Notes: generated from the letters alone by a model not told the origin. Positions 1 to 64,000 are shown, counted from the stretch's first letter. The stretch is 64,000 nt of DNA from an uncultured archaeon (GCA_963817525.1 CAWFOU010000001.1:448001-512000); one strand, 5' to 3'. Numbers and translations are program-made.

Positions 1-1977
1 CTTCGGGCCGAGATGGAGGCCAACGTAAAGGCGGCTGTCACAGCCATACCCGGGGTCGCGGAGGTGAAGATCAAGATGAGCGCCCACATACCCGCGACCC
101 GCCTTGTGGACCAGAGCGAGGTGATGAAGGGAGTGAAGAACATCATCGCGGTGGCGAGCGGGAAGGGCGGCGTTGGTAAGACCACGGTCGCAGTCAACCT
201 GGCGGTCAGCCTCGCATCGGCGGGCGCGAGGGTCGGGCTCCTCGACGCCGACATCTACGGGCCGACGGTCCCGGTGATGATGGGCGTGAAAGAGCGGCCG
301 GGCGCAGTGGGCAACATGATGGTCCCGCCGGCGGCGCATGGGGTGAAGGTAATTTCGTTGGGGTTCTTCTACAAGGACGACACGCCCCTGGTCTGGAGGG
401 GGCCGATGGTAGCCGGGGCGGTCAAGCAGCTCCTGACCCAGGTCGAGTGGGGCGACCTCGACTATCTTATCGTGGATCTTCCTCCCGGATGCCTCCCTGC
501 TGGGACGTTCGTCCTAACTGCCTCGAACGTGCCAAAACCCATCGAAGAAATCAAAGTAGGCGAATTCGTGCTGAGCTACGATGGAGAGAAGCTGGTTCCG
601 AGGCGCGTCCTGGGAGTCATTCCCCAAGGAAAACAGATGGTCTACAAGGTCAGGACCCCGAACAAGACGATTCTTGCGAGCGCGAACCATCCATTCCTGA
701 AATATTCTAGCAAAGTGCTGTGGAAAAGACTCGATCAATTGAAACCCAGGGACCGCGTGTGGGTGGCGAATTGCGTCCGTGGAGGCCAACCCTTGACCCT
801 GCCCAAAATCGACCACAATCCGAATTTTGTTCACCTACCTACAGAGACCACCTCCGATTTCATGCAGGTCATCGGCCACTTCCTAGGCGAGGGTTTCATC
901 AAGATCCAGAAGGGCGGGCGCGAACCTGTAGGACTGAGAATCTGCGAGCCCAGGGGCGGCAAGTTCAGTGCCGCCTACGAGAACCTCTACCAGAGGGTCT
1001 TCGGCTGCAAGACATTCGATGACAACAGCGGGGCCAAATTCGGCATCGCGTCAACGCCTTTGGCGAAGCTCTTCATCGCCCTCGACCTGGACCACAAAGC
1101 CGGAAGGAAGAGGGTTCCAGATTGGATCTTTGGACTGCCTCTAGAGCAGAGGCTCGCGTTCATCAAAGGCTATTCCGAGGCAGACGCGACCATCAGGCAC
1201 AGAGAGCGAACAAAGTCGCTTCCTGACTGGCAAGGGAGATACAGGGTCGTCTCCATAGTCCAAGACACGGTCGCCGTCGAAACTACGAACGAGCCTCTGG
1301 TGCGGCAGATGCACGAGCTTTGCGCGATGAGCGGCCTGCGCGCCAGCAACGTGCTGGAATCTTTCGACGAGGTCGTCAAACTGCCTGAAGGGCGTGAGAT
1401 CCACGACGTGAGGTCGTTTTCCTTCCAGCACTCGCTGAAACCGGATACTGCGCCTTTCAAGCTCGCGAGGATAACCTCGATAGAGCCAGTCGGAGAGATG
1501 CAGACCTTCGATCTGCAAGTAGATGAGCATGAAAACTTTGTTGCCAACGGATTCTTGGTGCACAACACCGGGGACGCGTCGCTCACGCTGGCGCAGACGG
1601 TCCCGTTGGGCGGGGTCGTGATAGTGACGACACCCCAGGAGGCCTCCTTGAACATCGCCACAAAGGCGCTAGCGATGTTCAAGAAGCTGAACGTCCCAAT
1701 ATTGGGCATAGTGGAGAACATGAGCTACTTCACGTGCCCGCACTGCGGCGAAAAGACCTACATCTTCTCCGAGGGCGGGGGGAAGAGGGCGGCGAAGGCC
1801 CTCGACGCGCAGTTTCTCGGCGAGATACCGATCTATCCCCTCATTCGGGAGCAGTCCGACGTAGGCGTCCCAGTCTCATCGGCGGCGCCCGACTCACCCG
1901 AGAGCGCGGCGTTCAAGGACATCGCGTTCAGGGTGGCCGGGATGGTAAGCATCGTCGCGTACGAGAACTCAAAATAG
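1..1977 (+). CDS. mrp: Mrp/NBP35 (ApbC) Fe-S cluster carrier ATPase, interrupted by an intein; 5' end probably lies upstream of the window
   Basis: Walker A SGKGGVGKTT, DADIYGP, WRGPM, DYLIVDLPPG|TGD and ENMS..CPHC motifs; reading frame is open back to base 1. Confidence 0.95.
   Translation, partial: LRAEMEANVKAAVTAIPGVAEVKIKMSAHIPATRLVDQSEVMKGVKNIIAVASGKGGVGKTTVAVNLAVSLASAGARVGLLDADIYGPTVPVMMGVKERPGAVGNMMVPPAAHGVKVISLGFFYKDDTPLVWRGPMVAGAVKQLLTQVEWGDLDYLIVDLPPGCLPAGTFVLTASNVPKPIEEIKVGEFVLSYDGEKLVPRRVLGVIPQGKQMVYKVRTPNKTILASANHPFLKYSSKVLWKRLDQLKPRDRVWVANCVRGGQPLTLPKIDHNPNFVHLPTETTSDFMQVIGHFLGEGFIKIQKGGREPVGLRICEPRGGKFSAAYENLYQRVFGCKTFDDNSGAKFGIASTPLAKLFIALDLDHKAGRKRVPDWIFGLPLEQRLAFIKGYSEADATIRHRERTKSLPDWQGRYRVVSIVQDTVAVETTNEPLVRQMHELCAMSGLRASNVLESFDEVVKLPEGREIHDVRSFSFQHSLKPDTAPFKLARITSIEPVGEMQTFDLQVDEHENFVANGFLVHNTGDASLTLAQTVPLGGVVIVTTPQEASLNIATKALAMFKKLNVPILGIVENMSYFTCPHCGEKTYIFSEGGGKRAAKALDAQFLGEIPIYPLIREQSDVGVPVSSAAPDSPESAAFKDIAFRVAGMVSIVAYENSK
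490..1566 (+). mobile_element. Intein (359 aa) with LAGLIDADG homing-endonuclease domain
   Basis: Begins CLPAGT after DLPPG; block B ASANHPF; LAGLIDADG-like VIGHFLGEG and FIKGYSEAD; ends FVANGFLVHN followed by Thr. Removing it restores DLPPGTGD. Confidence 0.95.
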
Positions 1978-2086
1978 GGTTGTCCGACCGGCTTCTCGAA
2001 CGCGACGCGAAAAAGAAGAAGGCAAAGAAGAGGCGGAGGCCGCCCTATCGCAAGTCGTGGTCTCCCACGCGCTAGGGTGCGCGCTC

Positions 2087-2563
2087 TCAGGCGCCTCTGG
2101 CAAGGTGGAGTACGTGCGGCACCTCTCCCAAGAACAGTTCAAGGGCGGTCCTCACCCCGTCGGGAGAGCCGGGAAGGCACATGACCACCTTCCCTCGACT
2201 GACGCCGGCCGTTGCGCGCGACAGAGCGGCGGCCGCCCCTATCTTCTGGAAACTGACGAACCGGAATATCTCGCCGAACCCCTCGATCTCTTTCTCGAAG
2301 ATAGGCCTGACCGTCTCTATCGTGAGGTCGGTCTTCGAGACCCCCGTGCCCCCGGTTAGCACTATCACGTCCACGTCCGCCTGCCTGAGGGCTCTGGACA
2401 CGGCGCTCCGCAACATCTTCGCGTCGTCGGGCACCAGGCCCCTTCGCACGACCTTGCTCCCCGCGCGCTCGACGAGCCCTTGAGCGAGGTCGCCCGACTC
2501 GTCGCTCACAGGGTCCTTCTGCTTCGCCTGCCCCCTGTACCTGGTCGTGCTCACGGTGATCAC
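2087..2563 (-). CDS. moaB: Molybdopterin adenylyltransferase MoaB/MogA family (true start probably ~2610)
   Basis: ITVST..D.SG, VPDD, LTGGTG..D.TIE, SRATAG and CLPGSP motifs; homology extends upstream as HRHDAPK. Confidence 0.9.
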   Translation of the reverse strand: MITVSTTRYRGQAKQKDPVSDESGDLAQGLVERAGSKVVRRGLVPDDAKMLRSAVSRALRQADVDVIVLTGGTGVSKTDLTIETVRPIFEKEIEGFGEIFRFVSFQKIGAAAALSRATAGVSRGKVVMCLPGSPDGVRTALELFLGEVPHVLHLARGA

Positions 2564-2606
2564 CGCGTAGCGCAGAGTGCGCTTCGGCGCGTCGTGCCTG
2601 TGGGCT

Positions 2607-3056
2607 TCAGGAGCGCCCGCTTCTCTTCACCTTCTCCACGACGCGGACCCCCTCGACCGTCGTCGAAGGGTACTGCCCTCCGGCGTCCTTCTCGTACGCC
2701 TTCACCACGTCCCAGATGTTGAGGAGCGCGACGCTCACCCCGGTCAGCGCCTCCATCTCCACGCCGGTCTTCTCGTGGGCAGAGACGGTGACCGAGACGA
2801 CTATGGAGTCTTCGAGAACGGTCTCGGTAACCTCGACGTGCTCGATGCGGAGGGGGTGGCACAGGGCTAGCAGATCGGGAGTCTTCTTGACCGCAAGGAT
2901 GGCCATCGTCTTGGAGATGGCGAGTGGGTCGCCCTTCTCGAGCTCCCCGTCCCTGATCCGCTCGAGGGTCTTGGGCTTCAACATGATCCTTCCCGTCGCC
3001 GTGGCCTCCCTGAATACCACCGGCTTGTCCGAGATGTCGGCCTGCCTGACGCTCAT
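2607..3056 (-). CDS. moaC: Cyclic pyranopterin monophosphate synthase
   Basis: DISDK..REATA, KGD, LCHPL and KTGVEMEAL motifs. Confidence 0.95.
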   Translation of the reverse strand: MSVRQADISDKPVVFREATATGRIMLKPKTLERIRDGELEKGDPLAISKTMAILAVKKTPDLLALCHPLRIEHVEVTETVLEDSIVVSVTVSAHEKTGVEMEALTGVSVALLNIWDVVKAYEKDAGGQYPSTTVEGVRVVEKVKRSGRS

Positions 3057-3120
3057 TGGAATGGTCGGCAGCCGGCCCCCGCGGGATTTAGGTCTTCTTC
3101 GGGCGGACGAAGCGGCGGCG

Positions 3121-3432
3121 TCAGAACTTTCTCGTGTCGATGCCGGTCTTGACGAATTTCGTCCCGCTCCGGGTCATCCCGCGTCCTCCTTGTCGGCGCT
3201 TCTGCTCGCTCGAGGCTTTCTCAGGGTTCGCCACTGACTTGGCATGGCACGCGGGGCACAGGGCCTGGAAGCTCGCAGCGCTCGGAGGGCTTTTGGACAG
3301 AGTGTTCACCGGCTCGAAATGGGCCGGGGCCCTGCCCACCGGCTCCAGGTCGGTCTGGCACTGGCTGCACGCGAAAGCATGTCGTCTAAGGATCTCGTTC
3401 TTCTGGGAAGAACTCAGAGGAGCTTGCTGCAT
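3121..3432 (-). CDS. Small Zn-binding protein with degenerate HNH-like fold
   Basis: CSQC ... LCPACH spacing typical of HNH, but the catalytic DH/N positions are not conserved. Confidence 0.55.
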   Translation of the reverse strand: MQQAPLSSSQKNEILRRHAFACSQCQTDLEPVGRAPAHFEPVNTLSKSPPSAASFQALCPACHAKSVANPEKASSEQKRRQGGRGMTRSGTKFVKTGIDTRKF

Positions 3433-3471
3433 AGCCCGGACACGAGCGCGCGGCTGATAAGTCGTGCGGTA

Positions 3472-4881
3472 TCAGTTTCTGCGGATCCTCTGGGCGAGGA
3501 GCTTGGCCACCACTCCCGGCTGGGCGTTGGGCTCCTCCTTCAACACCTGCCCGACGAGGTAGCTGAATGCCTTCTTGTCCGCCCGTGCTTCCGCGAGGGC
3601 CTCCGGCCTCGCCTTGAGCACCTTGTCGATGAGGGAGGCGATAGCCCCCTCGTCGGCGACGGCGGAGAGGTTCCTCTGCTGCACGACCTGGCGCGCCGGC
3701 CTGCCCGTCTTCATCGCCTCGCGCAAGGCCTCCTTGGCTTGAGCCCTCGTGATGGAGCCCGAATCCACCATCTTCGCCAGCTCCACAAAGTCCTCTGGCG
3801 TCACCCTGGCAGACCCGGGGGGCACCTCGCCCGAAAGCTCTCCGACGATGAGGCCCGCCATCTCCTGATATCCGTCGTAGAGCTCGGCGCACCTGTCGAA
3901 GAAGGCCGAGAGTTCCTTGCTCGCCGCGAGCTCCTTCGCGAGCTGGGGTGAGAGCCCGAACTCCCTGGCGTACCGGGCCGCCTTGGCGTCGGCGACCTCT
4001 GGCATGGCACCCCGGATCTTGGCTATGGCCTCGGGCGGAAGGACTATCGGCCGGAGGTCGGGCTCGGGGAAGTAGCGGTAGTCCTGCTCCTCCTCCTTGG
4101 AGCGCATTGCTATCGTGATGCTCCGCCGCTCGTCCCAGTGCCTCGTCTCGCTCGTCGCGTTCCCGGAGAACGTCCTCTGCCGGAGTATCTCGTAGTTCAG
4201 GGCCTTCTCCACCTCCTTGAAAGAGGAGATGTTCTTGACCTCGACCCTCGCCCCTCCCGCGAGGGATATGTTCGCGTCGCACCTCATTGCCCCGTCCAGC
4301 TCCCCGTTAGAGACGCCCAGGGACTCGATCGTGGAGCGCAGCTTCTCGAGGAACATCTTGGCCTCCCGGGCGTCCACGATGTCCGGCTCGGTCACGATCT
4401 CGACCAGGGCGATTCCAGCCCGGTTGTAGTCCACGAGGCTGTAGGTCGACTTGTCGATTGTCCCCTCGTAGGTGAGCTTTCCTGGGTCCTCCTCTAGCTG
4501 GATCCTCGTTATGCGCACCCTCTTTCCCTCGACGTCGACGAACCCCCCCGAGGCTATGGGGATCCCGCCTGCCTTGTCGTATTGGCTGATCTGGAAGCCC
4601 TTGGGGAGGTCAGGATAGAAGTAGTTCTTCCTGTAGAAGACGGAGCGCTCCGCGACCGTGCAGTTCAGAGCTAGGGCTATCATCGTGGCGTACTCGACGG
4701 CCTTGGAGTTCAAGACTGGCAGGGTCCCCGGCAGGCCAAAGCAGACCTGACAGACCTTCTCGTTAGGCTCGCTCTCTCGATAGTCCGAGGAGCACGAACA
4801 GAAGAGCTTGGTCTTCAGGGCGGTGAGCTGGCAGTGGACTTCCAGCCCTATCTTCACCTTCGCCGTAGGCTCCGCCTGCAA
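3472..4881 (-). CDS. gatB: Asp-tRNA(Asn)/Glu-tRNA(Gln) amidotransferase subunit B
   Basis: IGLEVHCQL, RKNYFYPDLPKGFQISQ and DYRYFPEPDL. Confidence 0.97.
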   Translation of the reverse strand: MQAEPTAKVKIGLEVHCQLTALKTKLFCSCSSDYRESEPNEKVCQVCFGLPGTLPVLNSKAVEYATMIALALNCTVAERSVFYRKNYFYPDLPKGFQISQYDKAGGIPIASGGFVDVEGKRVRITRIQLEEDPGKLTYEGTIDKSTYSLVDYNRAGIALVEIVTEPDIVDAREAKMFLEKLRSTIESLGVSNGELDGAMRCDANISLAGGARVEVKNISSFKEVEKALNYEILRQRTFSGNATSETRHWDERRSITIAMRSKEEEQDYRYFPEPDLRPIVLPPEAIAKIRGAMPEVADAKAARYAREFGLSPQLAKELAASKELSAFFDRCAELYDGYQEMAGLIVGELSGEVPPGSARVTPEDFVELAKMVDSGSITRAQAKEALREAMKTGRPARQVVQQRNLSAVADEGAIASLIDKVLKARPEALAEARADKKAFSYLVGQVLKEEPNAQPGVVAKLLAQRIRRN

Positions 4882-4882
4882 C

Positions 4883-6340
4883 TCAGGCGGCCTCCGCGAG
4901 CGGCGGTGACCTCGGGGTCTGCCCTCCCGCGAGGGCGTTGGCGACTTCTAGCAGGGTCTCCTCCCCGAACCTAGGGGCGATGACCTGCATCCCAACCGGG
5001 AGGCCGTCGACGAACCCACAGGGCAAGCTCACGGCGGGAAGGCCCGTGAGGTTGGCAGCGACCGTGTTGATGTCTATCAGGTAGTCCTCGAGCGGGGTGA
5101 CCTCCTCCCCAAGCTTGGGGGGAAGCACCGGCATGGTCGGCCCAACCAGCACGTCGAACTTCTTCATCGCGACGGCGAATTCCTGCGTCAGCAGGGCCCT
5201 GACCTTCTGCGCCCTCACGTAGTATGCCTCATAGTAGCCAGCCGAAAGGACGAAAGTCCCGAGCATTATCCTCCTCTTCACCTCCTCGCCGAAGCCCTGA
5301 GTCCTGGCCTTTGTGAAGGCCGTGTTCCAGTCTGTGCTCCCCTTCTCCGGGGACAGCCCGTACCTCACCCCGTCGTACCTTGAGAGGTTCGAGCTGGCCT
5401 CCGCCATGGCGATTATGTAGTAGACCGCGAGCGAATGCGGGAGGGAGGCGATCGAGACGTCTGCCGCCTCGGCACCCAAGTCCTCCAGCTTGGCGCAGCC
5501 GTCCAAGACCTTCTCCTTCACCTTCGGCTGAGCGCCCTCCCCGAAGAACTCCTCGATCCTGCCCACCTTGAGGCCTTTGAGACCATGCCCCTTGGGATGC
5601 TCCACCGGTTCGCGGGCGGACGTGGCGTCTCCTGGGTCGTGTCCGGCGATCACGCGGAACAGCAACGAAGTGCTCTCCGCGTCTCTCCCAATGGGGCCGA
5701 TCTGCTCCAGGCTGTTCGCGTATGGGATTAGCCCGTAGCGGCTCACGCGCCCATATGTCGGCTTCAGCCCGACCACAGAGCAGAAGCTCGCGGGGCACCG
5801 TATCGACCCTCCTGTGTCCGAGCCCAGCGCCACCGAGGCCAGCCCCGCGGACACCGCGGCCGCGCTCCCTCCCGAGGACCCGCCAGGGACCCGGGAGAGG
5901 TCCCACGGGTTGAAGGTGGGGCCGTAACCCGAGTTCTGCGTCGTGTTGCCCATGCCGAACTCGTCCAGGTTCGTCTTCCCGAGCACTATGGCGTCAGCAT
6001 CCTGGACCCGAGCGACGGCGGTCGCGCTATATGGGGGGTTGAATCCCTGGAGTATCCTGGATGCGCAGGTCGCCTGGAGCGACTTCACGCAGATGTTGTC
6101 CTTGACGGCGACTCCCAACCCCGCGAGCCTGCCCAGCCTCTCTCCTTTCTTGACCCGGCGGTCGAGGGCCTTCGCTTTCCCTATCGCTCCGTCGCGGTCC
6201 AGTTGCAGGTAGGCGTGGACCTTCGGGTCGAGCCTGTCTATCCTGTCGATGATGGACGCTATGTACTCTTCTGCGCTCAGCTCTCCCCTGGACACCATCG
6301 AGGGGACCTTCGCGGGGCTGATCGCGGCCTTCGACGTCAA
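4883..6340 (-). CDS. gatA: Amidotransferase subunit A
   Basis: KDNI, GKTNLDEF, PGGSSGGSAAAV, GSDTGGSIR and SSNLSRYDG. Confidence 0.97.
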   Translation of the reverse strand: MTSKAAISPAKVPSMVSRGELSAEEYIASIIDRIDRLDPKVHAYLQLDRDGAIGKAKALDRRVKKGERLGRLAGLGVAVKDNICVKSLQATCASRILQGFNPPYSATAVARVQDADAIVLGKTNLDEFGMGNTTQNSGYGPTFNPWDLSRVPGGSSGGSAAAVSAGLASVALGSDTGGSIRCPASFCSVVGLKPTYGRVSRYGLIPYANSLEQIGPIGRDAESTSLLFRVIAGHDPGDATSAREPVEHPKGHGLKGLKVGRIEEFFGEGAQPKVKEKVLDGCAKLEDLGAEAADVSIASLPHSLAVYYIIAMAEASSNLSRYDGVRYGLSPEKGSTDWNTAFTKARTQGFGEEVKRRIMLGTFVLSAGYYEAYYVRAQKVRALLTQEFAVAMKKFDVLVGPTMPVLPPKLGEEVTPLEDYLIDINTVAANLTGLPAVSLPCGFVDGLPVGMQVIAPRFGEETLLEVANALAGGQTPRSPPLAEAA

Positions 6341-6343
6341 GGC

Positions 6344-6649
6344 TCAGAACACCCGGGGTGCTCTCACGTATCTTCCCTTCTTCTGGGGCACGCCCTCCAA
6401 CAGCTCTCCCGGGATGGATGGCCCCACCACGTCATCCCTCATGCCGGATCCGGGAGGTACATCTTGAAGCACAGCACCCTTCGGGACTTGCACGCTGTCC
6501 AGGCTGGCGAAATATCCCAGGATGGAGGCGAACTCTCCGCGCAGGCGCTCGGCCTCCTGTGAGGTCAGCGCGAGGCGCGAGAGCTCAGCGAGACGCTCGA
6601 CCTGTCGCATGTCTATCGCGGCAGCCTTCTTCTCCCTTCTTCGTGACAA
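6344..6649 (-). CDS. gatC: Amidotransferase subunit C
   Basis: V.RLAELSRL, MRDD and YVRAPRV motifs; directly upstream of gatA. Confidence 0.9.
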   Translation of the reverse strand: MSRRREKKAAAIDMRQVERLAELSRLALTSQEAERLRGEFASILGYFASLDSVQVPKGAVLQDVPPGSGMRDDVVGPSIPGELLEGVPQKKGRYVRAPRVF

Positions 6650-6757
6650 GTATAGTCCGCGTGCCGTGTGTGGCGGATAAATGATTTACGCGCGCCCTGC
6701 CTGAGAAGTTTTTCTGCTGGACAACCCTTAAAGGTCGTCGGCGCGAGCTGATTCTGG

Positions 6758-7177
6758 TTGGTCAAGATCCCCGAGGAAGCGGTGACCCTCATCCTGAAGA
6801 ACGACAACGTAGTCTTGGTGGGCAGCGTCGACTCGAAGGGGGTGCCCAACATCGCGCCCAGGTTCGTGCTGGCCGTCATCGAGGACGAGAGGCTGCTGTT
6901 CGCCGACGCCTACAGGAACAAGACGTTCGACAACATCAAGGCGTGGAAAAAGGTCACGGTTTCGGTGATGGACAAGGAGACCATGGGGGGGTTTCAACTC
7001 AAAGGGGACGCCGAAGAGGTGGTGGACGAGGATCTGGTCGCTCAGGCAAGCGCAAAGCTCGCCGAGCACGGCATAGGCGCAAAGCCCCAGAAGGCGTGGG
7101 TGCTCGCGGTGAACGAGGTATATTCGCTCAAACCCGAGAGCAAGTCCAAGGCCCCGATCATTTCGGGCTACGGGTGA
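6758..7177 (+). CDS. Pyridoxamine 5'-phosphate oxidase-like FMN-binding protein
   Basis: D.KG.PNIAP, KTFDNI, GFQLKG and V.EVYS pattern. Confidence 0.8.
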   Translation: MVKIPEEAVTLILKNDNVVLVGSVDSKGVPNIAPRFVLAVIEDERLLFADAYRNKTFDNIKAWKKVTVSVMDKETMGGFQLKGDAEEVVDEDLVAQASAKLAEHGIGAKPQKAWVLAVNEVYSLKPESKSKAPIISGYG

Positions 7178-7419
7178 CTTGCCTAGGAGGTTGCGCGAAA
7201 GTCCCTATCGAGGCTTCCACTCTAGGGGGTGAGACGCAGTTTCTCTTCCTTTCATGGCGGACAAACGATTTAAGCGGTCTCCTGCTTTTTTTCCTACACC
7301 TCACCACCTTGGCGACTAGAGACAGGCAGTCTCCTTCCGACGGTGAGATGCGAGACGCGATGGACTGCGCCGGATGGATTGCACCCAAGATCAGTGGCCC
7401 TGAACATCCCTTTCGCCCC

Positions 7420-8832
7420 TCATCCTTTTCGCTTTCTTTCCCTTCGGACAACCAGAACGCCTCCGAAGAGCGCGAGACCTGCGATGCCCGCGGCTGCAAC
7501 GCCACTACTCGATGCCGTCAAGTGGTCGCCCACGCTGATCACGTCAGTCAGGGGAGCGGCTACGGGACTCACGTAATGGTCAATCACCCCGAGCGCATCA
7601 GAAAGGGAAGCCTGGATCGGAGGCACGTATTTGTCAACCAATTCTACGGCGTCCGAGAGAGGGGCATTCACAGGAAGCAGGTACTGGTCTAGCGTATGGA
7701 TCGTATCGAAGAGCGAAGCCGAAACTGGCGCCGCGTAAGTGTCCAGCGCACCCACGGCATCCGACAGAGGGGCGGTGACCGGTTGAACGTTCGCATCGGC
7801 CGCATTCAGACCATCCTGAAGGGTAGCCGTTACGGTAGAGGTCCCGGAAGACGTGCTGGTTGTCGATGCGCTAGTCGATGTGCTAGTCGATGTGCTAGTC
7901 GATGTGCTAGTCGATGTGCTAGTCGATGTGCTAGTCGATGTGCTAGTCGATGTGCTAGTCGATGTGCTAGTCGATGTGCTAGTCGATGTGCTAGTCGATG
8001 TGCTAGTCGATGTGCTAGTCGATGTGCTAGTCGATGATGTCGAAGTAGAAGGTGCGAGCGCTAACCCCATTTCTGCCCAGGGGTAGGCGCTCGAAGTTAA
8101 CGTAAAAGGAAAGTAGGTCGGCGAGGACACACCACTTGTAGCGTATTCGGCGCTACCGCCGTCCGTGCCACCGCTTGACCCGGGAGACAGGGTAAAGTTC
8201 TCACCTGCAGTCGCAGAAAACATGATCGGACTTCCAACCAAACTTGCAATGAAAGCACCGCTTTGAAATGATGCGGATGTGGAATATGTAGAGATAGAAC
8301 AGGAGGTAGCAGTAGAATATGGCTCGGTATAACAATCACCGCCCGCGGCTTCGTAAACAGCACCAACAGTGGTAACTCCAGATACTTCGTAGATGTAGAC
8401 CCCACCTAGCGTGGCACCGGCGAAGTTCACGAAAATAGAATCTGACCCACTCGAAGAAAGTGTTGCGTCATAGATGTATACCGCCTGGGGACTGTCGGTC
8501 CCTTCTGCCAGTAGCGTGAATGTTGATCCCAAAGTGTCCCCAACGGAACTTACTGTTCCAGAATCAACGGCGATCATGACTACAACCACATCTCCGGTCG
8601 TTACTGGACCTGGGAACGAAATTGGGGATGGAGAGCAATCCGTGGTCGTACAGCCACCGTTGTTCTGCTGGACTAGCGCTGACTGCGCCCTAACCGGCTG
8701 GGCGTAGACCAGGATAGAAAGAAGCAAGATTGCGGAGACAATGAGGACGGTGAACCCTTGGGTTGGGAAACTCCTGCGAGGCGATTTTTTGCGGAATGCC
8801 GAAGCTGGCATGATGTTAACTTCGACCGCCAT
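7420..8832 (-). CDS. Secreted, C-terminally membrane-anchored surface protein (beta domain, poly-ST linker, six 18-aa repeats)
   Basis: Signal-like hydrophobic segment, Ser/Thr-rich body, C-terminal TM segment followed by RRERKRKG. Confidence 0.8.
   Translation of the reverse strand: MAVEVNIMPASAFRKKSPRRSFPTQGFTVLIVSAILLLSILVYAQPVRAQSALVQQNNGGCTTTDCSPSPISFPGPVTTGDVVVVMIAVDSGTVSSVGDTLGSTFTLLAEGTDSPQAVYIYDATLSSSGSDSIFVNFAGATLGGVYIYEVSGVTTVGAVYEAAGGDCYTEPYSTATSCSISTYSTSASFQSGAFIASLVGSPIMFSATAGENFTLSPGSSGGTDGGSAEYATSGVSSPTYFPFTLTSSAYPWAEMGLALAPSTSTSSTSTSTSTSTSTSTSTSTSTSTSTSTSTSTSTSTSTSTSTSTSTSTSTSTSTSTSASTTSTSSGTSTVTATLQDGLNAADANVQPVTAPLSDAVGALDTYAAPVSASLFDTIHTLDQYLLPVNAPLSDAVELVDKYVPPIQASLSDALGVIDHYVSPVAAPLTDVISVGDHLTASSSGVAAAGIAGLALFGGVLVVRRERKRKG
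7862..8036. repeat. 12-bp tandem repeat (CTAGTCGATGTG, ~14 copies) encoding the (ST)n linker
   Basis: Directly visible near-perfect tandem array. Confidence 0.97.
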
Positions 8833-8962
8833 CTGATGCGTAGTCAGCCGGCGCCATCATCGGTGGACGCGAATCGGTGGCGACAGCTTTTGAAGGCCTC
8901 GGTGGCGCCGCGATTAGGGACGCGAGGAGCCTTGCAAAGCTTCTCGTGTCACTCAACTCAAA

Positions 8963-9697
8963 TCAGGAGATGCTGAACGCGATGGTGACCACCAGCGTGT
9001 CGCCGGGTGACACGGGGGGAATGGCGCCGCCACCGAGCGTGCAACCTACGCCAGTTTCCGGATTACCACCAGCGTAGGCGTGAGTGCACAGTTCGTCGAA
9101 CGGAACGATGCCCGACCCACCACCCGCATTAATTCCCGCGACGACATCCTCTACGTGACAAGAAGTTCCGCAGTTCAATGCAGTGAAGGTAGAAACTGGG
9201 AATATGGCTAGGGTACTCCATCCGGTGCATGGGGGCGTCGATATAGCGAAGTTAGAGGGGTTTGTAACGCTGCATCCGGCCGGGGTGATAGAATTCGTCG
9301 CCGACGCAATTCTCAATGTGCAATCGGAAAGAATTGCTGCATAGCTGCACGTACCCGAAGGGTTGTCGAACGATATTTCGATGCCGTTTATCCAGGACGA
9401 ACATGTGCCAAAGAACCAAGGAGTTGTCGAACCGCCATCGCTTCCCGTCACGCAGCTGACAATGGCATTCATCCCGATGTTGGTCAATGGGTCCTGACCG
9501 TTCCATGTGGAGACAATCTTGCCATTGGCTCCAATTACCCTGATTGTTTCTGTACCTGAGATAGCTAGAGGCTGCTTTTGGGTCCCCGACGTTGTACCGG
9601 AAAACACGTTGGCGAAAATCGTGGTCCCGAGCAGAATCCCGACCACGACACTTCCGGCGATTGCTAGACCGACCTTAGTTCTGGATGAAGCCTTCAT
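8963..9697 (-). CDS. Secreted Cys-rich hypothetical protein
   Basis: N-terminal TM/signal segment, many Cys, C-terminal V.PGDTL.VT motif. Confidence 0.7.
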   Translation of the reverse strand: MKASSRTKVGLAIAGSVVVGILLGTTIFANVFSGTTSGTQKQPLAISGTETIRVIGANGKIVSTWNGQDPLTNIGMNAIVSCVTGSDGGSTTPWFFGTCSSWINGIEISFDNPSGTCSYAAILSDCTLRIASATNSITPAGCSVTNPSNFAISTPPCTGWSTLAIFPVSTFTALNCGTSCHVEDVVAGINAGGGSGIVPFDELCTHAYAGGNPETGVGCTLGGGAIPPVSPGDTLVVTIAFSIS

Positions 9698-9998
9698 CGA
9701 AGCTTCACAAGATGGGTCCAGTAGTTAAGTGCTCGTTTGGGCTTGGTTTGGCGATCTTTCATCGTCAGGTGACGCACGACAGTTCAGCACGTCACTACCC
9801 GATTGCGCGAGAGAGCATGGCCTTCGGGCCCTATCCCTAGGATTGGCGAAGGTGGGGTGCAATCCCAGCCCCTCGCTCATTTTGAGTTCTGAAGAGCAAT
9901 CGTTGAGATGCACCATGGTCTACAAGAACGTAGCCAATCGTTACAACGCTAATATTCATTACAGGCATAAGTCCACAGAGTTCAACTGTGGCAGATTG

Positions 9999-10544
9999 AT
10001 GAACGAACACAGCAAAGAGGAAGAAATCCGGGCCGTGGCTGATCTCGAGTCGATAAGAGAATGGTTTAGCTATAACGACCATGTCAGGAAGAAGTATCTG
10101 AAGGCTTTGGAGTCACTATCTGGTGAGCAACTGATGAAAGACAGGGGTGCTTCCTTTCCCTCGCTTCTTGACATCTCGGCGCACATTTTCTTCGCGTATC
10201 GGTTGTGGCTTATTGAGAGGTACGGTGGAGTTCCACTGGATGAGAGCGACTCCTTTGGGAGAAAGTGTGCCTCGATTGAGGATCTAAAAACTGATGCAGA
10301 AAAGATGAATCCCTACATCTTAGATTTCGTCCAGAAATTGCAACCGCAGGATCTCGGCCGCTGGATAGAGCGACCCAGAAATGGAGACTCGTTCAGTTTC
10401 AACGTGAAGAACATGTTGTGGCATCTGATCGAAGAAGAATTGCAACACAGGGGTGAGATCAACGCACTGCTCTGGCAGTCGGATATTGACCCACCGATTA
10501 CCGGCTGGGGAACTTGGAAACGAGAGACGGGATCAAGTGCCTGA
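9999..10544 (+). CDS. DinB/YfiT family protein
   Basis: YN...R, FPSLLD..AHI and HLIEEELQHRGEI motifs. Confidence 0.85.
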   Translation: MNEHSKEEEIRAVADLESIREWFSYNDHVRKKYLKALESLSGEQLMKDRGASFPSLLDISAHIFFAYRLWLIERYGGVPLDESDSFGRKCASIEDLKTDAEKMNPYILDFVQKLQPQDLGRWIERPRNGDSFSFNVKNMLWHLIEEELQHRGEINALLWQSDIDPPITGWGTWKRETGSSA

Positions 10545-10620
10545 GAAGACTCAGGCGCGCCGGTCTTCTGTCTAGGTATGGTATGCCCGAAATTCGATAG
10601 AGGGGTTAGATGTCCGAGAC

Positions 10621-11982
10621 TTAGGGAGTGAGCCGCAGCTTGTCCCTGGGGTAGAGGGTTACCTCCCTGATGTTCTCCTCCCCGGCCAGCACCATGGTGA
10701 GCCTCTCGAGGCCAAGGCCGAACCCGGCGTGCGGAGGCATGCCATAGTCGAAGACCTTGAGGTGGTGCTCAAAGGCCTGGGGCTTGAGCTTCTGCTCCTT
10801 GAGCCTCTTCACCAAGAGGGCCTTCGAGCTCACTCTCGACCCGCCTGATGCGAGCTCCAGGGGGCCGTTCATCAGGTCGAAGGATTCGCTGGTCTTCGGG
10901 TCTTCGTCCCTGGGCTTGATGTAGAAGGGCTTGGTCTGCGTCGGCCAGTCGGTGATGAAATAGAAGGAAGGGTGCTCCTTCCCAAGCCTCTCGGTCGTCG
11001 GGCCGGTCAGGTCCTCGCCCCAGGAGACCTCCTCCCCCTCTTTCGCCAGGTGCTTCACCACGTCGTCGTAGCGGAGGCGCTCGAACTTGTCGGGAGCGCC
11101 GAGGGTGGAGCGGCCTAGCTCCTCTAGCTCCTTCGCGCAGTCGGCCTTCACCGACGCGATGACGTGCTTGACCAGCCCTTCGAGGGTGTCCATCACGTCG
11201 TTGTAGTCGACGAACGCCTCCTCGATGTCTATGGAGGTTATCTCGCTGAGATGCCTCTGGGTCCGCGACTCCTCGGCCCGGAAGACCGGGCCTATCTCGT
11301 ATACCTTCTCGAATGGGAGGACGAGCTCCTCTTTGTAGAGCTGGGGGCTCTGGGCCAAGAAGGAAGGTCGGTTGTAATAGAGGACGGAGAAGAGCGACGC
11401 CCCGCCCTCCGTGGCCGTGGAGATCAGCTTCGGCGTCCTGACCTCCAGGTACCCCTTGCCAGAAAGGAACTGCCTCACCGAGGAGAGCACCTTCCGCTGC
11501 ACCTTGAACGTGGCCTGGGCCCTTTCCCTCCTGAGGTCGACGGCGCGAATGTCCAGCCTCTTGTCAAGGGAGGGGGTCTCGCCGCCGTAGACGCTGAAAG
11601 AGGGCGTCTCCGTGGCGATGCTGAGGACCTTCAACTCCTCTGGCACCACCTCGGCCCCGTTCGGGGCCTTGGCCATGGCCTTCACGACCCCCTTGACCGC
11701 CACGCTGCTGTGGGGCTTGAGAACCTCGAGCCTGGCTAGGGTCTCCTTGCTCGCCTTACCCTTGTTCACGGTGACCTGGACATTTCCGTCGCGGTCGGTG
11801 AGCATGATGAAGACGATCCCGCCCTGCGTCCGGATGCTGCTCACCCAGCCGAAGACCACCACGCTCTTGCCGTCGAGGTCGGGCGTGATCTGAATGGAGT
11901 AGTGCGTCCGCCTCCATCCGCCCAACCCCTCCTCTAGTTTCGCCAGGCCGCTATCACTTTGGTGCACGACCGCGACTTGCAA
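10621..11982 (-). CDS. aspS: Aspartyl-tRNA synthetase, archaeal type (probably non-discriminating); start uncertain
   Basis: TEGGA, LAQSPQLYK, FRAEES...HLSE and YGMPPHAGFGLGLER; near gatCAB. Confidence 0.95.
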   Translation of the reverse strand: MQVAVVHQSDSGLAKLEEGLGGWRRTHYSIQITPDLDGKSVVVFGWVSSIRTQGGIVFIMLTDRDGNVQVTVNKGKASKETLARLEVLKPHSSVAVKGVVKAMAKAPNGAEVVPEELKVLSIATETPSFSVYGGETPSLDKRLDIRAVDLRRERAQATFKVQRKVLSSVRQFLSGKGYLEVRTPKLISTATEGGASLFSVLYYNRPSFLAQSPQLYKEELVLPFEKVYEIGPVFRAEESRTQRHLSEITSIDIEEAFVDYNDVMDTLEGLVKHVIASVKADCAKELEELGRSTLGAPDKFERLRYDDVVKHLAKEGEEVSWGEDLTGPTTERLGKEHPSFYFITDWPTQTKPFYIKPRDEDPKTSESFDLMNGPLELASGGSRVSSKALLVKRLKEQKLKPQAFEHHLKVFDYGMPPHAGFGLGLERLTMVLAGEENIREVTLYPRDKLRLTP

Positions 11983-12113
11983 ATCCTATAAAACTCTTCG
12001 AGTATCGTTCTGGCCGCGGTCTCGTTCAGTCCACCCCTGAGACAGGGCACGATATCCGACGGAACAAACGCTATAAACAATTTCGCCCATCTAACTTAGG
12101 AGGTTCTACAAGC

Positions 12114-12770
12114 TTGAGCGAAGGCTCAGAACCCGAAGGCGCGCCCGACCAGAAGAAGAGGGACTTCCTGAAGGCCGCTGCCATTGCCTCCGCGGCCCTT
12201 GCGCTGGGCGGCGTCAGCGCCATCGTCGGAGACACGGTCTTCAAGACGAGCCAAGAGGAGACCACCTCGAGCGTCGCATTCCCTCGAGTCAGGGTCGTGG
12301 ACGAGGGCACCGGCCAGGTCGCCAACGTGAAGACGCTCCAGACAAACAGCCCCTTGAGATTCAGCTACCCCCTGACCGTCCAGCCTAGCCTCTTGGTAAA
12401 GCTCGGGGAGAAGGTCGAGGACGGCGTGGGGCCGGACGGCGACATCGTGGCTTTCAGCAGCATCTGCCAGCACCTTGGGTGCATCCTCTCTTTCCTCCCC
12501 GCGGGACAATCTGTCTACCCGGAGTACTGGACGGCCAAGGGGCCCTCGCTGTATTGCCAATGCCATTTCGCCGCGTATGACCTCCTGGACGACGGCGCCC
12601 TGATATGGCCTAGCCAAGCCCCACGCCCTGTCCCGCGGGTGATACTCGAGGTCGATGCAAAGTCCGGCGACGTCTACGCCACGGGGATGACGCTTCCGCT
12701 CATCTACGGCTTCGGGCAAGGATCTTCGACCGACCTGTCGTTGGACCTGCAGGGAGGGCCTTTGGCCTAG
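12114..12770 (+). CDS. Tat-exported Rieske [2Fe-2S] protein, AioB-like
   Basis: KRDFLK plus TM segment; CQHLGC and CQCH ligands; LVKLG..V..GVGPDGDIVAFS motif. Confidence 0.85.
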   Translation: MSEGSEPEGAPDQKKRDFLKAAAIASAALALGGVSAIVGDTVFKTSQEETTSSVAFPRVRVVDEGTGQVANVKTLQTNSPLRFSYPLTVQPSLLVKLGEKVEDGVGPDGDIVAFSSICQHLGCILSFLPAGQSVYPEYWTAKGPSLYCQCHFAAYDLLDDGALIWPSQAPRPVPRVILEVDAKSGDVYATGMTLPLIYGFGQGSSTDLSLDLQGGPLA

Positions 12771-12845
12771 CCCTATCGATGATTCGCCATATGGACCGGT
12801 GAAACGCTTAAGAGAGGCCCGGCCCCTTTTTTCAACCGGAAACGG

Positions 12846-13886
12846 TTGGATTTTCACTCGCAAATTCCCGACAGCCTGAGCGCGGTGCCCCCCGGGAGGC
12901 TGGCCGACTCGTTCGGGCGGTTCGCGAGCAAGCTCAGGGTCTCGGTCACCGACAGGTGCAACTTCCGGTGCGACTTTTGCATGCCGGACAAGCCGGCGTG
13001 GCTCGAGCATTCGGAGCTCCTGACCTTCGAGGAGATGGCCCGGGTCACCGGGATCCTCGCCACGATGGGGGTGGAGAAGGTCCGGGTCAGCGGGGGCGAG
13101 CCTCTGGTGAGGAAGGACGTGGAGGACCTCGTGGGGATGCTCGCGAGGGTGCACGGGATAAGGAGCGTCGCGATGACGACCAACGGCGCCCTGCTCGAGG
13201 AGAAGGCCTCGGCGCTGAAGAGCAACGGGCTGAAGGGGGTGACGGTGAGCCTCCACAGCCTGAAGCCGGAGCTCTACGACCAGATCACAGGGACGAAGGA
13301 CATGTTCTCAAGGGTGATGCGCGGGATCCAGGAGGCGGAGAGGGTGGGGCTCGGCCCGGTCAAGATCAACTGCGTGGTGACGCGGGGGTGCAACGAAGGC
13401 GAGATCCTCGACTTTGCCAGGATGGCCCACGACGCCGGCCGAAACGTGAGGTTCATCGAGTACATGCCCTTCGACGGGAGCAAGTTTTGGGACACCGCGA
13501 TGGTCGTCCCTGGGAGCGAGATAGTCGAGACGATATCCAAGACTTACGGGCTCGAGCCCGTGAAGAGCGAGCACGGCTCGACCTCCAGCAACTACAGGTT
13601 CAGGGACGGCTCCCAGGGGAGCATAGGCACCATCACCTCCATGTCCAAGCCGTTCTGTGGGGACTGTGACAGGATCCGCCTGAAGGCGAACGGCAACCTG
13701 GTCCCCTGCCTGTTCAGCGTCGCCGAATACGACCTCAAGCACCTGCTCCGCGGGGGAGCTTCGGACGAGGAGATAGAGGAGGCGGTCCGAAGGGCGTTCT
13801 GGCAGAAGTTCGAGGGGGTCGGCAGCCTGATGGAGAACAAGGTGGAGGTGAGGCACGTCAGGCCGATGTACACGATCGGCGGATGA
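12846..13886 (+). CDS. moaA: GTP 3',8-cyclase (radical SAM)
   Basis: CNFRCDFC, SGGEPL, RFIEYMP, FCGDCDRIRL and C-terminal IGG. Confidence 0.96.
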   Translation: MDFHSQIPDSLSAVPPGRLADSFGRFASKLRVSVTDRCNFRCDFCMPDKPAWLEHSELLTFEEMARVTGILATMGVEKVRVSGGEPLVRKDVEDLVGMLARVHGIRSVAMTTNGALLEEKASALKSNGLKGVTVSLHSLKPELYDQITGTKDMFSRVMRGIQEAERVGLGPVKINCVVTRGCNEGEILDFARMAHDAGRNVRFIEYMPFDGSKFWDTAMVVPGSEIVETISKTYGLEPVKSEHGSTSSNYRFRDGSQGSIGTITSMSKPFCGDCDRIRLKANGNLVPCLFSVAEYDLKHLLRGGASDEEIEEAVRRAFWQKFEGVGSLMENKVEVRHVRPMYTIGG

Positions 13887-13896
13887 TCCCTAGAAG

Positions 13897-14148
13897 ATGC
13901 CGATCCGCGTCAGGGTGCTCTACTTCGGCCAGGCGAGGGACGCCGCAGGGAGAGGCGAAGAGGTGGTGTCCCTCCCCAGCGCCTCGTCTGTGGGGGCCTT
14001 GGTAGACCGCTCGTTGAAAGCGCATCAGCGGCTCCGGACGATGTCGGCGGCGATGCGCGTCGCGGTCAACGAGGAGATAGCGGAGAGAGACGACCGCCTG
14101 GCAGAGGGAGACGTCGTCGCATTCCTCCCGCCCGTGGCAGGTGGTTGA
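13897..14148 (+). CDS. moaD: Molybdopterin synthase sulfur carrier
   Basis: V.VLYF, AVN and C-terminal PPVAGG. Confidence 0.95.
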   Translation: MPIRVRVLYFGQARDAAGRGEEVVSLPSASSVGALVDRSLKAHQRLRTMSAAMRVAVNEEIAERDDRLAEGDVVAFLPPVAGG

Positions 14149-14202
14149 ACGGCCTCTCGCGTCGAGCGAAGGCTGACGCGGAGGAAGATCGACCCCGCGA
14201 CC

Positions 14203-14688
14203 GTGCTAAAGTCGGTGGAAGACCCCGGGGCTGGGGCGGTCGTCCTGTTCCTAGGGACTGTCAGGGACAACAACGAGGCGGGCCGGGTGGACAGGATAGT
14301 GTACGAGGCCTACGACCCGATGGCTGAAAAGGCGCTCGCGAGGACCGAGGATGAGGTGAGGCGGATGTGGCCGGAGACCAAGGCGGTGAAGATAGTGCAC
14401 AGACTGGGCGACCTTGCTGTGGGAGATGTCAGCGTCGCGGTAGCGGTCTCTTCGGCGCACCGGGCAGACGCGTTCGAGGCATGCCGCCACGCCATCGAGG
14501 CGATAAAGCACGATGTCCCCATGTGGAAGCGGGAAAGGCTGAGCGGTGGGGAAGAGGTGTGGGTCGAGGGAAGCCCCCTCGGGGCAAGGATGGGAGCCCG
14601 AGGCAGGCGGGGCAACCGCAGCACCGAGGTGAATCCCAGGAAACCCTCCAAGCGAGAAAAGACCAAATCGATCTCGCTTCACGGATGA
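14203..14688 (+). CDS. moaE: Molybdopterin synthase catalytic subunit (true start probably ~14145-14173)
   Basis: GAVVLFLGTVR, YEAY, HRLG, SSAHR and P.WKRE. Confidence 0.93.
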   Translation: MLKSVEDPGAGAVVLFLGTVRDNNEAGRVDRIVYEAYDPMAEKALARTEDEVRRMWPETKAVKIVHRLGDLAVGDVSVAVAVSSAHRADAFEACRHAIEAIKHDVPMWKRERLSGGEEVWVEGSPLGARMGARGRRGNRSTEVNPRKPSKREKTKSISLHG

Positions 14689-14839
14689 AGGAGGTCGTCG
14701 ATACGGCTGAAGGGTTCGACGGGACAGCGGAGATCTGCCATTACGCCCGAGACCCTCTCGCCGAGGAAGCTCTCGACGCTGCCCCTCACATCCTCAACAG
14801 AGACGGCTGCAGGCGGCTGCCCCATTGAGCCGCCTGTAG

Positions 14840-15040
14840 CTAGTCTGCCTTCTCCATCAAGACGAAGGTCGTGGCGCCGCCAGGACTTCCCAGAAAGCCC
14901 TGGCCGACCCCCCAGCATTGTACTACGCGATATCCGTGGGCGGCTCTTGTATCCAGCGCTTGCAGGAGCGTCTCGCACCTGCCCGACTCTGCCAGTATTA
15001 CAAATCGCTTGCTGGGCGACTCGGTTGTGAATCCTGCCAT
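14840..15040 (-). CDS. Small hypothetical protein (DUF4177-like)
   Basis: L...A..GYRVV..(G-rich)..VLMEK pattern. Confidence 0.5.
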   Translation of the reverse strand: MAGFTTESPSKRFVILAESGRCETLLQALDTRAAHGYRVVQCWGVGQGFLGSPGGATTFVLMEKAD

Positions 15041-15186
15041 GCGAATCTCGTCTTTCCCGGCGCCGCCCCCCAATAATCCTTCTGTCTCTCCTTGACTCCT
15101 TTACGCCCCCCCGGGGAGTCTACCCTCGAGCACTCACACCTACGGCATATGGATTTAGCCATGCGCCCCTGTGGTCGAGCGGCGAA

Positions 15187-16458
15187 TTGCCCGACCAATT
15201 CCAGTACGCCCCACTCGACGAAGCGCTGCGGACTCTCGCGAACGCTCTGGGCCCGAAGTCGAGGGCGGAGACCGTGGACGTGAGGGAGGCGTACGGAAGG
15301 GTCATTGCAAAGGACGTCTTCGCGAGGGAGGACGCGCCGAGAAGGGACGCGTCCCACTTCGATGGGTTCGCGGTGATTTCAGAGGACACGCTTCGCGCCG
15401 CGCCCGACTCCCCCGTCATCTTGAAAATGAAGCGTGGAGCGAGCAGGCCGGGGCGGCTCCCAGCCGAGAGGCTGGCGCGATGGGAGGCCATGGAAGTGCT
15501 GACGGGGGGCTACCTTCCTCATGGCGCGGACGCGGTAGTCCCACTCGAGGAGGCCTCGTTTAAGGGGGGAAAGCTCCTCGTGAAGCGGCCTGTCGAGAAG
15601 GGCGGCCACGTCTACCCTGCTGGCGCCGACGTCAAGAAGGGCGAGCGAGTCTTGGAGCGGGGGAGGACCCTCATGGGGCAGGACCTCGTTCTCCTCGCGT
15701 CGCTTCGCTTCAAGAGCGTAGCCGCTTTCAAGAGGCCCAGGGTGGCCATCCTCCCGACGGGGAGCGAGCTCACTGCCCGTATGGGCGACGAGCGCAGCGG
15801 GAAGGTCGTCGAGTCGCACAGCCTTCTCCTCGATAAGCTGGTCAAGGAGGCCGGCGGGGAGCCGGCTACCTTTCCCATAGTCCCAGACGACAAGCGAGCG
15901 CTCTCGCGTGCCCTCGCCCGCGCGCTGAAGGAGAGCGAGGTGGTCTTCACGCTTGCGGGCTCCTCGGTCGGTGGGCCTGACCTCGTGGACTCCACGATAC
16001 GGGGGTTCGGGAAGGCGACGACCGCCCTGATCCACGGACTCAGGGTCAACAGGGGGAGGGTGATGGGTTTCGCGGTGGTACGGGGGAAGCCCGTGGTCAT
16101 CCTGCCCGGGCCCATCCAAGGCGCGCTCAACGCCTTCATCGTCCTCGGGTACCCGCTAGTAAGGTATCACCTGGGGATGGGGTGGGAGGAACCGCCGGCT
16201 GTCGCGGCCGCGATGGCGGCTGACTGGGACGCCACGGGCAAGTTCAAAGACTTTGACCAGATTGTGTACCTGCGGCTCACGAGGGACCCCGGCAGTCCCG
16301 ACGGCCTGCTCGCCACGCCCTCGACCGGCGATACCGAGAAGGTGAGCTTCCTGGTCTCGAAGAACGCCTACGCCTTCGTCGCCGGCGAAAACCCCCACCT
16401 GGCGAAGGGAGACCGGATACAAGCCCGCCTTCTCCCTGGCTTCTCAAGGCTCGAGTAG
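15187..16458 (+). CDS. moeA: Molybdopterin molybdotransferase
   Basis: GRVIAKDV, DGFAV, TGG.LP.GADAVV, PTGSEL and GSSVG. Confidence 0.93.
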   Translation: MPDQFQYAPLDEALRTLANALGPKSRAETVDVREAYGRVIAKDVFAREDAPRRDASHFDGFAVISEDTLRAAPDSPVILKMKRGASRPGRLPAERLARWEAMEVLTGGYLPHGADAVVPLEEASFKGGKLLVKRPVEKGGHVYPAGADVKKGERVLERGRTLMGQDLVLLASLRFKSVAAFKRPRVAILPTGSELTARMGDERSGKVVESHSLLLDKLVKEAGGEPATFPIVPDDKRALSRALARALKESEVVFTLAGSSVGGPDLVDSTIRGFGKATTALIHGLRVNRGRVMGFAVVRGKPVVILPGPIQGALNAFIVLGYPLVRYHLGMGWEEPPAVAAAMAADWDATGKFKDFDQIVYLRLTRDPGSPDGLLATPSTGDTEKVSFLVSKNAYAFVAGENPHLAKGDRIQARLLPGFSRLE

Positions 16459-17091
16459 CCGGCGCACCACCTCGAGGTCGTGCGGGGTGTCCACGTCCCC
16501 GAGCCTTAGGGGCGACCTGACCCTGACGAGAGAAACGCTGTCCATGTGCTTCTCTATCACTGATCTTGCTCCCTGGTCTCCGCGCAGCGCTGAGAGCTCT
16601 GAGAAGTATATCCTGGAGAAGACGGCCGGGGGGGCCACCACGCCTCCCCGAGCGGCCGCCACGATTCCCTTTGACCCGCGCGCCTCAAAGGCGTCAAGCA
16701 TGCCCCGGAGGAACCGCCTCGTGATGAACGGTTGGTCCACAAGGACGATCATGACCGCGTTCGAGCCTGGCGCGACCGCCGAGATGCCTCTCCTGATGGA
16801 AGTGGCCATCCCCTCCCGATAGGCCGGGTTCAAGACCACCTTGACGCCCCGCCTCGTGCCGACGGCCTTGGAAACCAAAGGCGCTTCATGTCCCACCACG
16901 ACTATCGTCTCCTTCACGCGCGAAGCGGGGACGCTGTCGAGCGCCCTCTCGAGGAGGGTCCTGCCGCCTATTAGCGCGAGCTGCTTCGTCCGGAGGAAGC
17001 GGGAAGACGTGCCGGCTGCCAGCAGGACGGCCGAGGGCCCGGGGCCCGCGGTCGCCCCTCTCGTCCCAGCCCCCCGCGGTGTCGACCCCAC
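16444..17091 (-). CDS. MocA/MobA-like nucleotidyltransferase (Moco cytidylyltransferase-like)
   Basis: LLAAG.SSR...KQL, NP.Y.EGM.TSI, DQP, GDQGAR and DVDTP. Confidence 0.85.
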   Translation of the reverse strand: MGSTPRGAGTRGATAGPGPSAVLLAAGTSSRFLRTKQLALIGGRTLLERALDSVPASRVKETIVVVGHEAPLVSKAVGTRRGVKVVLNPAYREGMATSIRRGISAVAPGSNAVMIVLVDQPFITRRFLRGMLDAFEARGSKGIVAAARGGVVAPPAVFSRIYFSELSALRGDQGARSVIEKHMDSVSLVRVRSPLRLGDVDTPHDLEVVRRLLEP

Positions 17092-17169
17092 ATCAGGCGC
17101 CTCGCTTCGGACGGGACAGGGGGAGCAATAATATATCTCCCCGTAAGGGGCTGGAAGCGAATTCAGACA

Positions 17170-17367
17170 ATGCCGCTCCAAGTCCGTTCAAAGGAAGAGG
17201 CCGAGGGCCTGGTCGAAAAGGCCACCGAGATCAGGGTCGTGAAGGGCAAGGGCGACAGCGTCAAGCTGAAGCTGAGGACCCCGAAGGCCCTCTACACGTT
17301 CGTGACGACGGCCGACGAAGCGACCGCCATGACGAAGGGCGTCAAGACGCCCATAATCGACTTTTAG
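17170..17367 (+). CDS. rpl38e: Ribosomal protein eL38 (L38e)
   Basis: MP..V....E, R.VK..D.VKLKLRT...LYT signature; 65 aa. Confidence 0.8.
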   Translation: MPLQVRSKEEAEGLVEKATEIRVVKGKGDSVKLKLRTPKALYTFVTTADEATAMTKGVKTPIIDF

Positions 17368-17489
17368 CGCCACGATTTCGAGGGCGGTGCGAAGCTGCGT
17401 GTCAATCCGTCGCTTCTCAGAGGTGGCACAAGAACTGGGGGCAGACACGCCTTAAGCGATGCGCGGTGGACGCACGTTAGAACGGAAGC

Positions 17490-18694
17490 TGGCGAAGGGG
17501 TGTTTAAATATGGAAATCCGTTAATATACGGATGCTCACCAGTCTCAAGTTTCGACTATATCCGACAGCGTTGCAAACAAGGATGATGCACGAGACGCTT
17601 GAGACTTGTAGACGGCTCTACAACTCCATGCTCGCGGACAGGATAGAGAACGGGAGGGATTTCTACGAGCAGAAGAGAATGCTCGTGGAATTGAAGACGA
17701 AAGACAAGCATCTCAGGTCAGTCCATTCTCAGGTCTTGCAGGACGTCGTGTTGAGGCTGGACAAGGCCTACCAGGCGTTCTTTGTAGGGTTGAGTAGATC
17801 CCCCAAGTTCAAGAGAAGTGGTCGCTACAAGTCATTCACGTACCCGCAGTCTGGCTTCAAGCTCGAAGGCAACAAAATTAGGCTTAGCACTATTGGAAAT
17901 GTGAGATTGAGGCTTCATCGCGAAGTCACTGAGGCAATAAAGCGGGTCACCGTAGTTAGGGAGATTGACCAGTGGTTCGTGATTTTGTTGATGCAGGCCG
18001 TCCCTATCACAGTTCGGTCAGGAGGCGGCGCAATAGGGGTGGACTTGGGAATCTCGAATCTCATGGCGCTGAGCAACGGGGCACTGATTGCGAGCCCGGG
18101 CTTCTTGAAAAGGTCTAAGAGACTAATAGAAGGGCTCAATAAAGAGGTCTCTGCCAAGAAAAGGGGCTCGAAGAATCGGGAGAAGGCGAAAATGTCCCTT
18201 GCGAAGGCGTGGAGGAAGGTGAGAAGGCAGAGAGAGGATTTCGCCCACAAATTGTCCGACCATCTCACGAAGCGTTACAAACTCATCGTGTTCGAAGACC
18301 TCAAAATCAGAAATATGGTGAAGAACCGCAATCTGGCATCGGCAATAATGGATTCCGGGTGGGGTAGCCTGTGCCAATTAACTGCCTACAAGGCAGAGGC
18401 GCGGGGCGGACGAATGATCTTCGTCGAACCCAAAGGGACATCGCAGAAATGCTCTGGATGCGGAGACGAGGTTCCCAAGGAGCTATCGGAAAGAGTTCAC
18501 GACTGCCCGAGATGCGGGCTGGTCATGGACAGGGATGTGAACGCCGCACGAAACATCCTGAAGCTGGGCCAGGAACTGGCCCGTGTGGAGGAGCGACCTC
18601 TACTTGTCCAACGAAGGAGGGTAAGCAAGTTCGCTCCTATGAATCAAGAAGTTCATGGTATGAAGCACGAGAGCTTCAACCGTGGGTAGTTCAC
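17490..18694 (+). mobile_element. IS1341-like solo tnpB element; right end ...CCGTGGGTAGTTCAC, left end approximate
   Basis: No tnpA; typical IS605-type right end at 18672-18694; lower GC than flanks. Confidence 0.65.
17532..18689 (+). CDS. tnpB: TnpB RNA-guided endonuclease (IS200/IS605 family)
   Basis: KFRLYP, RuvC-I GVDLG, RuvC-II FEDL, Zn finger CSGC/CPRC and RuvC-III DRDVNAARN. Confidence 0.96.
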   Translation: MLTSLKFRLYPTALQTRMMHETLETCRRLYNSMLADRIENGRDFYEQKRMLVELKTKDKHLRSVHSQVLQDVVLRLDKAYQAFFVGLSRSPKFKRSGRYKSFTYPQSGFKLEGNKIRLSTIGNVRLRLHREVTEAIKRVTVVREIDQWFVILLMQAVPITVRSGGGAIGVDLGISNLMALSNGALIASPGFLKRSKRLIEGLNKEVSAKKRGSKNREKAKMSLAKAWRKVRRQREDFAHKLSDHLTKRYKLIVFEDLKIRNMVKNRNLASAIMDSGWGSLCQLTAYKAEARGGRMIFVEPKGTSQKCSGCGDEVPKELSERVHDCPRCGLVMDRDVNAARNILKLGQELARVEERPLLVQRRRVSKFAPMNQEVHGMKHESFNRG

Positions 18695-19605
18695 CGGAGA
18701 TAAAAGGCCAGGAGCACGGCAACCCCAAGCCCCATCGGGATTGGGAGGCCCGGCAGCAGCTTGGACTTGCTCAAGAGATAGAGGGTCACCACCACACCAG
18801 CGTCGACCGCTAGTATCGCGAGGAAGGCAGAGCTGAACCCGAACGTATAGTACCCGAGCGCGGGCACCATGGCGTAGAAAACGGTGTCCCCCGTCCCTAT
18901 GGAAAAGCCGCCTATCGTGGAGGCCATCGTCGTCAGCGACTCGTCGGGCAGCGTGTTGATGAGCGTCTTGAGAGGCCCCTTGAAGACGGTGTAGATGTCG
19001 TAGAGCGAGAACCCCAGGGGGAGAAGTATCGCCGTGAGGATGGGTATCGCCGTCGCGAAGTAGCTCCCCACTTCAGCTGAGAGCAGCCCAGTCAGGACGA
19101 GGGCGTACGAAGCGGGCACCTTGCGCAGGGCGATGAGGGACAGGAGCACCACAGTCGCGGTCCCGAACGCCAGCGAGAGATAGAGGGACGCGTTCGCGCT
19201 CATGTATCCCTCGGTCAGGCTGGTCGAGGCGAGCAGGGTGAGGAGGAAGAGCGCTATCGCGGTGCCTCCGAAGATCATCGCCATGAAAATCTTCACCTTC
19301 CGCTTGCGGGCCAACCATACCGCCGTCACGGTGGTGGCGAAGACAAAGGCGACGAGTATCAGGACGTTGACGATGGAGCCTCCAGAGGATGGTCCCGCAG
19401 GCTCGTACACCGGACCTACCGCTTCGGTGATGGGGGCGTTGACCTTCGTTATCGCCAGTGCGAATGCCTGGATGATTAAGATGAACACCAGCGTCTTTAT
19501 GGTCGCTAGACCTGCGCCCTGAGGCTCGGCGTCGCCGACGGTCCCCGGGGGCTCAGGAGTGAGTCCCGTACCCGTGTCGGGCGCTCCATCTGACAACTGG
19601 GTCAC
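18691..19605 (-). CDS. Presenilin/signal-peptide-peptidase family intramembrane aspartyl protease
   Basis: Multi-TM protein with YD (LYDIY), GxGD (IGTGD) and PAL-like PGL motifs. Confidence 0.85.
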   Translation of the reverse strand: MTQLSDGAPDTGTGLTPEPPGTVGDAEPQGAGLATIKTLVFILIIQAFALAITKVNAPITEAVGPVYEPAGPSSGGSIVNVLILVAFVFATTVTAVWLARKRKVKIFMAMIFGGTAIALFLLTLLASTSLTEGYMSANASLYLSLAFGTATVVLLSLIALRKVPASYALVLTGLLSAEVGSYFATAIPILTAILLPLGFSLYDIYTVFKGPLKTLINTLPDESLTTMASTIGGFSIGTGDTVFYAMVPALGYYTFGFSSAFLAILAVDAGVVVTLYLLSKSKLLPGLPIPMGLGVAVLLAFYLR

Positions 19606-19608
19606 CCA

Positions 19609-20865
19609 TCACACGTCGTATACTTCTCCCACGTGGGGAGCGAGGGCCTCTACGCCCAGTTCCGTCTTGAGCTCCGTGGCCAGCTGGACGCAGCTCTCCT
19701 CTTCGCCGTGGACGGTCATGAACTTCGGCGAGCCCTTTATGGCCCTGAGGTCGCCATGTAGCTCGGCCTTGCCGCTGTGGGAAGAGAAATCGAAGCGGCG
19801 GACCTCCGCCCTGACCTTGACCGGCTTTCCTGCGATCAGCGTCATCCCCTTGTCTATGAGCGTCCTTCCTGGTGTGCCCGGGACCTGGAAGCTCACTATG
19901 GCGACTCCGTTCTTCTCGCCCATCGCCAGCCGCTCGTTGTAGAAGATGGACGTGCCGCCGACGAGCATCCCTGCTGGGGCGATTATCACTCCTGGGTTCT
20001 TGATGTAGTTCCGCCTCTGGTTCCAGCCCGAGATGCGCTCCACGTGCTCCAGCGTCCTCCTGAACTCCACCGGGTCGCGGAGGTACTCCTGGTTCCGGAT
20101 CAACACCTCGTTCACCTTGAGGGCCATCCCGTCCATCGCCACCGGGTGCTTGAACCCGTGCTTGTGGAGGGTCATGGCGAGCTCCTGCGCCCTCCCCACC
20201 GAGAAGGCCGGGGCGAGCAGCACCCCTCCTCTCTCGACTATCATGTTGGCGTAGTCGAAGAAGTCCCTCTCCACCTGCACCCTCGCGGGATGGTTTGCGG
20301 TGGCGTACGTGCTCTCGGTTATGACCATGTTGGCCTCGCCAAGCTCCCTGGACGACGAGTTGAGCAGTCCGGTCTCCGAGCCGTTGATGTCACCCGTGTA
20401 GAGCAACCGCCTGCTCCCGGCCTCCACAGCGATCACGCAGGACCCGGGTATGTGCCCGGCGTCGTAGAACGTTACCGTGAAGTCCTTTATCTGGAACGAC
20501 TGCTTGTAGGGGTGGTTGACCGTCTGCCTGTTCATCGACATGAGGTCGATGAACTCGAAGGGCAGGTACGGCCCTGATATCTTGATGAAATCCTCTATCA
20601 GCATGTTGGAGAGCTCGGCCGTCACGGGGGTGCAGTGAAGCTTCACGTTGTCCCCCAAGAACATCACGGGGGTCGCGCCCGAGTGGTCGAGGTGCGCGTG
20701 GCTCAGGATGAGGCCGTCCACCGTCTTGGGCTGGACGTGCATGGGGAATCCTGGCTCCCTCGTCGTGAGCGCGCCATAGTCGAGGATTATGTTAGAGTCG
20801 CCGTGCGAAACCAAAAATGCTGAGCGGCCCACTTGCCTGGCCGCACCTAAGACCTTTACTTGCAT
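19609..20865 (-). CDS. MBL-fold beta-CASP ribonuclease
   Basis: SHAHLDHSG, AGHIPG, YTGD, ESTY, FSSH and VHGE. Confidence 0.9.
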   Translation of the reverse strand: MQVKVLGAARQVGRSAFLVSHGDSNIILDYGALTTREPGFPMHVQPKTVDGLILSHAHLDHSGATPVMFLGDNVKLHCTPVTAELSNMLIEDFIKISGPYLPFEFIDLMSMNRQTVNHPYKQSFQIKDFTVTFYDAGHIPGSCVIAVEAGSRRLLYTGDINGSETGLLNSSSRELGEANMVITESTYATANHPARVQVERDFFDYANMIVERGGVLLAPAFSVGRAQELAMTLHKHGFKHPVAMDGMALKVNEVLIRNQEYLRDPVEFRRTLEHVERISGWNQRRNYIKNPGVIIAPAGMLVGGTSIFYNERLAMGEKNGVAIVSFQVPGTPGRTLIDKGMTLIAGKPVKVRAEVRRFDFSSHSGKAELHGDLRAIKGSPKFMTVHGEEESCVQLATELKTELGVEALAPHVGEVYDV

Positions 20866-21016
20866 GCGTTAAATCCGTCTGTTCCTTCGGCCCGTCAGAC
20901 CCTCTTTAAGGGTTTGCTTGGCGCGTTGGGGGTCCAAGAGGTTTTTCGCGGACCGCCCGGGCCAAACCATCGAGCCCGCATAGCCTTAAGAGCGGATTTT
21001 CCGGACTGCGCCAAGC

Positions 21017-21469
21017 TTGACTGGCCTTTCTGAGGACGAGCGGACCGCGGCAAAGGTCGAGGAGCTCGACAAGCTGATCGCCGAGCTTGAAGGACGGCGC
21101 CGGGAGCTCGTGGAGGCGGCCAAAGCAAGCAAGGCGATCCCCGCCGCTCCGAAGACGGAGGCGGTGGAGGCTAACCCGCCTCCCAGGCATGAGGCTCCCG
21201 CTCGCGTGCCGAGCCCCGCGGCCTCGCTAAGGTCGAGGAGCGCCCTCGAGAAGGAGCTGGACGAGCTTCCTTGGAAGAGCTTCAAGAAGAAGGAAGGGGA
21301 GTGGGCGTTCCTCAGGGACAGGGAGGGCAGGCTAGTGGAGGAGCTCCAGTCGTCGAAGGAGTTCGTGGACAGGCTCAGGAAGGAAGGCGAGGTGGTGGTC
21401 GGGAAATACCGATATCATGTCTCTGAGGACAAGTTCCTCAACAGGTACTACGCCGGCGGAAGCAAGTGA
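21017..21469 (+). CDS. Hypothetical protein
   Basis: Coiled-coil N-terminus; LPWK...GEWAF and YRY..DKFL C-terminal domain. Confidence 0.6.
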   Translation: MTGLSEDERTAAKVEELDKLIAELEGRRRELVEAAKASKAIPAAPKTEAVEANPPPRHEAPARVPSPAASLRSRSALEKELDELPWKSFKKKEGEWAFLRDREGRLVEELQSSKEFVDRLRKEGEVVVGKYRYHVSEDKFLNRYYAGGSK

Positions 21470-21488
21470 CGAAGCGCTTCAGCTCGGC

Positions 21489-21695
21489 CTAGTTGAGCCC
21501 GATCTCGGGGAAGTGGGCCGGGGGTAGCCCCAGTTGGGACTGGAGGGTCCTTATCCTCTCGGCATATTTCAGCATGTTAGGCATGTCTCCCTGCGCCTTG
21601 GCTATCTTGTATGCCCGCCACGCCTTCTTCAGAGCGCCCCAGCTCTGCCCTGCGGTGTACGACATCAGGTTCGCCGCACCAGCTTTCGACTCCAA
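21489..21695 (-). CDS. Small helical hypothetical protein
   Basis: Compact 68-aa ORF with W.AL.KAW.AYKIAK. Confidence 0.6.
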   Translation of the reverse strand: MESKAGAANLMSYTAGQSWGALKKAWRAYKIAKAQGDMPNMLKYAERIRTLQSQLGLPPAHFPEIGLN

Positions 21696-21748
21696 CGGTT
21701 TTTAGGCCTTGTGCCGCCTTTGCGGCCCTGGGCCATCGGAGGCTCTCT

Positions 21749-22882
21749 TCACGCGCTCACGTCGGGCTCGAGGTCCAACTCGGACTCGTCGGCACCCTGG
21801 GAGCCAGCCTCGTGCCTCCTAAACCACGCTACCGGCTTGCCCTGCTCGATCGTCACCGCGGTCAGCCTGTACCCGGTGCCCTCGACACGGCTGACGAGGG
21901 TCCTGCTGATCTGGTTCCTGCTCGTCTCTATGCTTAGCATGTCGTCGAGGATCACCCCGATGGTGTAGACGGGCTCCACCCTCCACCTGAACTCCCTGAG
22001 CACCTTCGAGACCCTCACCGCCTCTTCCCTGTTCCCAGTCCCTCCCTGGATGTACCAGGACTTTGAGACCAAGAGGGGGTTGTCGTCCTTCTGCTGCTGC
22101 TTGGGGACGGCTGCCTCCTTCGGCGTCACCTGCACCGGAGCCGGCGCTGGCGGAGCTGCCGCGGGCGCGGGTTCCCGGTGGGGCTCTTGGGCCGGCTCGG
22201 GGATAGGAGCTGAAATTTCCTCGCCGATGGGCGGCTCGGGCCCTTGCTCTTGTGCGGCGACGGAGGGCTGCGGGCTCGCCAGGGCTACCTCGGAGGCATC
22301 TTGAGGCGCCTGGCTCGTCTCCACCACTGGCTCGGCGGCCTGTGCCTCCGGCGTCTCTTGGGCTTGGGTCGCGAGCATCTCCTGCGCGTCGAGCTCGTAT
22401 TCCACCACCTCGGCGTCCCAAACGTATCGCCGGCCGGTGACATCGTAGTCGACGAACTCTCCCTTCGCGAGCATCTGCCTCGCCTTCTTCGCTTCGTCGA
22501 ACGGCAGGGAGGTGCTGAACGCCTCCTGAAGGTCCTGGTCGAAACCGCGGACACGGATCAGCGGCTGGCCGAGCGAGAGGGAAGCCTCCATGTTGACTAT
22601 CACCTTCCCGACCTTCGTCGGGACTTCCTCCTCCAGGGACTTTTCTTCCGAGGCGGCCTGCTCGAACCGGGCAGGCGACGGCTTTGCGAGACCTGTGGGC
22701 TCCGCGACCTGGTGGCCCGCCTTGCCGCGACCTGTGGGCTCCACGATCTCGTGGCCCGCGTGCCTGACCTTGAACTGCTCTACGCTCAGGTTCGAGTAGA
22801 ACGCGTCCGATATGCCGCAGGTCTTGCACTCCACCTGGATTTTCTGGAGGACGCTGTATCTGCCGCTTCGCTTCTCGCTCAA
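21749..22882 (-). CDS. Hypothetical protein with N-terminal CxxC..HxxH finger and Pro/Glu-rich linker
   Basis: CKTC...RHAGH; low-complexity middle region. Confidence 0.6.
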   Translation of the reverse strand: MSEKRSGRYSVLQKIQVECKTCGISDAFYSNLSVEQFKVRHAGHEIVEPTGRGKAGHQVAEPTGLAKPSPARFEQAASEEKSLEEEVPTKVGKVIVNMEASLSLGQPLIRVRGFDQDLQEAFSTSLPFDEAKKARQMLAKGEFVDYDVTGRRYVWDAEVVEYELDAQEMLATQAQETPEAQAAEPVVETSQAPQDASEVALASPQPSVAAQEQGPEPPIGEEISAPIPEPAQEPHREPAPAAAPPAPAPVQVTPKEAAVPKQQQKDDNPLLVSKSWYIQGGTGNREEAVRVSKVLREFRWRVEPVYTIGVILDDMLSIETSRNQISRTLVSRVEGTGYRLTAVTIEQGKPVAWFRRHEAGSQGADESELDLEPDVSA

Positions 22883-23052
22883 CGGGCCGCCAGCTCCTGG
22901 ACCAGTTGGGACTGCGCCAGCGCGCCTGAGATCAGCTCGCTCGCCGACCCGCTGACGCTGAGACGGCTCCCCTTCGTCTTGCTCTTTTCTGCCACGTAGT
23001 CTATCAGATTCATGTAGACCGCGTCTTCGAGGGCGACGGTGATCTTCTTCAT
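22879..23052 (-). CDS. Small ribbon-helix-helix-like protein (57 aa, not in ORF track)
   Basis: Reads MKKITVALEDAVYMNLIDYV...; its stop overlaps the next TTG start. Confidence 0.55.
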   Translation of the reverse strand: MKKITVALEDAVYMNLIDYVAEKSKTKGSRLSVSGSASELISGALAQSQLVQELAAR

Positions 23053-23212
23053 GTCTGGGACTCCGAGAATCCCACGGTGATATTAGCAGATATGCCTCTT
23101 TCCAGAAGTCCTGAAAGAGCCTGCTGGATTACGGTCGGGACGGTCGGGCCTGTCGAGCCATCCGCGCGAGCCAACGTTTAAGACTGCACTCGGGTGAGGC
23201 GGACGAATCGGG

Positions 23213-23962
23213 ATGTCTTCCCCAGCTCAGCCGGCTTCGATACGCATCCTCCCCGAGGTCATCGGGCGCAGCAGGCTCGAGGCCAAGGCCTTGATAGCCG
23301 GATTCCACGGGATCGGCGCGACGGGCTACTGGACGGTGAAGTTCCTGATCCAGGAGCTGAAGGCTAGAAGGGTCTGCTACATCGACTCGGAGTTCGCCCC
23401 CGCAGTCTCGTCGACGGTGAAGAACGAGATCTCCACCCCCTACGAGCTATACGGGGTAGGCGACCTCTTGTTCCTAAAGGCCGAGGTCCCGCCGCTTCGC
23501 GAGAACGAGACCCGCTTCTTCAGGGAGCTCAGCCAGTGGATAATCGGCTCGGGCATCCGTGAAGTCACCCTTATCGGCGGCCTCGACGAGTCTCTCCGCT
23601 CCGACGACTCGAAATACCGTCTCGTGCTCACGGACTCGATGAAGGCCGGGGAGCACGGGCGTGGGCTGGAGGCCGAGCCAGTACTCGAGGAGGGGAGGAT
23701 GATAGTTGGGCCGGTCGCCGTCATGCTCAACGCCTTCCAGATGTGGGGCTATCCAGCGGCCGCGATCCTCGCGTACTCCAACACGGAGCGCATAGACCCA
23801 AGAGCCGCGGCGGCCGCGGTCGACTTCGTGGCTAGAAGGTACTCCCTCGAGGTGAACATAGAGCCCTTGATCAAGGGCGCCGAGGAGCTCGAGCGCGAGC
23901 TTGTGGGGCTCGCCCAGAAGGACAAGGACAAGGGCGGTCCTCCGGGCGCGATATACTCCTAG
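23213..23962 (+). CDS. PAC2-family proteasome assembly chaperone
   Basis: GF.GIG.TG, LIGGL, IVGP and DPRAAA. Confidence 0.85.
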   Translation: MSSPAQPASIRILPEVIGRSRLEAKALIAGFHGIGATGYWTVKFLIQELKARRVCYIDSEFAPAVSSTVKNEISTPYELYGVGDLLFLKAEVPPLRENETRFFRELSQWIIGSGIREVTLIGGLDESLRSDDSKYRLVLTDSMKAGEHGRGLEAEPVLEEGRMIVGPVAVMLNAFQMWGYPAAAILAYSNTERIDPRAAAAAVDFVARRYSLEVNIEPLIKGAEELERELVGLAQKDKDKGGPPGAIYS

Positions 23963-23978
23963 GCGGTCGCTGAGTTTC

Positions 23979-25490
23979 TCAATCGCTGGCCGGGGGCTTC
24001 GTTCCTTTGGCGGCGCCAGCCACTATCACCTTGGAGTAGCCTGCCTTCTTCAGGGCCTTCACGCAGGCCGCGATCGACGCGAGGGGCGCCGCCCTGTCTG
24101 AGATGGTCTGGGAGAACGGGAAGACGAACTCGAGCTCGGCGGGGTAGGGTCCTAGCTGGGGGTTGATCCTGTAGATGTCGGTCTCCTCGAGGTTCTTGAT
24201 GCGGCGCATCCTCCCGGAGCTCTTCGTGAGGGGAGGGGGCGCGGCGCTGGGAACGAGCACGGCAGTCGCCTTGCGGGTCCTCTTCGCCATGATCCTCCCC
24301 AGGTGCTCCCTCGCGAGCGTGAGCTCGGGCCTCATGGTGTCCTCCTCGCTCCTCACCATGAGCCCCCTGAGCTTCAGCAGGGGCGTGGGCTTGACGAGCA
24401 GGTGGGAATGGTCCCGCACGAGCGCCCTGAAGGCGGACGCCGAACTCGTGTGCGCCATCGCCCTCTCCTCAACCAGGTCCCACAGACGCCCCTCGCAGAT
24501 CGCTTCCTTGCACCTGATTACGTCCGCCCGGAGCACGTGGAGGTTGTGCAGGGCGACCTTTCGGACGCGGTCCTCCCTGGGGGAGGAGCGGAGGTCGTTG
24601 AGCGTGGTGCCGTTGCAGACCGGGCAGCTGCAGGGCAGGTAGGCCATCCTGTCGAGCTGCAGGGTCCCCCTCTCGGTCATGTATCGTTCCTTCTTCGCGT
24701 ACAACATGTAGCTGGCCGAGTCGAAGGTGTCGCAGCCAAGTGCGACTGAAAGGGGGAGGGTGAGGGGGTGGCCCGCTCCGAAGAGATGGAGGGGCATCGA
24801 GTAGGGCATGCTCTTCCGTGCGTGCACTATCATGTCGACCAGGGGCGAGAAGAGGTACCCCTCCATCAGCTCAACGGGGCTCCCGAGAGCCAGCACCTGG
24901 AATCCCGCCTCGACCAATCCTCGAGCCGAGGCCCTTACAAGGTCGCCGAAGATCCCGCCCTGGACAGGTCCCACCCAAATTGTCTCGGACTCTCCGAACT
25001 TCTCGATAGTGTCCTTCGCCGCACCCAGGCTCGCCCGCATCGTCTGCCTGGCGTAGGCCTTGGAGTTCGAGTACCCCGTGGGCTTGTCGAGCGTCACGGC
25101 AAGGTCGGAGCCAATCCTCGACTGGAAGTCGGCGATCTCGTCAGGGGTGAACTCGGTGTCGCCGTACTCAAGGACCTGGTAGCCGCCGGAGTCCGTCATC
25201 ATGACGCCGTCGAACCCAAGCAGCTCGTGCAGGCCCTTCTCCAGGGCCTCGGCCTGGTTTCGCTTGTAGAGAATGTAGGAGTTGGTCATGAGTATCTCGA
25301 ACCCCATGGCCTTGAACTGCGAGAGGGGAATGTCGCGCCAGACGGGGTGGATCACTGGTGTCAGGCATGGGGTCTCGAAGCTCTTCTTGCCAACCGTCAT
25401 CACCCCCACCCTGCCCATGAGGTCGGTCTCCTTCACCTCGAACGAGAACGGCTTGGGCATCGTGGTCGCGACGGCGGAGATTTGGTTCAC
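23979..25490 (-). CDS. tgtA: Archaeosine tRNA-guanine(15) transglycosylase
   Basis: MTDSGGYQ, PVQGG, HLFGAGHP, GCDTFDSASY, CSCPVC and HNL. Confidence 0.93.
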   Translation of the reverse strand: MNQISAVATTMPKPFSFEVKETDLMGRVGVMTVGKKSFETPCLTPVIHPVWRDIPLSQFKAMGFEILMTNSYILYKRNQAEALEKGLHELLGFDGVMMTDSGGYQVLEYGDTEFTPDEIADFQSRIGSDLAVTLDKPTGYSNSKAYARQTMRASLGAAKDTIEKFGESETIWVGPVQGGIFGDLVRASARGLVEAGFQVLALGSPVELMEGYLFSPLVDMIVHARKSMPYSMPLHLFGAGHPLTLPLSVALGCDTFDSASYMLYAKKERYMTERGTLQLDRMAYLPCSCPVCNGTTLNDLRSSPREDRVRKVALHNLHVLRADVIRCKEAICEGRLWDLVEERAMAHTSSASAFRALVRDHSHLLVKPTPLLKLRGLMVRSEEDTMRPELTLAREHLGRIMAKRTRKATAVLVPSAAPPPLTKSSGRMRRIKNLEETDIYRINPQLGPYPAELEFVFPFSQTISDRAAPLASIAACVKALKKAGYSKVIVAGAAKGTKPPASD

Positions 25491-25518
25491 ATATCAGGGT
25501 TCCGAGAGCGGAGGGGGG

Positions 25519-25773
25519 ATGGAGAAGACGCCTGCGACGAGGTTGGGGTTCAAGTCCCAGGTGGCCGTGGTGTTGGCATTCTATGTAGGCCTCTTTTTTG
25601 TAGAGTACCCTCCCATCTTCCTGCTAGGATACTGGTCGTGGGGCGCGCTGGAGCACAAGACGCTTACGGGAGTGCTCCTCGCGGTCAACCTCGTCATCAC
25701 CCAGTACGCAGCGAAGCGGCTGGGGCTTTTCGCTGGCGCGAAGAAGGCAGAGGAGGTCGGAGCGGATGGATAA
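25519..25773 (+). CDS. Small two-TM membrane protein
   Basis: Two hydrophobic segments. Confidence 0.5.
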   Translation: MEKTPATRLGFKSQVAVVLAFYVGLFFVEYPPIFLLGYWSWGALEHKTLTGVLLAVNLVITQYAAKRLGLFAGAKKAEEVGADG

Positions 25774-25775
25774 GT

Positions 25776-26453
25776 CTAGGCGGTGCCGAAGGCGCGGCGG
25801 GCGTAGTGCTTCCCTCCCTGCCCCTGGGCACCCTTGAAGCGCTCTTCCTCGTTGACGTCCCCGCGCTCGTGGTATCCGAAGTGCTCCCAGTAGCCGTCCA
25901 TGTACTCGGGGATGAACTCGATCTTCCCCAGCCACTTTGCGCTCTTCCACCCGTAGAGGTGCGGCATGAACGGCCTCGCGGGGAACCCCTGCTCAGCGGT
26001 CAGCGGCTTGCCGTTCATCCTGACGGCGACGATGGAGTCCTCCATAAGCGCGTCCTCCAGCGGGATGGGGGCTGTGTATCCGTCGTAGCAGTGGAACATG
26101 ACCCACTTCGCCTCGGGCTTTGCGCCCGCGGCGTCCGCGAGGCTCTTGATCGGTACGCCTTCCCAGAGGGGCTTCTCTATGGACCAGCTTGTGACACAGT
26201 TGAAGGTCTTCGAGTAGCTCTTCATGGGGAGCGTCAGGAACTCGTTGTACCCGAAGACCAGGGGCGTGTTGACTAGTCCGGTGACTTCCAACCTCCATTT
26301 CGCCGGGTCGACGTGCTGCACTCCCATGGCGGCGTAGATGACGAACCTCTTCCCCCACACCTGGCCCGGGGGCAGGGGCTCCCTTTCTGGAGGGGCAGGT
26401 GGGGCTGGAGGCGCGGCTTGGGACAACCGTGTGTGATTGGCACGGCGTCCCAT
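25776..26453 (-). CDS. Sulfite oxidase-like molybdopterin oxidoreductase
   Basis: LPPGQ, W.L.VTGLV, CVT.WS, GFPAR, YGWKSAKW and GYWE..GYH. Confidence 0.9.
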   Translation of the reverse strand: MGRRANHTRLSQAAPPAPPAPPEREPLPPGQVWGKRFVIYAAMGVQHVDPAKWRLEVTGLVNTPLVFGYNEFLTLPMKSYSKTFNCVTSWSIEKPLWEGVPIKSLADAAGAKPEAKWVMFHCYDGYTAPIPLEDALMEDSIVAVRMNGKPLTAEQGFPARPFMPHLYGWKSAKWLGKIEFIPEYMDGYWEHFGYHERGDVNEEERFKGAQGQGGKHYARRAFGTA

Positions 26454-26536
26454 AAAACGCTTTTTCCGGCAGCGCCGCGCCGACCATAGTTTTATACGCG
26501 TCGTCAGGAGCCATGCGGAAGGCAAGGAGCGATTTC

Positions 26537-26998
26537 ATGATTCAGTCTGCGACGTCGACGGCGCCCCCAACGGGGACCCCTAAGAAGAGACCCGCCCTCC
26601 TGCCCATTGTCATTCTCGTCCTCATCGTGATAGTCGCCATCGGCACGGGAGCCGCATACGCGTCCGGGGCGAGCAGTGGGACGAGCTACGCTTGCATGAC
26701 GATCTCCCACCAAGGCAGCTCGGAGACGATAACGACGACCGGGCTGCTCCACTGGGTCAATTCCCAATACTACATCAGCTGTAACGAAGGGTCGAACCTC
26801 CCGACTAGCAAGTACACGGCCTCTTGCTTGGTTATCTCTCCCAAGAACATACCGGCGCCCATAGGGGTTGGGGCCGCGACCGAATACTACTACATCTCCG
26901 CGAGCGGGAGCCAAATCTCTCTCAGCGGCGCGGCGGCACCGAAGAACGCCACAGAGTTCATCAATCCTTCAGGCCTCTCCCTGACCGCCGCGTGCTAG
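26537..26998 (+). CDS. Membrane-anchored/secreted Cys-containing protein
   Basis: N-terminal TM segment and Ser/Thr-rich beta domain. Confidence 0.6.
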   Translation: MIQSATSTAPPTGTPKKRPALLPIVILVLIVIVAIGTGAAYASGASSGTSYACMTISHQGSSETITTTGLLHWVNSQYYISCNEGSNLPTSKYTASCLVISPKNIPAPIGVGAATEYYYISASGSQISLSGAAAPKNATEFINPSGLSLTAAC

Positions 26999-27095
26999 AC
27001 GCCGCGGACGAGTCGACCGGACCACGGGCCCCTATGGATTATATACACCACTAAAGGGGAGGCGTGAGCACAACCGAAAGCAACCCAGAGAGAAA

Positions 27096-28316
27096 ATGTC
27101 GTCTACATCATCATACCAATATCTGAGCAGACTCGAGAACGCCGTCAAGCAGCACGAAAGCTGGAGGACGGGCGAGTGCCTGAACATGATCGCCTCGGAG
27201 AACTTCAGCAGCCCCCAGTCGAGGGGGATGCTGGTCTCTGACTTTGCCAACCGCTACACCGCCCCCGACCAGTTCTACAGGGGGGCGCGTTTCATGGACG
27301 AGGTCCAGGCCCTCGCCGAGGAGGTTGCAAGGAAGGTCTACAACGCAAAGTACGCCGACGTCAGGCCGACGTCGGGGCACGCGGCGGACATCGCGCTTCT
27401 CCTGACCCTGGTCAACCGCGGGGACAAGATAGTCTCAATGGGGATCGAGAACGGCGGCTACCCGGGGATCTCGCACTTGGGCCTGGGGAAGATCCTGGGC
27501 CTGAAGAACCTCTACTTCGCGTTCGACGACAAGGAGTACAACATCGACGCCAAGGCCACCAGGCAGATGCTCGAGCTGGAGAGGCCGAAGATGGTGATTT
27601 TCGGCTCCAGTTTCATCCCCTTCCCCCAGCCTGTCCGGGAGGTCTCGAGCGCGGTCGACGACGCCATCTGCGTTTACGACGGCTCCCACGTGATGGGGCT
27701 CCTCGCAGGGGGCGAGTTCCAGGACCCGTTGCGGGAGGGTTGCTCGCTGCTCGTGGGCTCCACGCACAAGAGCCTGCCGGGGCCGCAAGGGGGGCTGATC
27801 CTCGGGAACAACGAGGAGCTCTTCGAGCGGGTCAGCTCCCAGATACACCCAGGGATAATCGACAACGTGCACTGGAATCGGGTCGCCGCACTCGCGGTCA
27901 GCCTGCTGGAGATGATGCAGTTCGGCAAGTCCTACGCGCAGGCGGTGGTCAAGAACTCGCAGGCCCTCGGTAAGGGGCTGGCCGACAGGGGGATCGCCGT
28001 GAAGGGTGCGGCCCTCGGATACTCAAAGTCCCACCAGGTGCTGCTGGAGTGCGACAAGGCGAGAGGCCAGCTCTACGCGAAGAGGCTGGAGGAGGCCAAC
28101 ATAATCATCGACAACGGGGGCAGGGTGGGCACAGCGGAGGCGACGCGCATGGGGATGGGTCCAGCGGAGATGGACGAGGCGGCAGAGCTGATGGCGTTCG
28201 CGATCCAGGGCAAGAAGCCAAGCGACTTTATCCAGAAGAAGGTGCGCTCGCTCACCAAAGAATTCAGGACGCCCCGCTACGTGCTGAAGAGCGTCGCCGA
28301 GGACGAAGCGGAATAG
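27096..28316 (+). CDS. glyA: Serine hydroxymethyltransferase
   Basis: LNMIASEN, FYRG, YDGSH and STHKSLPGPQGG. Confidence 0.95.
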   Translation: MSSTSSYQYLSRLENAVKQHESWRTGECLNMIASENFSSPQSRGMLVSDFANRYTAPDQFYRGARFMDEVQALAEEVARKVYNAKYADVRPTSGHAADIALLLTLVNRGDKIVSMGIENGGYPGISHLGLGKILGLKNLYFAFDDKEYNIDAKATRQMLELERPKMVIFGSSFIPFPQPVREVSSAVDDAICVYDGSHVMGLLAGGEFQDPLREGCSLLVGSTHKSLPGPQGGLILGNNEELFERVSSQIHPGIIDNVHWNRVAALAVSLLEMMQFGKSYAQAVVKNSQALGKGLADRGIAVKGAALGYSKSHQVLLECDKARGQLYAKRLEEANIIIDNGGRVGTAEATRMGMGPAEMDEAAELMAFAIQGKKPSDFIQKKVRSLTKEFRTPRYVLKSVAEDEAE

Positions 28317-28335
28317 CCGCCGTGGCCTAGTGGCT

Positions 28336-29361
28336 CTACTTTATCGGCTCGGCGATCCCGAGGGACGCGTTCGTCTGCTTCACTGACTCTGCCTGGGTCG
28401 CGCTCCCCATGATCGCCCTTATCGCGTCGACGTTCTCGGGGACGACGATGGACTCCTGCTGGACGCCGAGGAACAGGTAGAGCTCGTTGTCGTCCACCAC
28501 CGTGACCGACTCCTTCCAGATCGCCGCCTCGTAGACGTCGTTCCTGGGCCTCCCCTTCCACCTCGCCCAGTCGATCACGTGGGCGGTGGACTTGAAGCCC
28601 ATCTTCCCCTCGATGACCATGATGCGCTGCTCCCTCTGGAACGCCGCTACCACCTCTTCGGCCGTGGTCGTCTTGCCGAGCGTGATTATCAGCGAGTGGA
28701 GGTGCATGTGGGTGGTTGGTATCTTGATGGCCATGGTCGTGATGTTGATGTCGGGCAGCACGGTCATGACGTCCGGGCCGTGGTGCGACGGGAGGGTCAC
28801 CGGGTCTGGCACCACCGCGTCGATGGGTCCTTTTCCAATCTCCTGCGGGTCCGCAGCTCTCCTCGCCAGGACTGCCCTGGCCTTCTTGACGCCGAAGTTG
28901 GTCTGCAGCGCGTGCAGGGTCCTGCACAGGCCTGTAGTGTTGCAGCTCACCACCCTGACAAACCTCCTACCCCTGGCGCCGTCGTAATTGCAATTGGAGT
29001 TGAAGGAGAACCCGGTGAGCTCGTGCTCCTCGCCTCCCTCAAATATGGCTCGGACCCCTGCCTTTTCGTACATTTCCTTGTTCCCCGAGGCTACTTCCTC
29101 GCCAGTGGCCTCGATCATCACGTCGACCTTCTTCAGCAGGTCTTGGAGGCTACCCTGGGTCGGTATCTTCGCCTTTGCGAACTTGGCCTGGCCCTCTGCG
29201 TCCAGGTGGTAGATCTTGATGCCTCTTTCGATGGCGAGCTTCGCGCGGTAGTCGGGAGTGAACTTGGTTACTCCTACGAGCTCCATGTCGTTCTGCTTGG
29301 TGACTGCATCGGCGACCCTTCCGCCGATGGTCCCGTATCCGTTTACCCCTACCCTGATCAT
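28336..29361 (-). CDS. gap: Type II (archaeal) glyceraldehyde-3-phosphate dehydrogenase
   Basis: NGYGTIG, VVSCNTTGL, PSHHGPDV and QESIVVPENVDAIRA. Confidence 0.96.
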   Translation of the reverse strand: MIRVGVNGYGTIGGRVADAVTKQNDMELVGVTKFTPDYRAKLAIERGIKIYHLDAEGQAKFAKAKIPTQGSLQDLLKKVDVMIEATGEEVASGNKEMYEKAGVRAIFEGGEEHELTGFSFNSNCNYDGARGRRFVRVVSCNTTGLCRTLHALQTNFGVKKARAVLARRAADPQEIGKGPIDAVVPDPVTLPSHHGPDVMTVLPDINITTMAIKIPTTHMHLHSLIITLGKTTTAEEVVAAFQREQRIMVIEGKMGFKSTAHVIDWARWKGRPRNDVYEAAIWKESVTVVDDNELYLFLGVQQESIVVPENVDAIRAIMGSATQAESVKQTNASLGIAEPIK

Positions 29362-29971
29362 CGCTAATACCTCCCGTTTTGGGGAATTAAAGAACATTGG
29401 GGAAAAGAGGTGCCGTTTCTGGTCGAAGACTCGATGGCGATTCGCCGGAGCCGCAAGGCTAGATATGTGGAGGGATAGGCATGATGACGGAAAGGTAGAG
29501 TCGCCAGGTCCCGCATCTGGGCCCAATCCTTGGGGAGGCTTCCAATTAAACGATATTCTGGCGGCGTAGGGTGGCTCACTAAGCAAGGCCGGCGACTAAT
29601 GAGATATAAGAATTGGCGATTATAGACGATAGATATGCGAATATCGGCGCATATATACAATCTTACAAGTAAGATTTATCCCCTCTCATGCATGTGAAAG
29701 GGGTGCCTCAAGACGGCTATCACAATCTGACATTCCTACAGCTCTTTTGCCCCGGGTCTGACCCCTCGATTGGAGGGCCGATAGGGCGGAGAAGATTTCC
29801 CGGTCGTGGGCTGGCCTCTTGTCCCCGGCTGGAATTTCGTTGAGACTTCTCCAGGAGCGAGAATGGTGCGCGGGGCACTCTCGGGCAGGGCTAGGCCGTG
29901 TTGGGCCCTCACGGGTCTACGCAAGGCTATTAGCGTCTCATTCACGGCGCATTGCGTCTCCGGTAACCGCG

Positions 29972-30820
29972 ATGACACCAATAATCCAATTCGTCTATTC
30001 GGTTTTGATTGGGATCGTCCAAGGAGTTGCCGAGTGGCTTCCTGTGAGCAGCAAGACCCAGGTGCTTCTCGCGTCGTCATATCTGCTCAAGCTCGACTAC
30101 CAGCAAGCCTACACCTTCGGCCTCTTCATGGAGATTGGGACCGTCCTGGCCGCCGTGATCTACTTCAGGGCATATCTGCTCGACCTGGTGAGAGTGCTGG
30201 CCGGGTCGAAGGACCCGCAGAAGAGGAAGCTCTTCGTCTACGTGCTGGTCGTCACCGTGGTCACTGGGATCGTAGGAGCGCCTCTCTATCTCATCGCGGA
30301 CTCAGTAACGGGCATCTCACTGGGGATACCGATGCTCGTCATCGGCCTAGTGCTCATAGGGGACGCCCTCTTCATAAGATACTCGAGGAGAAACCGGCAA
30401 GGAAAGGTGCCGAGGACGTTCAAAGACATGGGAACGAGGGATTACCTGATCGTGGGGTTCATGCAAGGGATCGCCGCTCTGCCAGGGGTGAGCCGGTCGG
30501 GGATCACCGTGAGCTCTATGCTCTTGCTTGGCATAGAGGCGGACGAAGCATTCAAGCTCTCCTTTCTCGTAGGAATATTCGCCTCGTTGGCTGCGTTCTC
30601 GCTAACCGACCTGGCGAGCGGACACAACGTGAGCCAGGCGCTCTCGGTCATAGGAGTGTCAGGGCTCGCGGTCGCCATAATCACGGCGACGGTGGTGAGC
30701 CTTTTTCTCATAGACTTCCTGATAAAGGTGGCAGCGAAATCCAGCATAGTCTACCTCACCGCGGGGTTGGGCGTAATCGCAATAGCGAGCGGCCTCTTGT
30801 ATCTGCTTCTGGGCCTCTGA
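29972..30820 (+). CDS. uppP: Undecaprenyl-diphosphatase (BacA family)
   Basis: GIVQG.AEWLPVSS and ALPGVSRSGIT. Confidence 0.9.
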   Translation: MTPIIQFVYSVLIGIVQGVAEWLPVSSKTQVLLASSYLLKLDYQQAYTFGLFMEIGTVLAAVIYFRAYLLDLVRVLAGSKDPQKRKLFVYVLVVTVVTGIVGAPLYLIADSVTGISLGIPMLVIGLVLIGDALFIRYSRRNRQGKVPRTFKDMGTRDYLIVGFMQGIAALPGVSRSGITVSSMLLLGIEADEAFKLSFLVGIFASLAAFSLTDLASGHNVSQALSVIGVSGLAVAIITATVVSLFLIDFLIKVAAKSSIVYLTAGLGVIAIASGLLYLLLGL

Positions 30821-30916
30821 GCCTCTGAGAACCCTGGCGGAGGAGTTCGAGTGATCGCGAGTCTCGACATGACTTCTCGGCGGGATGCGAGATCGGGTGA
30901 CAATCCTTACGCGTTG

Positions 30917-31273
30917 TCACGTAGCACTCAGTCCGAGTGCCTGTCGGCGCCTTCCCGGGTCGCCCATATCAGGGAATATTTCGTGAATCTCCCGGCTTTT
31001 CTCCCTGAGTTCATTGCGGAGCCTCTCAGCATGCTCATATTGAGCGAGGAAAGTCTTACCTTTATCGGTAGAGGCGTAAACGGTCCGCCGCACGTCAGAG
31101 TGAAGCAGTCCTGCGGCCGTCAAATGGTCGATGTATCGCCTGAGCTGCTTGTAATTCACTCTCGCCCCATACATTATGTTGGTCTTTGACCCTCCTTCGT
31201 GCGCGGCACGGATGATCTCGGCCGAGATCTCTTCCGGAGTCCGTCGACCAGGGTGCTCGACCCTTGCTTTCAT
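30917..31273 (-). CDS. Winged-helix regulator (HTH_45-like)
   Basis: RRT..EI...II, KT.IMY.A.VNY.QL..Y...L and T.KG..FL. Confidence 0.8.
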   Translation of the reverse strand: MKARVEHPGRRTPEEISAEIIRAAHEGGSKTNIMYGARVNYKQLRRYIDHLTAAGLLHSDVRRTVYASTDKGKTFLAQYEHAERLRNELREKSREIHEIFPDMGDPGRRRQALGLSAT

Positions 31274-31383
31274 GCCTGTCCCAGCCGTCTCGCGATACAT
31301 ACCTCTTCTAGCTGAAGGCCAGAAGAAGAGGGGCTCAGAGTCTGGAAGAACGACGAACGAGGTATGGAACATCGGGCGGGGAT

Positions 31384-31447
31384 GTTACATATCGTACTAG
31401 AGGCGTGGGCGTTACATATCGTACTAGAGGCGTGGGCGTTACATATC
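31384..31447. repeat. 27-bp tandem repeat (GTTACATATCGTACTAGAGGCGTGGGC, ~2.4 copies) in a divergent promoter region
   Basis: Directly visible, with copies starting at 31384, 31411 and 31438. Confidence 0.9.
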
Positions 31448-31479
31448 CGAAGATGGTAGTGGAGTAACTGGCTGCTTAT

Positions 31480-32937
31480 ATGACCAGCCTGCGCTCAGTG
31501 CCTAGGCGAGCAAACTTGGGGTTTCTAATTCACGACAGAAAGGCGAAAATTGCGGTCAGCATGGGCATCGGGGTGTTGCTGGTGCTTTCGGCAGTGGCGT
31601 ATGTTGCGTTATTGGTACCGGGCGCCAGTGCCAATCCGCCTAGCTTCCCCCCTACTTGCACTACCACGTATTCATCCAGCCCAACTTATGACACGCCGAC
31701 GATGGTCCCTATCACGATAACTACCCCGGGAATCTACTGCTTCACTTCTGGAGAGACCTTCAATACACAGGTTACCGTGACGGCATCAGATGTCACTCTC
31801 ACCAGCTCGGGTGGGCATCAGATGGCCACCATAAAGCCAACGTCTGTTTCTCCAAATTCAGCAGATCCTGACACAACCACTCCTGAATACAACATCATAC
31901 TTGTTGGAGGAGCAAGTCCAATAACGGGAGCAACGGTCAGCAACCTAATCGTAGATGGTTCCCTGGCATCGACTACATTCACCAGCTGCGCCGACGACTA
32001 CGAAGGGATTCTATTCCTCAACGCGGGCGGGACGATAACGGGCGATACTGTCCAAAATGTATACCTCCCTCCGTCGCTTGCGGGCTGCCAGCCCGGCCTT
32101 GGCATCGAAGTCCAGACGGCATCACCATTTTCCTCTTCAGTCACGATATCGAACAACCAGGTGCTGAACTATAACAAGAACGGGATAACGTGCAACGACG
32201 CGGGAACAACCTGTAACGTCAACCAGAACACTGTGACCTTCTATGTCGCCTCTGTGGCAGGGGCGCCAGCATCCTCTTACGCCCAGTACATCGCCCCCAA
32301 CGGCATCCAGATAGCCTATAGTGCGGTGGGCACCGTGTCCGACAACACTGTGAGCGGCAACGAGTGCAACCTGGCCGCCCCGTCGTGCGGCCCGGACATA
32401 GCGACCGAGTACCAGGGCGCTGGGATTCTCACTTACGAGTCTGGCGCCGGGACGGTCTTGAGAGGGAACACGGTCACTGGTAATGACGTGGGAATCCTGA
32501 CAGCCGACGATGCGGCCGTATCCACAGCTAACCAGATCCAAGACAACAGGTACGAGGGCATACTGCTCAACGACGGAACTTATTCGCCGACCAACAACAA
32601 CATCTCTTGCGATCACTTGGCAACATGCCAAGTCGCAATCGGGGTAGACTCGGACGGATATGCGGCAGCCCCGACCGTCGCGACGCTCGGCTACAGTAAC
32701 AACTTCAACGGCAAATTCGCGACTGCCCTTGTCCAAGGTGTCGCCTACACCGGCGGCAACGAGGGCGGGACGAACTCGGAACCGGCAACGATGTCCATCA
32801 ACGGCTTCTCGGAGACCGTGACTCCCAGCTCCTGCACTCCAACGGCTCCGGCGCCACCCTCGGTTGTGCCCTTGGCTCCAGGAACGACGTGCACAATTGC
32901 GCCATCCTTTGCCAACATCACGAGCATCCCCGGCTAG
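31480..32937 (+). CDS. Secreted right-handed parallel beta-helix protein
   Basis: N-terminal TM segment; repeated N.V..N..GI motifs (YNKNGI, GNDVGI). Confidence 0.8.
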   Translation: MTSLRSVPRRANLGFLIHDRKAKIAVSMGIGVLLVLSAVAYVALLVPGASANPPSFPPTCTTTYSSSPTYDTPTMVPITITTPGIYCFTSGETFNTQVTVTASDVTLTSSGGHQMATIKPTSVSPNSADPDTTTPEYNIILVGGASPITGATVSNLIVDGSLASTTFTSCADDYEGILFLNAGGTITGDTVQNVYLPPSLAGCQPGLGIEVQTASPFSSSVTISNNQVLNYNKNGITCNDAGTTCNVNQNTVTFYVASVAGAPASSYAQYIAPNGIQIAYSAVGTVSDNTVSGNECNLAAPSCGPDIATEYQGAGILTYESGAGTVLRGNTVTGNDVGILTADDAAVSTANQIQDNRYEGILLNDGTYSPTNNNISCDHLATCQVAIGVDSDGYAAAPTVATLGYSNNFNGKFATALVQGVAYTGGNEGGTNSEPATMSINGFSETVTPSSCTPTAPAPPSVVPLAPGTTCTIAPSFANITSIPG

Positions 32938-33027
32938 GTCTTGCCGTAACCTACGCGAAACAGCAAGCCAAGCGTAGCCGGCTTCATGGGGTAGGCCCGC
33001 GGGCACCCCATTGTTTAGGGGGCATGA

Positions 33028-33055
33028 ATATCGACGTCGATATCGTGGTCGATAC
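33028..33055. repeat. Dispersed (RTCGAY)n palindrome, copy 1
   Basis: ATATCGACGTCGATATCGTGGTCGATAC. Confidence 0.7.
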
Positions 33056-33220
33056 GTCTCGCGACGTTCGTACGACTTCTTGTTGCGTGACCTTCACGAG
33101 GTCGTTCTAACCCTTGGCGAGCTGCCGGGCCTGCAAGAAAACCTCCCCTCAGGGCGTCTCTCCAGGATAGGCTGGAGGTTAAGCCGGTGTACCGTCTGTC
33201 TGTGCCCTTTTTCCCGGGCC

Positions 33221-33670
33221 CTAGACTGGTGCCGGTCCAGCCTCATCTATGGAGATCAGCTCATTCCACGCGTTGCAAATCTGCCATGCGTATTTGGCGA
33301 ACCCCGAAGTGTTCGCCCTTGCCGGGATGATCTGGATCTTCAGCTGGTACACCGGCTGAGTCCTCTTTAGCCTGTCGTTCCACGCGGGGACGTCCTTTTC
33401 TATGAAGCCGAGGACGAGGAGCTTTCGGAGGAGCTTGGTGTAGAAGTTGTGGTAAGAGTACTTTACGCCAAACTCGCCCGTCTGGAGCTGCTCAGCAAAC
33501 ACCCGGAGCTGCTTTCGGGTCATGGACAGTTTCGTATCCTGGTTCTCTTTCATCTTTCGGATCAGGAGGAGCGCGGCGTCGACCGTCTCCTTCCTCTGGC
33601 CAAAGATCAGAGACATTATGCTGCCCTTTGCGATCTCCCTCTCATCCCAGTACAGCTTCACAGACTTCAT
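33221..33670 (-). CDS. Conserved hypothetical protein, possible winged helix
   Basis: YS..NFY..LLR.LL.LGFI pattern. Confidence 0.6.
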   Translation of the reverse strand: MKSVKLYWDEREIAKGSIMSLIFGQRKETVDAALLLIRKMKENQDTKLSMTRKQLRVFAEQLQTGEFGVKYSYHNFYTKLLRKLLVLGFIEKDVPAWNDRLKRTQPVYQLKIQIIPARANTSGFAKYAWQICNAWNELISIDEAGPAPV

Positions 33671-33709
33671 GCGCCCACGTGCATACCATAGAACGCTAAA
33701 TAAGCGCAA

Positions 33710-33771
33710 TGTCCCTTTTGCGTCATTGGATTTTGAAAACGGCGAAAACGTTAGTGTACCCAAAAGGGACA
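33710..33771. repeat. 11-bp perfect inverted repeat (TGTCCCTTTTG ... CAAAAGGGACA) with 40-bp spacer
   Basis: Directly visible, upstream of the 33670 start. Confidence 0.75.
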
Positions 33772-33985
33772 CAGACCCCCCCCAGGGAGCAAACCAGGGT
33801 GATGGCTGGGCAAGGTCATATCCAGGCGCAAGTTGTGACCCTGGGAGGGAACTGGGGACGCCACCGTCAGTCGACGCAAGAGCCGCCGCGGATCATTGGA
33901 CTGCCCGGACGGTCCACGCTCAAGCACTGGCCCACGGAGGACACTTCTAGACCGATTACCCCATGATGTCCGGCCTCTAGAAACC

Positions 33986-34399
33986 TCATTCGGAGACGCT
34001 TTGCTCGTCCTTTGGGTTGTCCTGGAAAAGCTTGAGACCGAATTCCTTCATCCTCTCAAAGTGCCTGACGTCGTGGGTGAGCAGTTCCGCCCTATGGTTG
34101 ATTGCAATCGCAGCGATCATGGTATCCATGCGTCTTATCATGGCTCCTTTCCTTTCTAGGCCGACTTCGATTCTGCTGGAAAGCCTGGCGTCTTCGGCGG
34201 TGAAGGCTATCGTGTCCAGGCTGGCGACGCCTTCTCCGGGTTTGGCGGTCTTCAAACAGCCATAAAGAATTTCGTGAAGGTTCAGGGAAGTCGTCCAGAC
34301 CTCGTCTTCCACTGCTTCGAGCTTGCTGACCGTCTCATCACCTCGCTCCGACTGCTTGTCGAAGATATCGATCAGTACGTCGGTATCAAGAATGATCAA
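33986..34399 (-). CDS. vapC: VapC PIN-domain toxin
   Basis: ILDTDVLI, E, D.MIAAIA and LLT.D.RHF. Confidence 0.9.
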   Translation of the reverse strand: MIILDTDVLIDIFDKQSERGDETVSKLEAVEDEVWTTSLNLHEILYGCLKTAKPGEGVASLDTIAFTAEDARLSSRIEVGLERKGAMIRRMDTMIAAIAINHRAELLTHDVRHFERMKEFGLKLFQDNPKDEQSVSE

Positions 34400-34617
34400 T
34401 ACCGTTTCTCATCTCTTTTAGCTGTCGACAAGCGGAGAAAGACCTCTCTCTCATCGGCATTCTTGAATTCGATTGAGCCGCGGAGCCGCTTGAGCGCTTC
34501 AAATGAGCCTCGCCTTCTTGAAAGCCGCTCAAAGAGCTCGCTGAAGCTCTCGTCTTCATTTTTTATGGCCACTAGCTTCTTGTAGACGTCATCCCTGATT
34601 GTGAGCGTCTTTACCAT
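34396..34617 (-). CDS. vapB: VapB-type antitoxin (DUF217-like)
   Basis: KTLTIRDDVY.KL..K...ESFSEL..RL; overlaps the vapC start. Confidence 0.88.
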   Translation of the reverse strand: MVKTLTIRDDVYKKLVAIKNEDESFSELFERLSRRRGSFEALKRLRGSIEFKNADEREVFLRLSTAKRDEKRY

Positions 34618-34713
34618 GCCGTTATCAATGACCACTTTCTATTTAAACATAAACGTAAACACACAGTATCCGCCTGGATGTCGGCGTCGACATGGCAATG
34701 CACATCGCACGAC

Positions 34714-34902
34714 TCAGCTTGGAACTGGACGGGTCCTCAGACCCATCCTGGTCGGGGACGCCTTCGATGGCTGGGTCCGGATTTCAGCCTTGGTCGGGTC
34801 AATCCCTTTTCCCCTGAGCTCTTTGGCGAGCGTTTTCAGGTCGAGGGCTTCTGCGACCCTCTTTCCATCCCAATATCCCACAAATGTTGTCTTCCTAGAC
34901 AC
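34714..34902 (-). CDS. Small hypothetical protein (DUF5678-like)
   Basis: V...DGK.VA....L..L...L...GIDP. Confidence 0.45.
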   Translation of the reverse strand: MSRKTTFVGYWDGKRVAEALDLKTLAKELRGKGIDPTKAEIRTQPSKASPTRMGLRTRPVPS

Positions 34903-35363
34903 TAAGGGCTTCCCTCACCGGATGACAAGAAAATCGGCGCAATCTCAAACGGTCGCTTCTTCGCTTCGCGAGTGAGTTCCGCCTCCTCCTTCGCGAAGAG
35001 GGGAGTCGCTCCAGTTACTTTCGCAACGGCGAAGGTAAAGCAATCGACAAAGGAAATCGCCCTCTCGCATTTAAGCTCGGAGGCGAGCTCATGGATTCGA
35101 AGATCTTCTTCAAGTCTTACGAAACCGGAGTCGAGCAAGTCGCGTACCGCAGCTTGGGCCCTATCGCGCCCGAGCCTTCTGCAAATCACGTAAGACGCTT
35201 CTGCCAGATTTACGCGGCTCGTATAGGCGATCACGTCTTCCTGCTGAAGAATGGAATACATGGACCTCCCCAGCCCTGAGTCACTGAAAATCTCGACCAG
35301 GACGCTGGAGTCGAGAGCGAGCTTACCCTTGACCGAGGAGATGACGCTCAAGAGCTTCCTCAT
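34902..35363 (-). CDS. vapC: Second VapC PIN-domain toxin
   Basis: ALDSSVL, NLAE..Y and ISFVDC. Confidence 0.85.
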   Translation of the reverse strand: MRKLLSVISSVKGKLALDSSVLVEIFSDSGLGRSMYSILQQEDVIAYTSRVNLAEASYVICRRLGRDRAQAAVRDLLDSGFVRLEEDLRIHELASELKCERAISFVDCFTFAVAKVTGATPLFAKEEAELTREAKKRPFEIAPIFLSSGEGSP

Positions 35364-35613
35364 GCCTCCTATCTTCTTCGCGACCCTCCCTTAGGATCTT
35401 TCTGAACTCTTCGGAGGGAACTCCAGAGCCTACCATGGCCCTTCGGAGGAATTCGGGATTCCTCTTGGACCTGAGGAGGAGCCATTCGATCGCATCCTCG
35501 TAGTCAACTTTTTCTCCTCGTTTGGATTGAAGTTCGGCGGCCACCTTCAGGAGCTCACCACGAGTCTTCTCCGAGATGGTGATTGTCGTCATCTTCATGG
35601 TTTCCATTGTCAC
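35323..35613 (-). CDS. Putative antitoxin (RHH-type)
   Basis: TTITIS..T..EL...AAELQ...G.KVDYEDAI; upstream of and overlapping the PIN gene. Confidence 0.75.
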   Translation of the reverse strand: MTMETMKMTTITISEKTRGELLKVAAELQSKRGEKVDYEDAIEWLLLRSKRNPEFLRRAMVGSGVPSEEFRKILREGREEDRRHEEALERHLLGQG

Positions 35614-35707
35614 AATAGGTTCTATTGGTATTTAAACGCGTGTGGCACCAGCGACCGTGGCGAACGACGCCAATCTTAACTACCGACGGCGCAAGCTCAG
35701 CTGAAGA

Positions 35708-36553
35708 TTGCCCAAGAGCGAAGTCGCAAGGACCGCGCTCTTCGTCGCGGCCGTCAGAGCCAGAGAGAACCTACGCTCAAACCGCCTCTTCGAGGACGAC
35801 CTCTCCTCGTCACTGGCGGGGCCGGAAGGGCGCTCCTGGCTCGCTGCAAGCGAGAGGAACCCCGCGAGCAACTACCACCGCGACAGCTTCCCATACATTG
35901 AGGTCAGGACACGCTACTTCGACGACTGGGCCCAGAAGGCCGCAATGGGCGGCGGCGCGAGACAGTTCGTCGTCCTGGGAGCTGGAATGGACACGAGGGC
36001 GTTTCGTCTATCGTGGCCAGCGGGACTTCGCCTCTGGGAGGTCGACACTTCTGAGCTGTTTGCACTAAAAGAAGAGCGTTTGCATTCGGCTGGCGCAAAG
36101 GCGAAGTGCGAACGCTCCGTGGTGGAGGCAGACCTCGCCTCGCCCGACTGGCCTCGCGCGCTGATACACGAAGGGCTCAAACGGACGACCCCGACCACCT
36201 GGCTCGCGGAGGGCCTCTTCCAATACCTCCCGGCCAAGGACGTAGACCAAATCCTCGACGGAGCTGCCTCGCTATCGCCGCCGGGCAGTCGACTCGGGGC
36301 GGAGATCGCCTCTGCGGACTACTTGCGGCGCGAGTCCAACGCGGCGACCTTGAGGGCAAGAAAAGACCGCGGGACCCCCTGGGTATTCGGCACAAATGAT
36401 CCCGAGTCGCTCTTCGAAGCTAGCGGTTGGGCGGTCGATGGGAAGGTCTCCGCACTCGAGGAGGCAGTCACCCTCGGTAGATGGCCCGGCGAGGCTTATC
36501 GTTCCATATCCAGGCCGCCCGGCGCAACGTTCGTGACAACGACAAGGGAGTAG
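35708..36553 (+). CDS. SAM-dependent methyltransferase (LCM/ML2640-like)
   Basis: TAL.VAA.RA.E, RTRYFDD, VVLGAGMDTRA and WLAEGL. Confidence 0.9.
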   Translation: MPKSEVARTALFVAAVRARENLRSNRLFEDDLSSSLAGPEGRSWLAASERNPASNYHRDSFPYIEVRTRYFDDWAQKAAMGGGARQFVVLGAGMDTRAFRLSWPAGLRLWEVDTSELFALKEERLHSAGAKAKCERSVVEADLASPDWPRALIHEGLKRTTPTTWLAEGLFQYLPAKDVDQILDGAASLSPPGSRLGAEIASADYLRRESNAATLRARKDRGTPWVFGTNDPESLFEASGWAVDGKVSALEEAVTLGRWPGEAYRSISRPPGATFVTTTRE

Positions 36554-36555
36554 CC

Positions 36556-36579
36556 ATCGACGTCGATATCGACGTCGAT
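36556..36579. repeat. Perfect 24-bp palindrome ATCGACGTCGATATCGACGTCGAT, copy 2
   Basis: Directly visible; equals its own reverse complement. Confidence 0.85.
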
Positions 36580-36630
36580 TATAGCTGGTGCCGCCCTAAA
36601 CGGGCAAATCCCAAACCCGTCGGCTCGAGC

Positions 36631-36840
36631 TCACTCTACGACGTAAGCGTCGGCCGGAGGCAACTGTCTGGGGCCCACCTTTGCGACCCTGCGGACGAAA
36701 CGCGTGATGGGCTTCCTCATCCACACGACGATGATCGCGTCGAAGATCGCGTACCCTAGCCCCAGAAAGATGTTGGCCTGCGTTATCCCTATCGTGTATG
36801 CGACCATCACGCTGGTCACGTCCACGACCGATGCGACCAA
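36631..36840 (-). CDS. Small membrane protein (start may be ~36890 if one base is missing)
   Basis: Two hydrophobic segments. Confidence 0.5.
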   Translation of the reverse strand: MVASVVDVTSVMVAYTIGITQANIFLGLGYAIFDAIIVVWMRKPITRFVRRVAKVGPRQLPPADAYVVE

Positions 36841-36974
36841 GTTCTCAAAGACCTCGTGGTTGCTAATCGCGGTCGTCGTTTGTCAGGCACCAGAATCTCT
36901 TTGCCAGCTAATAACCTGTCAGAATCTCAAAATCTGATTCGTCTGCTCGCCGAAAAATCGTGAGAGGGCAAAGA

Positions 36975-37020
36975 AGCGCCCCCCGTGGGGCAAAGTGAAA
37001 AAAGGGAGAAAAGAAACCAG
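36975..37020 (-). terminator. Putative ftsZ terminator (U-rich tract plus short GC hairpin)
   Basis: Minus strand reads TTTCTTTTCTCCCTTTTTT then GCCCC-AC-GGGG(G)C just after the stop. Confidence 0.45.
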
Positions 37021-37029
37021 GCCGTCTGC

Positions 37030-38097
37030 CTAGTTTCTCGATTTGGATCCGATGCTGATCGGACCCATTTGGAAGCCTTGCTTCTGCTGAGAGAGGAACG
37101 TGCTCTCGACGCCAGTCAGGACAACCATGACCCTCGCGGATCCGCGCATGTTGGGTTCGACGCGTGCGCCCCAGACTATCCTCGTGCTCGGGGGTAGCGA
37201 TTTGGTCACGAGCTCTCCGGCCCGCGTTACCTCCTCGAGGCTGACGTCGTCTCCGCCTGACACGTGCACCAGGACGCCCTTCGACTTCGTGACGTCCTTG
37301 ATGTCCAGTAGTTGCCCGTCGATGGCCTGCCTTACTGCGATCTCGACCCTGTCCGCTCCGGTCGCTTGGCCCACGCCTATCGCGGCCAACCCTCTCCTCT
37401 CCATGATAGCCCTTAGGTCTGCGTAGTCGATGTTGATGAGACTGGCTGTGGTGATGGTCTCGGTGATGCCCTTGATGAACTGGCCTACCAGCTCATTGGC
37501 GACGCCAAGCGCCTGCTGAAGCGGGAGGTCTCCCGCAACTTTCGATAGCTTGGTGTTGTCGATGGCCACGACTGTGTCACAATACTCCCTCAACCTCGTG
37601 AGAGCCTTCTTCGCGTTCTCGTAGCGGTAGGACTCGATTGAAAATGGTAGCGTGACCACTCCGATCGTCAGGCCGCCGTTGCCCCTCAGCTCCCTCGCGA
37701 GAGCCTGGATGGCGCCGGTGCCCGTCCCTCCGCCGAGACCTGCGCATAGGAAGGTGATGTTCGACCCGTTTACCTCCTTCTTGAGCTCCGACATGCTCTC
37801 CATCGCGGCCCGCTCGCCGCGCTCCGGATAGCCGCCGCAGCCCGTTCCATGGGTGAGCTTCTCACCGATAAGGAGCCGTCTGTCTGCTTTTGTGATTCCG
37901 AGGTGTGCTGCGTCTGTGTTTGCTGCGATGAGCTTGCCTCCGGAAACGCCGCGCTGCTTGATCCAAGAGACGATGTTGCTTCCAGCGCCTCCCAGCCCGA
38001 CAACCGCGACGTTGGGGCGAGCCATACGCATTGCTTGTTCGATGCGTTCTGCTTCCAAGAAGTCCGTGCCTTCCGTAGACAGTTCCATGTTCCTCAA
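37030..38097 (-). CDS. ftsZ: Cell division protein FtsZ
   Basis: GLGGAGSN, NTDAAHL, GLGGGTGTG and T7 loop INIDYAD. Confidence 0.96.
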   Translation of the reverse strand: MRNMELSTEGTDFLEAERIEQAMRMARPNVAVVGLGGAGSNIVSWIKQRGVSGGKLIAANTDAAHLGITKADRRLLIGEKLTHGTGCGGYPERGERAAMESMSELKKEVNGSNITFLCAGLGGGTGTGAIQALARELRGNGGLTIGVVTLPFSIESYRYENAKKALTRLREYCDTVVAIDNTKLSKVAGDLPLQQALGVANELVGQFIKGITETITTASLINIDYADLRAIMERRGLAAIGVGQATGADRVEIAVRQAIDGQLLDIKDVTKSKGVLVHVSGGDDVSLEEVTRAGELVTKSLPPSTRIVWGARVEPNMRGSARVMVVLTGVESTFLSQQKQGFQMGPISIGSKSRN

Positions 38098-38223
38098 GCC
38101 CTGTCACAGAGGATAAAAGCCCCATGAATATGTAGCCTGAACGGGCGCTTCATCAGCCGTAAATAGATGACGAATCACGCACAAAACTGGAGTCGGAATA
38201 TACAAATCCGGACAAACGCCTCA

Positions 38224-38248
38224 ATTATGAGGCGATTATGAGGCGATT
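38224..38248. promoter_or_regulatory. 11-bp direct repeat (ATTATGAGGCG x2 plus partial) in the ftsZ / Zn-finger divergent promoter
   Basis: Directly visible; regulatory role is inferred. Confidence 0.45.
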
Positions 38249-38313
38249 GCCCCCTTCCGCCAGCCCGGGTGAGGCGCAAGGTTTTTCTATATACTCACTA
38301 TACAATACGTCGG

Positions 38314-38466
38314 ATGTCGCAACAGGGTAGAACCGAGCACGTTTGTGCTTTTTGCACGCTAGTGATACAAATCGGGTACGAAGAGCTCACCGACAACGAT
38401 GTCGCGAAGGTGGCGACCCACATGAGGATCGCCCACGGCTTGCAGCGATACGAGATCCAGGCCTGA
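38314..38466 (+). CDS. Small CxxC..H-x4-H zinc-finger protein (family member 1)
   Basis: CAFC ... HMRIAHGL..EIQA. Confidence 0.65.
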   Translation: MSQQGRTEHVCAFCTLVIQIGYEELTDNDVAKVATHMRIAHGLQRYEIQA

Positions 38467-38520
38467 GAGCATCCCAAGACGCCGTCTGCTGCGCCAACAA
38501 ACAAGTCTTTACAGGCTGAA

Positions 38521-38546
38521 ATAACGACGTCGATATCGATGTTGAT
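38521..38546. repeat. Dispersed (RTCGAY)n palindrome, copy 3 (degenerate)
   Basis: ATAACGACGTCGATATCGATGTTGAT. Confidence 0.65.
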
Positions 38547-38616
38547 GGATGTGGCCGGAGGCGTGGACCCGACCGATTCGTATTTCAACTAGCCAAGATA
38601 GCCCCGGGACACCAGG

Positions 38617-39371
38617 ATGTCAAAAGCCCCCAAGAGAGGAAAGCTCAGGAACCCCCCAAAGGGGCGCCGATACGCCTACATGGCGGTCGGGGCAATCCTG
38701 ATCGTGGCGATAGTTTCGGGGATCTACGTATACGGCGCGGGCCTCCAAGCAGCCAAGAGCAGCACCACTTCGGGAGGGTTCGCCAACCCGCCTTGCACGT
38801 CTTCTCTTCGACCAGTTCGACGAGCGGGGCCAACGGGACGTACGCCCTGATATGCACCAACCTGGGGTTGATCACAGTGCAGCTGTTCCCTGCCCAGGCT
38901 CCCAAGACGGTGGCTAACTTCGTCAGTCTGGCCAACTCGGGATTCTACGACGACCTCGTCTGGCACAGGATCGTCGCCGGCTTTGTGATACAGGTGGGCG
39001 ACCCCAACACAAAGAACGGAGGGGGCAACAGGACTACGTGGGGCCAGGGCACGTCGGGCACCAGCATCCCCTTCGAGAACAGCAGCCTCAGCAACACCAT
39101 CGGGACGATAGCTATGGCGAGCACCGGAGCAGGGTTGGGGGGAAGCTCGCAGTTCTATATCAACCTGGCCAACAACGCCGCCTCTCTCGACGGGAAGTAC
39201 GCCGTCTTTGGCCAAGTGGTGAGCGGGATGAGCGTGGTCGACGCCCTCGCGAAGGTCCCTCTCGTTGACACGACTTCGTGCGCTTCTGCCAGCCCTACCG
39301 CGACGGCCTGCGAGCCTGCAAGCGCTGCTTCAGCCTACATAGTCAGTGTCACGATCCAGAGCACCCCCTAA
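38617..39371 (+). CDS. Membrane-anchored cyclophilin PPIase, split by a frameshift near 38800
   Basis: TM segment in ORF 38617-38850; APKTVANF, WHRIVAGFVIQ.GDP, SQFYIN, LDGKYAVFG in ORF 38793-39371. Confidence 0.85.
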
Positions 39372-39406
39372 GCCGGTAAAGTGCTGTTCCGATAGAATCC
39401 TGTCGC

Positions 39407-40207
39407 TCAGACAACGAAGACGAGAACGCTGAGGAGCAGCGGCACGAAAGTGACCACCCAGAGCAACTTGCTCCAGCGGAACACCTTAGCCCCGTCAAGG
39501 GGCATGATCGGCACCATGTTGAACGTAGCAAGGAAGAGGTTTACGGGGAATCCAATGAGCCCGATGTCGTAAACAATCCCAGTTCCTACTGTTCTTACAA
39601 GTAAGAAGATAATCGCTATCACGACGTTCGTTGCGGGGCCCGCCAGCGAGATGATTCCGTACTGCCTGACGCTGACGTTGTTCCCCGAAATGTAGGTCGC
39701 CCCGGGAGCCGCAAAGATGAACCCGAGCGTGGAGGTGATGAGCGCCAGGACGATTCCCATCACCCAAATCCGGAACTCCGCCCAGTATCCATATCTCTCC
39801 GCCGTGAACTTGTGCATCAGCTCGTGGAGGACGAACCCGCTACCAACCGCAACGAACGAGACCACAAATAACAGCACAAGGCCGCCTGCCCCGAACACCG
39901 CGCCACCCAGTAGCCCGCCGCTATACGCGATCGTGAACGCAAGAGCGAGGGCTGCCCAAGCGACAAGGATGTCCCTGACTTCCTTTTGGGAGAAGAGGTA
40001 CGGGCTGCCAGGGGTGTGGCTCGAAGTGCCCGAGTAGATTGACCCGTCCCAAGACCGCGTAGTTGCTGGGTTCGCGACGATCCTCCTGGTCAGGTCCCCC
40101 CTGCACGCGTGCGCCTCGGGCAAGCGGTGCTCCGCGCAGAAGGTCCCCCCGCAGTAGTTGCAGGTGAAGGGAAGGTCTTCCTCCTTTCCGCAAAAGTCGC
40201 ACTTCAA
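39407..40207 (-). CDS. AN1-type zinc finger fused to site-2 (M50) intramembrane metalloprotease
   Basis: CDFC..PFTCNYCGGTFCAEHRLPEAHAC; HELMH; AGPATN; NMVPIMPLDG. Confidence 0.9.
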   Translation of the reverse strand: MKCDFCGKEEDLPFTCNYCGGTFCAEHRLPEAHACRGDLTRRIVANPATTRSWDGSIYSGTSSHTPGSPYLFSQKEVRDILVAWAALALAFTIAYSGGLLGGAVFGAGGLVLLFVVSFVAVGSGFVLHELMHKFTAERYGYWAEFRIWVMGIVLALITSTLGFIFAAPGATYISGNNVSVRQYGIISLAGPATNVVIAIIFLLVRTVGTGIVYDIGLIGFPVNLFLATFNMVPIMPLDGAKVFRWSKLLWVVTFVPLLLSVLVFVV

Positions 40208-40257
40208 TTAGTTAGCTGACGGGGCTTGCGGCATTATTTAATGATGATTCACTGCAT

Positions 40258-40470
40258 TCAGCGGATGCGCCTATAAGCGAGGACGCAGACCGCGATCACA
40301 GGGATGTACACCAATATCGCGTACGTGACGCTTAGTGGGTCGGAACCGAAGTCCGCTATTGGCGCGCCCGCGATCAATATCAGCACGAAGAGGAGGAGGA
40401 CTAACATAACGACAAGGATGGCCACTTTCACACCCTTCTTCTGCCCTGCAGTCAGTTCCTCGTTGCTCAA
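40258..40470 (-). CDS. Small two-TM membrane protein
   Basis: Two hydrophobic helices; abuts the upstream gene. Confidence 0.6.
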   Translation of the reverse strand: MSNEELTAGQKKGVKVAILVVMLVLLLFVLILIAGAPIADFGSDPLSVTYAILVYIPVIAVCVLAYRRIR

Positions 40471-41220
40471 CTAAGTAACACCTCCTGCGTTAGCCACCGC
40501 GATCATCACGTCCGCTATTATGGTCAGGAGCACCGCGACGAGCAAGATGGTCACAATTAGTCTGAAGGCGAACCTTGCCGACTTGGCGCCAGTGTTGTAA
40601 CTGTCCTTGAGGAATAGCCCCTCAATCCTACCGAGTATGGTCACAGGTCTCTTTTGAAGAATTGTGAAGTTGAAAAGCAAGTCATAGAAAAAGATGAGGC
40701 AGAACCATCCTACGAAGTTGTAGATTGGCACCCCGAGGATGTAAACGGACGGGTTGATCCACTGCCACAAGGTATTCGAGATGGCCACCGGGTCGATAAG
40801 GAGGTCTATGTTGACTGCCAAGAGCCCCGCGCAAGCTGCCTGCAAGAACGGGCTCCTACCGGGAAGGAGAACCTCGTGGAAGATCACGAAGAGAGAAAGT
40901 GCGACAATCACCCACCCGAGTTCGACCCAGAGAGGAACGCGTCCCACCCAGAAGATATAGCCAGGGTAATGCGGCCCGAACAGTCCGGCATAGGTGTAGT
41001 ATGTGTATGACCCTGCTATCACGCCCAGGTTCTCGATTATGGATGTCCAAAGGATGGAGCCTGCAAGGAAGTACGCGGCCTTCTCGTTGCCGTAGACCTT
41101 AGCGCCCGCGAACGCGACGATGCAGGCTATGACTATCGTCCCAAGCTCCGCCGTGACCGGAACATACCAGGGCAGCACAGCTAGGCGCATCCTCCTAGGC
41201 CAGATGACGCCACCTCCCAA
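40471..41220 (-). CDS. Carotenoid biosynthesis (CruF/DUF422-like) membrane protein
   Basis: E.LGV..G.Y.Y, VPL...LGW, DL.IDPVA, W.W and GVP..NF.GW. Confidence 0.7.
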   Translation of the reverse strand: MGGGVIWPRRMRLAVLPWYVPVTAELGTIVIACIVAFAGAKVYGNEKAAYFLAGSILWTSIIENLGVIAGSYTYYTYAGLFGPHYPGYIFWVGRVPLWVELGWVIVALSLFVIFHEVLLPGRSPFLQAACAGLLAVNIDLLIDPVAISNTLWQWINPSVYILGVPIYNFVGWFCLIFFYDLLFNFTILQKRPVTILGRIEGLFLKDSYNTGAKSARFAFRLIVTILLVAVLLTIIADVMIAVANAGGVT

Positions 41221-41374
41221 CGCACAAGAGTCATGGCCGGATTGACGTTTTTCGCTCTCGCTGACAACATTTTATGCCTTTCTTCGTGATTTTGCTAAGA
41301 TTCCTTGAAATTAGCATATAAAGTGAATGGAGCAGAAATCTATCCGTCGATTTCGGACTGGCACGGAGTCCATG

Positions 41375-41617
41375 TCACGCCTGGATCTCGTCCTTCAGTC
41401 CGTGGATCTTCTCCAGGTGCACTTTGAAAGTCGAGGTGTCCCTCTCCGTCATCCCCGCGAGGGTGGGGTAGAGGCCCAGCACGAACCAGCAGAAAGAGCA
41501 GCTCGTGCTCGACTGCGCCTTGGCGTGGACGTTCACCGAGTACGCCTTCCTTCCGCCCACGGATGCGTCTGTTGCGATTCTGTCGTTGTTCATGTCGCTT
41601 GCATCATCAATGAGCAT
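41375..41617 (-). CDS. Small CxxC..H-x4-H zinc-finger protein (family member 2)
   Basis: CSFCWFVL..YP.L.GMT.RDT.TF..HL...HGLK.EIQA. Confidence 0.7.
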   Translation of the reverse strand: MLIDDASDMNNDRIATDASVGGRKAYSVNVHAKAQSSTSCSFCWFVLGLYPTLAGMTERDTSTFKVHLEKIHGLKDEIQA

Positions 41618-41835
41618 TGGCGCGCTACTTCTGGATTCTAGCCGAAGACGGCATGAAGGTCGCCGGGATTTGTGGAATTCGCGAGGAGGTCAGGACTGGA
41701 TTTCGCTTCCATTGCGACCGGCAGCATACTCAAGGTTGGGCTTCTCGAACCAAATAATGGCGGGGCGCGGCGGCGTTCGAAGACGACGACAGTCTCGCGC
41801 TCTGGCGTATCCACAGCGGGAATCGTTGTAGGACG

Positions 41836-44800
41836 CTATGTGTGCTGGAACGTCATGAAGACGGCGTTCACATAGTCCGTGACCTCGATCGTATAGTAGC
41901 CCGCTGTGGCCGTCGGGACCGAGAAGGTGACGCCCGACGGGATATTGCCCGACGCGGTCGTAGTGAAGGTGGCCAGCGTCGTCATCTGTCCTTCCGAGTT
42001 TATCCAGCCTATTATCGCAGTGGAGCTGGCGTCGAAGTCGCACGGGGCCGTGCAGCTCACGGTGACCGTGGCTCCTGTCGAGCCCGCCGTCGGGGTCGTG
42101 TAGGCGTTTGACTCGGTGATTATACCATACGGGTAGGGGACCGTCTCTCCCATGAGGGTCCCGTCGCTGAATATGCCTGTGAGGGCGAAGTACGCCTCGA
42201 AGGGCGTCCCGTAGTTGTTGCCGAACGGCTGGGTCGTGGAGCCGAGGGCAGCCGTGGCGGCGAAGTAGATGGTCGTCGGGACGTCGTAAGCGAGCGTCAG
42301 GAACTGGCCCGTGATCGAAGTATACGCGTTCACGGTCGTCGAGCCGGGGTTCAGCCCGTCGATGATGTAGTAGTGGGCCTGAATGTAGCCTAGGTCGTAC
42401 GTGTTGCTCTCCTTGGAGCCTATGGCTATCTCGCTCTGCGGCCAGAGGGTGAGCGCGCGATGCTGCGAGTCCACGTTGGTGAAGGTCGCCTCCCAGACCA
42501 GCACCGCGCTCGCGGGCACCCCCATGGTGGGGTAGCCGCCCACCTGGATGCCGCTCTGTGGGTCGAAGGGCGTGCTGAACGACATCGAGGCCTCCACCCA
42601 GGGGGACGAGGTGCCAAGAGTTATCGGTATTGTGTTCGCCGAGCCTCCGTCAGTGTTCGACGAGTCGTACTCGCTGCACCCCTCCACCGAGGTGCACGTG
42701 CCGCCGAGCGTGAACCCGCTCCCGGCGGTGAAGGAGTTTGAACCGGCGATGCCCTCGGCGTTCCCGACGATGAACGAGTCGGTGGAGGGGGTGTAGGCGG
42801 TGACCGCGGCGCCCGTCGAACTCGTGGAGGAGCTTCCTGTCGACGACAGAAAGTTCGACGTTGTGTACCCGTTGATCTCGTAGATCGAGACGGAGCCGGC
42901 CACCGTAGAGCCGAACGCCGTCGTTATCGTGTCGGCGCCCGAGGTTGCGGCCGTGGCGTACCAGATGTACGAGTAGTAGTTGGTGACGATGGGGGAAAAG
43001 ACCACTGCCGCTTCGACCCAGGGTTCGGAGGGGCTGATGGACATCGGGACTGTGGTGGCCGTCCCCACGCCCGTCTGGTACTCCCCGCAACCGGTGACCG
43101 AGCTGCACGTCCCAGAGAGTGTGTAGCCGGTGCCCGCAGTGTAGACCGTGGAAGTAGTCTCCGCGTTACCGATCACCACGGAACCAGTGGTGGGGGTGAT
43201 CGACGTGACAGAAGCCGTCGACTGGCGCTCGTCGTGGAGCTCCCGGTGGAAGTGAGGAGGCCGGTCGGGGTCACCCCGCTTATCTCGTATATCGAAACAG
43301 CGCCTGCGACCGTAGAGCCGAACGAGGCCGTTATCGTATCGGCGCCAGAGCTTCCAGCGGTCGCGTAGTAGATGTACGAGTAGTACGTGTTGGTCGCGAG
43401 CGGCGTGAAGGACAGCGCGGCCTCCACCCACGGCTTCGACGCGCTCATCGTGAACGGGGTCGTGGTCGCCGAGCCCAGACCCAACTCGTACTCGCTGCAC
43501 CCCCCTGATGCGTCGCTTGCGTCGCAGCCCCCGCTCCCCGAGGCCACCGTGGTGTAGCCGCTGCCCACCGTGTACGTTGTCGTTGCAGCCCCCGTCTCCA
43601 CGTTGCCCACGACGAAGGAGTTCGAGTTAGGGGTGAACGAGCCCACGCTGGCCGCCGTCGAGCCGGCGGAGGAACTGCCCGTCGAGGAGAGAAGGCCAGA
43701 CGTCGAGTAGCCGGTGATCTCGTAAATGGATACTGAGCCTGACACTGCTCTGTTGAAGGTCGCCGTTATCGTGTTGGCGCCCGAGCTCGCCGCGGTGGCG
43801 TACCAGATGTAGGAATAGTAACGGGGGCCCGGACCCGAACGATATCGCCGATTCGACCCAGGACGGTGACGTCCCAAGGTTGGTCGAAACGGTCGTGGAG
43901 CCAGACGAGCCGGACTCGTACTCGCTGCACCCGTACACGTTGGTGCACGTCCCCACTAGGGTATAGCCCCCTCCGTTGCTGAAAGTCGTCGAGCCCGCAT
44001 CGGTCTCCGTGTTGCCGATGACCACGGAATTAGCGACTGGAGTGAAGGAGGTGACAGTCGCCGTGTTCGACCCGCCGCTCGAGCTGCCCGTGGAGGTTAG
44101 CAACCCAGCCGCGGTCGCCCCGCTGATCTCGTATATCGAGACCGAGCCGGTCACGGAGGAGCCGAAGGAGGCCGTGATCGTGTCCGAGCCAGAGCTAAGC
44201 GCGTTGGCGTACCAGACGTATGAGTAGTACGTGACCGAGGCGACCGTGACGGAGTTGGAGACCCCGAGGACGAAGGCGTCGCCGAGCGTGTCAGTGGGGG
44301 TCGACGGAGCAGCGACTCCATACCACCCTAGGCCGAAGACCAGCAAGTTCCCCTCGGTCACCGCGGAAGAGTAGCCCAAGCCGCACGAAGACGAGTTGCA
44401 GTTCGACGCGTATTTGTGCTGGACGACCGTGGGCGTGCCAGCGCTCCCAGAGACGGACTGCGATGCCCCAATGGAGTAGGCATCGCCGAGGGTGTCAGTC
44501 ACCGTGGGGACGCCGCTCCCAGAGGACGTGCTGCCCAGCGAGGTCGATGGCATCACGCCGCTTGGCGGGTAGGCCCACGCTCGCATGAAGTTGTAGTATA
44601 TCGTGACCGAGTAGCCGTTCGAGGTGTATGATATCTGTCCTAGGTACAGGTGCGTGGCGCTGCTCATCGGGTTGCTGGTGACAGTGCCCGAGTCTCCCCC
44701 GGTCGCCGAGTAGAGCTGTGGCGCTATGTACGCGCTCCACGATGACGCGCCGGAGCCCGTGTAGGTCAAGGTGGCGTACAGCCAGCTCGAAGTGGCCGTA

Positions 44801-46689
44801 CCAGCTGCATTGGTGTCTTCTGTCGCCGTGCCGCCGCTGATGTAGTCTTGGTCGAAGTAGGCTTCACCGTACCCGCAGTTTCCGCTGATCGCGTCGTTGA
44901 CGCTGGATGCCGCCACGTTGTTGGCCAGTCCGACCGCCCCGGTGTCCGTACCCGTGTACGGGGAGTTCTCCGTGCACCCAGGGGACGAGAAGCTCGTCTC
45001 GGCGACAAGGCCGGCGTTGCTCATCGCCGTAGCGAAGACGAACGCGGGATTCGCCCCGTTGTAGCCAGTCAGCTTCAGAGCGTTGATGGTGGTTCCTCCC
45101 GGCCCGCCCACGCCCGTAGACTGCGAGAGCGTGTACCCGCTGTAGATCGAGAAGCTCGAGGTCGCCGTGTTCCCGTCGAAGTACGCGGTGAAGACGTTGG
45201 CCCCGTTGTCGTACTGGGCGTAGGTGGCGCTGAGCTGCGGCGCCTCGCCCCAGTAGTTGCCGTCGAAGTTCCCTGAGGTCCCCTCGAAGACCATGTATAT
45301 CGTGAGCGTCCCTCCGCTCGCCCCGATCGACAAGGTCAGCTTGACCCACGCCGTGGCCGAGGTCGATGTGGACCCGGCCGAACTGCACGTGTTCGAACAG
45401 GACTCCAACCAAGAGTAGAGAGGCGTGACGCATTGGCTGTCGGCACAGAACCTGACGTTGCCCAGGTTGGTCGCCTCGTAAGAGGAGTAGGTGGCCGGGT
45501 CCCACGTCACCATCTGCTGGAAGGGGTTCGGGGTGGCGGACGACTGGCTGTTGGTTATCGTTATCGGCACGTAGCTGTACTGTTGACTGGACGGCCAGCC
45601 GAGGCCGAGGACCAGCGTGTTGCCGGCAGTGACCGACGACGAGTACGCCAGCGAGCACGTCGAGGAGCTGCAGTCGGAGAGATACCTGTGCTGGACCACG
45701 GAGGGTGTGTTAGGGGTTATTGTCAAGGACTGCGACGCACCGAGAGTGAAAGTGTCCCCGCGGGTGTCGGTCGGGGCGGAAGGGGGGCTCTGGTTGGCCC
45801 ACCCGACGGCATACACCAGCGTGTGTCCCGCTGCGACGTTCGACGAGAAGGCCAGCCCGCAAGACACTGCGTTGCAGTTCGAGGTATACTTGTCCTGTAC
45901 CAGGGCGGGGGTCGAAGCTTCCGCCACCGATGACGAAACGCCTAGCTTGAACACGTCGCCGCGGGTGTCGGTGGGCACTCCCGAGGGCGGCGCGTTGCTT
46001 CCCCAGCCCACCGCGTCGACCAATATGTTCCCTGCCGTCACCGAGGAGGAGTATGCGAGTGCGCAGTTAGCTGAGTTGCAGTTGGCGACGTAGTTCTTCT
46101 GCACTAGAGAGGAGGCCTCAGGGAGCAGCTGCACCCACTTTAGGTTGTCGAGGTTGACCGACACGGCCTGGGTAGACCCGGTGTCGGAGGCCGGCTCGGG
46201 GTAGGTCTGAGTATAGGTGTTCCCGCGCGCCGTGAGCACCTTCAGGGTGTCCGTCGTCCCAGGAGTGTAGACATATCCGGTGTCGATGGTGGAAGACCCC
46301 TTGCCGGCATCGATTGTCTCCCACAGGGTGGGAGTGGAGTTGGTGCACCCGGACCCCGCCGGGAACCCGACCCCGTCGCACTTTAGCAGGGCGCCCGTCG
46401 AGGAGAGGACGAGGACTGCGGTCATGTTTACAGTGATCGAAGAGGTATCGTTTGCGAAGAACCCGACGTCTCCGTCGACCTCGAGAAGGGTGGTGACGGT
46501 GAGGCTCTCGGTCTGCCTTCCCTGGATCTTGTTAGCCGCGGCGAGCAGGCTCGTGGAGTACGCCGCGTTCTGCGAGTTCACATAGATGTAGTATGACGTC
46601 CCGACCGAGAACATTATCGCGAATATGATGACGATGGCGACGATGCCCGCTATCCCTCGCCTGCCTTTCCCCCTGCGCCCCATCTTCAT
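41836..46689 (-). CDS. Giant pilin-like adhesin paralog B (~1600 aa), broken by two frameshifts (~43825, ~43222)
   Basis: Class III signal RRG|IAGIVAIV; collinear with the 1817-aa paralog across ORFs 43627-46689, 43173-43877 and 41836-43500. Confidence 0.85.
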
Positions 46690-46719
46690 CTTTGGTCACT
46701 CGTCCCCCTCGCAGGCCCG

Positions 46720-49700
46720 CTACGTGTGCTGGAACGTCATGAAGACCGAGTTGGTGTAGTCGGTCACCACGATAGTGTAGTAGCCCGCCGTGGCCGTGGG
46801 GACCGAGAAGGTGACGCCCGAGGGTATGTTGCCCGACGCGGTCATCGTAAAGGTGGTCAATGCCGTCATCTGCCCCGCAGAGTTTATCCACCCGACCTCC
46901 CCCTTCGCGTTGTCGGTGAAGTCGCACGGCGAAGTGCAGCTCACCGTGACCGTAGCGCTGGTGGAGCCCACCGTAGGGGTAGTGTATGCGTTCGCGTCGG
47001 TGATTATTCCGTAGGGATACGGGATGGTCTCCCCGAACAATGTCCCGTCGCTCATTATGCCGGAGAGGGCGAAGTACGCCTCGAAGGGCGTGAGGACGTT
47101 GGTCCCGAACGCCTGGGTCGTGGAGCCGAGCGCCGCAGTGGAGGCGAAGTAGAGGGTCGTCGGGACGTTGTAAGCTAGCGTGATGAAGGCGCTGGTCGAA
47201 TATGCGTTCACGGTCGTCGACCCCGAGTTCAGCCCGGAGATGAGGTAGTAGTGGGCCTGTGTGTAATCGATGTCGAACCCGTCGAACTCGGCAGAGCCGA
47301 TTGCCATCTCTGTCTGCGGCCAGATCGTGATGGCCCTGTGCAGCGGGTCGACGTTTGTGAACGTCACCTCCCATACGATGTCGGCGCCGCTCGGCACTCC
47401 CATGGTGGGGTAGCCGCCCACCTGGATGCCGCTCTGAGGGTTGAAGGGCGTGCTGAACGACATCGAGGCTTCCACCCAGGGGCTCGAGACGCTCAAGGTG
47501 ATCGGGACGGTGTTTGCCGCGCCGCCGTCGGTATTCGACGAGTCGTACTCGCTGCACCCCTCCACCGAGGTACAGGTGCCTGCGATCGTGAACCCGGTCG
47601 ACGCCGTGTAGTGCGTGGTCGCCGATACGGCCTCAGCGTTCCCGACGATGAAGGAGTCTGTGGCTGGCGTGTAGGAGGTTACCGCAGCGGTCGTTGAGCC
47701 CGTGGACGAGCTGCCCGTCGATGAGAGCGCCCCCGAGGTCGTGTACCCGTTGATCTCGTAGATCGAGACGGAGCCGGCCACCGTAGAGCCGAACGCCGTC
47801 GTTATCGTGTCGGCGCCCGAGGTTGCGGCCGTGGCGTACCAGATGTACGAGTAGTAGTTGGTGACGATGGGGGAAAAGACCACTGCCGCTTCGACCCAGG
47901 GTTCGGAGGGGCTGATGGACATCGGGACTGTGGTGGCCGTCCCCACGCCCGTCTGGTACTCCCCGCAACCGGTGACCGAGCTGCACGTCCCAGAGAGTGT
48001 GTAGCCGGTGCCCGCCGTGTAGGTGGTAGAGGGGGTCTCGGAATTCCCTATCACCACCGAGCCGGCCAGGTTCGGAGTCACAGACGAGACAGAGGTGCTC
48101 GCCTGGGCGGACGATGAGCCGCCGGTCGAGGTGAGAAGCCCCGTCGCGGTCACCCCGCTTATCTCGTATATCGAGACGGAGCCCGCGACAGTGCTGCCGA
48201 AGGATGCGGAGATCGTGTCTGCGCCCGAGCTCCCCGCGGTCGCGTAGTAGATGTAGGAGTAATACGTGCTAGCGGGCAGAGGAGAGAAGGACAAGGCGAC
48301 ATCCACCCAGGGAGTCGAGGCGCTGAGCGTGAAGGGCGTGGTGGTGGCCGAGCCGAGCCCTGCCTCGTACTCGCCGCAACCCTGCACTGAGCTGCAGGTA
48401 CCGGAGAGGGTGTAGCCGCTGCCGACGGTGAAGGTGGTGGTCGCCGAGCCGGCCTCGACGTTGCCAACCACAAAAGAGTTGGAATTGGGTGTGAATGAGC
48501 CCACGCTCGCGGACGTCGAACCCGCAGACGAGCTCCCGGTTGAGGAGAGCGTTGCCGAGGTAGTCGCCCCGTTGACCTCGTAGATCGATACTGTGCCCTG
48601 CACCGGGACCGAGTAGGCCGCGGTTATCGTGTCCGCGCCCGAGCTCCCCGCGGTCGCGTAGTAGATGTAGGAGTAGTATGTTGTAGTCGAAGGCTCGAAA
48701 GTCATCGCGCTCTCGACCCATGTGGCAGACGGGCTCATCGACATCGAGACCGTCGTTGCAGAGCCTACCCCCGTCTCGTATTCGCCGCATCCGTAGACCG
48801 AGCTACAGGTGCCGGCGAGCGTATACCCCGAACCCGCCGTGAACGTCGTCGAGGCCGTCTCGGTGTCGCCGATGACCACAGAGCTGGAGCTCGGGGTGAT
48901 GGAGGAGACTGATGAAGTCGCCCCAGCCGTGGACGAGCTTCCAAACGATGTGAGCGCGGGCGCAACGCCGCTGATCTCGTATATGGATACCGAGGCCGTA
49001 ACCGTGGAGCCAAAGCTGGCGGTTATCGTGTCCGCCCCTGAGCTGGCCGCGGCGGCGTACCAGATGTAAGAGTAGTACGTCGTGGCCGCCGTGACTGCGT
49101 CGGTCACCTCCGCCCCGTACGTATTGCTGCCGCCGCACGAGGTGGCCAGGTTCGACTGGGTGGAGGTCACAGTATTGTAGGCAACATACTCGTCGATCGT
49201 GTAGCCGCCGTTGGATTCCACCGACGTCCAGCCGTTGGGATTGCCCCCGGCATAGGCCGAGCAGGCGTAGATCAGTATGTCGTTCGCGTTCGAGGTGGAC
49301 ATCGTCGTGGAGGGGTTGCTGGTCGCCGCGTCGGTCGCGGGGACCGAGCCGTTCGGGTCGAACGGGCTGGCCGTGTTGGCCCCGCTTATCCCGAAGACCG
49401 TCATCCAGACCTCCTCGTTAGCCGTTCCGGAGAGCGTCGCGGTTATCGTGGCGGAGCTAAGGGTGGAAGACGCCACCGCGTACCACTCGTCCACGTTCTG
49501 GTAGTACTGGGCGCCCTCCTCGACGGCGCCGGTCTCCCTGCTGTGCCAGGTGAGCCCCCCTCCGGACATGCTAGAGACCGTCGGGGGACTGGTCGGCTCC
49601 TGAGTGACCGGGCTTATGTACGCGATTATGATGTCGTTCGCATGGCTCGTCGTGAGGGTCGTGGCTATGGAAGCGGCGCTCCCCGACTCTGCGGAGTTAG

Positions 49701-52173
49701 AGCCGTCTATGGCCAAGGTGCCCGTGCCCCCTATCTGGACGGAGTTGGACGCCCCAAGGGTGAAAGTGTCTCCTAGCGTGTCGGTGGGCGTGGAGGGCGC
49801 GGTCGCTCCAAACCATCCAAGTCCAAAGACGAGCATGTTCCCCGCCGTGACGGAGGAAGAGTATGCCAGCCCGCACGAGGCCGAGTTGCAGTTCGAGGCG
49901 TATCTGTGCTGGACCAGCGCGGGCGTGGAGGCGCCACCCGCGACTGACGACGAAGCTCCTAGATTGAAGGTGTCCCCGAGCGTGTCGCTGAGGGTAGGTG
50001 CGGCGTTGCCCGCGGGGCTGCCGAAGGCGACCGAAGGCATGACGTCGCTAGGAGGATAGTACCTCGCCCGCATGAAGTTGTACTCTATGTCGACGGCCGA
50101 GCTTCCGCCGATCGAGCCCATGTAGACGTTGGTCGCTCCGCTGATCGGATTTGTGAGGGTGTCAGTGCCTGAATACCCTGTCCCGGCGCTTTGACCCGGC
50201 GTCCCATAGAGCGTTGGAGTGATCTGCGCGTAGAACGAGGTCTCGCTTGAGCCCGTGTATGTCAGGCTGCCGTATAGCCAGGTCCCCGTGGCTGGCGATG
50301 CCCCGGCGCCGTTCGTGGGCTCGGTCATCGCACTGGACGTGTCACTGGCTTGGTAGAAGTAGTCGCTCCCGAACCCCTCACCGTAGGCGATTCCGTTGGT
50401 GATGCTGTTTGCAGATGCCGAGTTCACCAGCCCGCCGACGCCAGTGCCGTCGTTCGTGTCAGCGGCGAGGGCGTAGCTCGACTCCACTATCAGGCCCGTG
50501 TTGCTGAGGGCGGTATTGAACGAGAAGAAGGGGTCGTGAGCCGCTGGGTTGTTGGTTATCGCGATAACGTTGATCGTCCCGCCCGTGGGGCCTGTAACGC
50601 CTGTCACCTGTGCCAGTGTGAGGCCCGTATACAGAGTAAAGTCACCGGTCGCAGTGTCGCCGTTGAAGTAAGCGGCGAAGACGTTCGCCCCGTTGTCGTA
50701 TTGTGCATACGTAGAGGATAGCTGAGGCGCCTCGCCCCAGTAGTTGCCGTCGAACTGAGTGGACGTGGACTTGAAGACCATGTAAATCGTGAGCGTGCCT
50801 CCGTTTGCAGCTATCGCCGATGTGAGCTTGACCCATGCCGTGGCGGACGTCGACGCAGATCCGGCGGAGCTGCAGGTGCTAGAGCACGACTCGAGCCAAG
50901 CGTCCAACGGAGTGTTGCAGACTGTGTCCGCGCAGAAGCGGACGTTCCCGAGATTCGTCGCCTCATACGCAGAGTAGGTCGCGGGGTCCCACGTGACCAT
51001 CTGCTGGAAGGCGTTCGGGGTGGCGGACGCCTGGTTGTTCGTGATGGTGATGGGGATGTATTCGTAGAGCGTGCTCGAGTACCACCCGAGTCCGTCCACC
51101 AATGTGTTTGCCGCAGTGACAGACGAGGTGTATGCCAACGCGCACGTTGCCGAGTTGCAGTTTGAGAGGTACTTTTGCTGGACTATCGAGGGGTTTGCGG
51201 CACCCACCGTGACGGAATTTGAGGCGCCGAGCGTGAACGAGTCGCCGCGTGTGTCGGTGGGCGCCGAGGGCGCAGCCTGGTTAGCCCACCCCACCGCGTA
51301 GACGAGCTCGTGCCCCGCGGTTACAGACGAGGTGAAGGCCAGCCCGCATGTCGCCGCGTTGCAGTTAGAGGTGTACTTGTCCTGGACCAGTGCGGGCGAG
51401 GCGGAGATCGCCACGGAAGAGGAAGCGCCGAGGCTGAAGAGGTCGCCACGCGTGTCTGTCGGCACGCCCGCGGGCGGGGCGTTGTTGGCCCACCCTTCAG
51501 CATCGACCAGGATGTTCCCCGCCGTGACCGAGGAGGAGTATGCGAGGGCGCAGTTCGCAGAGTTGCAGTTGGCGACGTAGTTCTTCTGCACCAGGGAGGA
51601 TGCCTCGGGGACCAGCTGGATCCACCTCAGGTTGTCTAGGTTCACCGTCACCGACTGGCTGGACCCGGACTGGGACGCTGGCTCCGGGTAGCTCGCGGCA
51701 TAGTTGTTGCCGCGCGCCGTGAGCACCTTCACCGTGTCGGTCGTGCCCGCGACATAGACGTATCCGGTGTCGAAGGTGCCAGACCCGTCACCCGCGTTCA
51801 CTACCGCCCATAGCGAGGGCGTCGAGTTGCCGCAGCCCGCCCCGGCCGGGAAGCCGATCCCGTCGCACTTTAGCAGGGCGCCCGTCGATGAGATGACGAG
51901 GACCGCCGTCATGTTGACCGTCACCGAAGACGTGTTGTTGACGTAGAAGCCCACGTCCCCGTCCGATTCTAGGGTCGTGGTGACCGAGAGGCTCTCCTGG
52001 AGGGTACCCTGGACCTTGTTGGTCGCTTTGAGGAGGCTCGAGACGTAGCTCGCGTTCTCAGAGCCGATGAAGATGAAGTAGGAAGTCCCGACGGTGAAGA
52101 GGATGGCGAACATGATTACCGTGGCAACGATGCCTGCGATGGCCCTCCTGGAGGTGCGCCTCTCGAACTTCAA
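46720..52173 (-). CDS. Giant pilin-like adhesin paralog A (1817 aa) with DUF2341-like domain and nested repeats
   Basis: Class III signal RRA|IAGIVATV; YIPITITN..NVRF..WLES..WVKL..TIYM; no C-terminal TM segment. Confidence 0.88.
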   Translation of the reverse strand: MKFERRTSRRAIAGIVATVIMFAILFTVGTSYFIFIGSENASYVSSLLKATNKVQGTLQESLSVTTTLESDGDVGFYVNNTSSVTVNMTAVLVISSTGALLKCDGIGFPAGAGCGNSTPSLWAVVNAGDGSGTFDTGYVYVAGTTDTVKVLTARGNNYAASYPEPASQSGSSQSVTVNLDNLRWIQLVPEASSLVQKNYVANCNSANCALAYSSSVTAGNILVDAEGWANNAPPAGVPTDTRGDLFSLGASSSVAISASPALVQDKYTSNCNAATCGLAFTSSVTAGHELVYAVGWANQAAPSAPTDTRGDSFTLGASNSVTVGAANPSIVQQKYLSNCNSATCALAYTSSVTAANTLVDGLGWYSSTLYEYIPITITNNQASATPNAFQQMVTWDPATYSAYEATNLGNVRFCADTVCNTPLDAWLESCSSTCSSAGSASTSATAWVKLTSAIAANGGTLTIYMVFKSTSTQFDGNYWGEAPQLSSTYAQYDNGANVFAAYFNGDTATGDFTLYTGLTLAQVTGVTGPTGGTINVIAITNNPAAHDPFFSFNTALSNTGLIVESSYALAADTNDGTGVGGLVNSASANSITNGIAYGEGFGSDYFYQASDTSSAMTEPTNGAGASPATGTWLYGSLTYTGSSETSFYAQITPTLYGTPGQSAGTGYSGTDTLTNPISGATNVYMGSIGGSSAVDIEYNFMRARYYPPSDVMPSVAFGSPAGNAAPTLSDTLGDTFNLGASSSVAGGASTPALVQHRYASNCNSASCGLAYSSSVTAGNMLVFGLGWFGATAPSTPTDTLGDTFTLGASNSVQIGGTGTLAIDGSNSAESGSAASIATTLTTSHANDIIIAYISPVTQEPTSPPTVSSMSGGGLTWHSRETGAVEEGAQYYQNVDEWYAVASSTLSSATITATLSGTANEEVWMTVFGISGANTASPFDPNGSVPATDAATSNPSTTMSTSNANDILIYACSAYAGGNPNGWTSVESNGGYTIDEYVAYNTVTSTQSNLATSCGGSNTYGAEVTDAVTAATTYYSYIWYAAAASSGADTITASFGSTVTASVSIYEISGVAPALTSFGSSSTAGATSSVSSITPSSSSVVIGDTETASTTFTAGSGYTLAGTCSSVYGCGEYETGVGSATTVSMSMSPSATWVESAMTFEPSTTTYYSYIYYATAGSSGADTITAAYSVPVQGTVSIYEVNGATTSATLSSTGSSSAGSTSASVGSFTPNSNSFVVGNVEAGSATTTFTVGSGYTLSGTCSSVQGCGEYEAGLGSATTTPFTLSASTPWVDVALSFSPLPASTYYSYIYYATAGSSGADTISASFGSTVAGSVSIYEISGVTATGLLTSTGGSSSAQASTSVSSVTPNLAGSVVIGNSETPSTTYTAGTGYTLSGTCSSVTGCGEYQTGVGTATTVPMSISPSEPWVEAAVVFSPIVTNYYSYIWYATAATSGADTITTAFGSTVAGSVSIYEINGYTTSGALSSTGSSSTGSTTAAVTSYTPATDSFIVGNAEAVSATTHYTASTGFTIAGTCTSVEGCSEYDSSNTDGGAANTVPITLSVSSPWVEASMSFSTPFNPQSGIQVGGYPTMGVPSGADIVWEVTFTNVDPLHRAITIWPQTEMAIGSAEFDGFDIDYTQAHYYLISGLNSGSTTVNAYSTSAFITLAYNVPTTLYFASTAALGSTTQAFGTNVLTPFEAYFALSGIMSDGTLFGETIPYPYGIITDANAYTTPTVGSTSATVTVSCTSPCDFTDNAKGEVGWINSAGQMTALTTFTMTASGNIPSGVTFSVPTATAGYYTIVVTDYTNSVFMTFQHT

Positions 52174-52181
52174 GGCTCAGC

Positions 52182-52793
52182 TCACCTCTGCTGCGAGAAC
52201 GTCACGGTGTTGCTGTATAGGCCTGTCACCACGACCGTGTAGGTCGTGCCCGAGCCCGCGACCCCGAAAGTCTGCCCGTACGAGGGGCAGTTGCTGGTGG
52301 TCGGGGGGATTGTAAGCGTGTAGGACTGCTGGTTGGTCGTCTTGACGTTGGTCATCGTCACAGAAGGCGACTCGTATCCCGAAGCAGCGGTCTTGCACTG
52401 CGAGGTGAGCGTGCTCCTGAGGTCGTAGACGTAGTCCGCTTTGCTCGCGCCGGTCCCGCTAGAGGTGTAGAGCAGGTTGATGAGACCGAGCGAATCGTAG
52501 AGCCTGACTGAGTAGAGCTGCTCTGTGAGGCTGCCCGTGTTATAGATCCAGAAGGTGATGGAATTGGTCGAGGTGGTAGCCCCGAAGTACATGGTGGTGA
52601 CCGTGAAGTGCTCACTCAGCATGTCGTTGGTGGCCACCGCGTTGCTGTTCAGGGCGCCCTCGCTGGCTCCCGCCTGGCTCTGCACAAATCCCCAGGCGGC
52701 GGCGCCCGCGACCAGGGTCATCGCGATGGCCAGCATGGCGCCGACTACTTCCGACGCAGCAACGCGCCCGCTGCGGCCACGAGAAAACTTCAA
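52182..52793 (-). CDS. Archaeal type IV pilin
   Basis: Basic leader followed by ASEVVGAMLAIAMTLVAG hydrophobic helix; I.N.G and YTVVVTG.Y.N. Confidence 0.85.
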   Translation of the reverse strand: MKFSRGRSGRVAASEVVGAMLAIAMTLVAGAAAWGFVQSQAGASEGALNSNAVATNDMLSEHFTVTTMYFGATTSTNSITFWIYNTGSLTEQLYSVRLYDSLGLINLLYTSSGTGASKADYVYDLRSTLTSQCKTAASGYESPSVTMTNVKTTNQQSYTLTIPPTTSNCPSYGQTFGVAGSGTTYTVVVTGLYSNTVTFSQQR

Positions 52794-53022
52794 AGTCTGA
52801 GCTTTTTTGCGCGCTCTAGCTATATTATCGGTTATGGACTTGCAATCTGTATCACCACTATTGGGCGATTTGGGCCGAAAAAAGCCTATTTCTTCTGGAG
52901 AAGCTCCAAAGAGGTTGTCCGGGGATTCAGCCGCGCCCTACTGCCAGGAGTTAGTCGTTGCACGAACAAATTCATAAACTATATATGGATACTCTAACAA
53001 TGTTCTGGCTACACGAACCAGA

Positions 53023-53361
53023 ATGACATACCTGCAAAAACCGGCGGGCATGGCAGACGCGGCACACACGTCGGCACGGAGAAGCGTGAGCAGGCGCTCA
53101 CAACTGGAGATCCGAATGGACATCCTGAGGGCGATAATGGAAGGCGCCGAAGGACCAACGCAGATTATGTACAAGGCGAATCTATCCTGGATCCTCCTAT
53201 GCGACCATCTTAGCGCCCTCGGCGAGCAAGGGTTCGTCGGCGAAAAGACCGTTGGCAACCGTAAGAAGTACTCCTTGACGGGCAAGGGCATCGAGATTGT
53301 CGGTTCCTATCTCAACCTCATCAGGGAAATCATCTTCGACACGGCAGTAGCCCCGATGTGA
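53023..53361 (+). CDS. Winged-helix regulator (HTH_45-like), divergent from the pilin operon
   Basis: RRSQLEI..DIL, PTQIMYKANLSW and YSLT.KG. Confidence 0.85.
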   Translation: MTYLQKPAGMADAAHTSARRSVSRRSQLEIRMDILRAIMEGAEGPTQIMYKANLSWILLCDHLSALGEQGFVGEKTVGNRKKYSLTGKGIEIVGSYLNLIREIIFDTAVAPM

Positions 53362-53436
53362 CGTCCAAGAGCCTCCCTCCATAATTCTGTTATTAAACGA
53401 CCGGGTCTCGTGGTTGCTTAAAGTTTAATACGCCAA

Positions 53437-53703
53437 ATGAGGCATTCTACGCCCGGCTACGTCATGGACGATGACGAGAGAGTCAGCGGCTCCTACGTGA
53501 CTTGTAAGATTTGCCAGAAGGATTTCAGGGACCGCAGCGACCTCATCGAGCACCTTCGCACAGAGCACGAGCTGCTGGAGCTCGCCTCCTACACGGCCGC
53601 GACGATGGCAGCCGAAGAGGAACGAGACAGGATGGCCGGAGAGTTCAAGCGCAGGTTCGAGCTGTTGAGGCGCGAGCTGGCGGGGCACGAGGCCGAAAGA
53701 TGA
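53437..53703 (+). CDS. C2H2 zinc-finger protein with coiled-coil tail
   Basis: CKICQKDF.....L.EHLRTEH. Confidence 0.75.
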   Translation: MRHSTPGYVMDDDERVSGSYVTCKICQKDFRDRSDLIEHLRTEHELLELASYTAATMAAEEERDRMAGEFKRRFELLRRELAGHEAER

Positions 53704-53765
53704 GCGGCGCGGGCTAGGATCGTCTACGACTTAATAAGGGCTGTAATCGCGAGGGCCCGTTCTCA

Positions 53766-53996
53766 ATGGCCGACGAGCCGATAATTGACATGACCAAAGT
53801 CTCGGACAAAGGTCAGGTGGTGATCCCCAAGGAAATCAGGGACAAGTTAAAGTTCAGCGAGGGGTCGAAGCTGCTGGTTATCGCGACGGAGGACGCAGTC
53901 ATCCTCCAGAGGATAGAAAGCGTCGCAGGGAAGATGCGCGTCAAGGACATTATGGAGAGGGTGCGCTCGATAGCTAGCAAGATCAGCCTGGGGTGA
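53766..53996 (+). CDS. AbrB/MazE/SpoVT-family DNA-binding protein
   Basis: KVSDKGQVVIPKEIR.KL....G. Confidence 0.9.
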   Translation: MADEPIIDMTKVSDKGQVVIPKEIRDKLKFSEGSKLLVIATEDAVILQRIESVAGKMRVKDIMERVRSIASKISLG

Positions 53997-54028
53997 ACAA
54001 GCCAGGCCGCATACGCGGGGAGGCCGCG

Positions 54029-54262
54029 CTACGGCGAAATGTCCTGCTTGAGGCCGTGGGCCGTCGTCAGGTGCCCCCGGAAAGTGTCAGTGTCCCTCGC
54101 GGTCATGCCCTTCAGGGCAGGGTACACGCTAAGCACAAACCAGCAGAACGAGCAGGTCGTGACCGAAGGCGCCTTGGGCTCGACCCTGGAGTAGGCCCTT
54201 CGTTCGCCCTTGTCCGCGGAGGCAGTGCTGTTCATTGGTGAGTTCTGAATCAGCTCATGCAT
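54029..54262 (-). CDS. Small CxxC..H-x4-H zinc-finger protein (family member 3)
   Basis: CSFCWFVL..YP.L.GMT.RDT.TF..HL...HGLK.DISP. Confidence 0.7.
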   Translation of the reverse strand: MHELIQNSPMNSTASADKGERRAYSRVEPKAPSVTTCSFCWFVLSVYPALKGMTARDTDTFRGHLTTAHGLKQDISP

Positions 54263-54496
54263 ATTTCTGATTTCTAGCCGAAGGAGTCAGGGTGAGGTGT
54301 CCGCTTTCTGGATTCCGCGGGAAGCTGCTGAATTCATCCCTGCCCCTCGGGAGACCAAGTCGGTGTGGAGGCAAGGAGCGTTGGAGGGTGTGAAGCGAGG
54401 AGATAGGGCTCCGACCTACCCTCCGAGCGAGGTGAGATGAGGGGTCAACGATATGATCGCATTTCCTCATCAAAAGTGTCTGTGCACGCGAGACGC

Positions 54497-57130
54497 CTAC
54501 TCGAACGACGTGTCGAATTCCTGGTCGCCGTCGGCTTTGCCGCCTTTCCTCTTCTTGACCAGGAAGACTGCGGCCACGGCTCCACCGGCTCCTCCGACCG
54601 GGACGAGGAGGAGCGGGAACGTGGTCAGTTCTTGGGTTAGACCCTCGTTTGCCACCTTGTCCGCCTTGGCCGATGGCGGAGGGGCGCTTACCTGGACCGT
54701 GAAGTTAAGGGTCCGCGTGAGGAGCCCTCCAGGCGCGATCACCGCGGTGATCAGCACCGAACCAGCATGAGTCGGATGGAAGATCGCTACGGACGAGCCC
54801 TTCGCGTCGGTCGTGTCGTTGACTGCAGGCACCCCCGTCGGTTGGACGACTGTCGTCGACCTTGTGGACTTCACGCTCGTCGCAGACGCGGTGCTCGTCG
54901 TCGTCGTGGTTGATGAATTCGCGGGCTTCGGGGTGACTATTACAAGTCCGCCGCTGGAGGCTTTCCAATCGACCGCGGCCCCTGCCAGGGGCGACCCGTC
55001 GAGAGCGACGCTCACTGAAATGACCGACGTTTCGTTCGTGAGGATGCTCGCAGGACCTCCAGTCATTGTCTCCTCGCTGGGATAGGACAGGAAAGTGACC
55101 GCAAGCGAGGCCGTTGCAAGTCCTGGGGTGGAAAGCGTTAGAGTCGTCTCGCCCGGTACTTTGGGCTCGAGAGGTAAAGATGCATAGTCCTGCCCGACCC
55201 CTATGACTGCCGTGAGGACCTTCGAAATCACCGTGCTGTTGGACGAAGTAATCGTGATGTTCATCGGGGCTCTTGCTCGCGCTGGGCTGCCTGTTGCGTC
55301 CACAAGTTGGACTGCCATAAGAGGTAGTTGACGCGAAGTGCTCGGGCTAAACATGATCGTGTTGTCGTTCGGGGCGAATGCGGAAAGAGCGGACGGGGCA
55401 GGAATGACCGTGGAAAGATCCACAGAGGAGCTCGCGTATCCGCTGGTGAACGAGGAGACCAGCGCGGTCACATTCGCGGTTCCTTGCAAGATTCCGGCGG
55501 TCACGTTTACAACGGCAAACGTCTGACCCGCAGGGATTATGGCGTCGGAAACGCTAACAATTTGGTCTTGTGACGAAGAAAGACCTACAGGAATGTCGGA
55601 CGCGGCGACGGCGGGAGAGCCGGATGCATCCTCCAGCGAGAGTTCGAGGGCCGGATGCGTAGCTCCGTCTGCGGGCAGGGGGGTTGAGATAGCGCTGACA
55701 ATGACTTGCGAAGGCACGGCACCATAGGTTGCTAGAGAGGTCTCGGCCGGCAGGACGTTCTGCCCCGATGCGGTGAGAGTGGTCGTACCGACTTGGTAGG
55801 TCGACGTGAAGGTGACCGCCGCCCAGTTTTGGCCCATTGGAATTGCAAAATTGATGCTTGTGAAATTTCCAACGCCCGCCACCGAAGAAGTGAGAGTCAC
55901 CTCGGTCGGCCCGGTGGCGTTCACGGCGGGGGTACCCGCCGGATTCTCAAGTGAGACGACAACTGAGCTATAGGGACCGTGGTCAGCGAGGATAGGATTT
56001 GGTCCCGCGAAAATGTCAAGCTGGCACGTCGTCGCTCCCCCCGATGTGCACAAGGCAGGGCTCACAAAGGCAGGCGGGGAAATCGTGACGAGAGTCGAGC
56101 TTGATTGCAATCCAGGCGAACTTGCTGTGATGGTTGCACTTCCTGCCGCTGCCGATGTGACCGTGAAGGTGGCAAACGCCGAGATGCTACCTTCGGAGAT
56201 CGTGGCGGTCTCGTTTGCATCAACCACCGCTAAGTCGGAGCTTCTGATTTGGACCTGGATGTTGCGAGTCGCCAGGGTGGGGTTCCCGCCTGAGTCCGTC
56301 AGCGCCACGACCAGGCGACCTTCGCAGGAAGTGACTTCCGATGAGCAAGCTACCATGTCACCCGGTTGTGCCTCCAGCTTGAGTGCAAGGGAGGGAGACC
56401 CCAAGACCGAAATCGCCGCCGTTCCCGAAGCGAATCCGGGCGCGGAGGCGGTGATTAGTGCCGAGCCAGGGACAAAGCCACTCGTGTAGTTTATCTCTTC
56501 CAGATATTCCCCTTGTTTCATTGTAGTAGTTGCGGCGGTGACGTTAACGACGTTCGTGTTTGAGGAGTAAAGCGATATCGGGACGTCCGCAATAGCCTTC
56601 GCCGGTAGACCGACATCGTCTTCGAGCTGAAGAATCAGGTAGCCCGTGCTCGCTGCACTGGCTGGGACAGTGTCTGGTACCGCTTTTATCACCAGCTGCG
56701 TCGGATAGCCCACGGCAATCACGGTAGTCACGGAAGTGGAAGCAGTTATCAGACCCGTTGTCGTCGCGGTTACCGTCGTCACGCCAGCGGTGTGGGTCGT
56801 CGTGAAGTTGGCTATAGCGTACGCCTGGCCTGCCGGAATCTCGACATCTCCCGTGACAATTCCCACGTTCTCTTGCGACGAAGTAAGTGAAACATTGATG
56901 TCCGTGAGGGCGACGGTGGGTTCGCCGTTCGAACCTATCACTGACACAACGACCGCGGGGTAGGTGTTGTTATCCGCCGGAAGACTCGGCGGTATAGTTG
57001 ACATCGCGAGGGCGGCCGGCACCAGAGACTTCGAGGCCGCTGCGTGAGCGGCGTTCAATGGAAGCGCGCCGGCTATCGTAAGACCGAGGAGGAGGATGCC
57101 AATTCCAAGCGCACGAGTCTTGTCACGCAA
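54497..57130 (-). CDS. Cell-surface protein with tandem Ig-like (invasin/Big-type) repeats and C-terminal TM segment
   Basis: Signal peptide; ~100-aa repeats P..LPAD..V.L.D..G.P..A..I.L.SS..G..ITA; TM segment plus KKRK. Confidence 0.8.
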   Translation of the reverse strand: MRDKTRALGIGILLLGLTIAGALPLNAAHAAASKSLVPAALAMSTIPPSLPADNNTYPAVVVSVIGSNGEPTVALTDINVSLTSSQENVGIVTGDVEIPAGQAYAIANFTTTHTAGVTTVTATTTGLITASTSVTTVIAVGYPTQLVIKAVPDTVPASAASTGYLILQLEDDVGLPAKAIADVPISLYSSNTNVVNVTAATTTMKQGEYLEEINYTSGFVPGSALITASAPGFASGTAAISVLGSPSLALKLEAQPGDMVACSSEVTSCEGRLVVALTDSGGNPTLATRNIQVQIRSSDLAVVDANETATISEGSISAFATFTVTSAAAGSATITASSPGLQSSSTLVTISPPAFVSPALCTSGGATTCQLDIFAGPNPILADHGPYSSVVVSLENPAGTPAVNATGPTEVTLTSSVAGVGNFTSINFAIPMGQNWAAVTFTSTYQVGTTTLTASGQNVLPAETSLATYGAVPSQVIVSAISTPLPADGATHPALELSLEDASGSPAVAASDIPVGLSSSQDQIVSVSDAIIPAGQTFAVVNVTAGILQGTANVTALVSSFTSGYASSSVDLSTVIPAPSALSAFAPNDNTIMFSPSTSRQLPLMAVQLVDATGSPARARAPMNITITSSNSTVISKVLTAVIGVGQDYASLPLEPKVPGETTLTLSTPGLATASLAVTFLSYPSEETMTGGPASILTNETSVISVSVALDGSPLAGAAVDWKASSGGLVIVTPKPANSSTTTTTSTASATSVKSTRSTTVVQPTGVPAVNDTTDAKGSSVAIFHPTHAGSVLITAVIAPGGLLTRTLNFTVQVSAPPPSAKADKVANEGLTQELTTFPLLLVPVGGAGGAVAAVFLVKKRKGGKADGDQEFDTSFE

Positions 57131-57221
57131 CTATTTCTGAATTCAACCGCGTACGATGATATTTAGAGCTAATAGGCGTCGTAGTCCAGATTGAGAATCT
57201 ATTCAGGTCTAGGCCGACATG

Positions 57222-58952
57222 CTAAATGCCGTGACCCAATATCGGGCCGGACAAGGCGACCATCATTGCGCCAACAATGACCAGCGCGAGCGAATGTTTG
57301 AAGCCGTCCGCCACGGTCCCGCCGCCCATCTTCCCCGCGACGAACCCGATGACCCAACCGTCGAAGATTGAAGCCGTCAGGAGCGACTGGACTGTGGCTG
57401 GCGTGATCGTGATGAGATTGGAAGCGGTCGCTGCTGTCTCGCCGGCGAACTTTATAGGAGTGGAAAGGAAGTACACCATCATAAAGGTCGTCATAACCAA
57501 CAGTATCGCTGCCATGTAAACCACGAAGACATACGACCTCAGCGCAGCCTTCTTGTCGGCCTCGATTTCGTTAACCTTCCTGGTGAAGTCGGCCATTTGA
57601 GAGAAGCTGTTCACCGTGCCGCCCCCGACGTCGACGACCTCGACCATCAGCGTGCCAATTGCCATCGTTATCCAGCTGTCGACGGACTCTGCAAACGTCT
57701 TGATGACCTTCACGATGGGTAGACCCCAAGAGATCTGCGACCCCATTGTCCTGATTGACTTGGATAGGCGGCCGTAGTTCTTCGATCCGAGCTGCTCTAT
57801 GCTCCCCTCCGGCGATAGGCCTATCTTTCGTCCCTCTGCCACGTCCCTTATGAAGTCAGGCAGCGCCTTTTCCAGGCCCGATCGTTCACGGGACTGCCTG
57901 AACGCGACGACCGAGGGGACTATCACAATCGAGGCAAGCGCAACGGATACGTGAATGCTGAGCTGCAGGGGGAGCGGGATCACGAACAAAGCCAGGCCGA
58001 CGGGCATGCAGGCCAACAGCACGTAGTATGGGCGTTTGTTGAAGTAGGGCTGCTTGGGCTGGGTCCCGTCTATTATGAAGATGAACAGGCCAGACAGGGC
58101 AGGCACGACCAAGTAGGAAAAGATGAAGAGGGTCTGCAGTCCCGAATTGTTGTGGGCAATCACACCCTCCAGCTGGAAGAGGCTGAAGAGCGTAATCCCC
58201 ATCACCGCGGTCACGGTCAGGTATGCCTCAGCCAAGGTTCCCACGGAGTCCGTGATGCGCCTGACTTTTGACGTACCCTGGTCGAGCGTCTCTTTGAGCT
58301 TGTTGTTGGTATAGTTCTTGACGTCTCCCCCTACTTTCAGGACGGTCGTGTAGCCGTAGAGAAACTCGGCGAACGACTTGTTCGGCATGTACTTTGCGGC
58401 GGTCTCGAAGGCGGTGATGGGGTCGGTTCCGAAGACGTCTATGTCGACTAGGATCCTCTTAGCTTCCTTGGCTGAGGCTGGGAAGACCTTCCCCATGCCG
58501 GATATCCTCCTCAGCGTGGAGATCGGAGAGACTCCTCCGCCGGAGAGGACGCCCAAGAAGCCGATTAGCATGGGCAGTTCGTTTTCCAAGGCCTCCGAGC
58601 GGGACCCTTGAGAGATCTTCGCTGCGTTCCAAACTATGACGAACACTATGGGCGGCGCGACAACGACCATGAACAAGAATATGATGTGTAGCATCAGGCC
58701 CAGGACTACACAAATCGCCACAGGGATGATCGAGAGGATGGTCGTGAAGAGAGCCAGCGACACGAGCCCTTCCGGGGTGATTCGCAGGTTGGACTTCAAT
58801 ATCTCGTCCCTCATCTGCGGGGATGAGGCTGCGATTTTCTTCCCCTGCTTTCCGAACATCTTGTAGGCGGTCGACGCCATCTTGTCAAAGAAGGTGAGCT
58901 TCGAGCCCTCTTTGGAGGGACGCGCCGTCTGGATGGTGGCGACTTGGCTCAA
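57222..58952 (-). CDS. Type II/IV secretion membrane platform protein (TadC/FlaJ-like, two T2SSF domains)
   Basis: LE.ELP, D..VFG.DP..A and LPDFIRDVAE....G; multi-TM. Confidence 0.9.
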   Translation of the reverse strand: MSQVATIQTARPSKEGSKLTFFDKMASTAYKMFGKQGKKIAASSPQMRDEILKSNLRITPEGLVSLALFTTILSIIPVAICVVLGLMLHIIFLFMVVVAPPIVFVIVWNAAKISQGSRSEALENELPMLIGFLGVLSGGGVSPISTLRRISGMGKVFPASAKEAKRILVDIDVFGTDPITAFETAAKYMPNKSFAEFLYGYTTVLKVGGDVKNYTNNKLKETLDQGTSKVRRITDSVGTLAEAYLTVTAVMGITLFSLFQLEGVIAHNNSGLQTLFIFSYLVVPALSGLFIFIIDGTQPKQPYFNKRPYYVLLACMPVGLALFVIPLPLQLSIHVSVALASIVIVPSVVAFRQSRERSGLEKALPDFIRDVAEGRKIGLSPEGSIEQLGSKNYGRLSKSIRTMGSQISWGLPIVKVIKTFAESVDSWITMAIGTLMVEVVDVGGGTVNSFSQMADFTRKVNEIEADKKAALRSYVFVVYMAAILLVMTTFMMVYFLSTPIKFAGETAATASNLITITPATVQSLLTASIFDGWVIGFVAGKMGGGTVADGFKHSLALVIVGAMMVALSGPILGHGI

Positions 58953-60571
58953 GGGTTGAACCCTTCGCGCATCTCCGCCTGCATCACGAGTCCGGCCTTG
59001 CCAAGGTCCTCGCGAGCGCGCTCAAAGATCTCGTTCGAGTGGGCCCTGTACTCCTCGAAGATGAGCGAGAGCTCCCTGAAGTTGCGTATCTCCCTCTGCT
59101 GCGCCCACCTGAGGACGATGCTCCTCCTTTCAATCTCGGACATCAACTCCGGTATCGTGGTGCCGGTATCCCTCGCGAGCCTAGCCAGCTTCACGCTCGT
59201 CTTCATCGGCGAAGCCAACTGCTTGTCGCTCCCGGGGTCCCACTTGAACATGCGCACGTAGCTGCCCACGCTGACGACCTCGTCTACCGAGAGGACGCGC
59301 CTCATGGTCCTAAAGCCGCCGCCCGCAATGGGGATTGCTATCCTTCTCACTGTGAACACAAGGTCTAGGAACGGAATGAAAGACGGAGGAACGTCCATAG
59401 GCTTAGAGGTGAGGCGTTGGATGGCTGAGGTGACGTCGTCCGCGTGGAGCGTGCAGAGGCCTCCGTGACCAGTGCTAATCGCCTGGAAGAGGACGTAGGC
59501 TTCTTCGCCCCTGACCTCTCCCACCACCAGGATGTCTGGTCTCATTCTCATGGTTGCCTTCACCAGCTGGAAAAGGCCTACCTCTCCGCTGGTATCGTCC
59601 CCTGTGCCGTAGCTCTCGCGCGAGACGAGCGCCGACCAGTTCTGATGGGCGATGTTGATCTCCTGGACTTCCTCGATTGTGACGATCTTAGAATTCATCC
59701 TCGTGAGCGTCAAGAGGGCGTTCAGCAGTGTCGTCTTGCCAGAGCCCGTGGACCCACAGACGATAGCCGTCGCCCGGTTCTCCATCAGGAGCCAGACGTA
59801 GGCTGCGAGGTTGTGGTCTATGACGTTGAGATTCATCATGTCGATGATGGTCAAGGGGTCCTCACGGAACTTCCTGATTGTGAGCGTGCCCCCGTATGGC
59901 GAGATCTCCCTCCTGTAGGTGGCGGCCAGACGATGCCTTCCGGGAAGCGTGCCCTGGACTATCGGGAAGGCAGTCGAGACGTGCTTTCCGGCCATGTGCG
60001 CGAGTCTGGCGATGGTGTTGTCCAGCTCTTCATCGTGGAGGAAGTTCAGGTTTGTCTCGATGTTGTCGTATCTCCTATGGAAGATGAAGAGGGGTTTGCC
60101 GACACCGTCCACCGTTATGTCCTCGATCTGAGTGTCGCGCATGACTCCGTCGATGACGCCGAACCCGACAAGGTCCCTCTCCGCAAAATAGTTGATCTTC
60201 GGCCACGAAAGCTGAGATGCCTTGATCGAATATTTCGTGACTAGCCGCTTTGCCTGCTCTAGGAAGTAGGCGCGAGGATCAATCTCCGACCTCGGGACGG
60301 TAAGCTCGCTCTCCAACGTCTCTAGAAGGTAGGTGTAGATTGACGCTTCCCTCTGGGACAGGACGACCTCGTCTACAAAGTATTTCTTCGTCCCGTTGCC
60401 CGGATCCTCGGCGATTACGGCATAGGCGAAAGGGGCGTTGAGCGGATACTTGTCAATCACCTTCCACGATGGCGAGAGAGGGGCCCCGACGAACGGATAG
60501 CGTGTGACTGTCTTAACCTGCTTGGACCCAGGAGCGTTCGGGCCCTTCTTTCCGAACGGTAGGCTAACCAA
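58949..60571 (-). CDS. Type IV pilus assembly ATPase (FlaI/VirB11 family)
   Basis: TIRKF, GSTGSGKTT, TIEE, RMRPD..VVGEVRGEEA and TGHGGLCTLHA. Confidence 0.95.
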   Translation of the reverse strand: MVSLPFGKKGPNAPGSKQVKTVTRYPFVGAPLSPSWKVIDKYPLNAPFAYAVIAEDPGNGTKKYFVDEVVLSQREASIYTYLLETLESELTVPRSEIDPRAYFLEQAKRLVTKYSIKASQLSWPKINYFAERDLVGFGVIDGVMRDTQIEDITVDGVGKPLFIFHRRYDNIETNLNFLHDEELDNTIARLAHMAGKHVSTAFPIVQGTLPGRHRLAATYRREISPYGGTLTIRKFREDPLTIIDMMNLNVIDHNLAAYVWLLMENRATAIVCGSTGSGKTTLLNALLTLTRMNSKIVTIEEVQEINIAHQNWSALVSRESYGTGDDTSGEVGLFQLVKATMRMRPDILVVGEVRGEEAYVLFQAISTGHGGLCTLHADDVTSAIQRLTSKPMDVPPSFIPFLDLVFTVRRIAIPIAGGGFRTMRRVLSVDEVVSVGSYVRMFKWDPGSDKQLASPMKTSVKLARLARDTGTTIPELMSEIERRSIVLRWAQQREIRNFRELSLIFEEYRAHSNEIFERAREDLGKAGLVMQAEMREGFNP

Positions 60572-60951
60572 GGAGCCGCACCCAAACGCGCACGTGTCCC
60601 AGGCAGCTCTCGTCGAAGGCTACAAGATTCGGCATAGTAATCGTCAATTCAGCCCTCAAACTTTTGTTTTGCGCCCTCTTAGTCATAAATATCTTATGCA
60701 CTAAGAATCCATTCTGCGAGTTTTCCAATAGACCCAACGAGCTGGACAATTGTCCGGGCGACAAGTCCTTGCCTCCCTCCCGCTTGCCAATCGAGGAGAA
60801 GTTCTTAGGGCGACCCAGTCAAAATCTGACGAAGATGCTATGCATATGCTATATAATCGATATATATCCCAGAATACAAGCGATATGTCGAAGAAATGCG
60901 GGTCCAGATAATGCCAGGTAGATTGAGCGCTGTTGCGGCGGATGGCAAAAT

Positions 60952-61269
60952 ATGAGAAGAGCACTGGTCACTCTCCCCAACGGAGTCTGGAAAGTAATTG
61001 ACAAGGAACTGAAGGGAAGCCTTGGCGACGGGGATTCCGAGGTCATCCGCAACCTGGTCATAGCACATCTAACTGAGAAGGGTTATCTTGTGCCATCGAA
61101 AGAGCAGTCCGATCAGGTCCTCCATATAGCGGACGAGTTCAAAATGCTCGATACGATGATTACGTCCCTTGTAGAGGTGATGGAGGAAAGAGGGCAAATC
61201 AAGTATTCAGACTGGGAAGCCAGGATGAAAAAGAAGATCCATGAAAGACCGAGTTTTGGTAACGAGTAA
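60952..61269 (+). CDS. Ribbon-helix-helix (CopG-like) regulator, divergent from the ATPase
   Basis: MRR..VTLP......I....G..G..DSEVIRN.V. Confidence 0.7.
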   Translation: MRRALVTLPNGVWKVIDKELKGSLGDGDSEVIRNLVIAHLTEKGYLVPSKEQSDQVLHIADEFKMLDTMITSLVEVMEERGQIKYSDWEARMKKKIHERPSFGNE

Positions 61270-61413
61270 TTTTGGAGATTTCGATGACCGCACGCGCTGT
61301 TTTCCATTTACCATCTCGCCCCGGTACGACAATCGCCCGGCTCTTGATGCACCTTGTCACCTTCCTGCAATCGGGCAATACGCCGCGGAATCGACCCAGG
61401 ACTAGGTCCCCAA

Positions 61414-62691
61414 TCAGCTGGGATTCGGGCTAGGTTGTGGATACTCCGTCGAACCGCCAAGCTCTTGAACCGCTATTAGCAAAAACAAAAACGCGAGCGG
61501 CAGGATGAACTGAAACGGGCCCTCTGATATGGTAACGCTCAGCAATGCGACTGCAATCGCAAGAATCAAGTTGAGCTTTCTTGTGACGGACGCGAAGATT
61601 AACGCGTACACGGGGACAAAGTAATACCCAAGCGCGGGAGTCGCGAAGTCTGAGTAGAGTAATAGGCACACAAGCAAGGAGTAGATGCATAGAATCTGAA
61701 GGAAGTTTTGCGAACGTCTGCACACGTACAGGGCGGGCGCTAGGAGCAGCAGGAGGAGCGGCAAGAGAAAACTGGCAATTTGGTTCAGCCTTCCCGTGAC
61801 CAAGGAAGCCGCAAACTCCTTCAGGTTTACCACGCTACCACAGAGCGTGCCCGTGTACAGACCTGGAATCGTCTGAAGCCCGCACGTTCCAGCAGAGTTG
61901 AGCTGGTAACTTGGGGCGTTCGCTATGCTGGATGCAACCGGCTGGGCAGGTTCAAGGGGGCCCAGATTTACCTGAAAGTAGTTCAACGAACCGATGTAGT
62001 CCCTGGGCGCCAATATCAGGAATGGTAGCGAAACGACGACAACGATTGCGACGAAGAGTCCGATACCCCTTGGCAAGCTCGGCTTGTATTCTATGAGATA
62101 CAGCAAGAAGTACGCTGGCATGATGAACAAGGCTTCTTGTTTGAACATGACCGCCACGGCAAGGGCTGCAAACGAGGCGACGGGCCTGTTGTCCTCGAAG
62201 AGAAACACCGCAAGGAGCAGGAAAAAGGTCATCGGCTGACTGCTGAGCCACAGATAGCCTTCGTAGTACAGCACGAAAGGCGCGAAAGCGTAAACCATCC
62301 CTGCGCCAAGCGCAACCTTATTTCCGCCGCTTTTCTTGGCGACGACGTAGACCACCACTGACGTGGCGCTATCCGAGAGAATGATGGGAATGGAAGCCGC
62401 CTTGGCCCCGGCCGCGGCGAAGAAAGGATAGAGGGTGTAGAGGAAAAGCGGCGTGTACTTGTAGGTGTAGAAGTCGCGGTATGGCAGGAGCCCCTTCTGC
62501 ACGTAATCTAACCACTGCGCATAGATTACGTAGAAGTCGTCCCAGGTGCTCAGAGGAGAATCAGGAAAGCCCCGCACCCCGTATCGCAGCTGAAGAACGG
62601 AGAGAACGGCTCTGACGCCCAATGCTAAGCCGAATAATGCGATTGTCTCCTTCGTTATCCAACCGTGTCCAATCTCTCGCGCTCGGACCAT
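61414..62691 (-). CDS. GT-C membrane glycosyltransferase (GT87/PIG-M-like)
   Basis: DDF..Y, LPYRDF...Y.PL, AV.FKQ and SLPF; many TM segments. Confidence 0.8.
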   Translation of the reverse strand: MVRAREIGHGWITKETIALFGLALGVRAVLSVLQLRYGVRGFPDSPLSTWDDFYVIYAQWLDYVQKGLLPYRDFYTYKYTPLFLYTLYPFFAAAGAKAASIPIILSDSATSVVVYVVAKKSGGNKVALGAGMVYAFAPFVLYYEGYLWLSSQPMTFFLLLAVFLFEDNRPVASFAALAVAVMFKQEALFIMPAYFLLYLIEYKPSLPRGIGLFVAIVVVVSLPFLILAPRDYIGSLNYFQVNLGPLEPAQPVASSIANAPSYQLNSAGTCGLQTIPGLYTGTLCGSVVNLKEFAASLVTGRLNQIASFLLPLLLLLLAPALYVCRRSQNFLQILCIYSLLVCLLLYSDFATPALGYYFVPVYALIFASVTRKLNLILAIAVALLSVTISEGPFQFILPLAFLFLLIAVQELGGSTEYPQPSPNPS

Positions 62692-62799
62692 CGTCAGCCA
62701 GACCTCGCTCGACGGTTAGGAGCTACCGGCGCCTGACCGCTATCGTCCATCGACCCTCCCCTCAACCATGACAATTGCGCTAAGGCCCCTCAGCTTTCT

Positions 62800-63663
62800 C
62801 TATCCCCACTCTCTCGGATACCTCCAGTCTGAGCCGTGGGAACGAGAGCTTAGCTTGAAGACAACTGGAGGATAGCGTTTGTGCTGGGTTCTCCGCACCT
62901 GATCGATGATGCGCTCGACGTTCGACATCGGAATTCCTAGCTCGGCGGCTATCGATTCGCCGTCCCAGCCCAGGTCGAATCGGCGAAAGAGAATCCTGTC
63001 GAGAGTAGGATAGTCGATACCCAACTCAGACTCCGCGGACTGCCCTTCCCATAGCGCCGGCGACGGCAACTTGAGGAATACCCTCTTCGGAATGCCCACC
63101 TCCGCAGCTATTTGTCTGACCTGAGACTTGTAAACGTCGCCGATCGGAAGGAGGTCAGCGCCTCCGTCTCCGAACTTGGTGAAATATCCGATTGTGATCT
63201 CCGACTTGTCCCCTGTTCCGATGACTAGGCCTGACAGGGCGCCGGCGAAGCCGTGAAGCAATATCATTCGCACTCTTGCCTTGATGTTGGCAATCGTTAG
63301 TCTATCTTGTCGTCGTCCGAGCGAGGAGGCAAGCTCCTCGACGTGCCTGTCGATTGATATCGTATGGCAGTTATCTTCGGGGATCCCGAGCACCTCGATG
63401 ATGCCGTTAGCATCCTCTATGTCTTCCTGCGGGGTCGATTCGCTGGGAAGCAGGTAAAGGTGGGTGTTCAGCCGTCCGATGGCCTTGGTGGACAGGTAGG
63501 CTACCAAAGCCGAATCGACGCCGCCGCTGAGCCCGATGATCGCCTGGCCCCTCCCCGAGTATTCGTTTATGTACAACGCGATGCGTCTTGCAAGGTAGTC
63601 CGTCACCCTGGCGGTGTTGACCTTTAGTTCGCGCGGCACGATTTCGTCGAGCCGAGGGGTCAT
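62800..63663 (-). CDS. nadE: NAD+ synthetase
   Basis: GLSGGVDSA, NIKARVRM, GTGDKSE..GYFTKFGDG and PS..LW.GQ..E. Confidence 0.95.
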   Translation of the reverse strand: MTPRLDEIVPRELKVNTARVTDYLARRIALYINEYSGRGQAIIGLSGGVDSALVAYLSTKAIGRLNTHLYLLPSESTPQEDIEDANGIIEVLGIPEDNCHTISIDRHVEELASSLGRRQDRLTIANIKARVRMILLHGFAGALSGLVIGTGDKSEITIGYFTKFGDGGADLLPIGDVYKSQVRQIAAEVGIPKRVFLKLPSPALWEGQSAESELGIDYPTLDRILFRRFDLGWDGESIAAELGIPMSNVERIIDQVRRTQHKRYPPVVFKLSSRSHGSDWRYPREWG

Positions 63664-64000
63664 AGGTCTCGGAGTACCTCGTGAAACCCTGCCCTATAGT
63701 CTCTGAATGAGGAATATCTCCTAGCCCTCTTCACCTCGTCCAAGTCGATGTCGGTTATGAGCAAATCGCTCACATCCTTCTTCGCTCTGACCACCACATC
63801 TCCCGTTGGAGACACCAGCGTCGACCCACCCCAGAAAAACTCCTCGTCTTCTGCCCCTACGCGGTTCACGAAGGCGACGAACACGTTGCTCATCAACGCG
63901 TGTGCCCTCAATAGCGACAGCCATTGGGATTCGATGGGTAGAACGCCGCTAGGCTCGCTCCTCCCTATCCCTCGTGCAGGAGACGAGGCAAGGCAGAATA
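63660..64000 (-). CDS. Nitrilase/carbon-nitrogen hydrolase family protein (C-terminal part; 5' end outside the window)
   Basis: W..LLRAHA, FVNRVG.E...FWGGS..V.P.G. Confidence 0.85.
   Translation of the reverse strand, partial: FCLASSPARGIGRSEPSGVLPIESQWLSLLRAHALMSNVFVAFVNRVGAEDEEFFWGGSTLVSPTGDVVVRAKKDVSDLLITDIDLDEVKRARRYSSFRDYRAGFHEVLRDL

Follow-up and report, generated by a model that had tools for sequence, protein, structure and literature searches.

The window (i.e. the whole stretch of 64,000 nucleotides that was analysed) carries on its minus strand an uninterrupted reading frame (46720-52173) for a protein of 1817 aa, in which an archaeal pilin-like head is followed, in this order, by four segments of ~68 aa (N-halves, N1 to N4), a central domain of 214 aa, four segments of ~135 aa (C-halves, C1 to C4) and a tail of 242 aa. 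The same strand encodes a small pilin-like protein, two type IV pilus components and a paralogue (hereafter B). The features are given below in the direction of transcription; profile positions refer to the profile of the unsplit repeated domain described further on, and equivalences refer to the modelled homologue P0039.

58949-60571, minus strand: type IV pilus ATPase (Pfam T2SSE, 5.5e-38; NCBIfam best FlaI, 2e-101, below the curated cut-off)
57222-58952, minus strand: type IV pilus platform protein (Pfam T2SSF, 1e-19; NCBIfam best UpsF, 6e-45, below the curated cut-off)
52182..52793, minus strand: small pilin-like protein of 203 aa, candidate major pilin, with N-terminus RSGRVAASEVVGAMLAIAMTLVAGAAAWGF; directly upstream of the 1817-aa gene
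52054..52173, minus strand: TTG start, charged N-terminus (KFERRTSRRA) and hydrophobic helix (IAGIVATVIMFAILFTVGTSYF), aa 1-40, by reading of the sequence
51652..52053, minus strand: globular pilin domain (aa 41-174), equivalent to residues 60-167 of the P0039 model
51604..51651, minus strand: conserved strand VTVNLDNLRWIQL (aa 175-190), proposed via P0039 as part D0a of an Ig-like base domain
51400..51603, minus strand: N-half 1 (aa 191-258), profile positions 24-86
51196..51399, minus strand: N-half 2 (aa 259-326), profile positions 20-86
51079..51195, minus strand: first piece of N-half 3 (aa 327-365), ending in GLGW, profile positions 23-64
50014..51078, minus strand: DUF2341-like side-branch module of 355 aa (aa 366-720), which interrupts N-half 3 at its GW loop
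49927..50013, minus strand: second piece of N-half 3 (aa 721-749), BLAST matches to N1, N2 and N4 with E 1e-5 to 4e-7
49720..49926, minus strand: N-half 4 (aa 750-818), by repeat motif, BLASTP, HMM and profile; pLDDT 94-98 (AlphaFold2)
49078..49719, minus strand: central tip domain (aa 819-1032), by profile a diverged unsplit copy of the repeated domain
48679..49077, minus strand: C-half 1 (aa 1033-1165), by repeats and profile, pLDDT 92-98; proposed partner of N-half 4
48265..48678, minus strand: C-half 2 (aa 1166-1303), proposed partner of N-half 3 by orthology of position
47857..48264, minus strand: C-half 3 (aa 1304-1439), proposed partner of N-half 2
47449..47856, minus strand: C-half 4 (aa 1440-1575), proposed partner of N-half 1
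46993..47448, minus strand: conserved linker (aa 1576-1599) and proposed part D0b of the Ig-like base domain (aa ~1600-1727), mapping to P0039 residues 847-974
46720..46992, minus strand: terminal beta domain of ~90 aa (aa 1728-1817) and stop codon, equivalent to P0039 residues 977-1070
41836..46689, minus strand: paralogue B, with four N-halves, a DUF2341-like insert, four C-halves and a tail, without the central domain and with two frame changes

The repeats in the 1817-aa protein are far above chance level. When the segments were searched with BLASTP against their own protein, the N-halves matched with 60-67% identity (E 1e-23 to 9e-30) and the C-halves with 55-70% identity (E 6e-45 to 1e-57). 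The N-half motif starts at aa 194, 262, 330 and 753 (nt ~51600, 51390, 51190 and 49920) and the YYSYI motif that opens the C-halves at aa 1033, 1166, 1304 and 1440 (nt 49077, 48678, 48264 and 47856); the four N-halves and four C-halves reported by the initial annotation were thus recovered with the same starts. The links that join successive halves are short, i.e. 3-9 residues.

The archaeal class III pattern consists of a short charged N-terminus, followed by a hydrophobic helix of ~20 residues with a prepilin-peptidase-type site. We take the N-terminus of the protein, MKFERRTSRRA/IAGIVATVIMFAILFTVGTSYF, to resemble such a (prepilin-like) signal with the pilin core helix. In the model of P0039 the N-terminal helix spans residues 13-61, and residues 60-167 align with the type IV pilin of Pyrobaculum calidifontis (8fk7_A; Z 11.2, rmsd 2.0, 92 of 136 residues), with Sulfolobus FlaG (5tuh_A; Z 10.1) and with the Aap filament (8q30; Z 7.3). 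Read on this homologue, the head would have the globular beta-sandwich fold of the solved archaeal pilins. None of the pilin or archaellin family models in Pfam and NCBIfam matches the 1817-aa protein or its first 190 aa, and the same collections hold no match for the 203-aa pilin-like protein. The platform and ATPase genes lie 5-8 kb upstream of the adhesin gene, on the shared strand. Head and locus are pilus-like.

The relation between the two kinds of half was studied with a profile of 236 positions, which was built from 31 small single-domain proteins (picked among 150 matches listed) and the junction domain of paralogue B, so that its source is partly the window itself (one sequence, P0043). 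The N-halves cover positions 20-90 of this profile and the C-halves positions 76/89-230. These positions are complementary, and at the level of sequence the N- and C-halves are therefore read as the two pieces of a single domain of ~200 aa. The profile matches P0003 in one stretch over positions 6-229. In the ORF at 7420-8832, aa 35-265 match over the same positions (i-E 3.9e-40), in agreement with the earlier observation that this ORF carries the domain unbroken. In the alignment of the small proteins, all 31 of the 31 cover 0.68-0.77 of N4 and 0.92-1.00 of C1, with a gap at the central domain (0.01 covered), by which the central domain is, on alignment grounds, an insertion between N4 and C1. 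The unsplit-domain alignment profile found no match among the sequences of solved structures (best E 0.26), and Pfam and NCBIfam hold no model for the repeated domain.

The central domain had been placed, with ~220 aa, between the N- and C-halves. Its position holds, with a length of 214 aa, and its nature can be added: aa 884-1007 match profile positions 83-203 (i-E 3.3e-10), and the central domain is itself a member of the repeated family, diverged but unsplit. A module like DUF2341 had likewise been placed within the third N-half. The insertion site stands: by BLASTP and HMM, an insert of 355 aa interrupts N-half 3 behind its GW (aa ~365), and the half continues from aa 721, its second piece matching positions 39-67 of the N-half HMM and, weakly (i-E 0.053), the unsplit-domain profile. 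The likeness to DUF2341 falls short of a scored match, with a score of aa 366-720 against PF10102 (DUF2341) of 17.7 bits (E 0.0051), below the Pfam gathering cut-off of 23.4 bits. Because homologous inserts in P0005 (26.4 bits) and P0010 (30.2 bits) pass this cut-off, the module is best described, by sequence comparison, as a diverged DUF2341 relative and not as a scored member. A free-standing copy of the module, 71% identical, is present elsewhere in the genome; the insert has no match among the sequences of solved structures (best E 0.29). The further suggestion that the two strands of the stalk are braced by disulfides finds no support, because the cysteine pairs sit close together inside single halves (C-x4-C in the N-halves, C-x5-C in the C-halves) and no disulfide is indicated between the outgoing and the returning chain.

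The architecture of the family was surveyed in 42 homologous proteins, 29 of which were complete, i.e. contained both the pilin head and the tail. The numbers of N-starts and C-halves are equal in 27 of these 29 (16 with 3+3, ten with 4+4 and one with 5+5). In the two uneven ones, P0009 and P0022, one further match each is due to a domain that is unsplit (profile positions 39-225 and 61-228) and located at the tip or within an insert; P0051 and P0057 have the arrangement n-D-c and are also balanced. The initial annotation had staked its model on equal half counts in homologues, and all 29 of the 29 are indeed balanced once the unsplit domains are recognised (27 in the raw count). Among relatives, the depth of nesting ranges from one split level up to at least six N-halves.

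For the orthology of the levels 26 proteins were used, the irregular P0009, P0022 and P0035 being excluded. The C-halves of the 3+3 and the 4+4 proteins match only when counted from the C-terminal end (diagonal means of 62%, 67% and 59% identity), and the extra C-half of the 4+4 proteins is the first one, beside the extra N-half. In the trees, the best-clade F1 values are 0.76, 0.94, 0.69 and 0.46 when the C-halves are grouped by level from the C-terminal end, and 0.57, 0.59, 0.51 and 0.57 when grouped by index from the first C-half. By these sequence comparisons the orthology of the C-halves runs from the outside in, and the additional unit, an N plus C, is always the innermost one, in mid-protein. 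The parent of this innermost unit could not be read from the identities between levels, for the N-halves and C-halves indicate different parents (N4 is closest to N3, with 63%, but C1 to C3, with 59%), and covariation between halves was discarded as a means to tell mirrored from parallel pairing, as any fixed pairing of levels yields the identical signal.

The genome contains two further paralogues besides B, one of 4+4 and one of 3+3. B lacks the central domain and, as had been remarked, its fourth N-half and a C-half follow each other without a gap (...TVASVTYYSY, aa 815-824). Only one C-half is found in the 1020-aa ORF of B, as the gene is broken by frame changes at two places (near 43804-43835 and 43227-43269); when B is read against its intact relative P0008 (1617 aa), four C-halves appear and the two are collinear over three frame pieces (84%, 85% and 92% identity). 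The frame changes reflect either a pseudogene or an assembly error. In three soil-metagenome sequencing runs the shares of B are 0.12, 0.06 and 0.00, the contigs of these runs being without both frame-change sites, and none of the RNA sequencing runs is listed as holding B.

Structure models were obtained for the innermost level of the window protein and for P0039, which is 1070 aa long, has 3+3 halves without inserts and is 44% identical overall. The modelling check that had been proposed for the innermost pair gave a confident result: the AlphaFold2 model of N4, central domain and C1 (aa 750-1165) has a mean pLDDT of 88.9 and a pTM of 0.72, with 94-98 in N4 and 92-98 in C1. In 40 of the 50 structural-alignment rows obtained with this model, the matches are small beta-sandwiches with 78-112 aligned residues over the range 1-11..316-378, which take in N4 with the opening strands of C1 and omit the central domain; separate rows cover the range 72..282 alone, where the central domain by itself matches beta-rich domains such as 6d7a_B (Z 5.5, 142 aa). 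The model thus suggests that N4 and the start of C1 share one sandwich, with the central domain separate, a contact that in part restates homology, since the AlphaFold2 input alignment held unsplit relatives. Pairing was deduced only from the two end residues of each structural alignment, and their Z values (at most 6.1 for the aa 750-1165 model and 6.7-7.6 for the base domain discussed below) lie below the level at which a match indicates a fold more than a common arrangement.

In the model of P0039, N1 and N2 have a pLDDT of 79-93; N3, the N-half that continues directly into its C-half, has 85-91. Structural alignments of 110-125 residues span the range ~174/181..971/977 in this model (rmsd 3.0-4.5; 7 and 14 rows in two comparisons), which suggests that the strand just before N1 joins the domain after the last C-half. 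Carried over by sequence alignment between the window protein and P0039, the corresponding Ig-like base domain would consist of the strand at aa 175-190 and the region at aa ~1600-1727. If the base domain is formed in this way, both ends of the stalk adjoin the pilin head; the claim that both chain ends lie near the pilin thus gains support from the P0039 model. The region that follows (P0039 residues 977-1070) resembles small beta domains (Z 7.1-7.9, e.g. 9jtz_A and 5zl9_A) by generic matches.

A name for the fold of the repeated domain was sought among the best PDB rows, and these were set aside as too weak (Z of at most 6.1, for 5e7f_G, 4dzg_A and 6i5o_A, and 5.2 for the Tk-SP jelly roll 3afg_B). 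Foldseek searches of the PDB with both models gave long low-TM alignments to large beta proteins, the pilin match 8fk7_A being the only usable one. In structure, the repeated domain lies closest to carbohydrate-binding modules and to receptor-binding or minor tail proteins of phages; it is shared with phage minor tail proteins. As a separate lead, the nearest clusters in the ESM Atlas are unnamed viral proteins (score 0.96).

On the basis of these results we consider the protein, with a probability of roughly 0.7, to be a minor pilin-like adhesin with a self-nested stalk, belonging to an archaeal type IV pilus of a Nitrososphaerales-type archaeon. In this architecture the pilin head would come first, followed by a fourfold self-nesting of one beta-sandwich domain of ~200 aa. 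All copies would open at one and the same loop, where the N-part (~68 aa) meets the C-part (~135 aa), and would hold the next copy there, so that the chain runs outward via N1-N4, reaches a tip that is an unsplit, diverged fifth copy and returns via C1-C4. N4 would pair with C1, N3 with C2, N2 with C3 and N1 with C4. The 355-aa side branch on the third level would occupy a further permissive loop, which follows GW in the N-part, and the whole stalk is probably nested in one further, unrelated domain, namely the Ig-like base. Evolution would alter the length of the stalk and its tip by the addition, removal or exchange of whole units at the innermost junction. The nested order A1[A2[A3[A4[tip]B4]B3]B2]B1 put forward by the initial annotation is thus upheld by the complementary halves, the balanced counts, the outside-in orthology and the model of the innermost level; the three-dimensional pairing of the outer levels (N1-C4, N2-C3 and N3-C2) would follow the same scheme. 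The protein would have an adhesive role and a (probable) location at the pilus tip. That there is an archaeal family of pilus adhesins with regular self-nesting and a 'telescopic' growth from the tip, at the innermost junction, the stalk itself lying within a base domain, appears reasonably probable.

Three other readings were weighed against this self-nested stalk. The halves could be beads on a string, i.e. two independent types of small domain in two tandem arrays, with their equal numbers as a by-product of duplication, and the C-half may to a fair degree stand by itself: in P0039 it matches alone (residues 540-666) the jelly roll 9ues_B (Z 7.8) over 93 residues. Nevertheless, this reading is very improbable, given that the halves are non-overlapping parts of one profile which unsplit relatives bridge continuously, that no relative with just one kind of half was seen among those examined, that the counts stay balanced from 3+3 through 4+4 to 5+5 with gain or loss only as an adjacent N plus C, and that the model puts N4 and the first C1 strands into one sandwich. 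Balanced counts would equally be required if the N-halves of one subunit paired with the C-halves of another (by domain swap or in a donor-strand-like manner), yielding dimers or polymers, and the split halves of RrgA D2 can reassemble in trans (PMC5333627), the Jo and In halves of RrgA having been co-expressed. In B, P0008, the 4+4 protein P0036 of 1308 aa and P0039, however, the junction from the last N-half to the first C-half is exactly that of the single-domain proteins, and therefore at least that level closes within one chain; the monomer models are moreover confident throughout the halves, and links of 3-9 residues favour in-register closure by neighbours, so that we regard such complementation between molecules as most improbable.

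The remaining reading retains the nested fold and changes its task, namely to a glycan-binding stalk that is anchored in the membrane or on a pseudopilus and serves a bindosome-like uptake system. The second-best NCBIfam matches of the platform and ATPase proteins, BasF (6.7e-32) and BasE (2.3e-63), point in this direction (all being under the curated cut-offs), as do the carbohydrate-binding and phage receptor-binding or minor tail proteins among the structural neighbours of the domain. The best matches are nevertheless UpsF and FlaI and not Bas proteins, the head has its likeness in 8fk7_A (Z 11.2), a pilin that forms filaments, the adhesin gene is directly preceded by that of a small pilin, and there are no ABC transporter genes among the ORFs scanned beside the locus; we therefore consider an uptake role unlikely, and prefer that of a pilus adhesin.

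The self-nested stalk can be compared with a few known systems. Si3 of the cyanobacterial RNA polymerase beta' subunit (Thermosynechococcus/Synechococcus), with structures from crystallography and cryo-EM (PMC10895346), is termed a six-level recursive insertion in a further report (PMC13114784). The two proteins are alike in that homologous beta domains are inserted in one another, several of them discontinuous in sequence, and Si3 forms an elongated rod (150 A) with both chain ends together at its base, similar to the proposed stalk. Si3 differs in being intracellular, within the trigger loop of an enzyme, in consisting of sandwich-barrel hybrid motifs and in a nesting that is irregular and branched, with 4 of 8 domains discontinuous, whereas the window protein follows a regular mirror order (N1..Nn, tip, C1..Cn). 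The window protein is furthermore predicted to be extracellular, is fused to a pilin, uses an unnamed domain of ~200 aa and varies among its relatives in depth from 1 to at least 6.

RrgA, the tip adhesin of pilus-1 of Streptococcus pneumoniae, has D3 inserted in D2 and D2/D3 in D1, with two distant halves that clasp as one beta sandwich and a binding module at the far end (PMC5333627). It differs in that it belongs to a sortase-assembled Gram-positive pilus and in that its nested domains are mutually unrelated, reach two levels only and have isopeptide-locked halves. The window protein has a type IV pilin head, unlike RrgA, and shows neither an LPxTG motif nor a match to vWA or any other Pfam family. 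PilB of Streptococcus sanguinis likewise combines a type IV pilin module with a bulky module that is directly active in adhesion, but it is bacterial and, as described, carries one grafted module without self-nesting (PMC8179133). The archaeal type IV pilins (8fk7; FlaF/FlaG, 5tug/5tuh; Aap, 8q30) share the head fold as modelled for P0039, the N-terminal hydrophobic helix and a locus with T2SSE and T2SSF, but measure 110-170 aa, to which the window protein adds ~1640 residues. The design, a rare one, thus has precedent in Si3 and RrgA, and a regular self-nested archaeal pilus stalk would be a striking variant of it. No literature on this adhesin family was found, which is a weak sign of its being unpublished as the family has no searchable name.

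To our knowledge, nearly all long surface adhesins consist of domains that are chained in series. An out-and-back stalk would instead provide two covalent links between neighbouring levels and have both of its ends at the anchor, and the tip could therefore be exchanged with the anchor untouched. If the proposed architecture is true, no deeper regular self-nesting would be known from any extracellular protein, and the stalk would at the same time be a natural scaffold in which each level tolerates insertions at two defined loops; that two loops of a small beta domain accept whole domains may be useful in protein display. The series of 3+3, 4+4, 5+5 and up to six N-halves provides material on the origin and the folding of repeated self-insertion, and the family permits the study of nested stalks under force. 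For Nitrososphaerales-type archaea, about whose surface biology little has been learned so far, the protein would likely serve as an attachment or glycan-binding device.

The open reading frame at 46720-52173(-) reads, directly from the sequence, as 1817 open codons with a TTG start 9 nt past the stop of a small pilin-like gene. The encoded protein is laid out as follows (N1-N4 and C1-C4 being the N- and C-halves counted from the N-terminus), with the halves at the positions that had been assigned to them in the initial annotation.

Layout of the 1817-aa protein, encoded on the minus strand
aa 1-40, charged stretch and hydrophobic helix
up to aa ~174, globular head
aa 175-190, conserved strand
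aa 191-258, N-half 1
aa 259-326, N-half 2
aa 327-365, resuming at 721-749, N-half 3
aa 366-720, 355-aa module within N-half 3
aa 750-818, N-half 4
aa 819-1032, central domain (214 aa)
aa 1033-1165, C-half 1
aa 1166-1303, C-half 2
aa 1304-1439, C-half 3
aa 1440-1575, C-half 4
after C-half 4, tail (242 aa)

The repeats are far beyond chance, the N-halves sharing a mutual identity of 60-67% (E 1e-23 to 9e-30) and the C-halves one of 55-70% (E 6e-45 to 1e-57), and a comparison of the whole protein with Pfam and NCBIfam found no family. Every half holds one close pair of cysteines (C-x4-C in the N-halves, C-x5-C in the C-halves) and further pairs are found in the head, the insert, the central domain and the tail; with nothing pointing to cross-chain disulfides, the proposal that disulfides brace the outgoing and returning chains was not borne out.

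The halves make up a single domain of about 200 aa. An exhaustive HMMER search with the 206-aa junction domain of paralogue B (P0043), in which N4 is joined directly to a C-half, as had been noted and as the sequence of B confirms, recovered 200 proteins at E <= 1e-3, and many distant matches cover the query without interruption from ~3 to 203. No Pfam or NCBIfam model exists for the domain, and a Pfam scan of 19 of the matches gave no family over it in any of them (0/19). From P0043 and 31 small single-stretch proteins, chosen among the 150 matches listed, a 236-position profile of the unsplit domain was made. The window N-halves match this profile at positions 24-86, 20-86, 23-64 (plus a weak 59-89) and 20-90 and the C-halves at 76-228, 89-230, 90-228 and 90-224, which implies that they are complementary pieces with a single break at about position 88. 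The protein of ORF 7420-8832 (P0003), said to have the halves contiguous, indeed matches positions 6-229 in one stretch (i-E 3.9e-40). Aligned to aa 750-1165, all 31 small proteins span N4 (0.68-0.77) and C1 (0.92-1.00), with almost no coverage of the central domain (0.01). The latter itself matches profile positions 83-203 (i-E 3.3e-10) and is thus a diverged, unsplit copy of the repeated domain.

P0003, at 7420-8832(-), is a relative of the stalk units that has a single domain and is anchored to the cell: after its one unsplit copy (aa 35-265) come ~100 aa consisting purely of (ST)n repeat and then a run of ~11-aa repeats, with a membrane anchor at the C-terminus. Distant proteins of the wider set carry the domain (D) in ordinary tandem, from DD to DDDD. 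The order in P0096 (c-D-n, with n and c for the halves) is odd.

A word-index search yielded 40 relatives, several carrying the source names Nitrososphaerales or Thaumarchaeota archaeon, and 42 proteins were scanned with HMMs of both halves, head, tail and inserts. Those with both head and tail (29/42) were considered complete, and 13/42 were set aside: the broken paralogue B, three with other architectures (P0003, P0041, P0042) and those cut or with a partial tail (P0014, P0029-33, P0037, P0038, P0040). Unequal numbers of halves had been named beforehand as evidence against nesting; N-starts equal C-halves in 27 of the 29 complete proteins (16 with 3+3, 10 with 4+4 and P0035 with 5+5), and the surplus C-half match in each of the other two (P0009, P0022) is an unsplit domain, at the tip or within an insert (profile positions 39-225 and 61-228). 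By the unsplit-domain profile, P0035 reads N1 N2 N3a [unsplit] N3b [unsplit] C C C. In the wider set P0051 and P0057 are head-n-D-c-tail and P0049 is nnDcc, while P0037, cut at its end, has six N-halves ahead of a central domain, so that deeper nests exist.

According to the initial annotation each domain is inserted in the same hairpin loop of the previous one, and an alternative would be a parallel pairing of the halves. In 26 regular proteins the N-halves correspond by position counted from the N-terminus, whereas the C-halves correspond only if counted from the C-terminal end (diagonal mean identities 62%, 67% and 59%), and what the 4+4 proteins have in addition is their first C-half, which comes immediately behind the additional N-half. 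In C-half trees the best-clade F1 is 0.76, 0.94, 0.69 and 0.46 when levels are counted from the end, against 0.57, 0.59, 0.51 and 0.57 when the C-halves are numbered from the first. The identity diagonals and the trees imply that units are gained or lost as an adjacent N and C in mid-protein, which is a prediction of nesting and not of parallel pairing. In B, P0008, P0036 and P0039, moreover, the innermost N is joined to C as in the single-domain proteins, so that this level must close on itself, and as successive halves are linked by just a few residues, the next level can hardly do other than close around it.

Structure predictions, read through confidence values and structural-alignment ranges, point the same way. 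The proposed model of the innermost level (aa 750-1165, N4 with central domain and C1, alignment A3) came out confident, with a mean pLDDT of 88.9 (N4 94-98, C1 92-98) and a pTM of 0.72. Among 48,161 PDB representatives, 40 of the 50 matches listed are small beta-sandwiches, e.g. a phage receptor-binding head (5e7f_G, Z 6.1), PliG (4dzg_A, Z 6.1), YomS (6i5o_A, Z 5.9), GOLD domains, the Tk-SP jelly roll (3afg_B, Z 5.2) and carbohydrate-binding modules; all Z values are below 8, and no fold family is named from this set. The sandwich matches align 78-112 residues over a model range of 1-11 to 316-378 and other matches listed align 68-146 residues confined to 63-286. N4 (69 aa) and the first strands of C1 (model aa 284-321) amount to 107 residues, and the simplest reading of the model is that they would form one sandwich with the central domain folded apart.

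For the insert-free 3+3 homologue P0039 (1070 aa, alignment A1) the mean pLDDT is 75, with all halves at about 70-93 and N1 and N2 nearly equal to the directly joined N3. Its head matches a Pyrobaculum type IV pilin (8fk7_A, Z 11.2, rmsd 2.0, 92 residues) as well as FlaF/FlaG. Two structural comparisons gave 7 and 14 matches of 110-125 residues (rmsd 3.0-4.5) that span the model from ~174/181 to 971/977, among them beta-galactosidase Ig-like domains, the Kir6.2 C-terminal domain, VPS26 and HAP2 domain 3. This model indicates an Ig-like sandwich that would be made up of the strand immediately ahead of N1 and the segment following the last C-half; the chain would then come back to where it started, with the entire stalk inserted in an additional, unrelated base domain. 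By alignment mapping, a putative base domain of the window protein comprises aa 175-190 and ~1600-1727.

The repeat architecture is thus confirmed, and the nested topology is supported by the complementary halves, balanced counts, outside-in orthology and the innermost-level and homologue models, with a probability of about 0.7; the pairs N1-C4, N2-C3 and N3-C2 are proposed from counts, orthology, chain geometry and the homologue model.

The repeated domain has two insertion sites, of which the N/C junction carries the nesting and the tip domains, and the loop that follows GW within the N-half carries DUF2341-like modules, central-like domains or unsplit copies. The DUF2341-like module described within the third N-half is indeed inserted there (aa 366-720), but its DUF2341 score is below the Pfam cut-off here and passes in two homologues. 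A 71%-identical copy of this 355-aa insert occurs outside the window in another gene (contig C1:558924-559976), with no N- or C-halves adjoining.

Paralogue B (41836-46689(-)) is collinear with, and 84-92% identical to, the intact P0008 (1617 aa). It contains two frame changes (near 43804-43835 and 43227-43269), which represent either a fresh pseudogene or assembly errors, and reads through them as 4+4 without a central domain. Two further paralogues lie in tandem outside the window (contig C4:2493-12507(-)), one (P0007) with 4+4 and a central domain, the other with 3+3, two central-like domains and a DUF2341-like module. The genome therefore holds four copies, and their tips differ.

Nesting as such is already known. 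The Si3 insertion of cyanobacterial RNA polymerase is a solved structure of recursively inserted homologous beta domains, with eight sandwich-barrel hybrid motifs (4/8 discontinuous) that form a rod of 150 A, both ends of which are fixed in the trigger loop (PMC10895346); a recent survey counts Si3 as a six-level nest and finds single-level insertions to dominate (PMC13114784). The solved pilus adhesin RrgA has D3 in D2, D2/D3 in D1, and D2 halves that reassemble in trans (PMC5333627). The window family differs in its regular mirror series of one unnamed domain, in a depth that varies among close relatives, in its two defined insertion loops and in its setting in an archaeal type IV pilin. A literature search for a self-nested pilin-like adhesin family found no paper, which for a family without a name is weak evidence that it is undescribed.

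The genes around the window protein are read as an archaeal type IV pilus locus, in which all NCBIfam matches are under the curated cut-offs.

Genes at the locus
upstream, minus strand, pilin-like gene (203 aa)
54497-57130, minus strand, 877-aa protein with signal peptide, many Ig-like repeats and C-terminal membrane anchor
upstream, minus strand, T2SSF platform protein, best NCBIfam match UpsF
upstream, minus strand, T2SSE ATPase, best NCBIfam match FlaI, second the bindosome protein BasE

The gene for the 877-aa protein (weak Big_1 match, E 2.7e-4; Thr/Ser-rich stretch) is located between the genes for pilus assembly and those for the pilins, and its product may belong to the surface layer or be associated with the pilus. 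An FtsZ-family protein (Tubulin 7e-38, FtsZ_C 8e-26) is encoded a few kb away from the locus, at 37030-38097(-). The archaeal group of the source organism is usually linked with Cdv-type division, and the gene may be of interest in that respect.

The role of the window protein is proposed with less confidence than its topology. With its 1817 aa this pilin cannot serve as the repeating subunit, and the protein is therefore most likely a minor adhesin, probably located at the tip; a bindosome-like role outside a filament is a live alternative. The predicted fold of the ~200-aa domain matches many uncharacterised and minor tail proteins of tailed phages: in predicted viral structures (BFVD) a match probability of 1.00 is reached by many proteins of 205-253 aa from uncultured tailed phages (e.g. 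A0A6J7WIY4 and A0A6J7WC60 with TM 0.64 each, rmsd 4.7 and 5.5, identity 20% and 19%), and one of 0.99-1.00, with lower TM, by mycobacteriophage minor tail proteins. Binding is likely to be the task of the tip domain and of the DUF2341-like branch, and the resemblance to phage tail proteins and carbohydrate-binding modules would fit a predicted binding of glycans.
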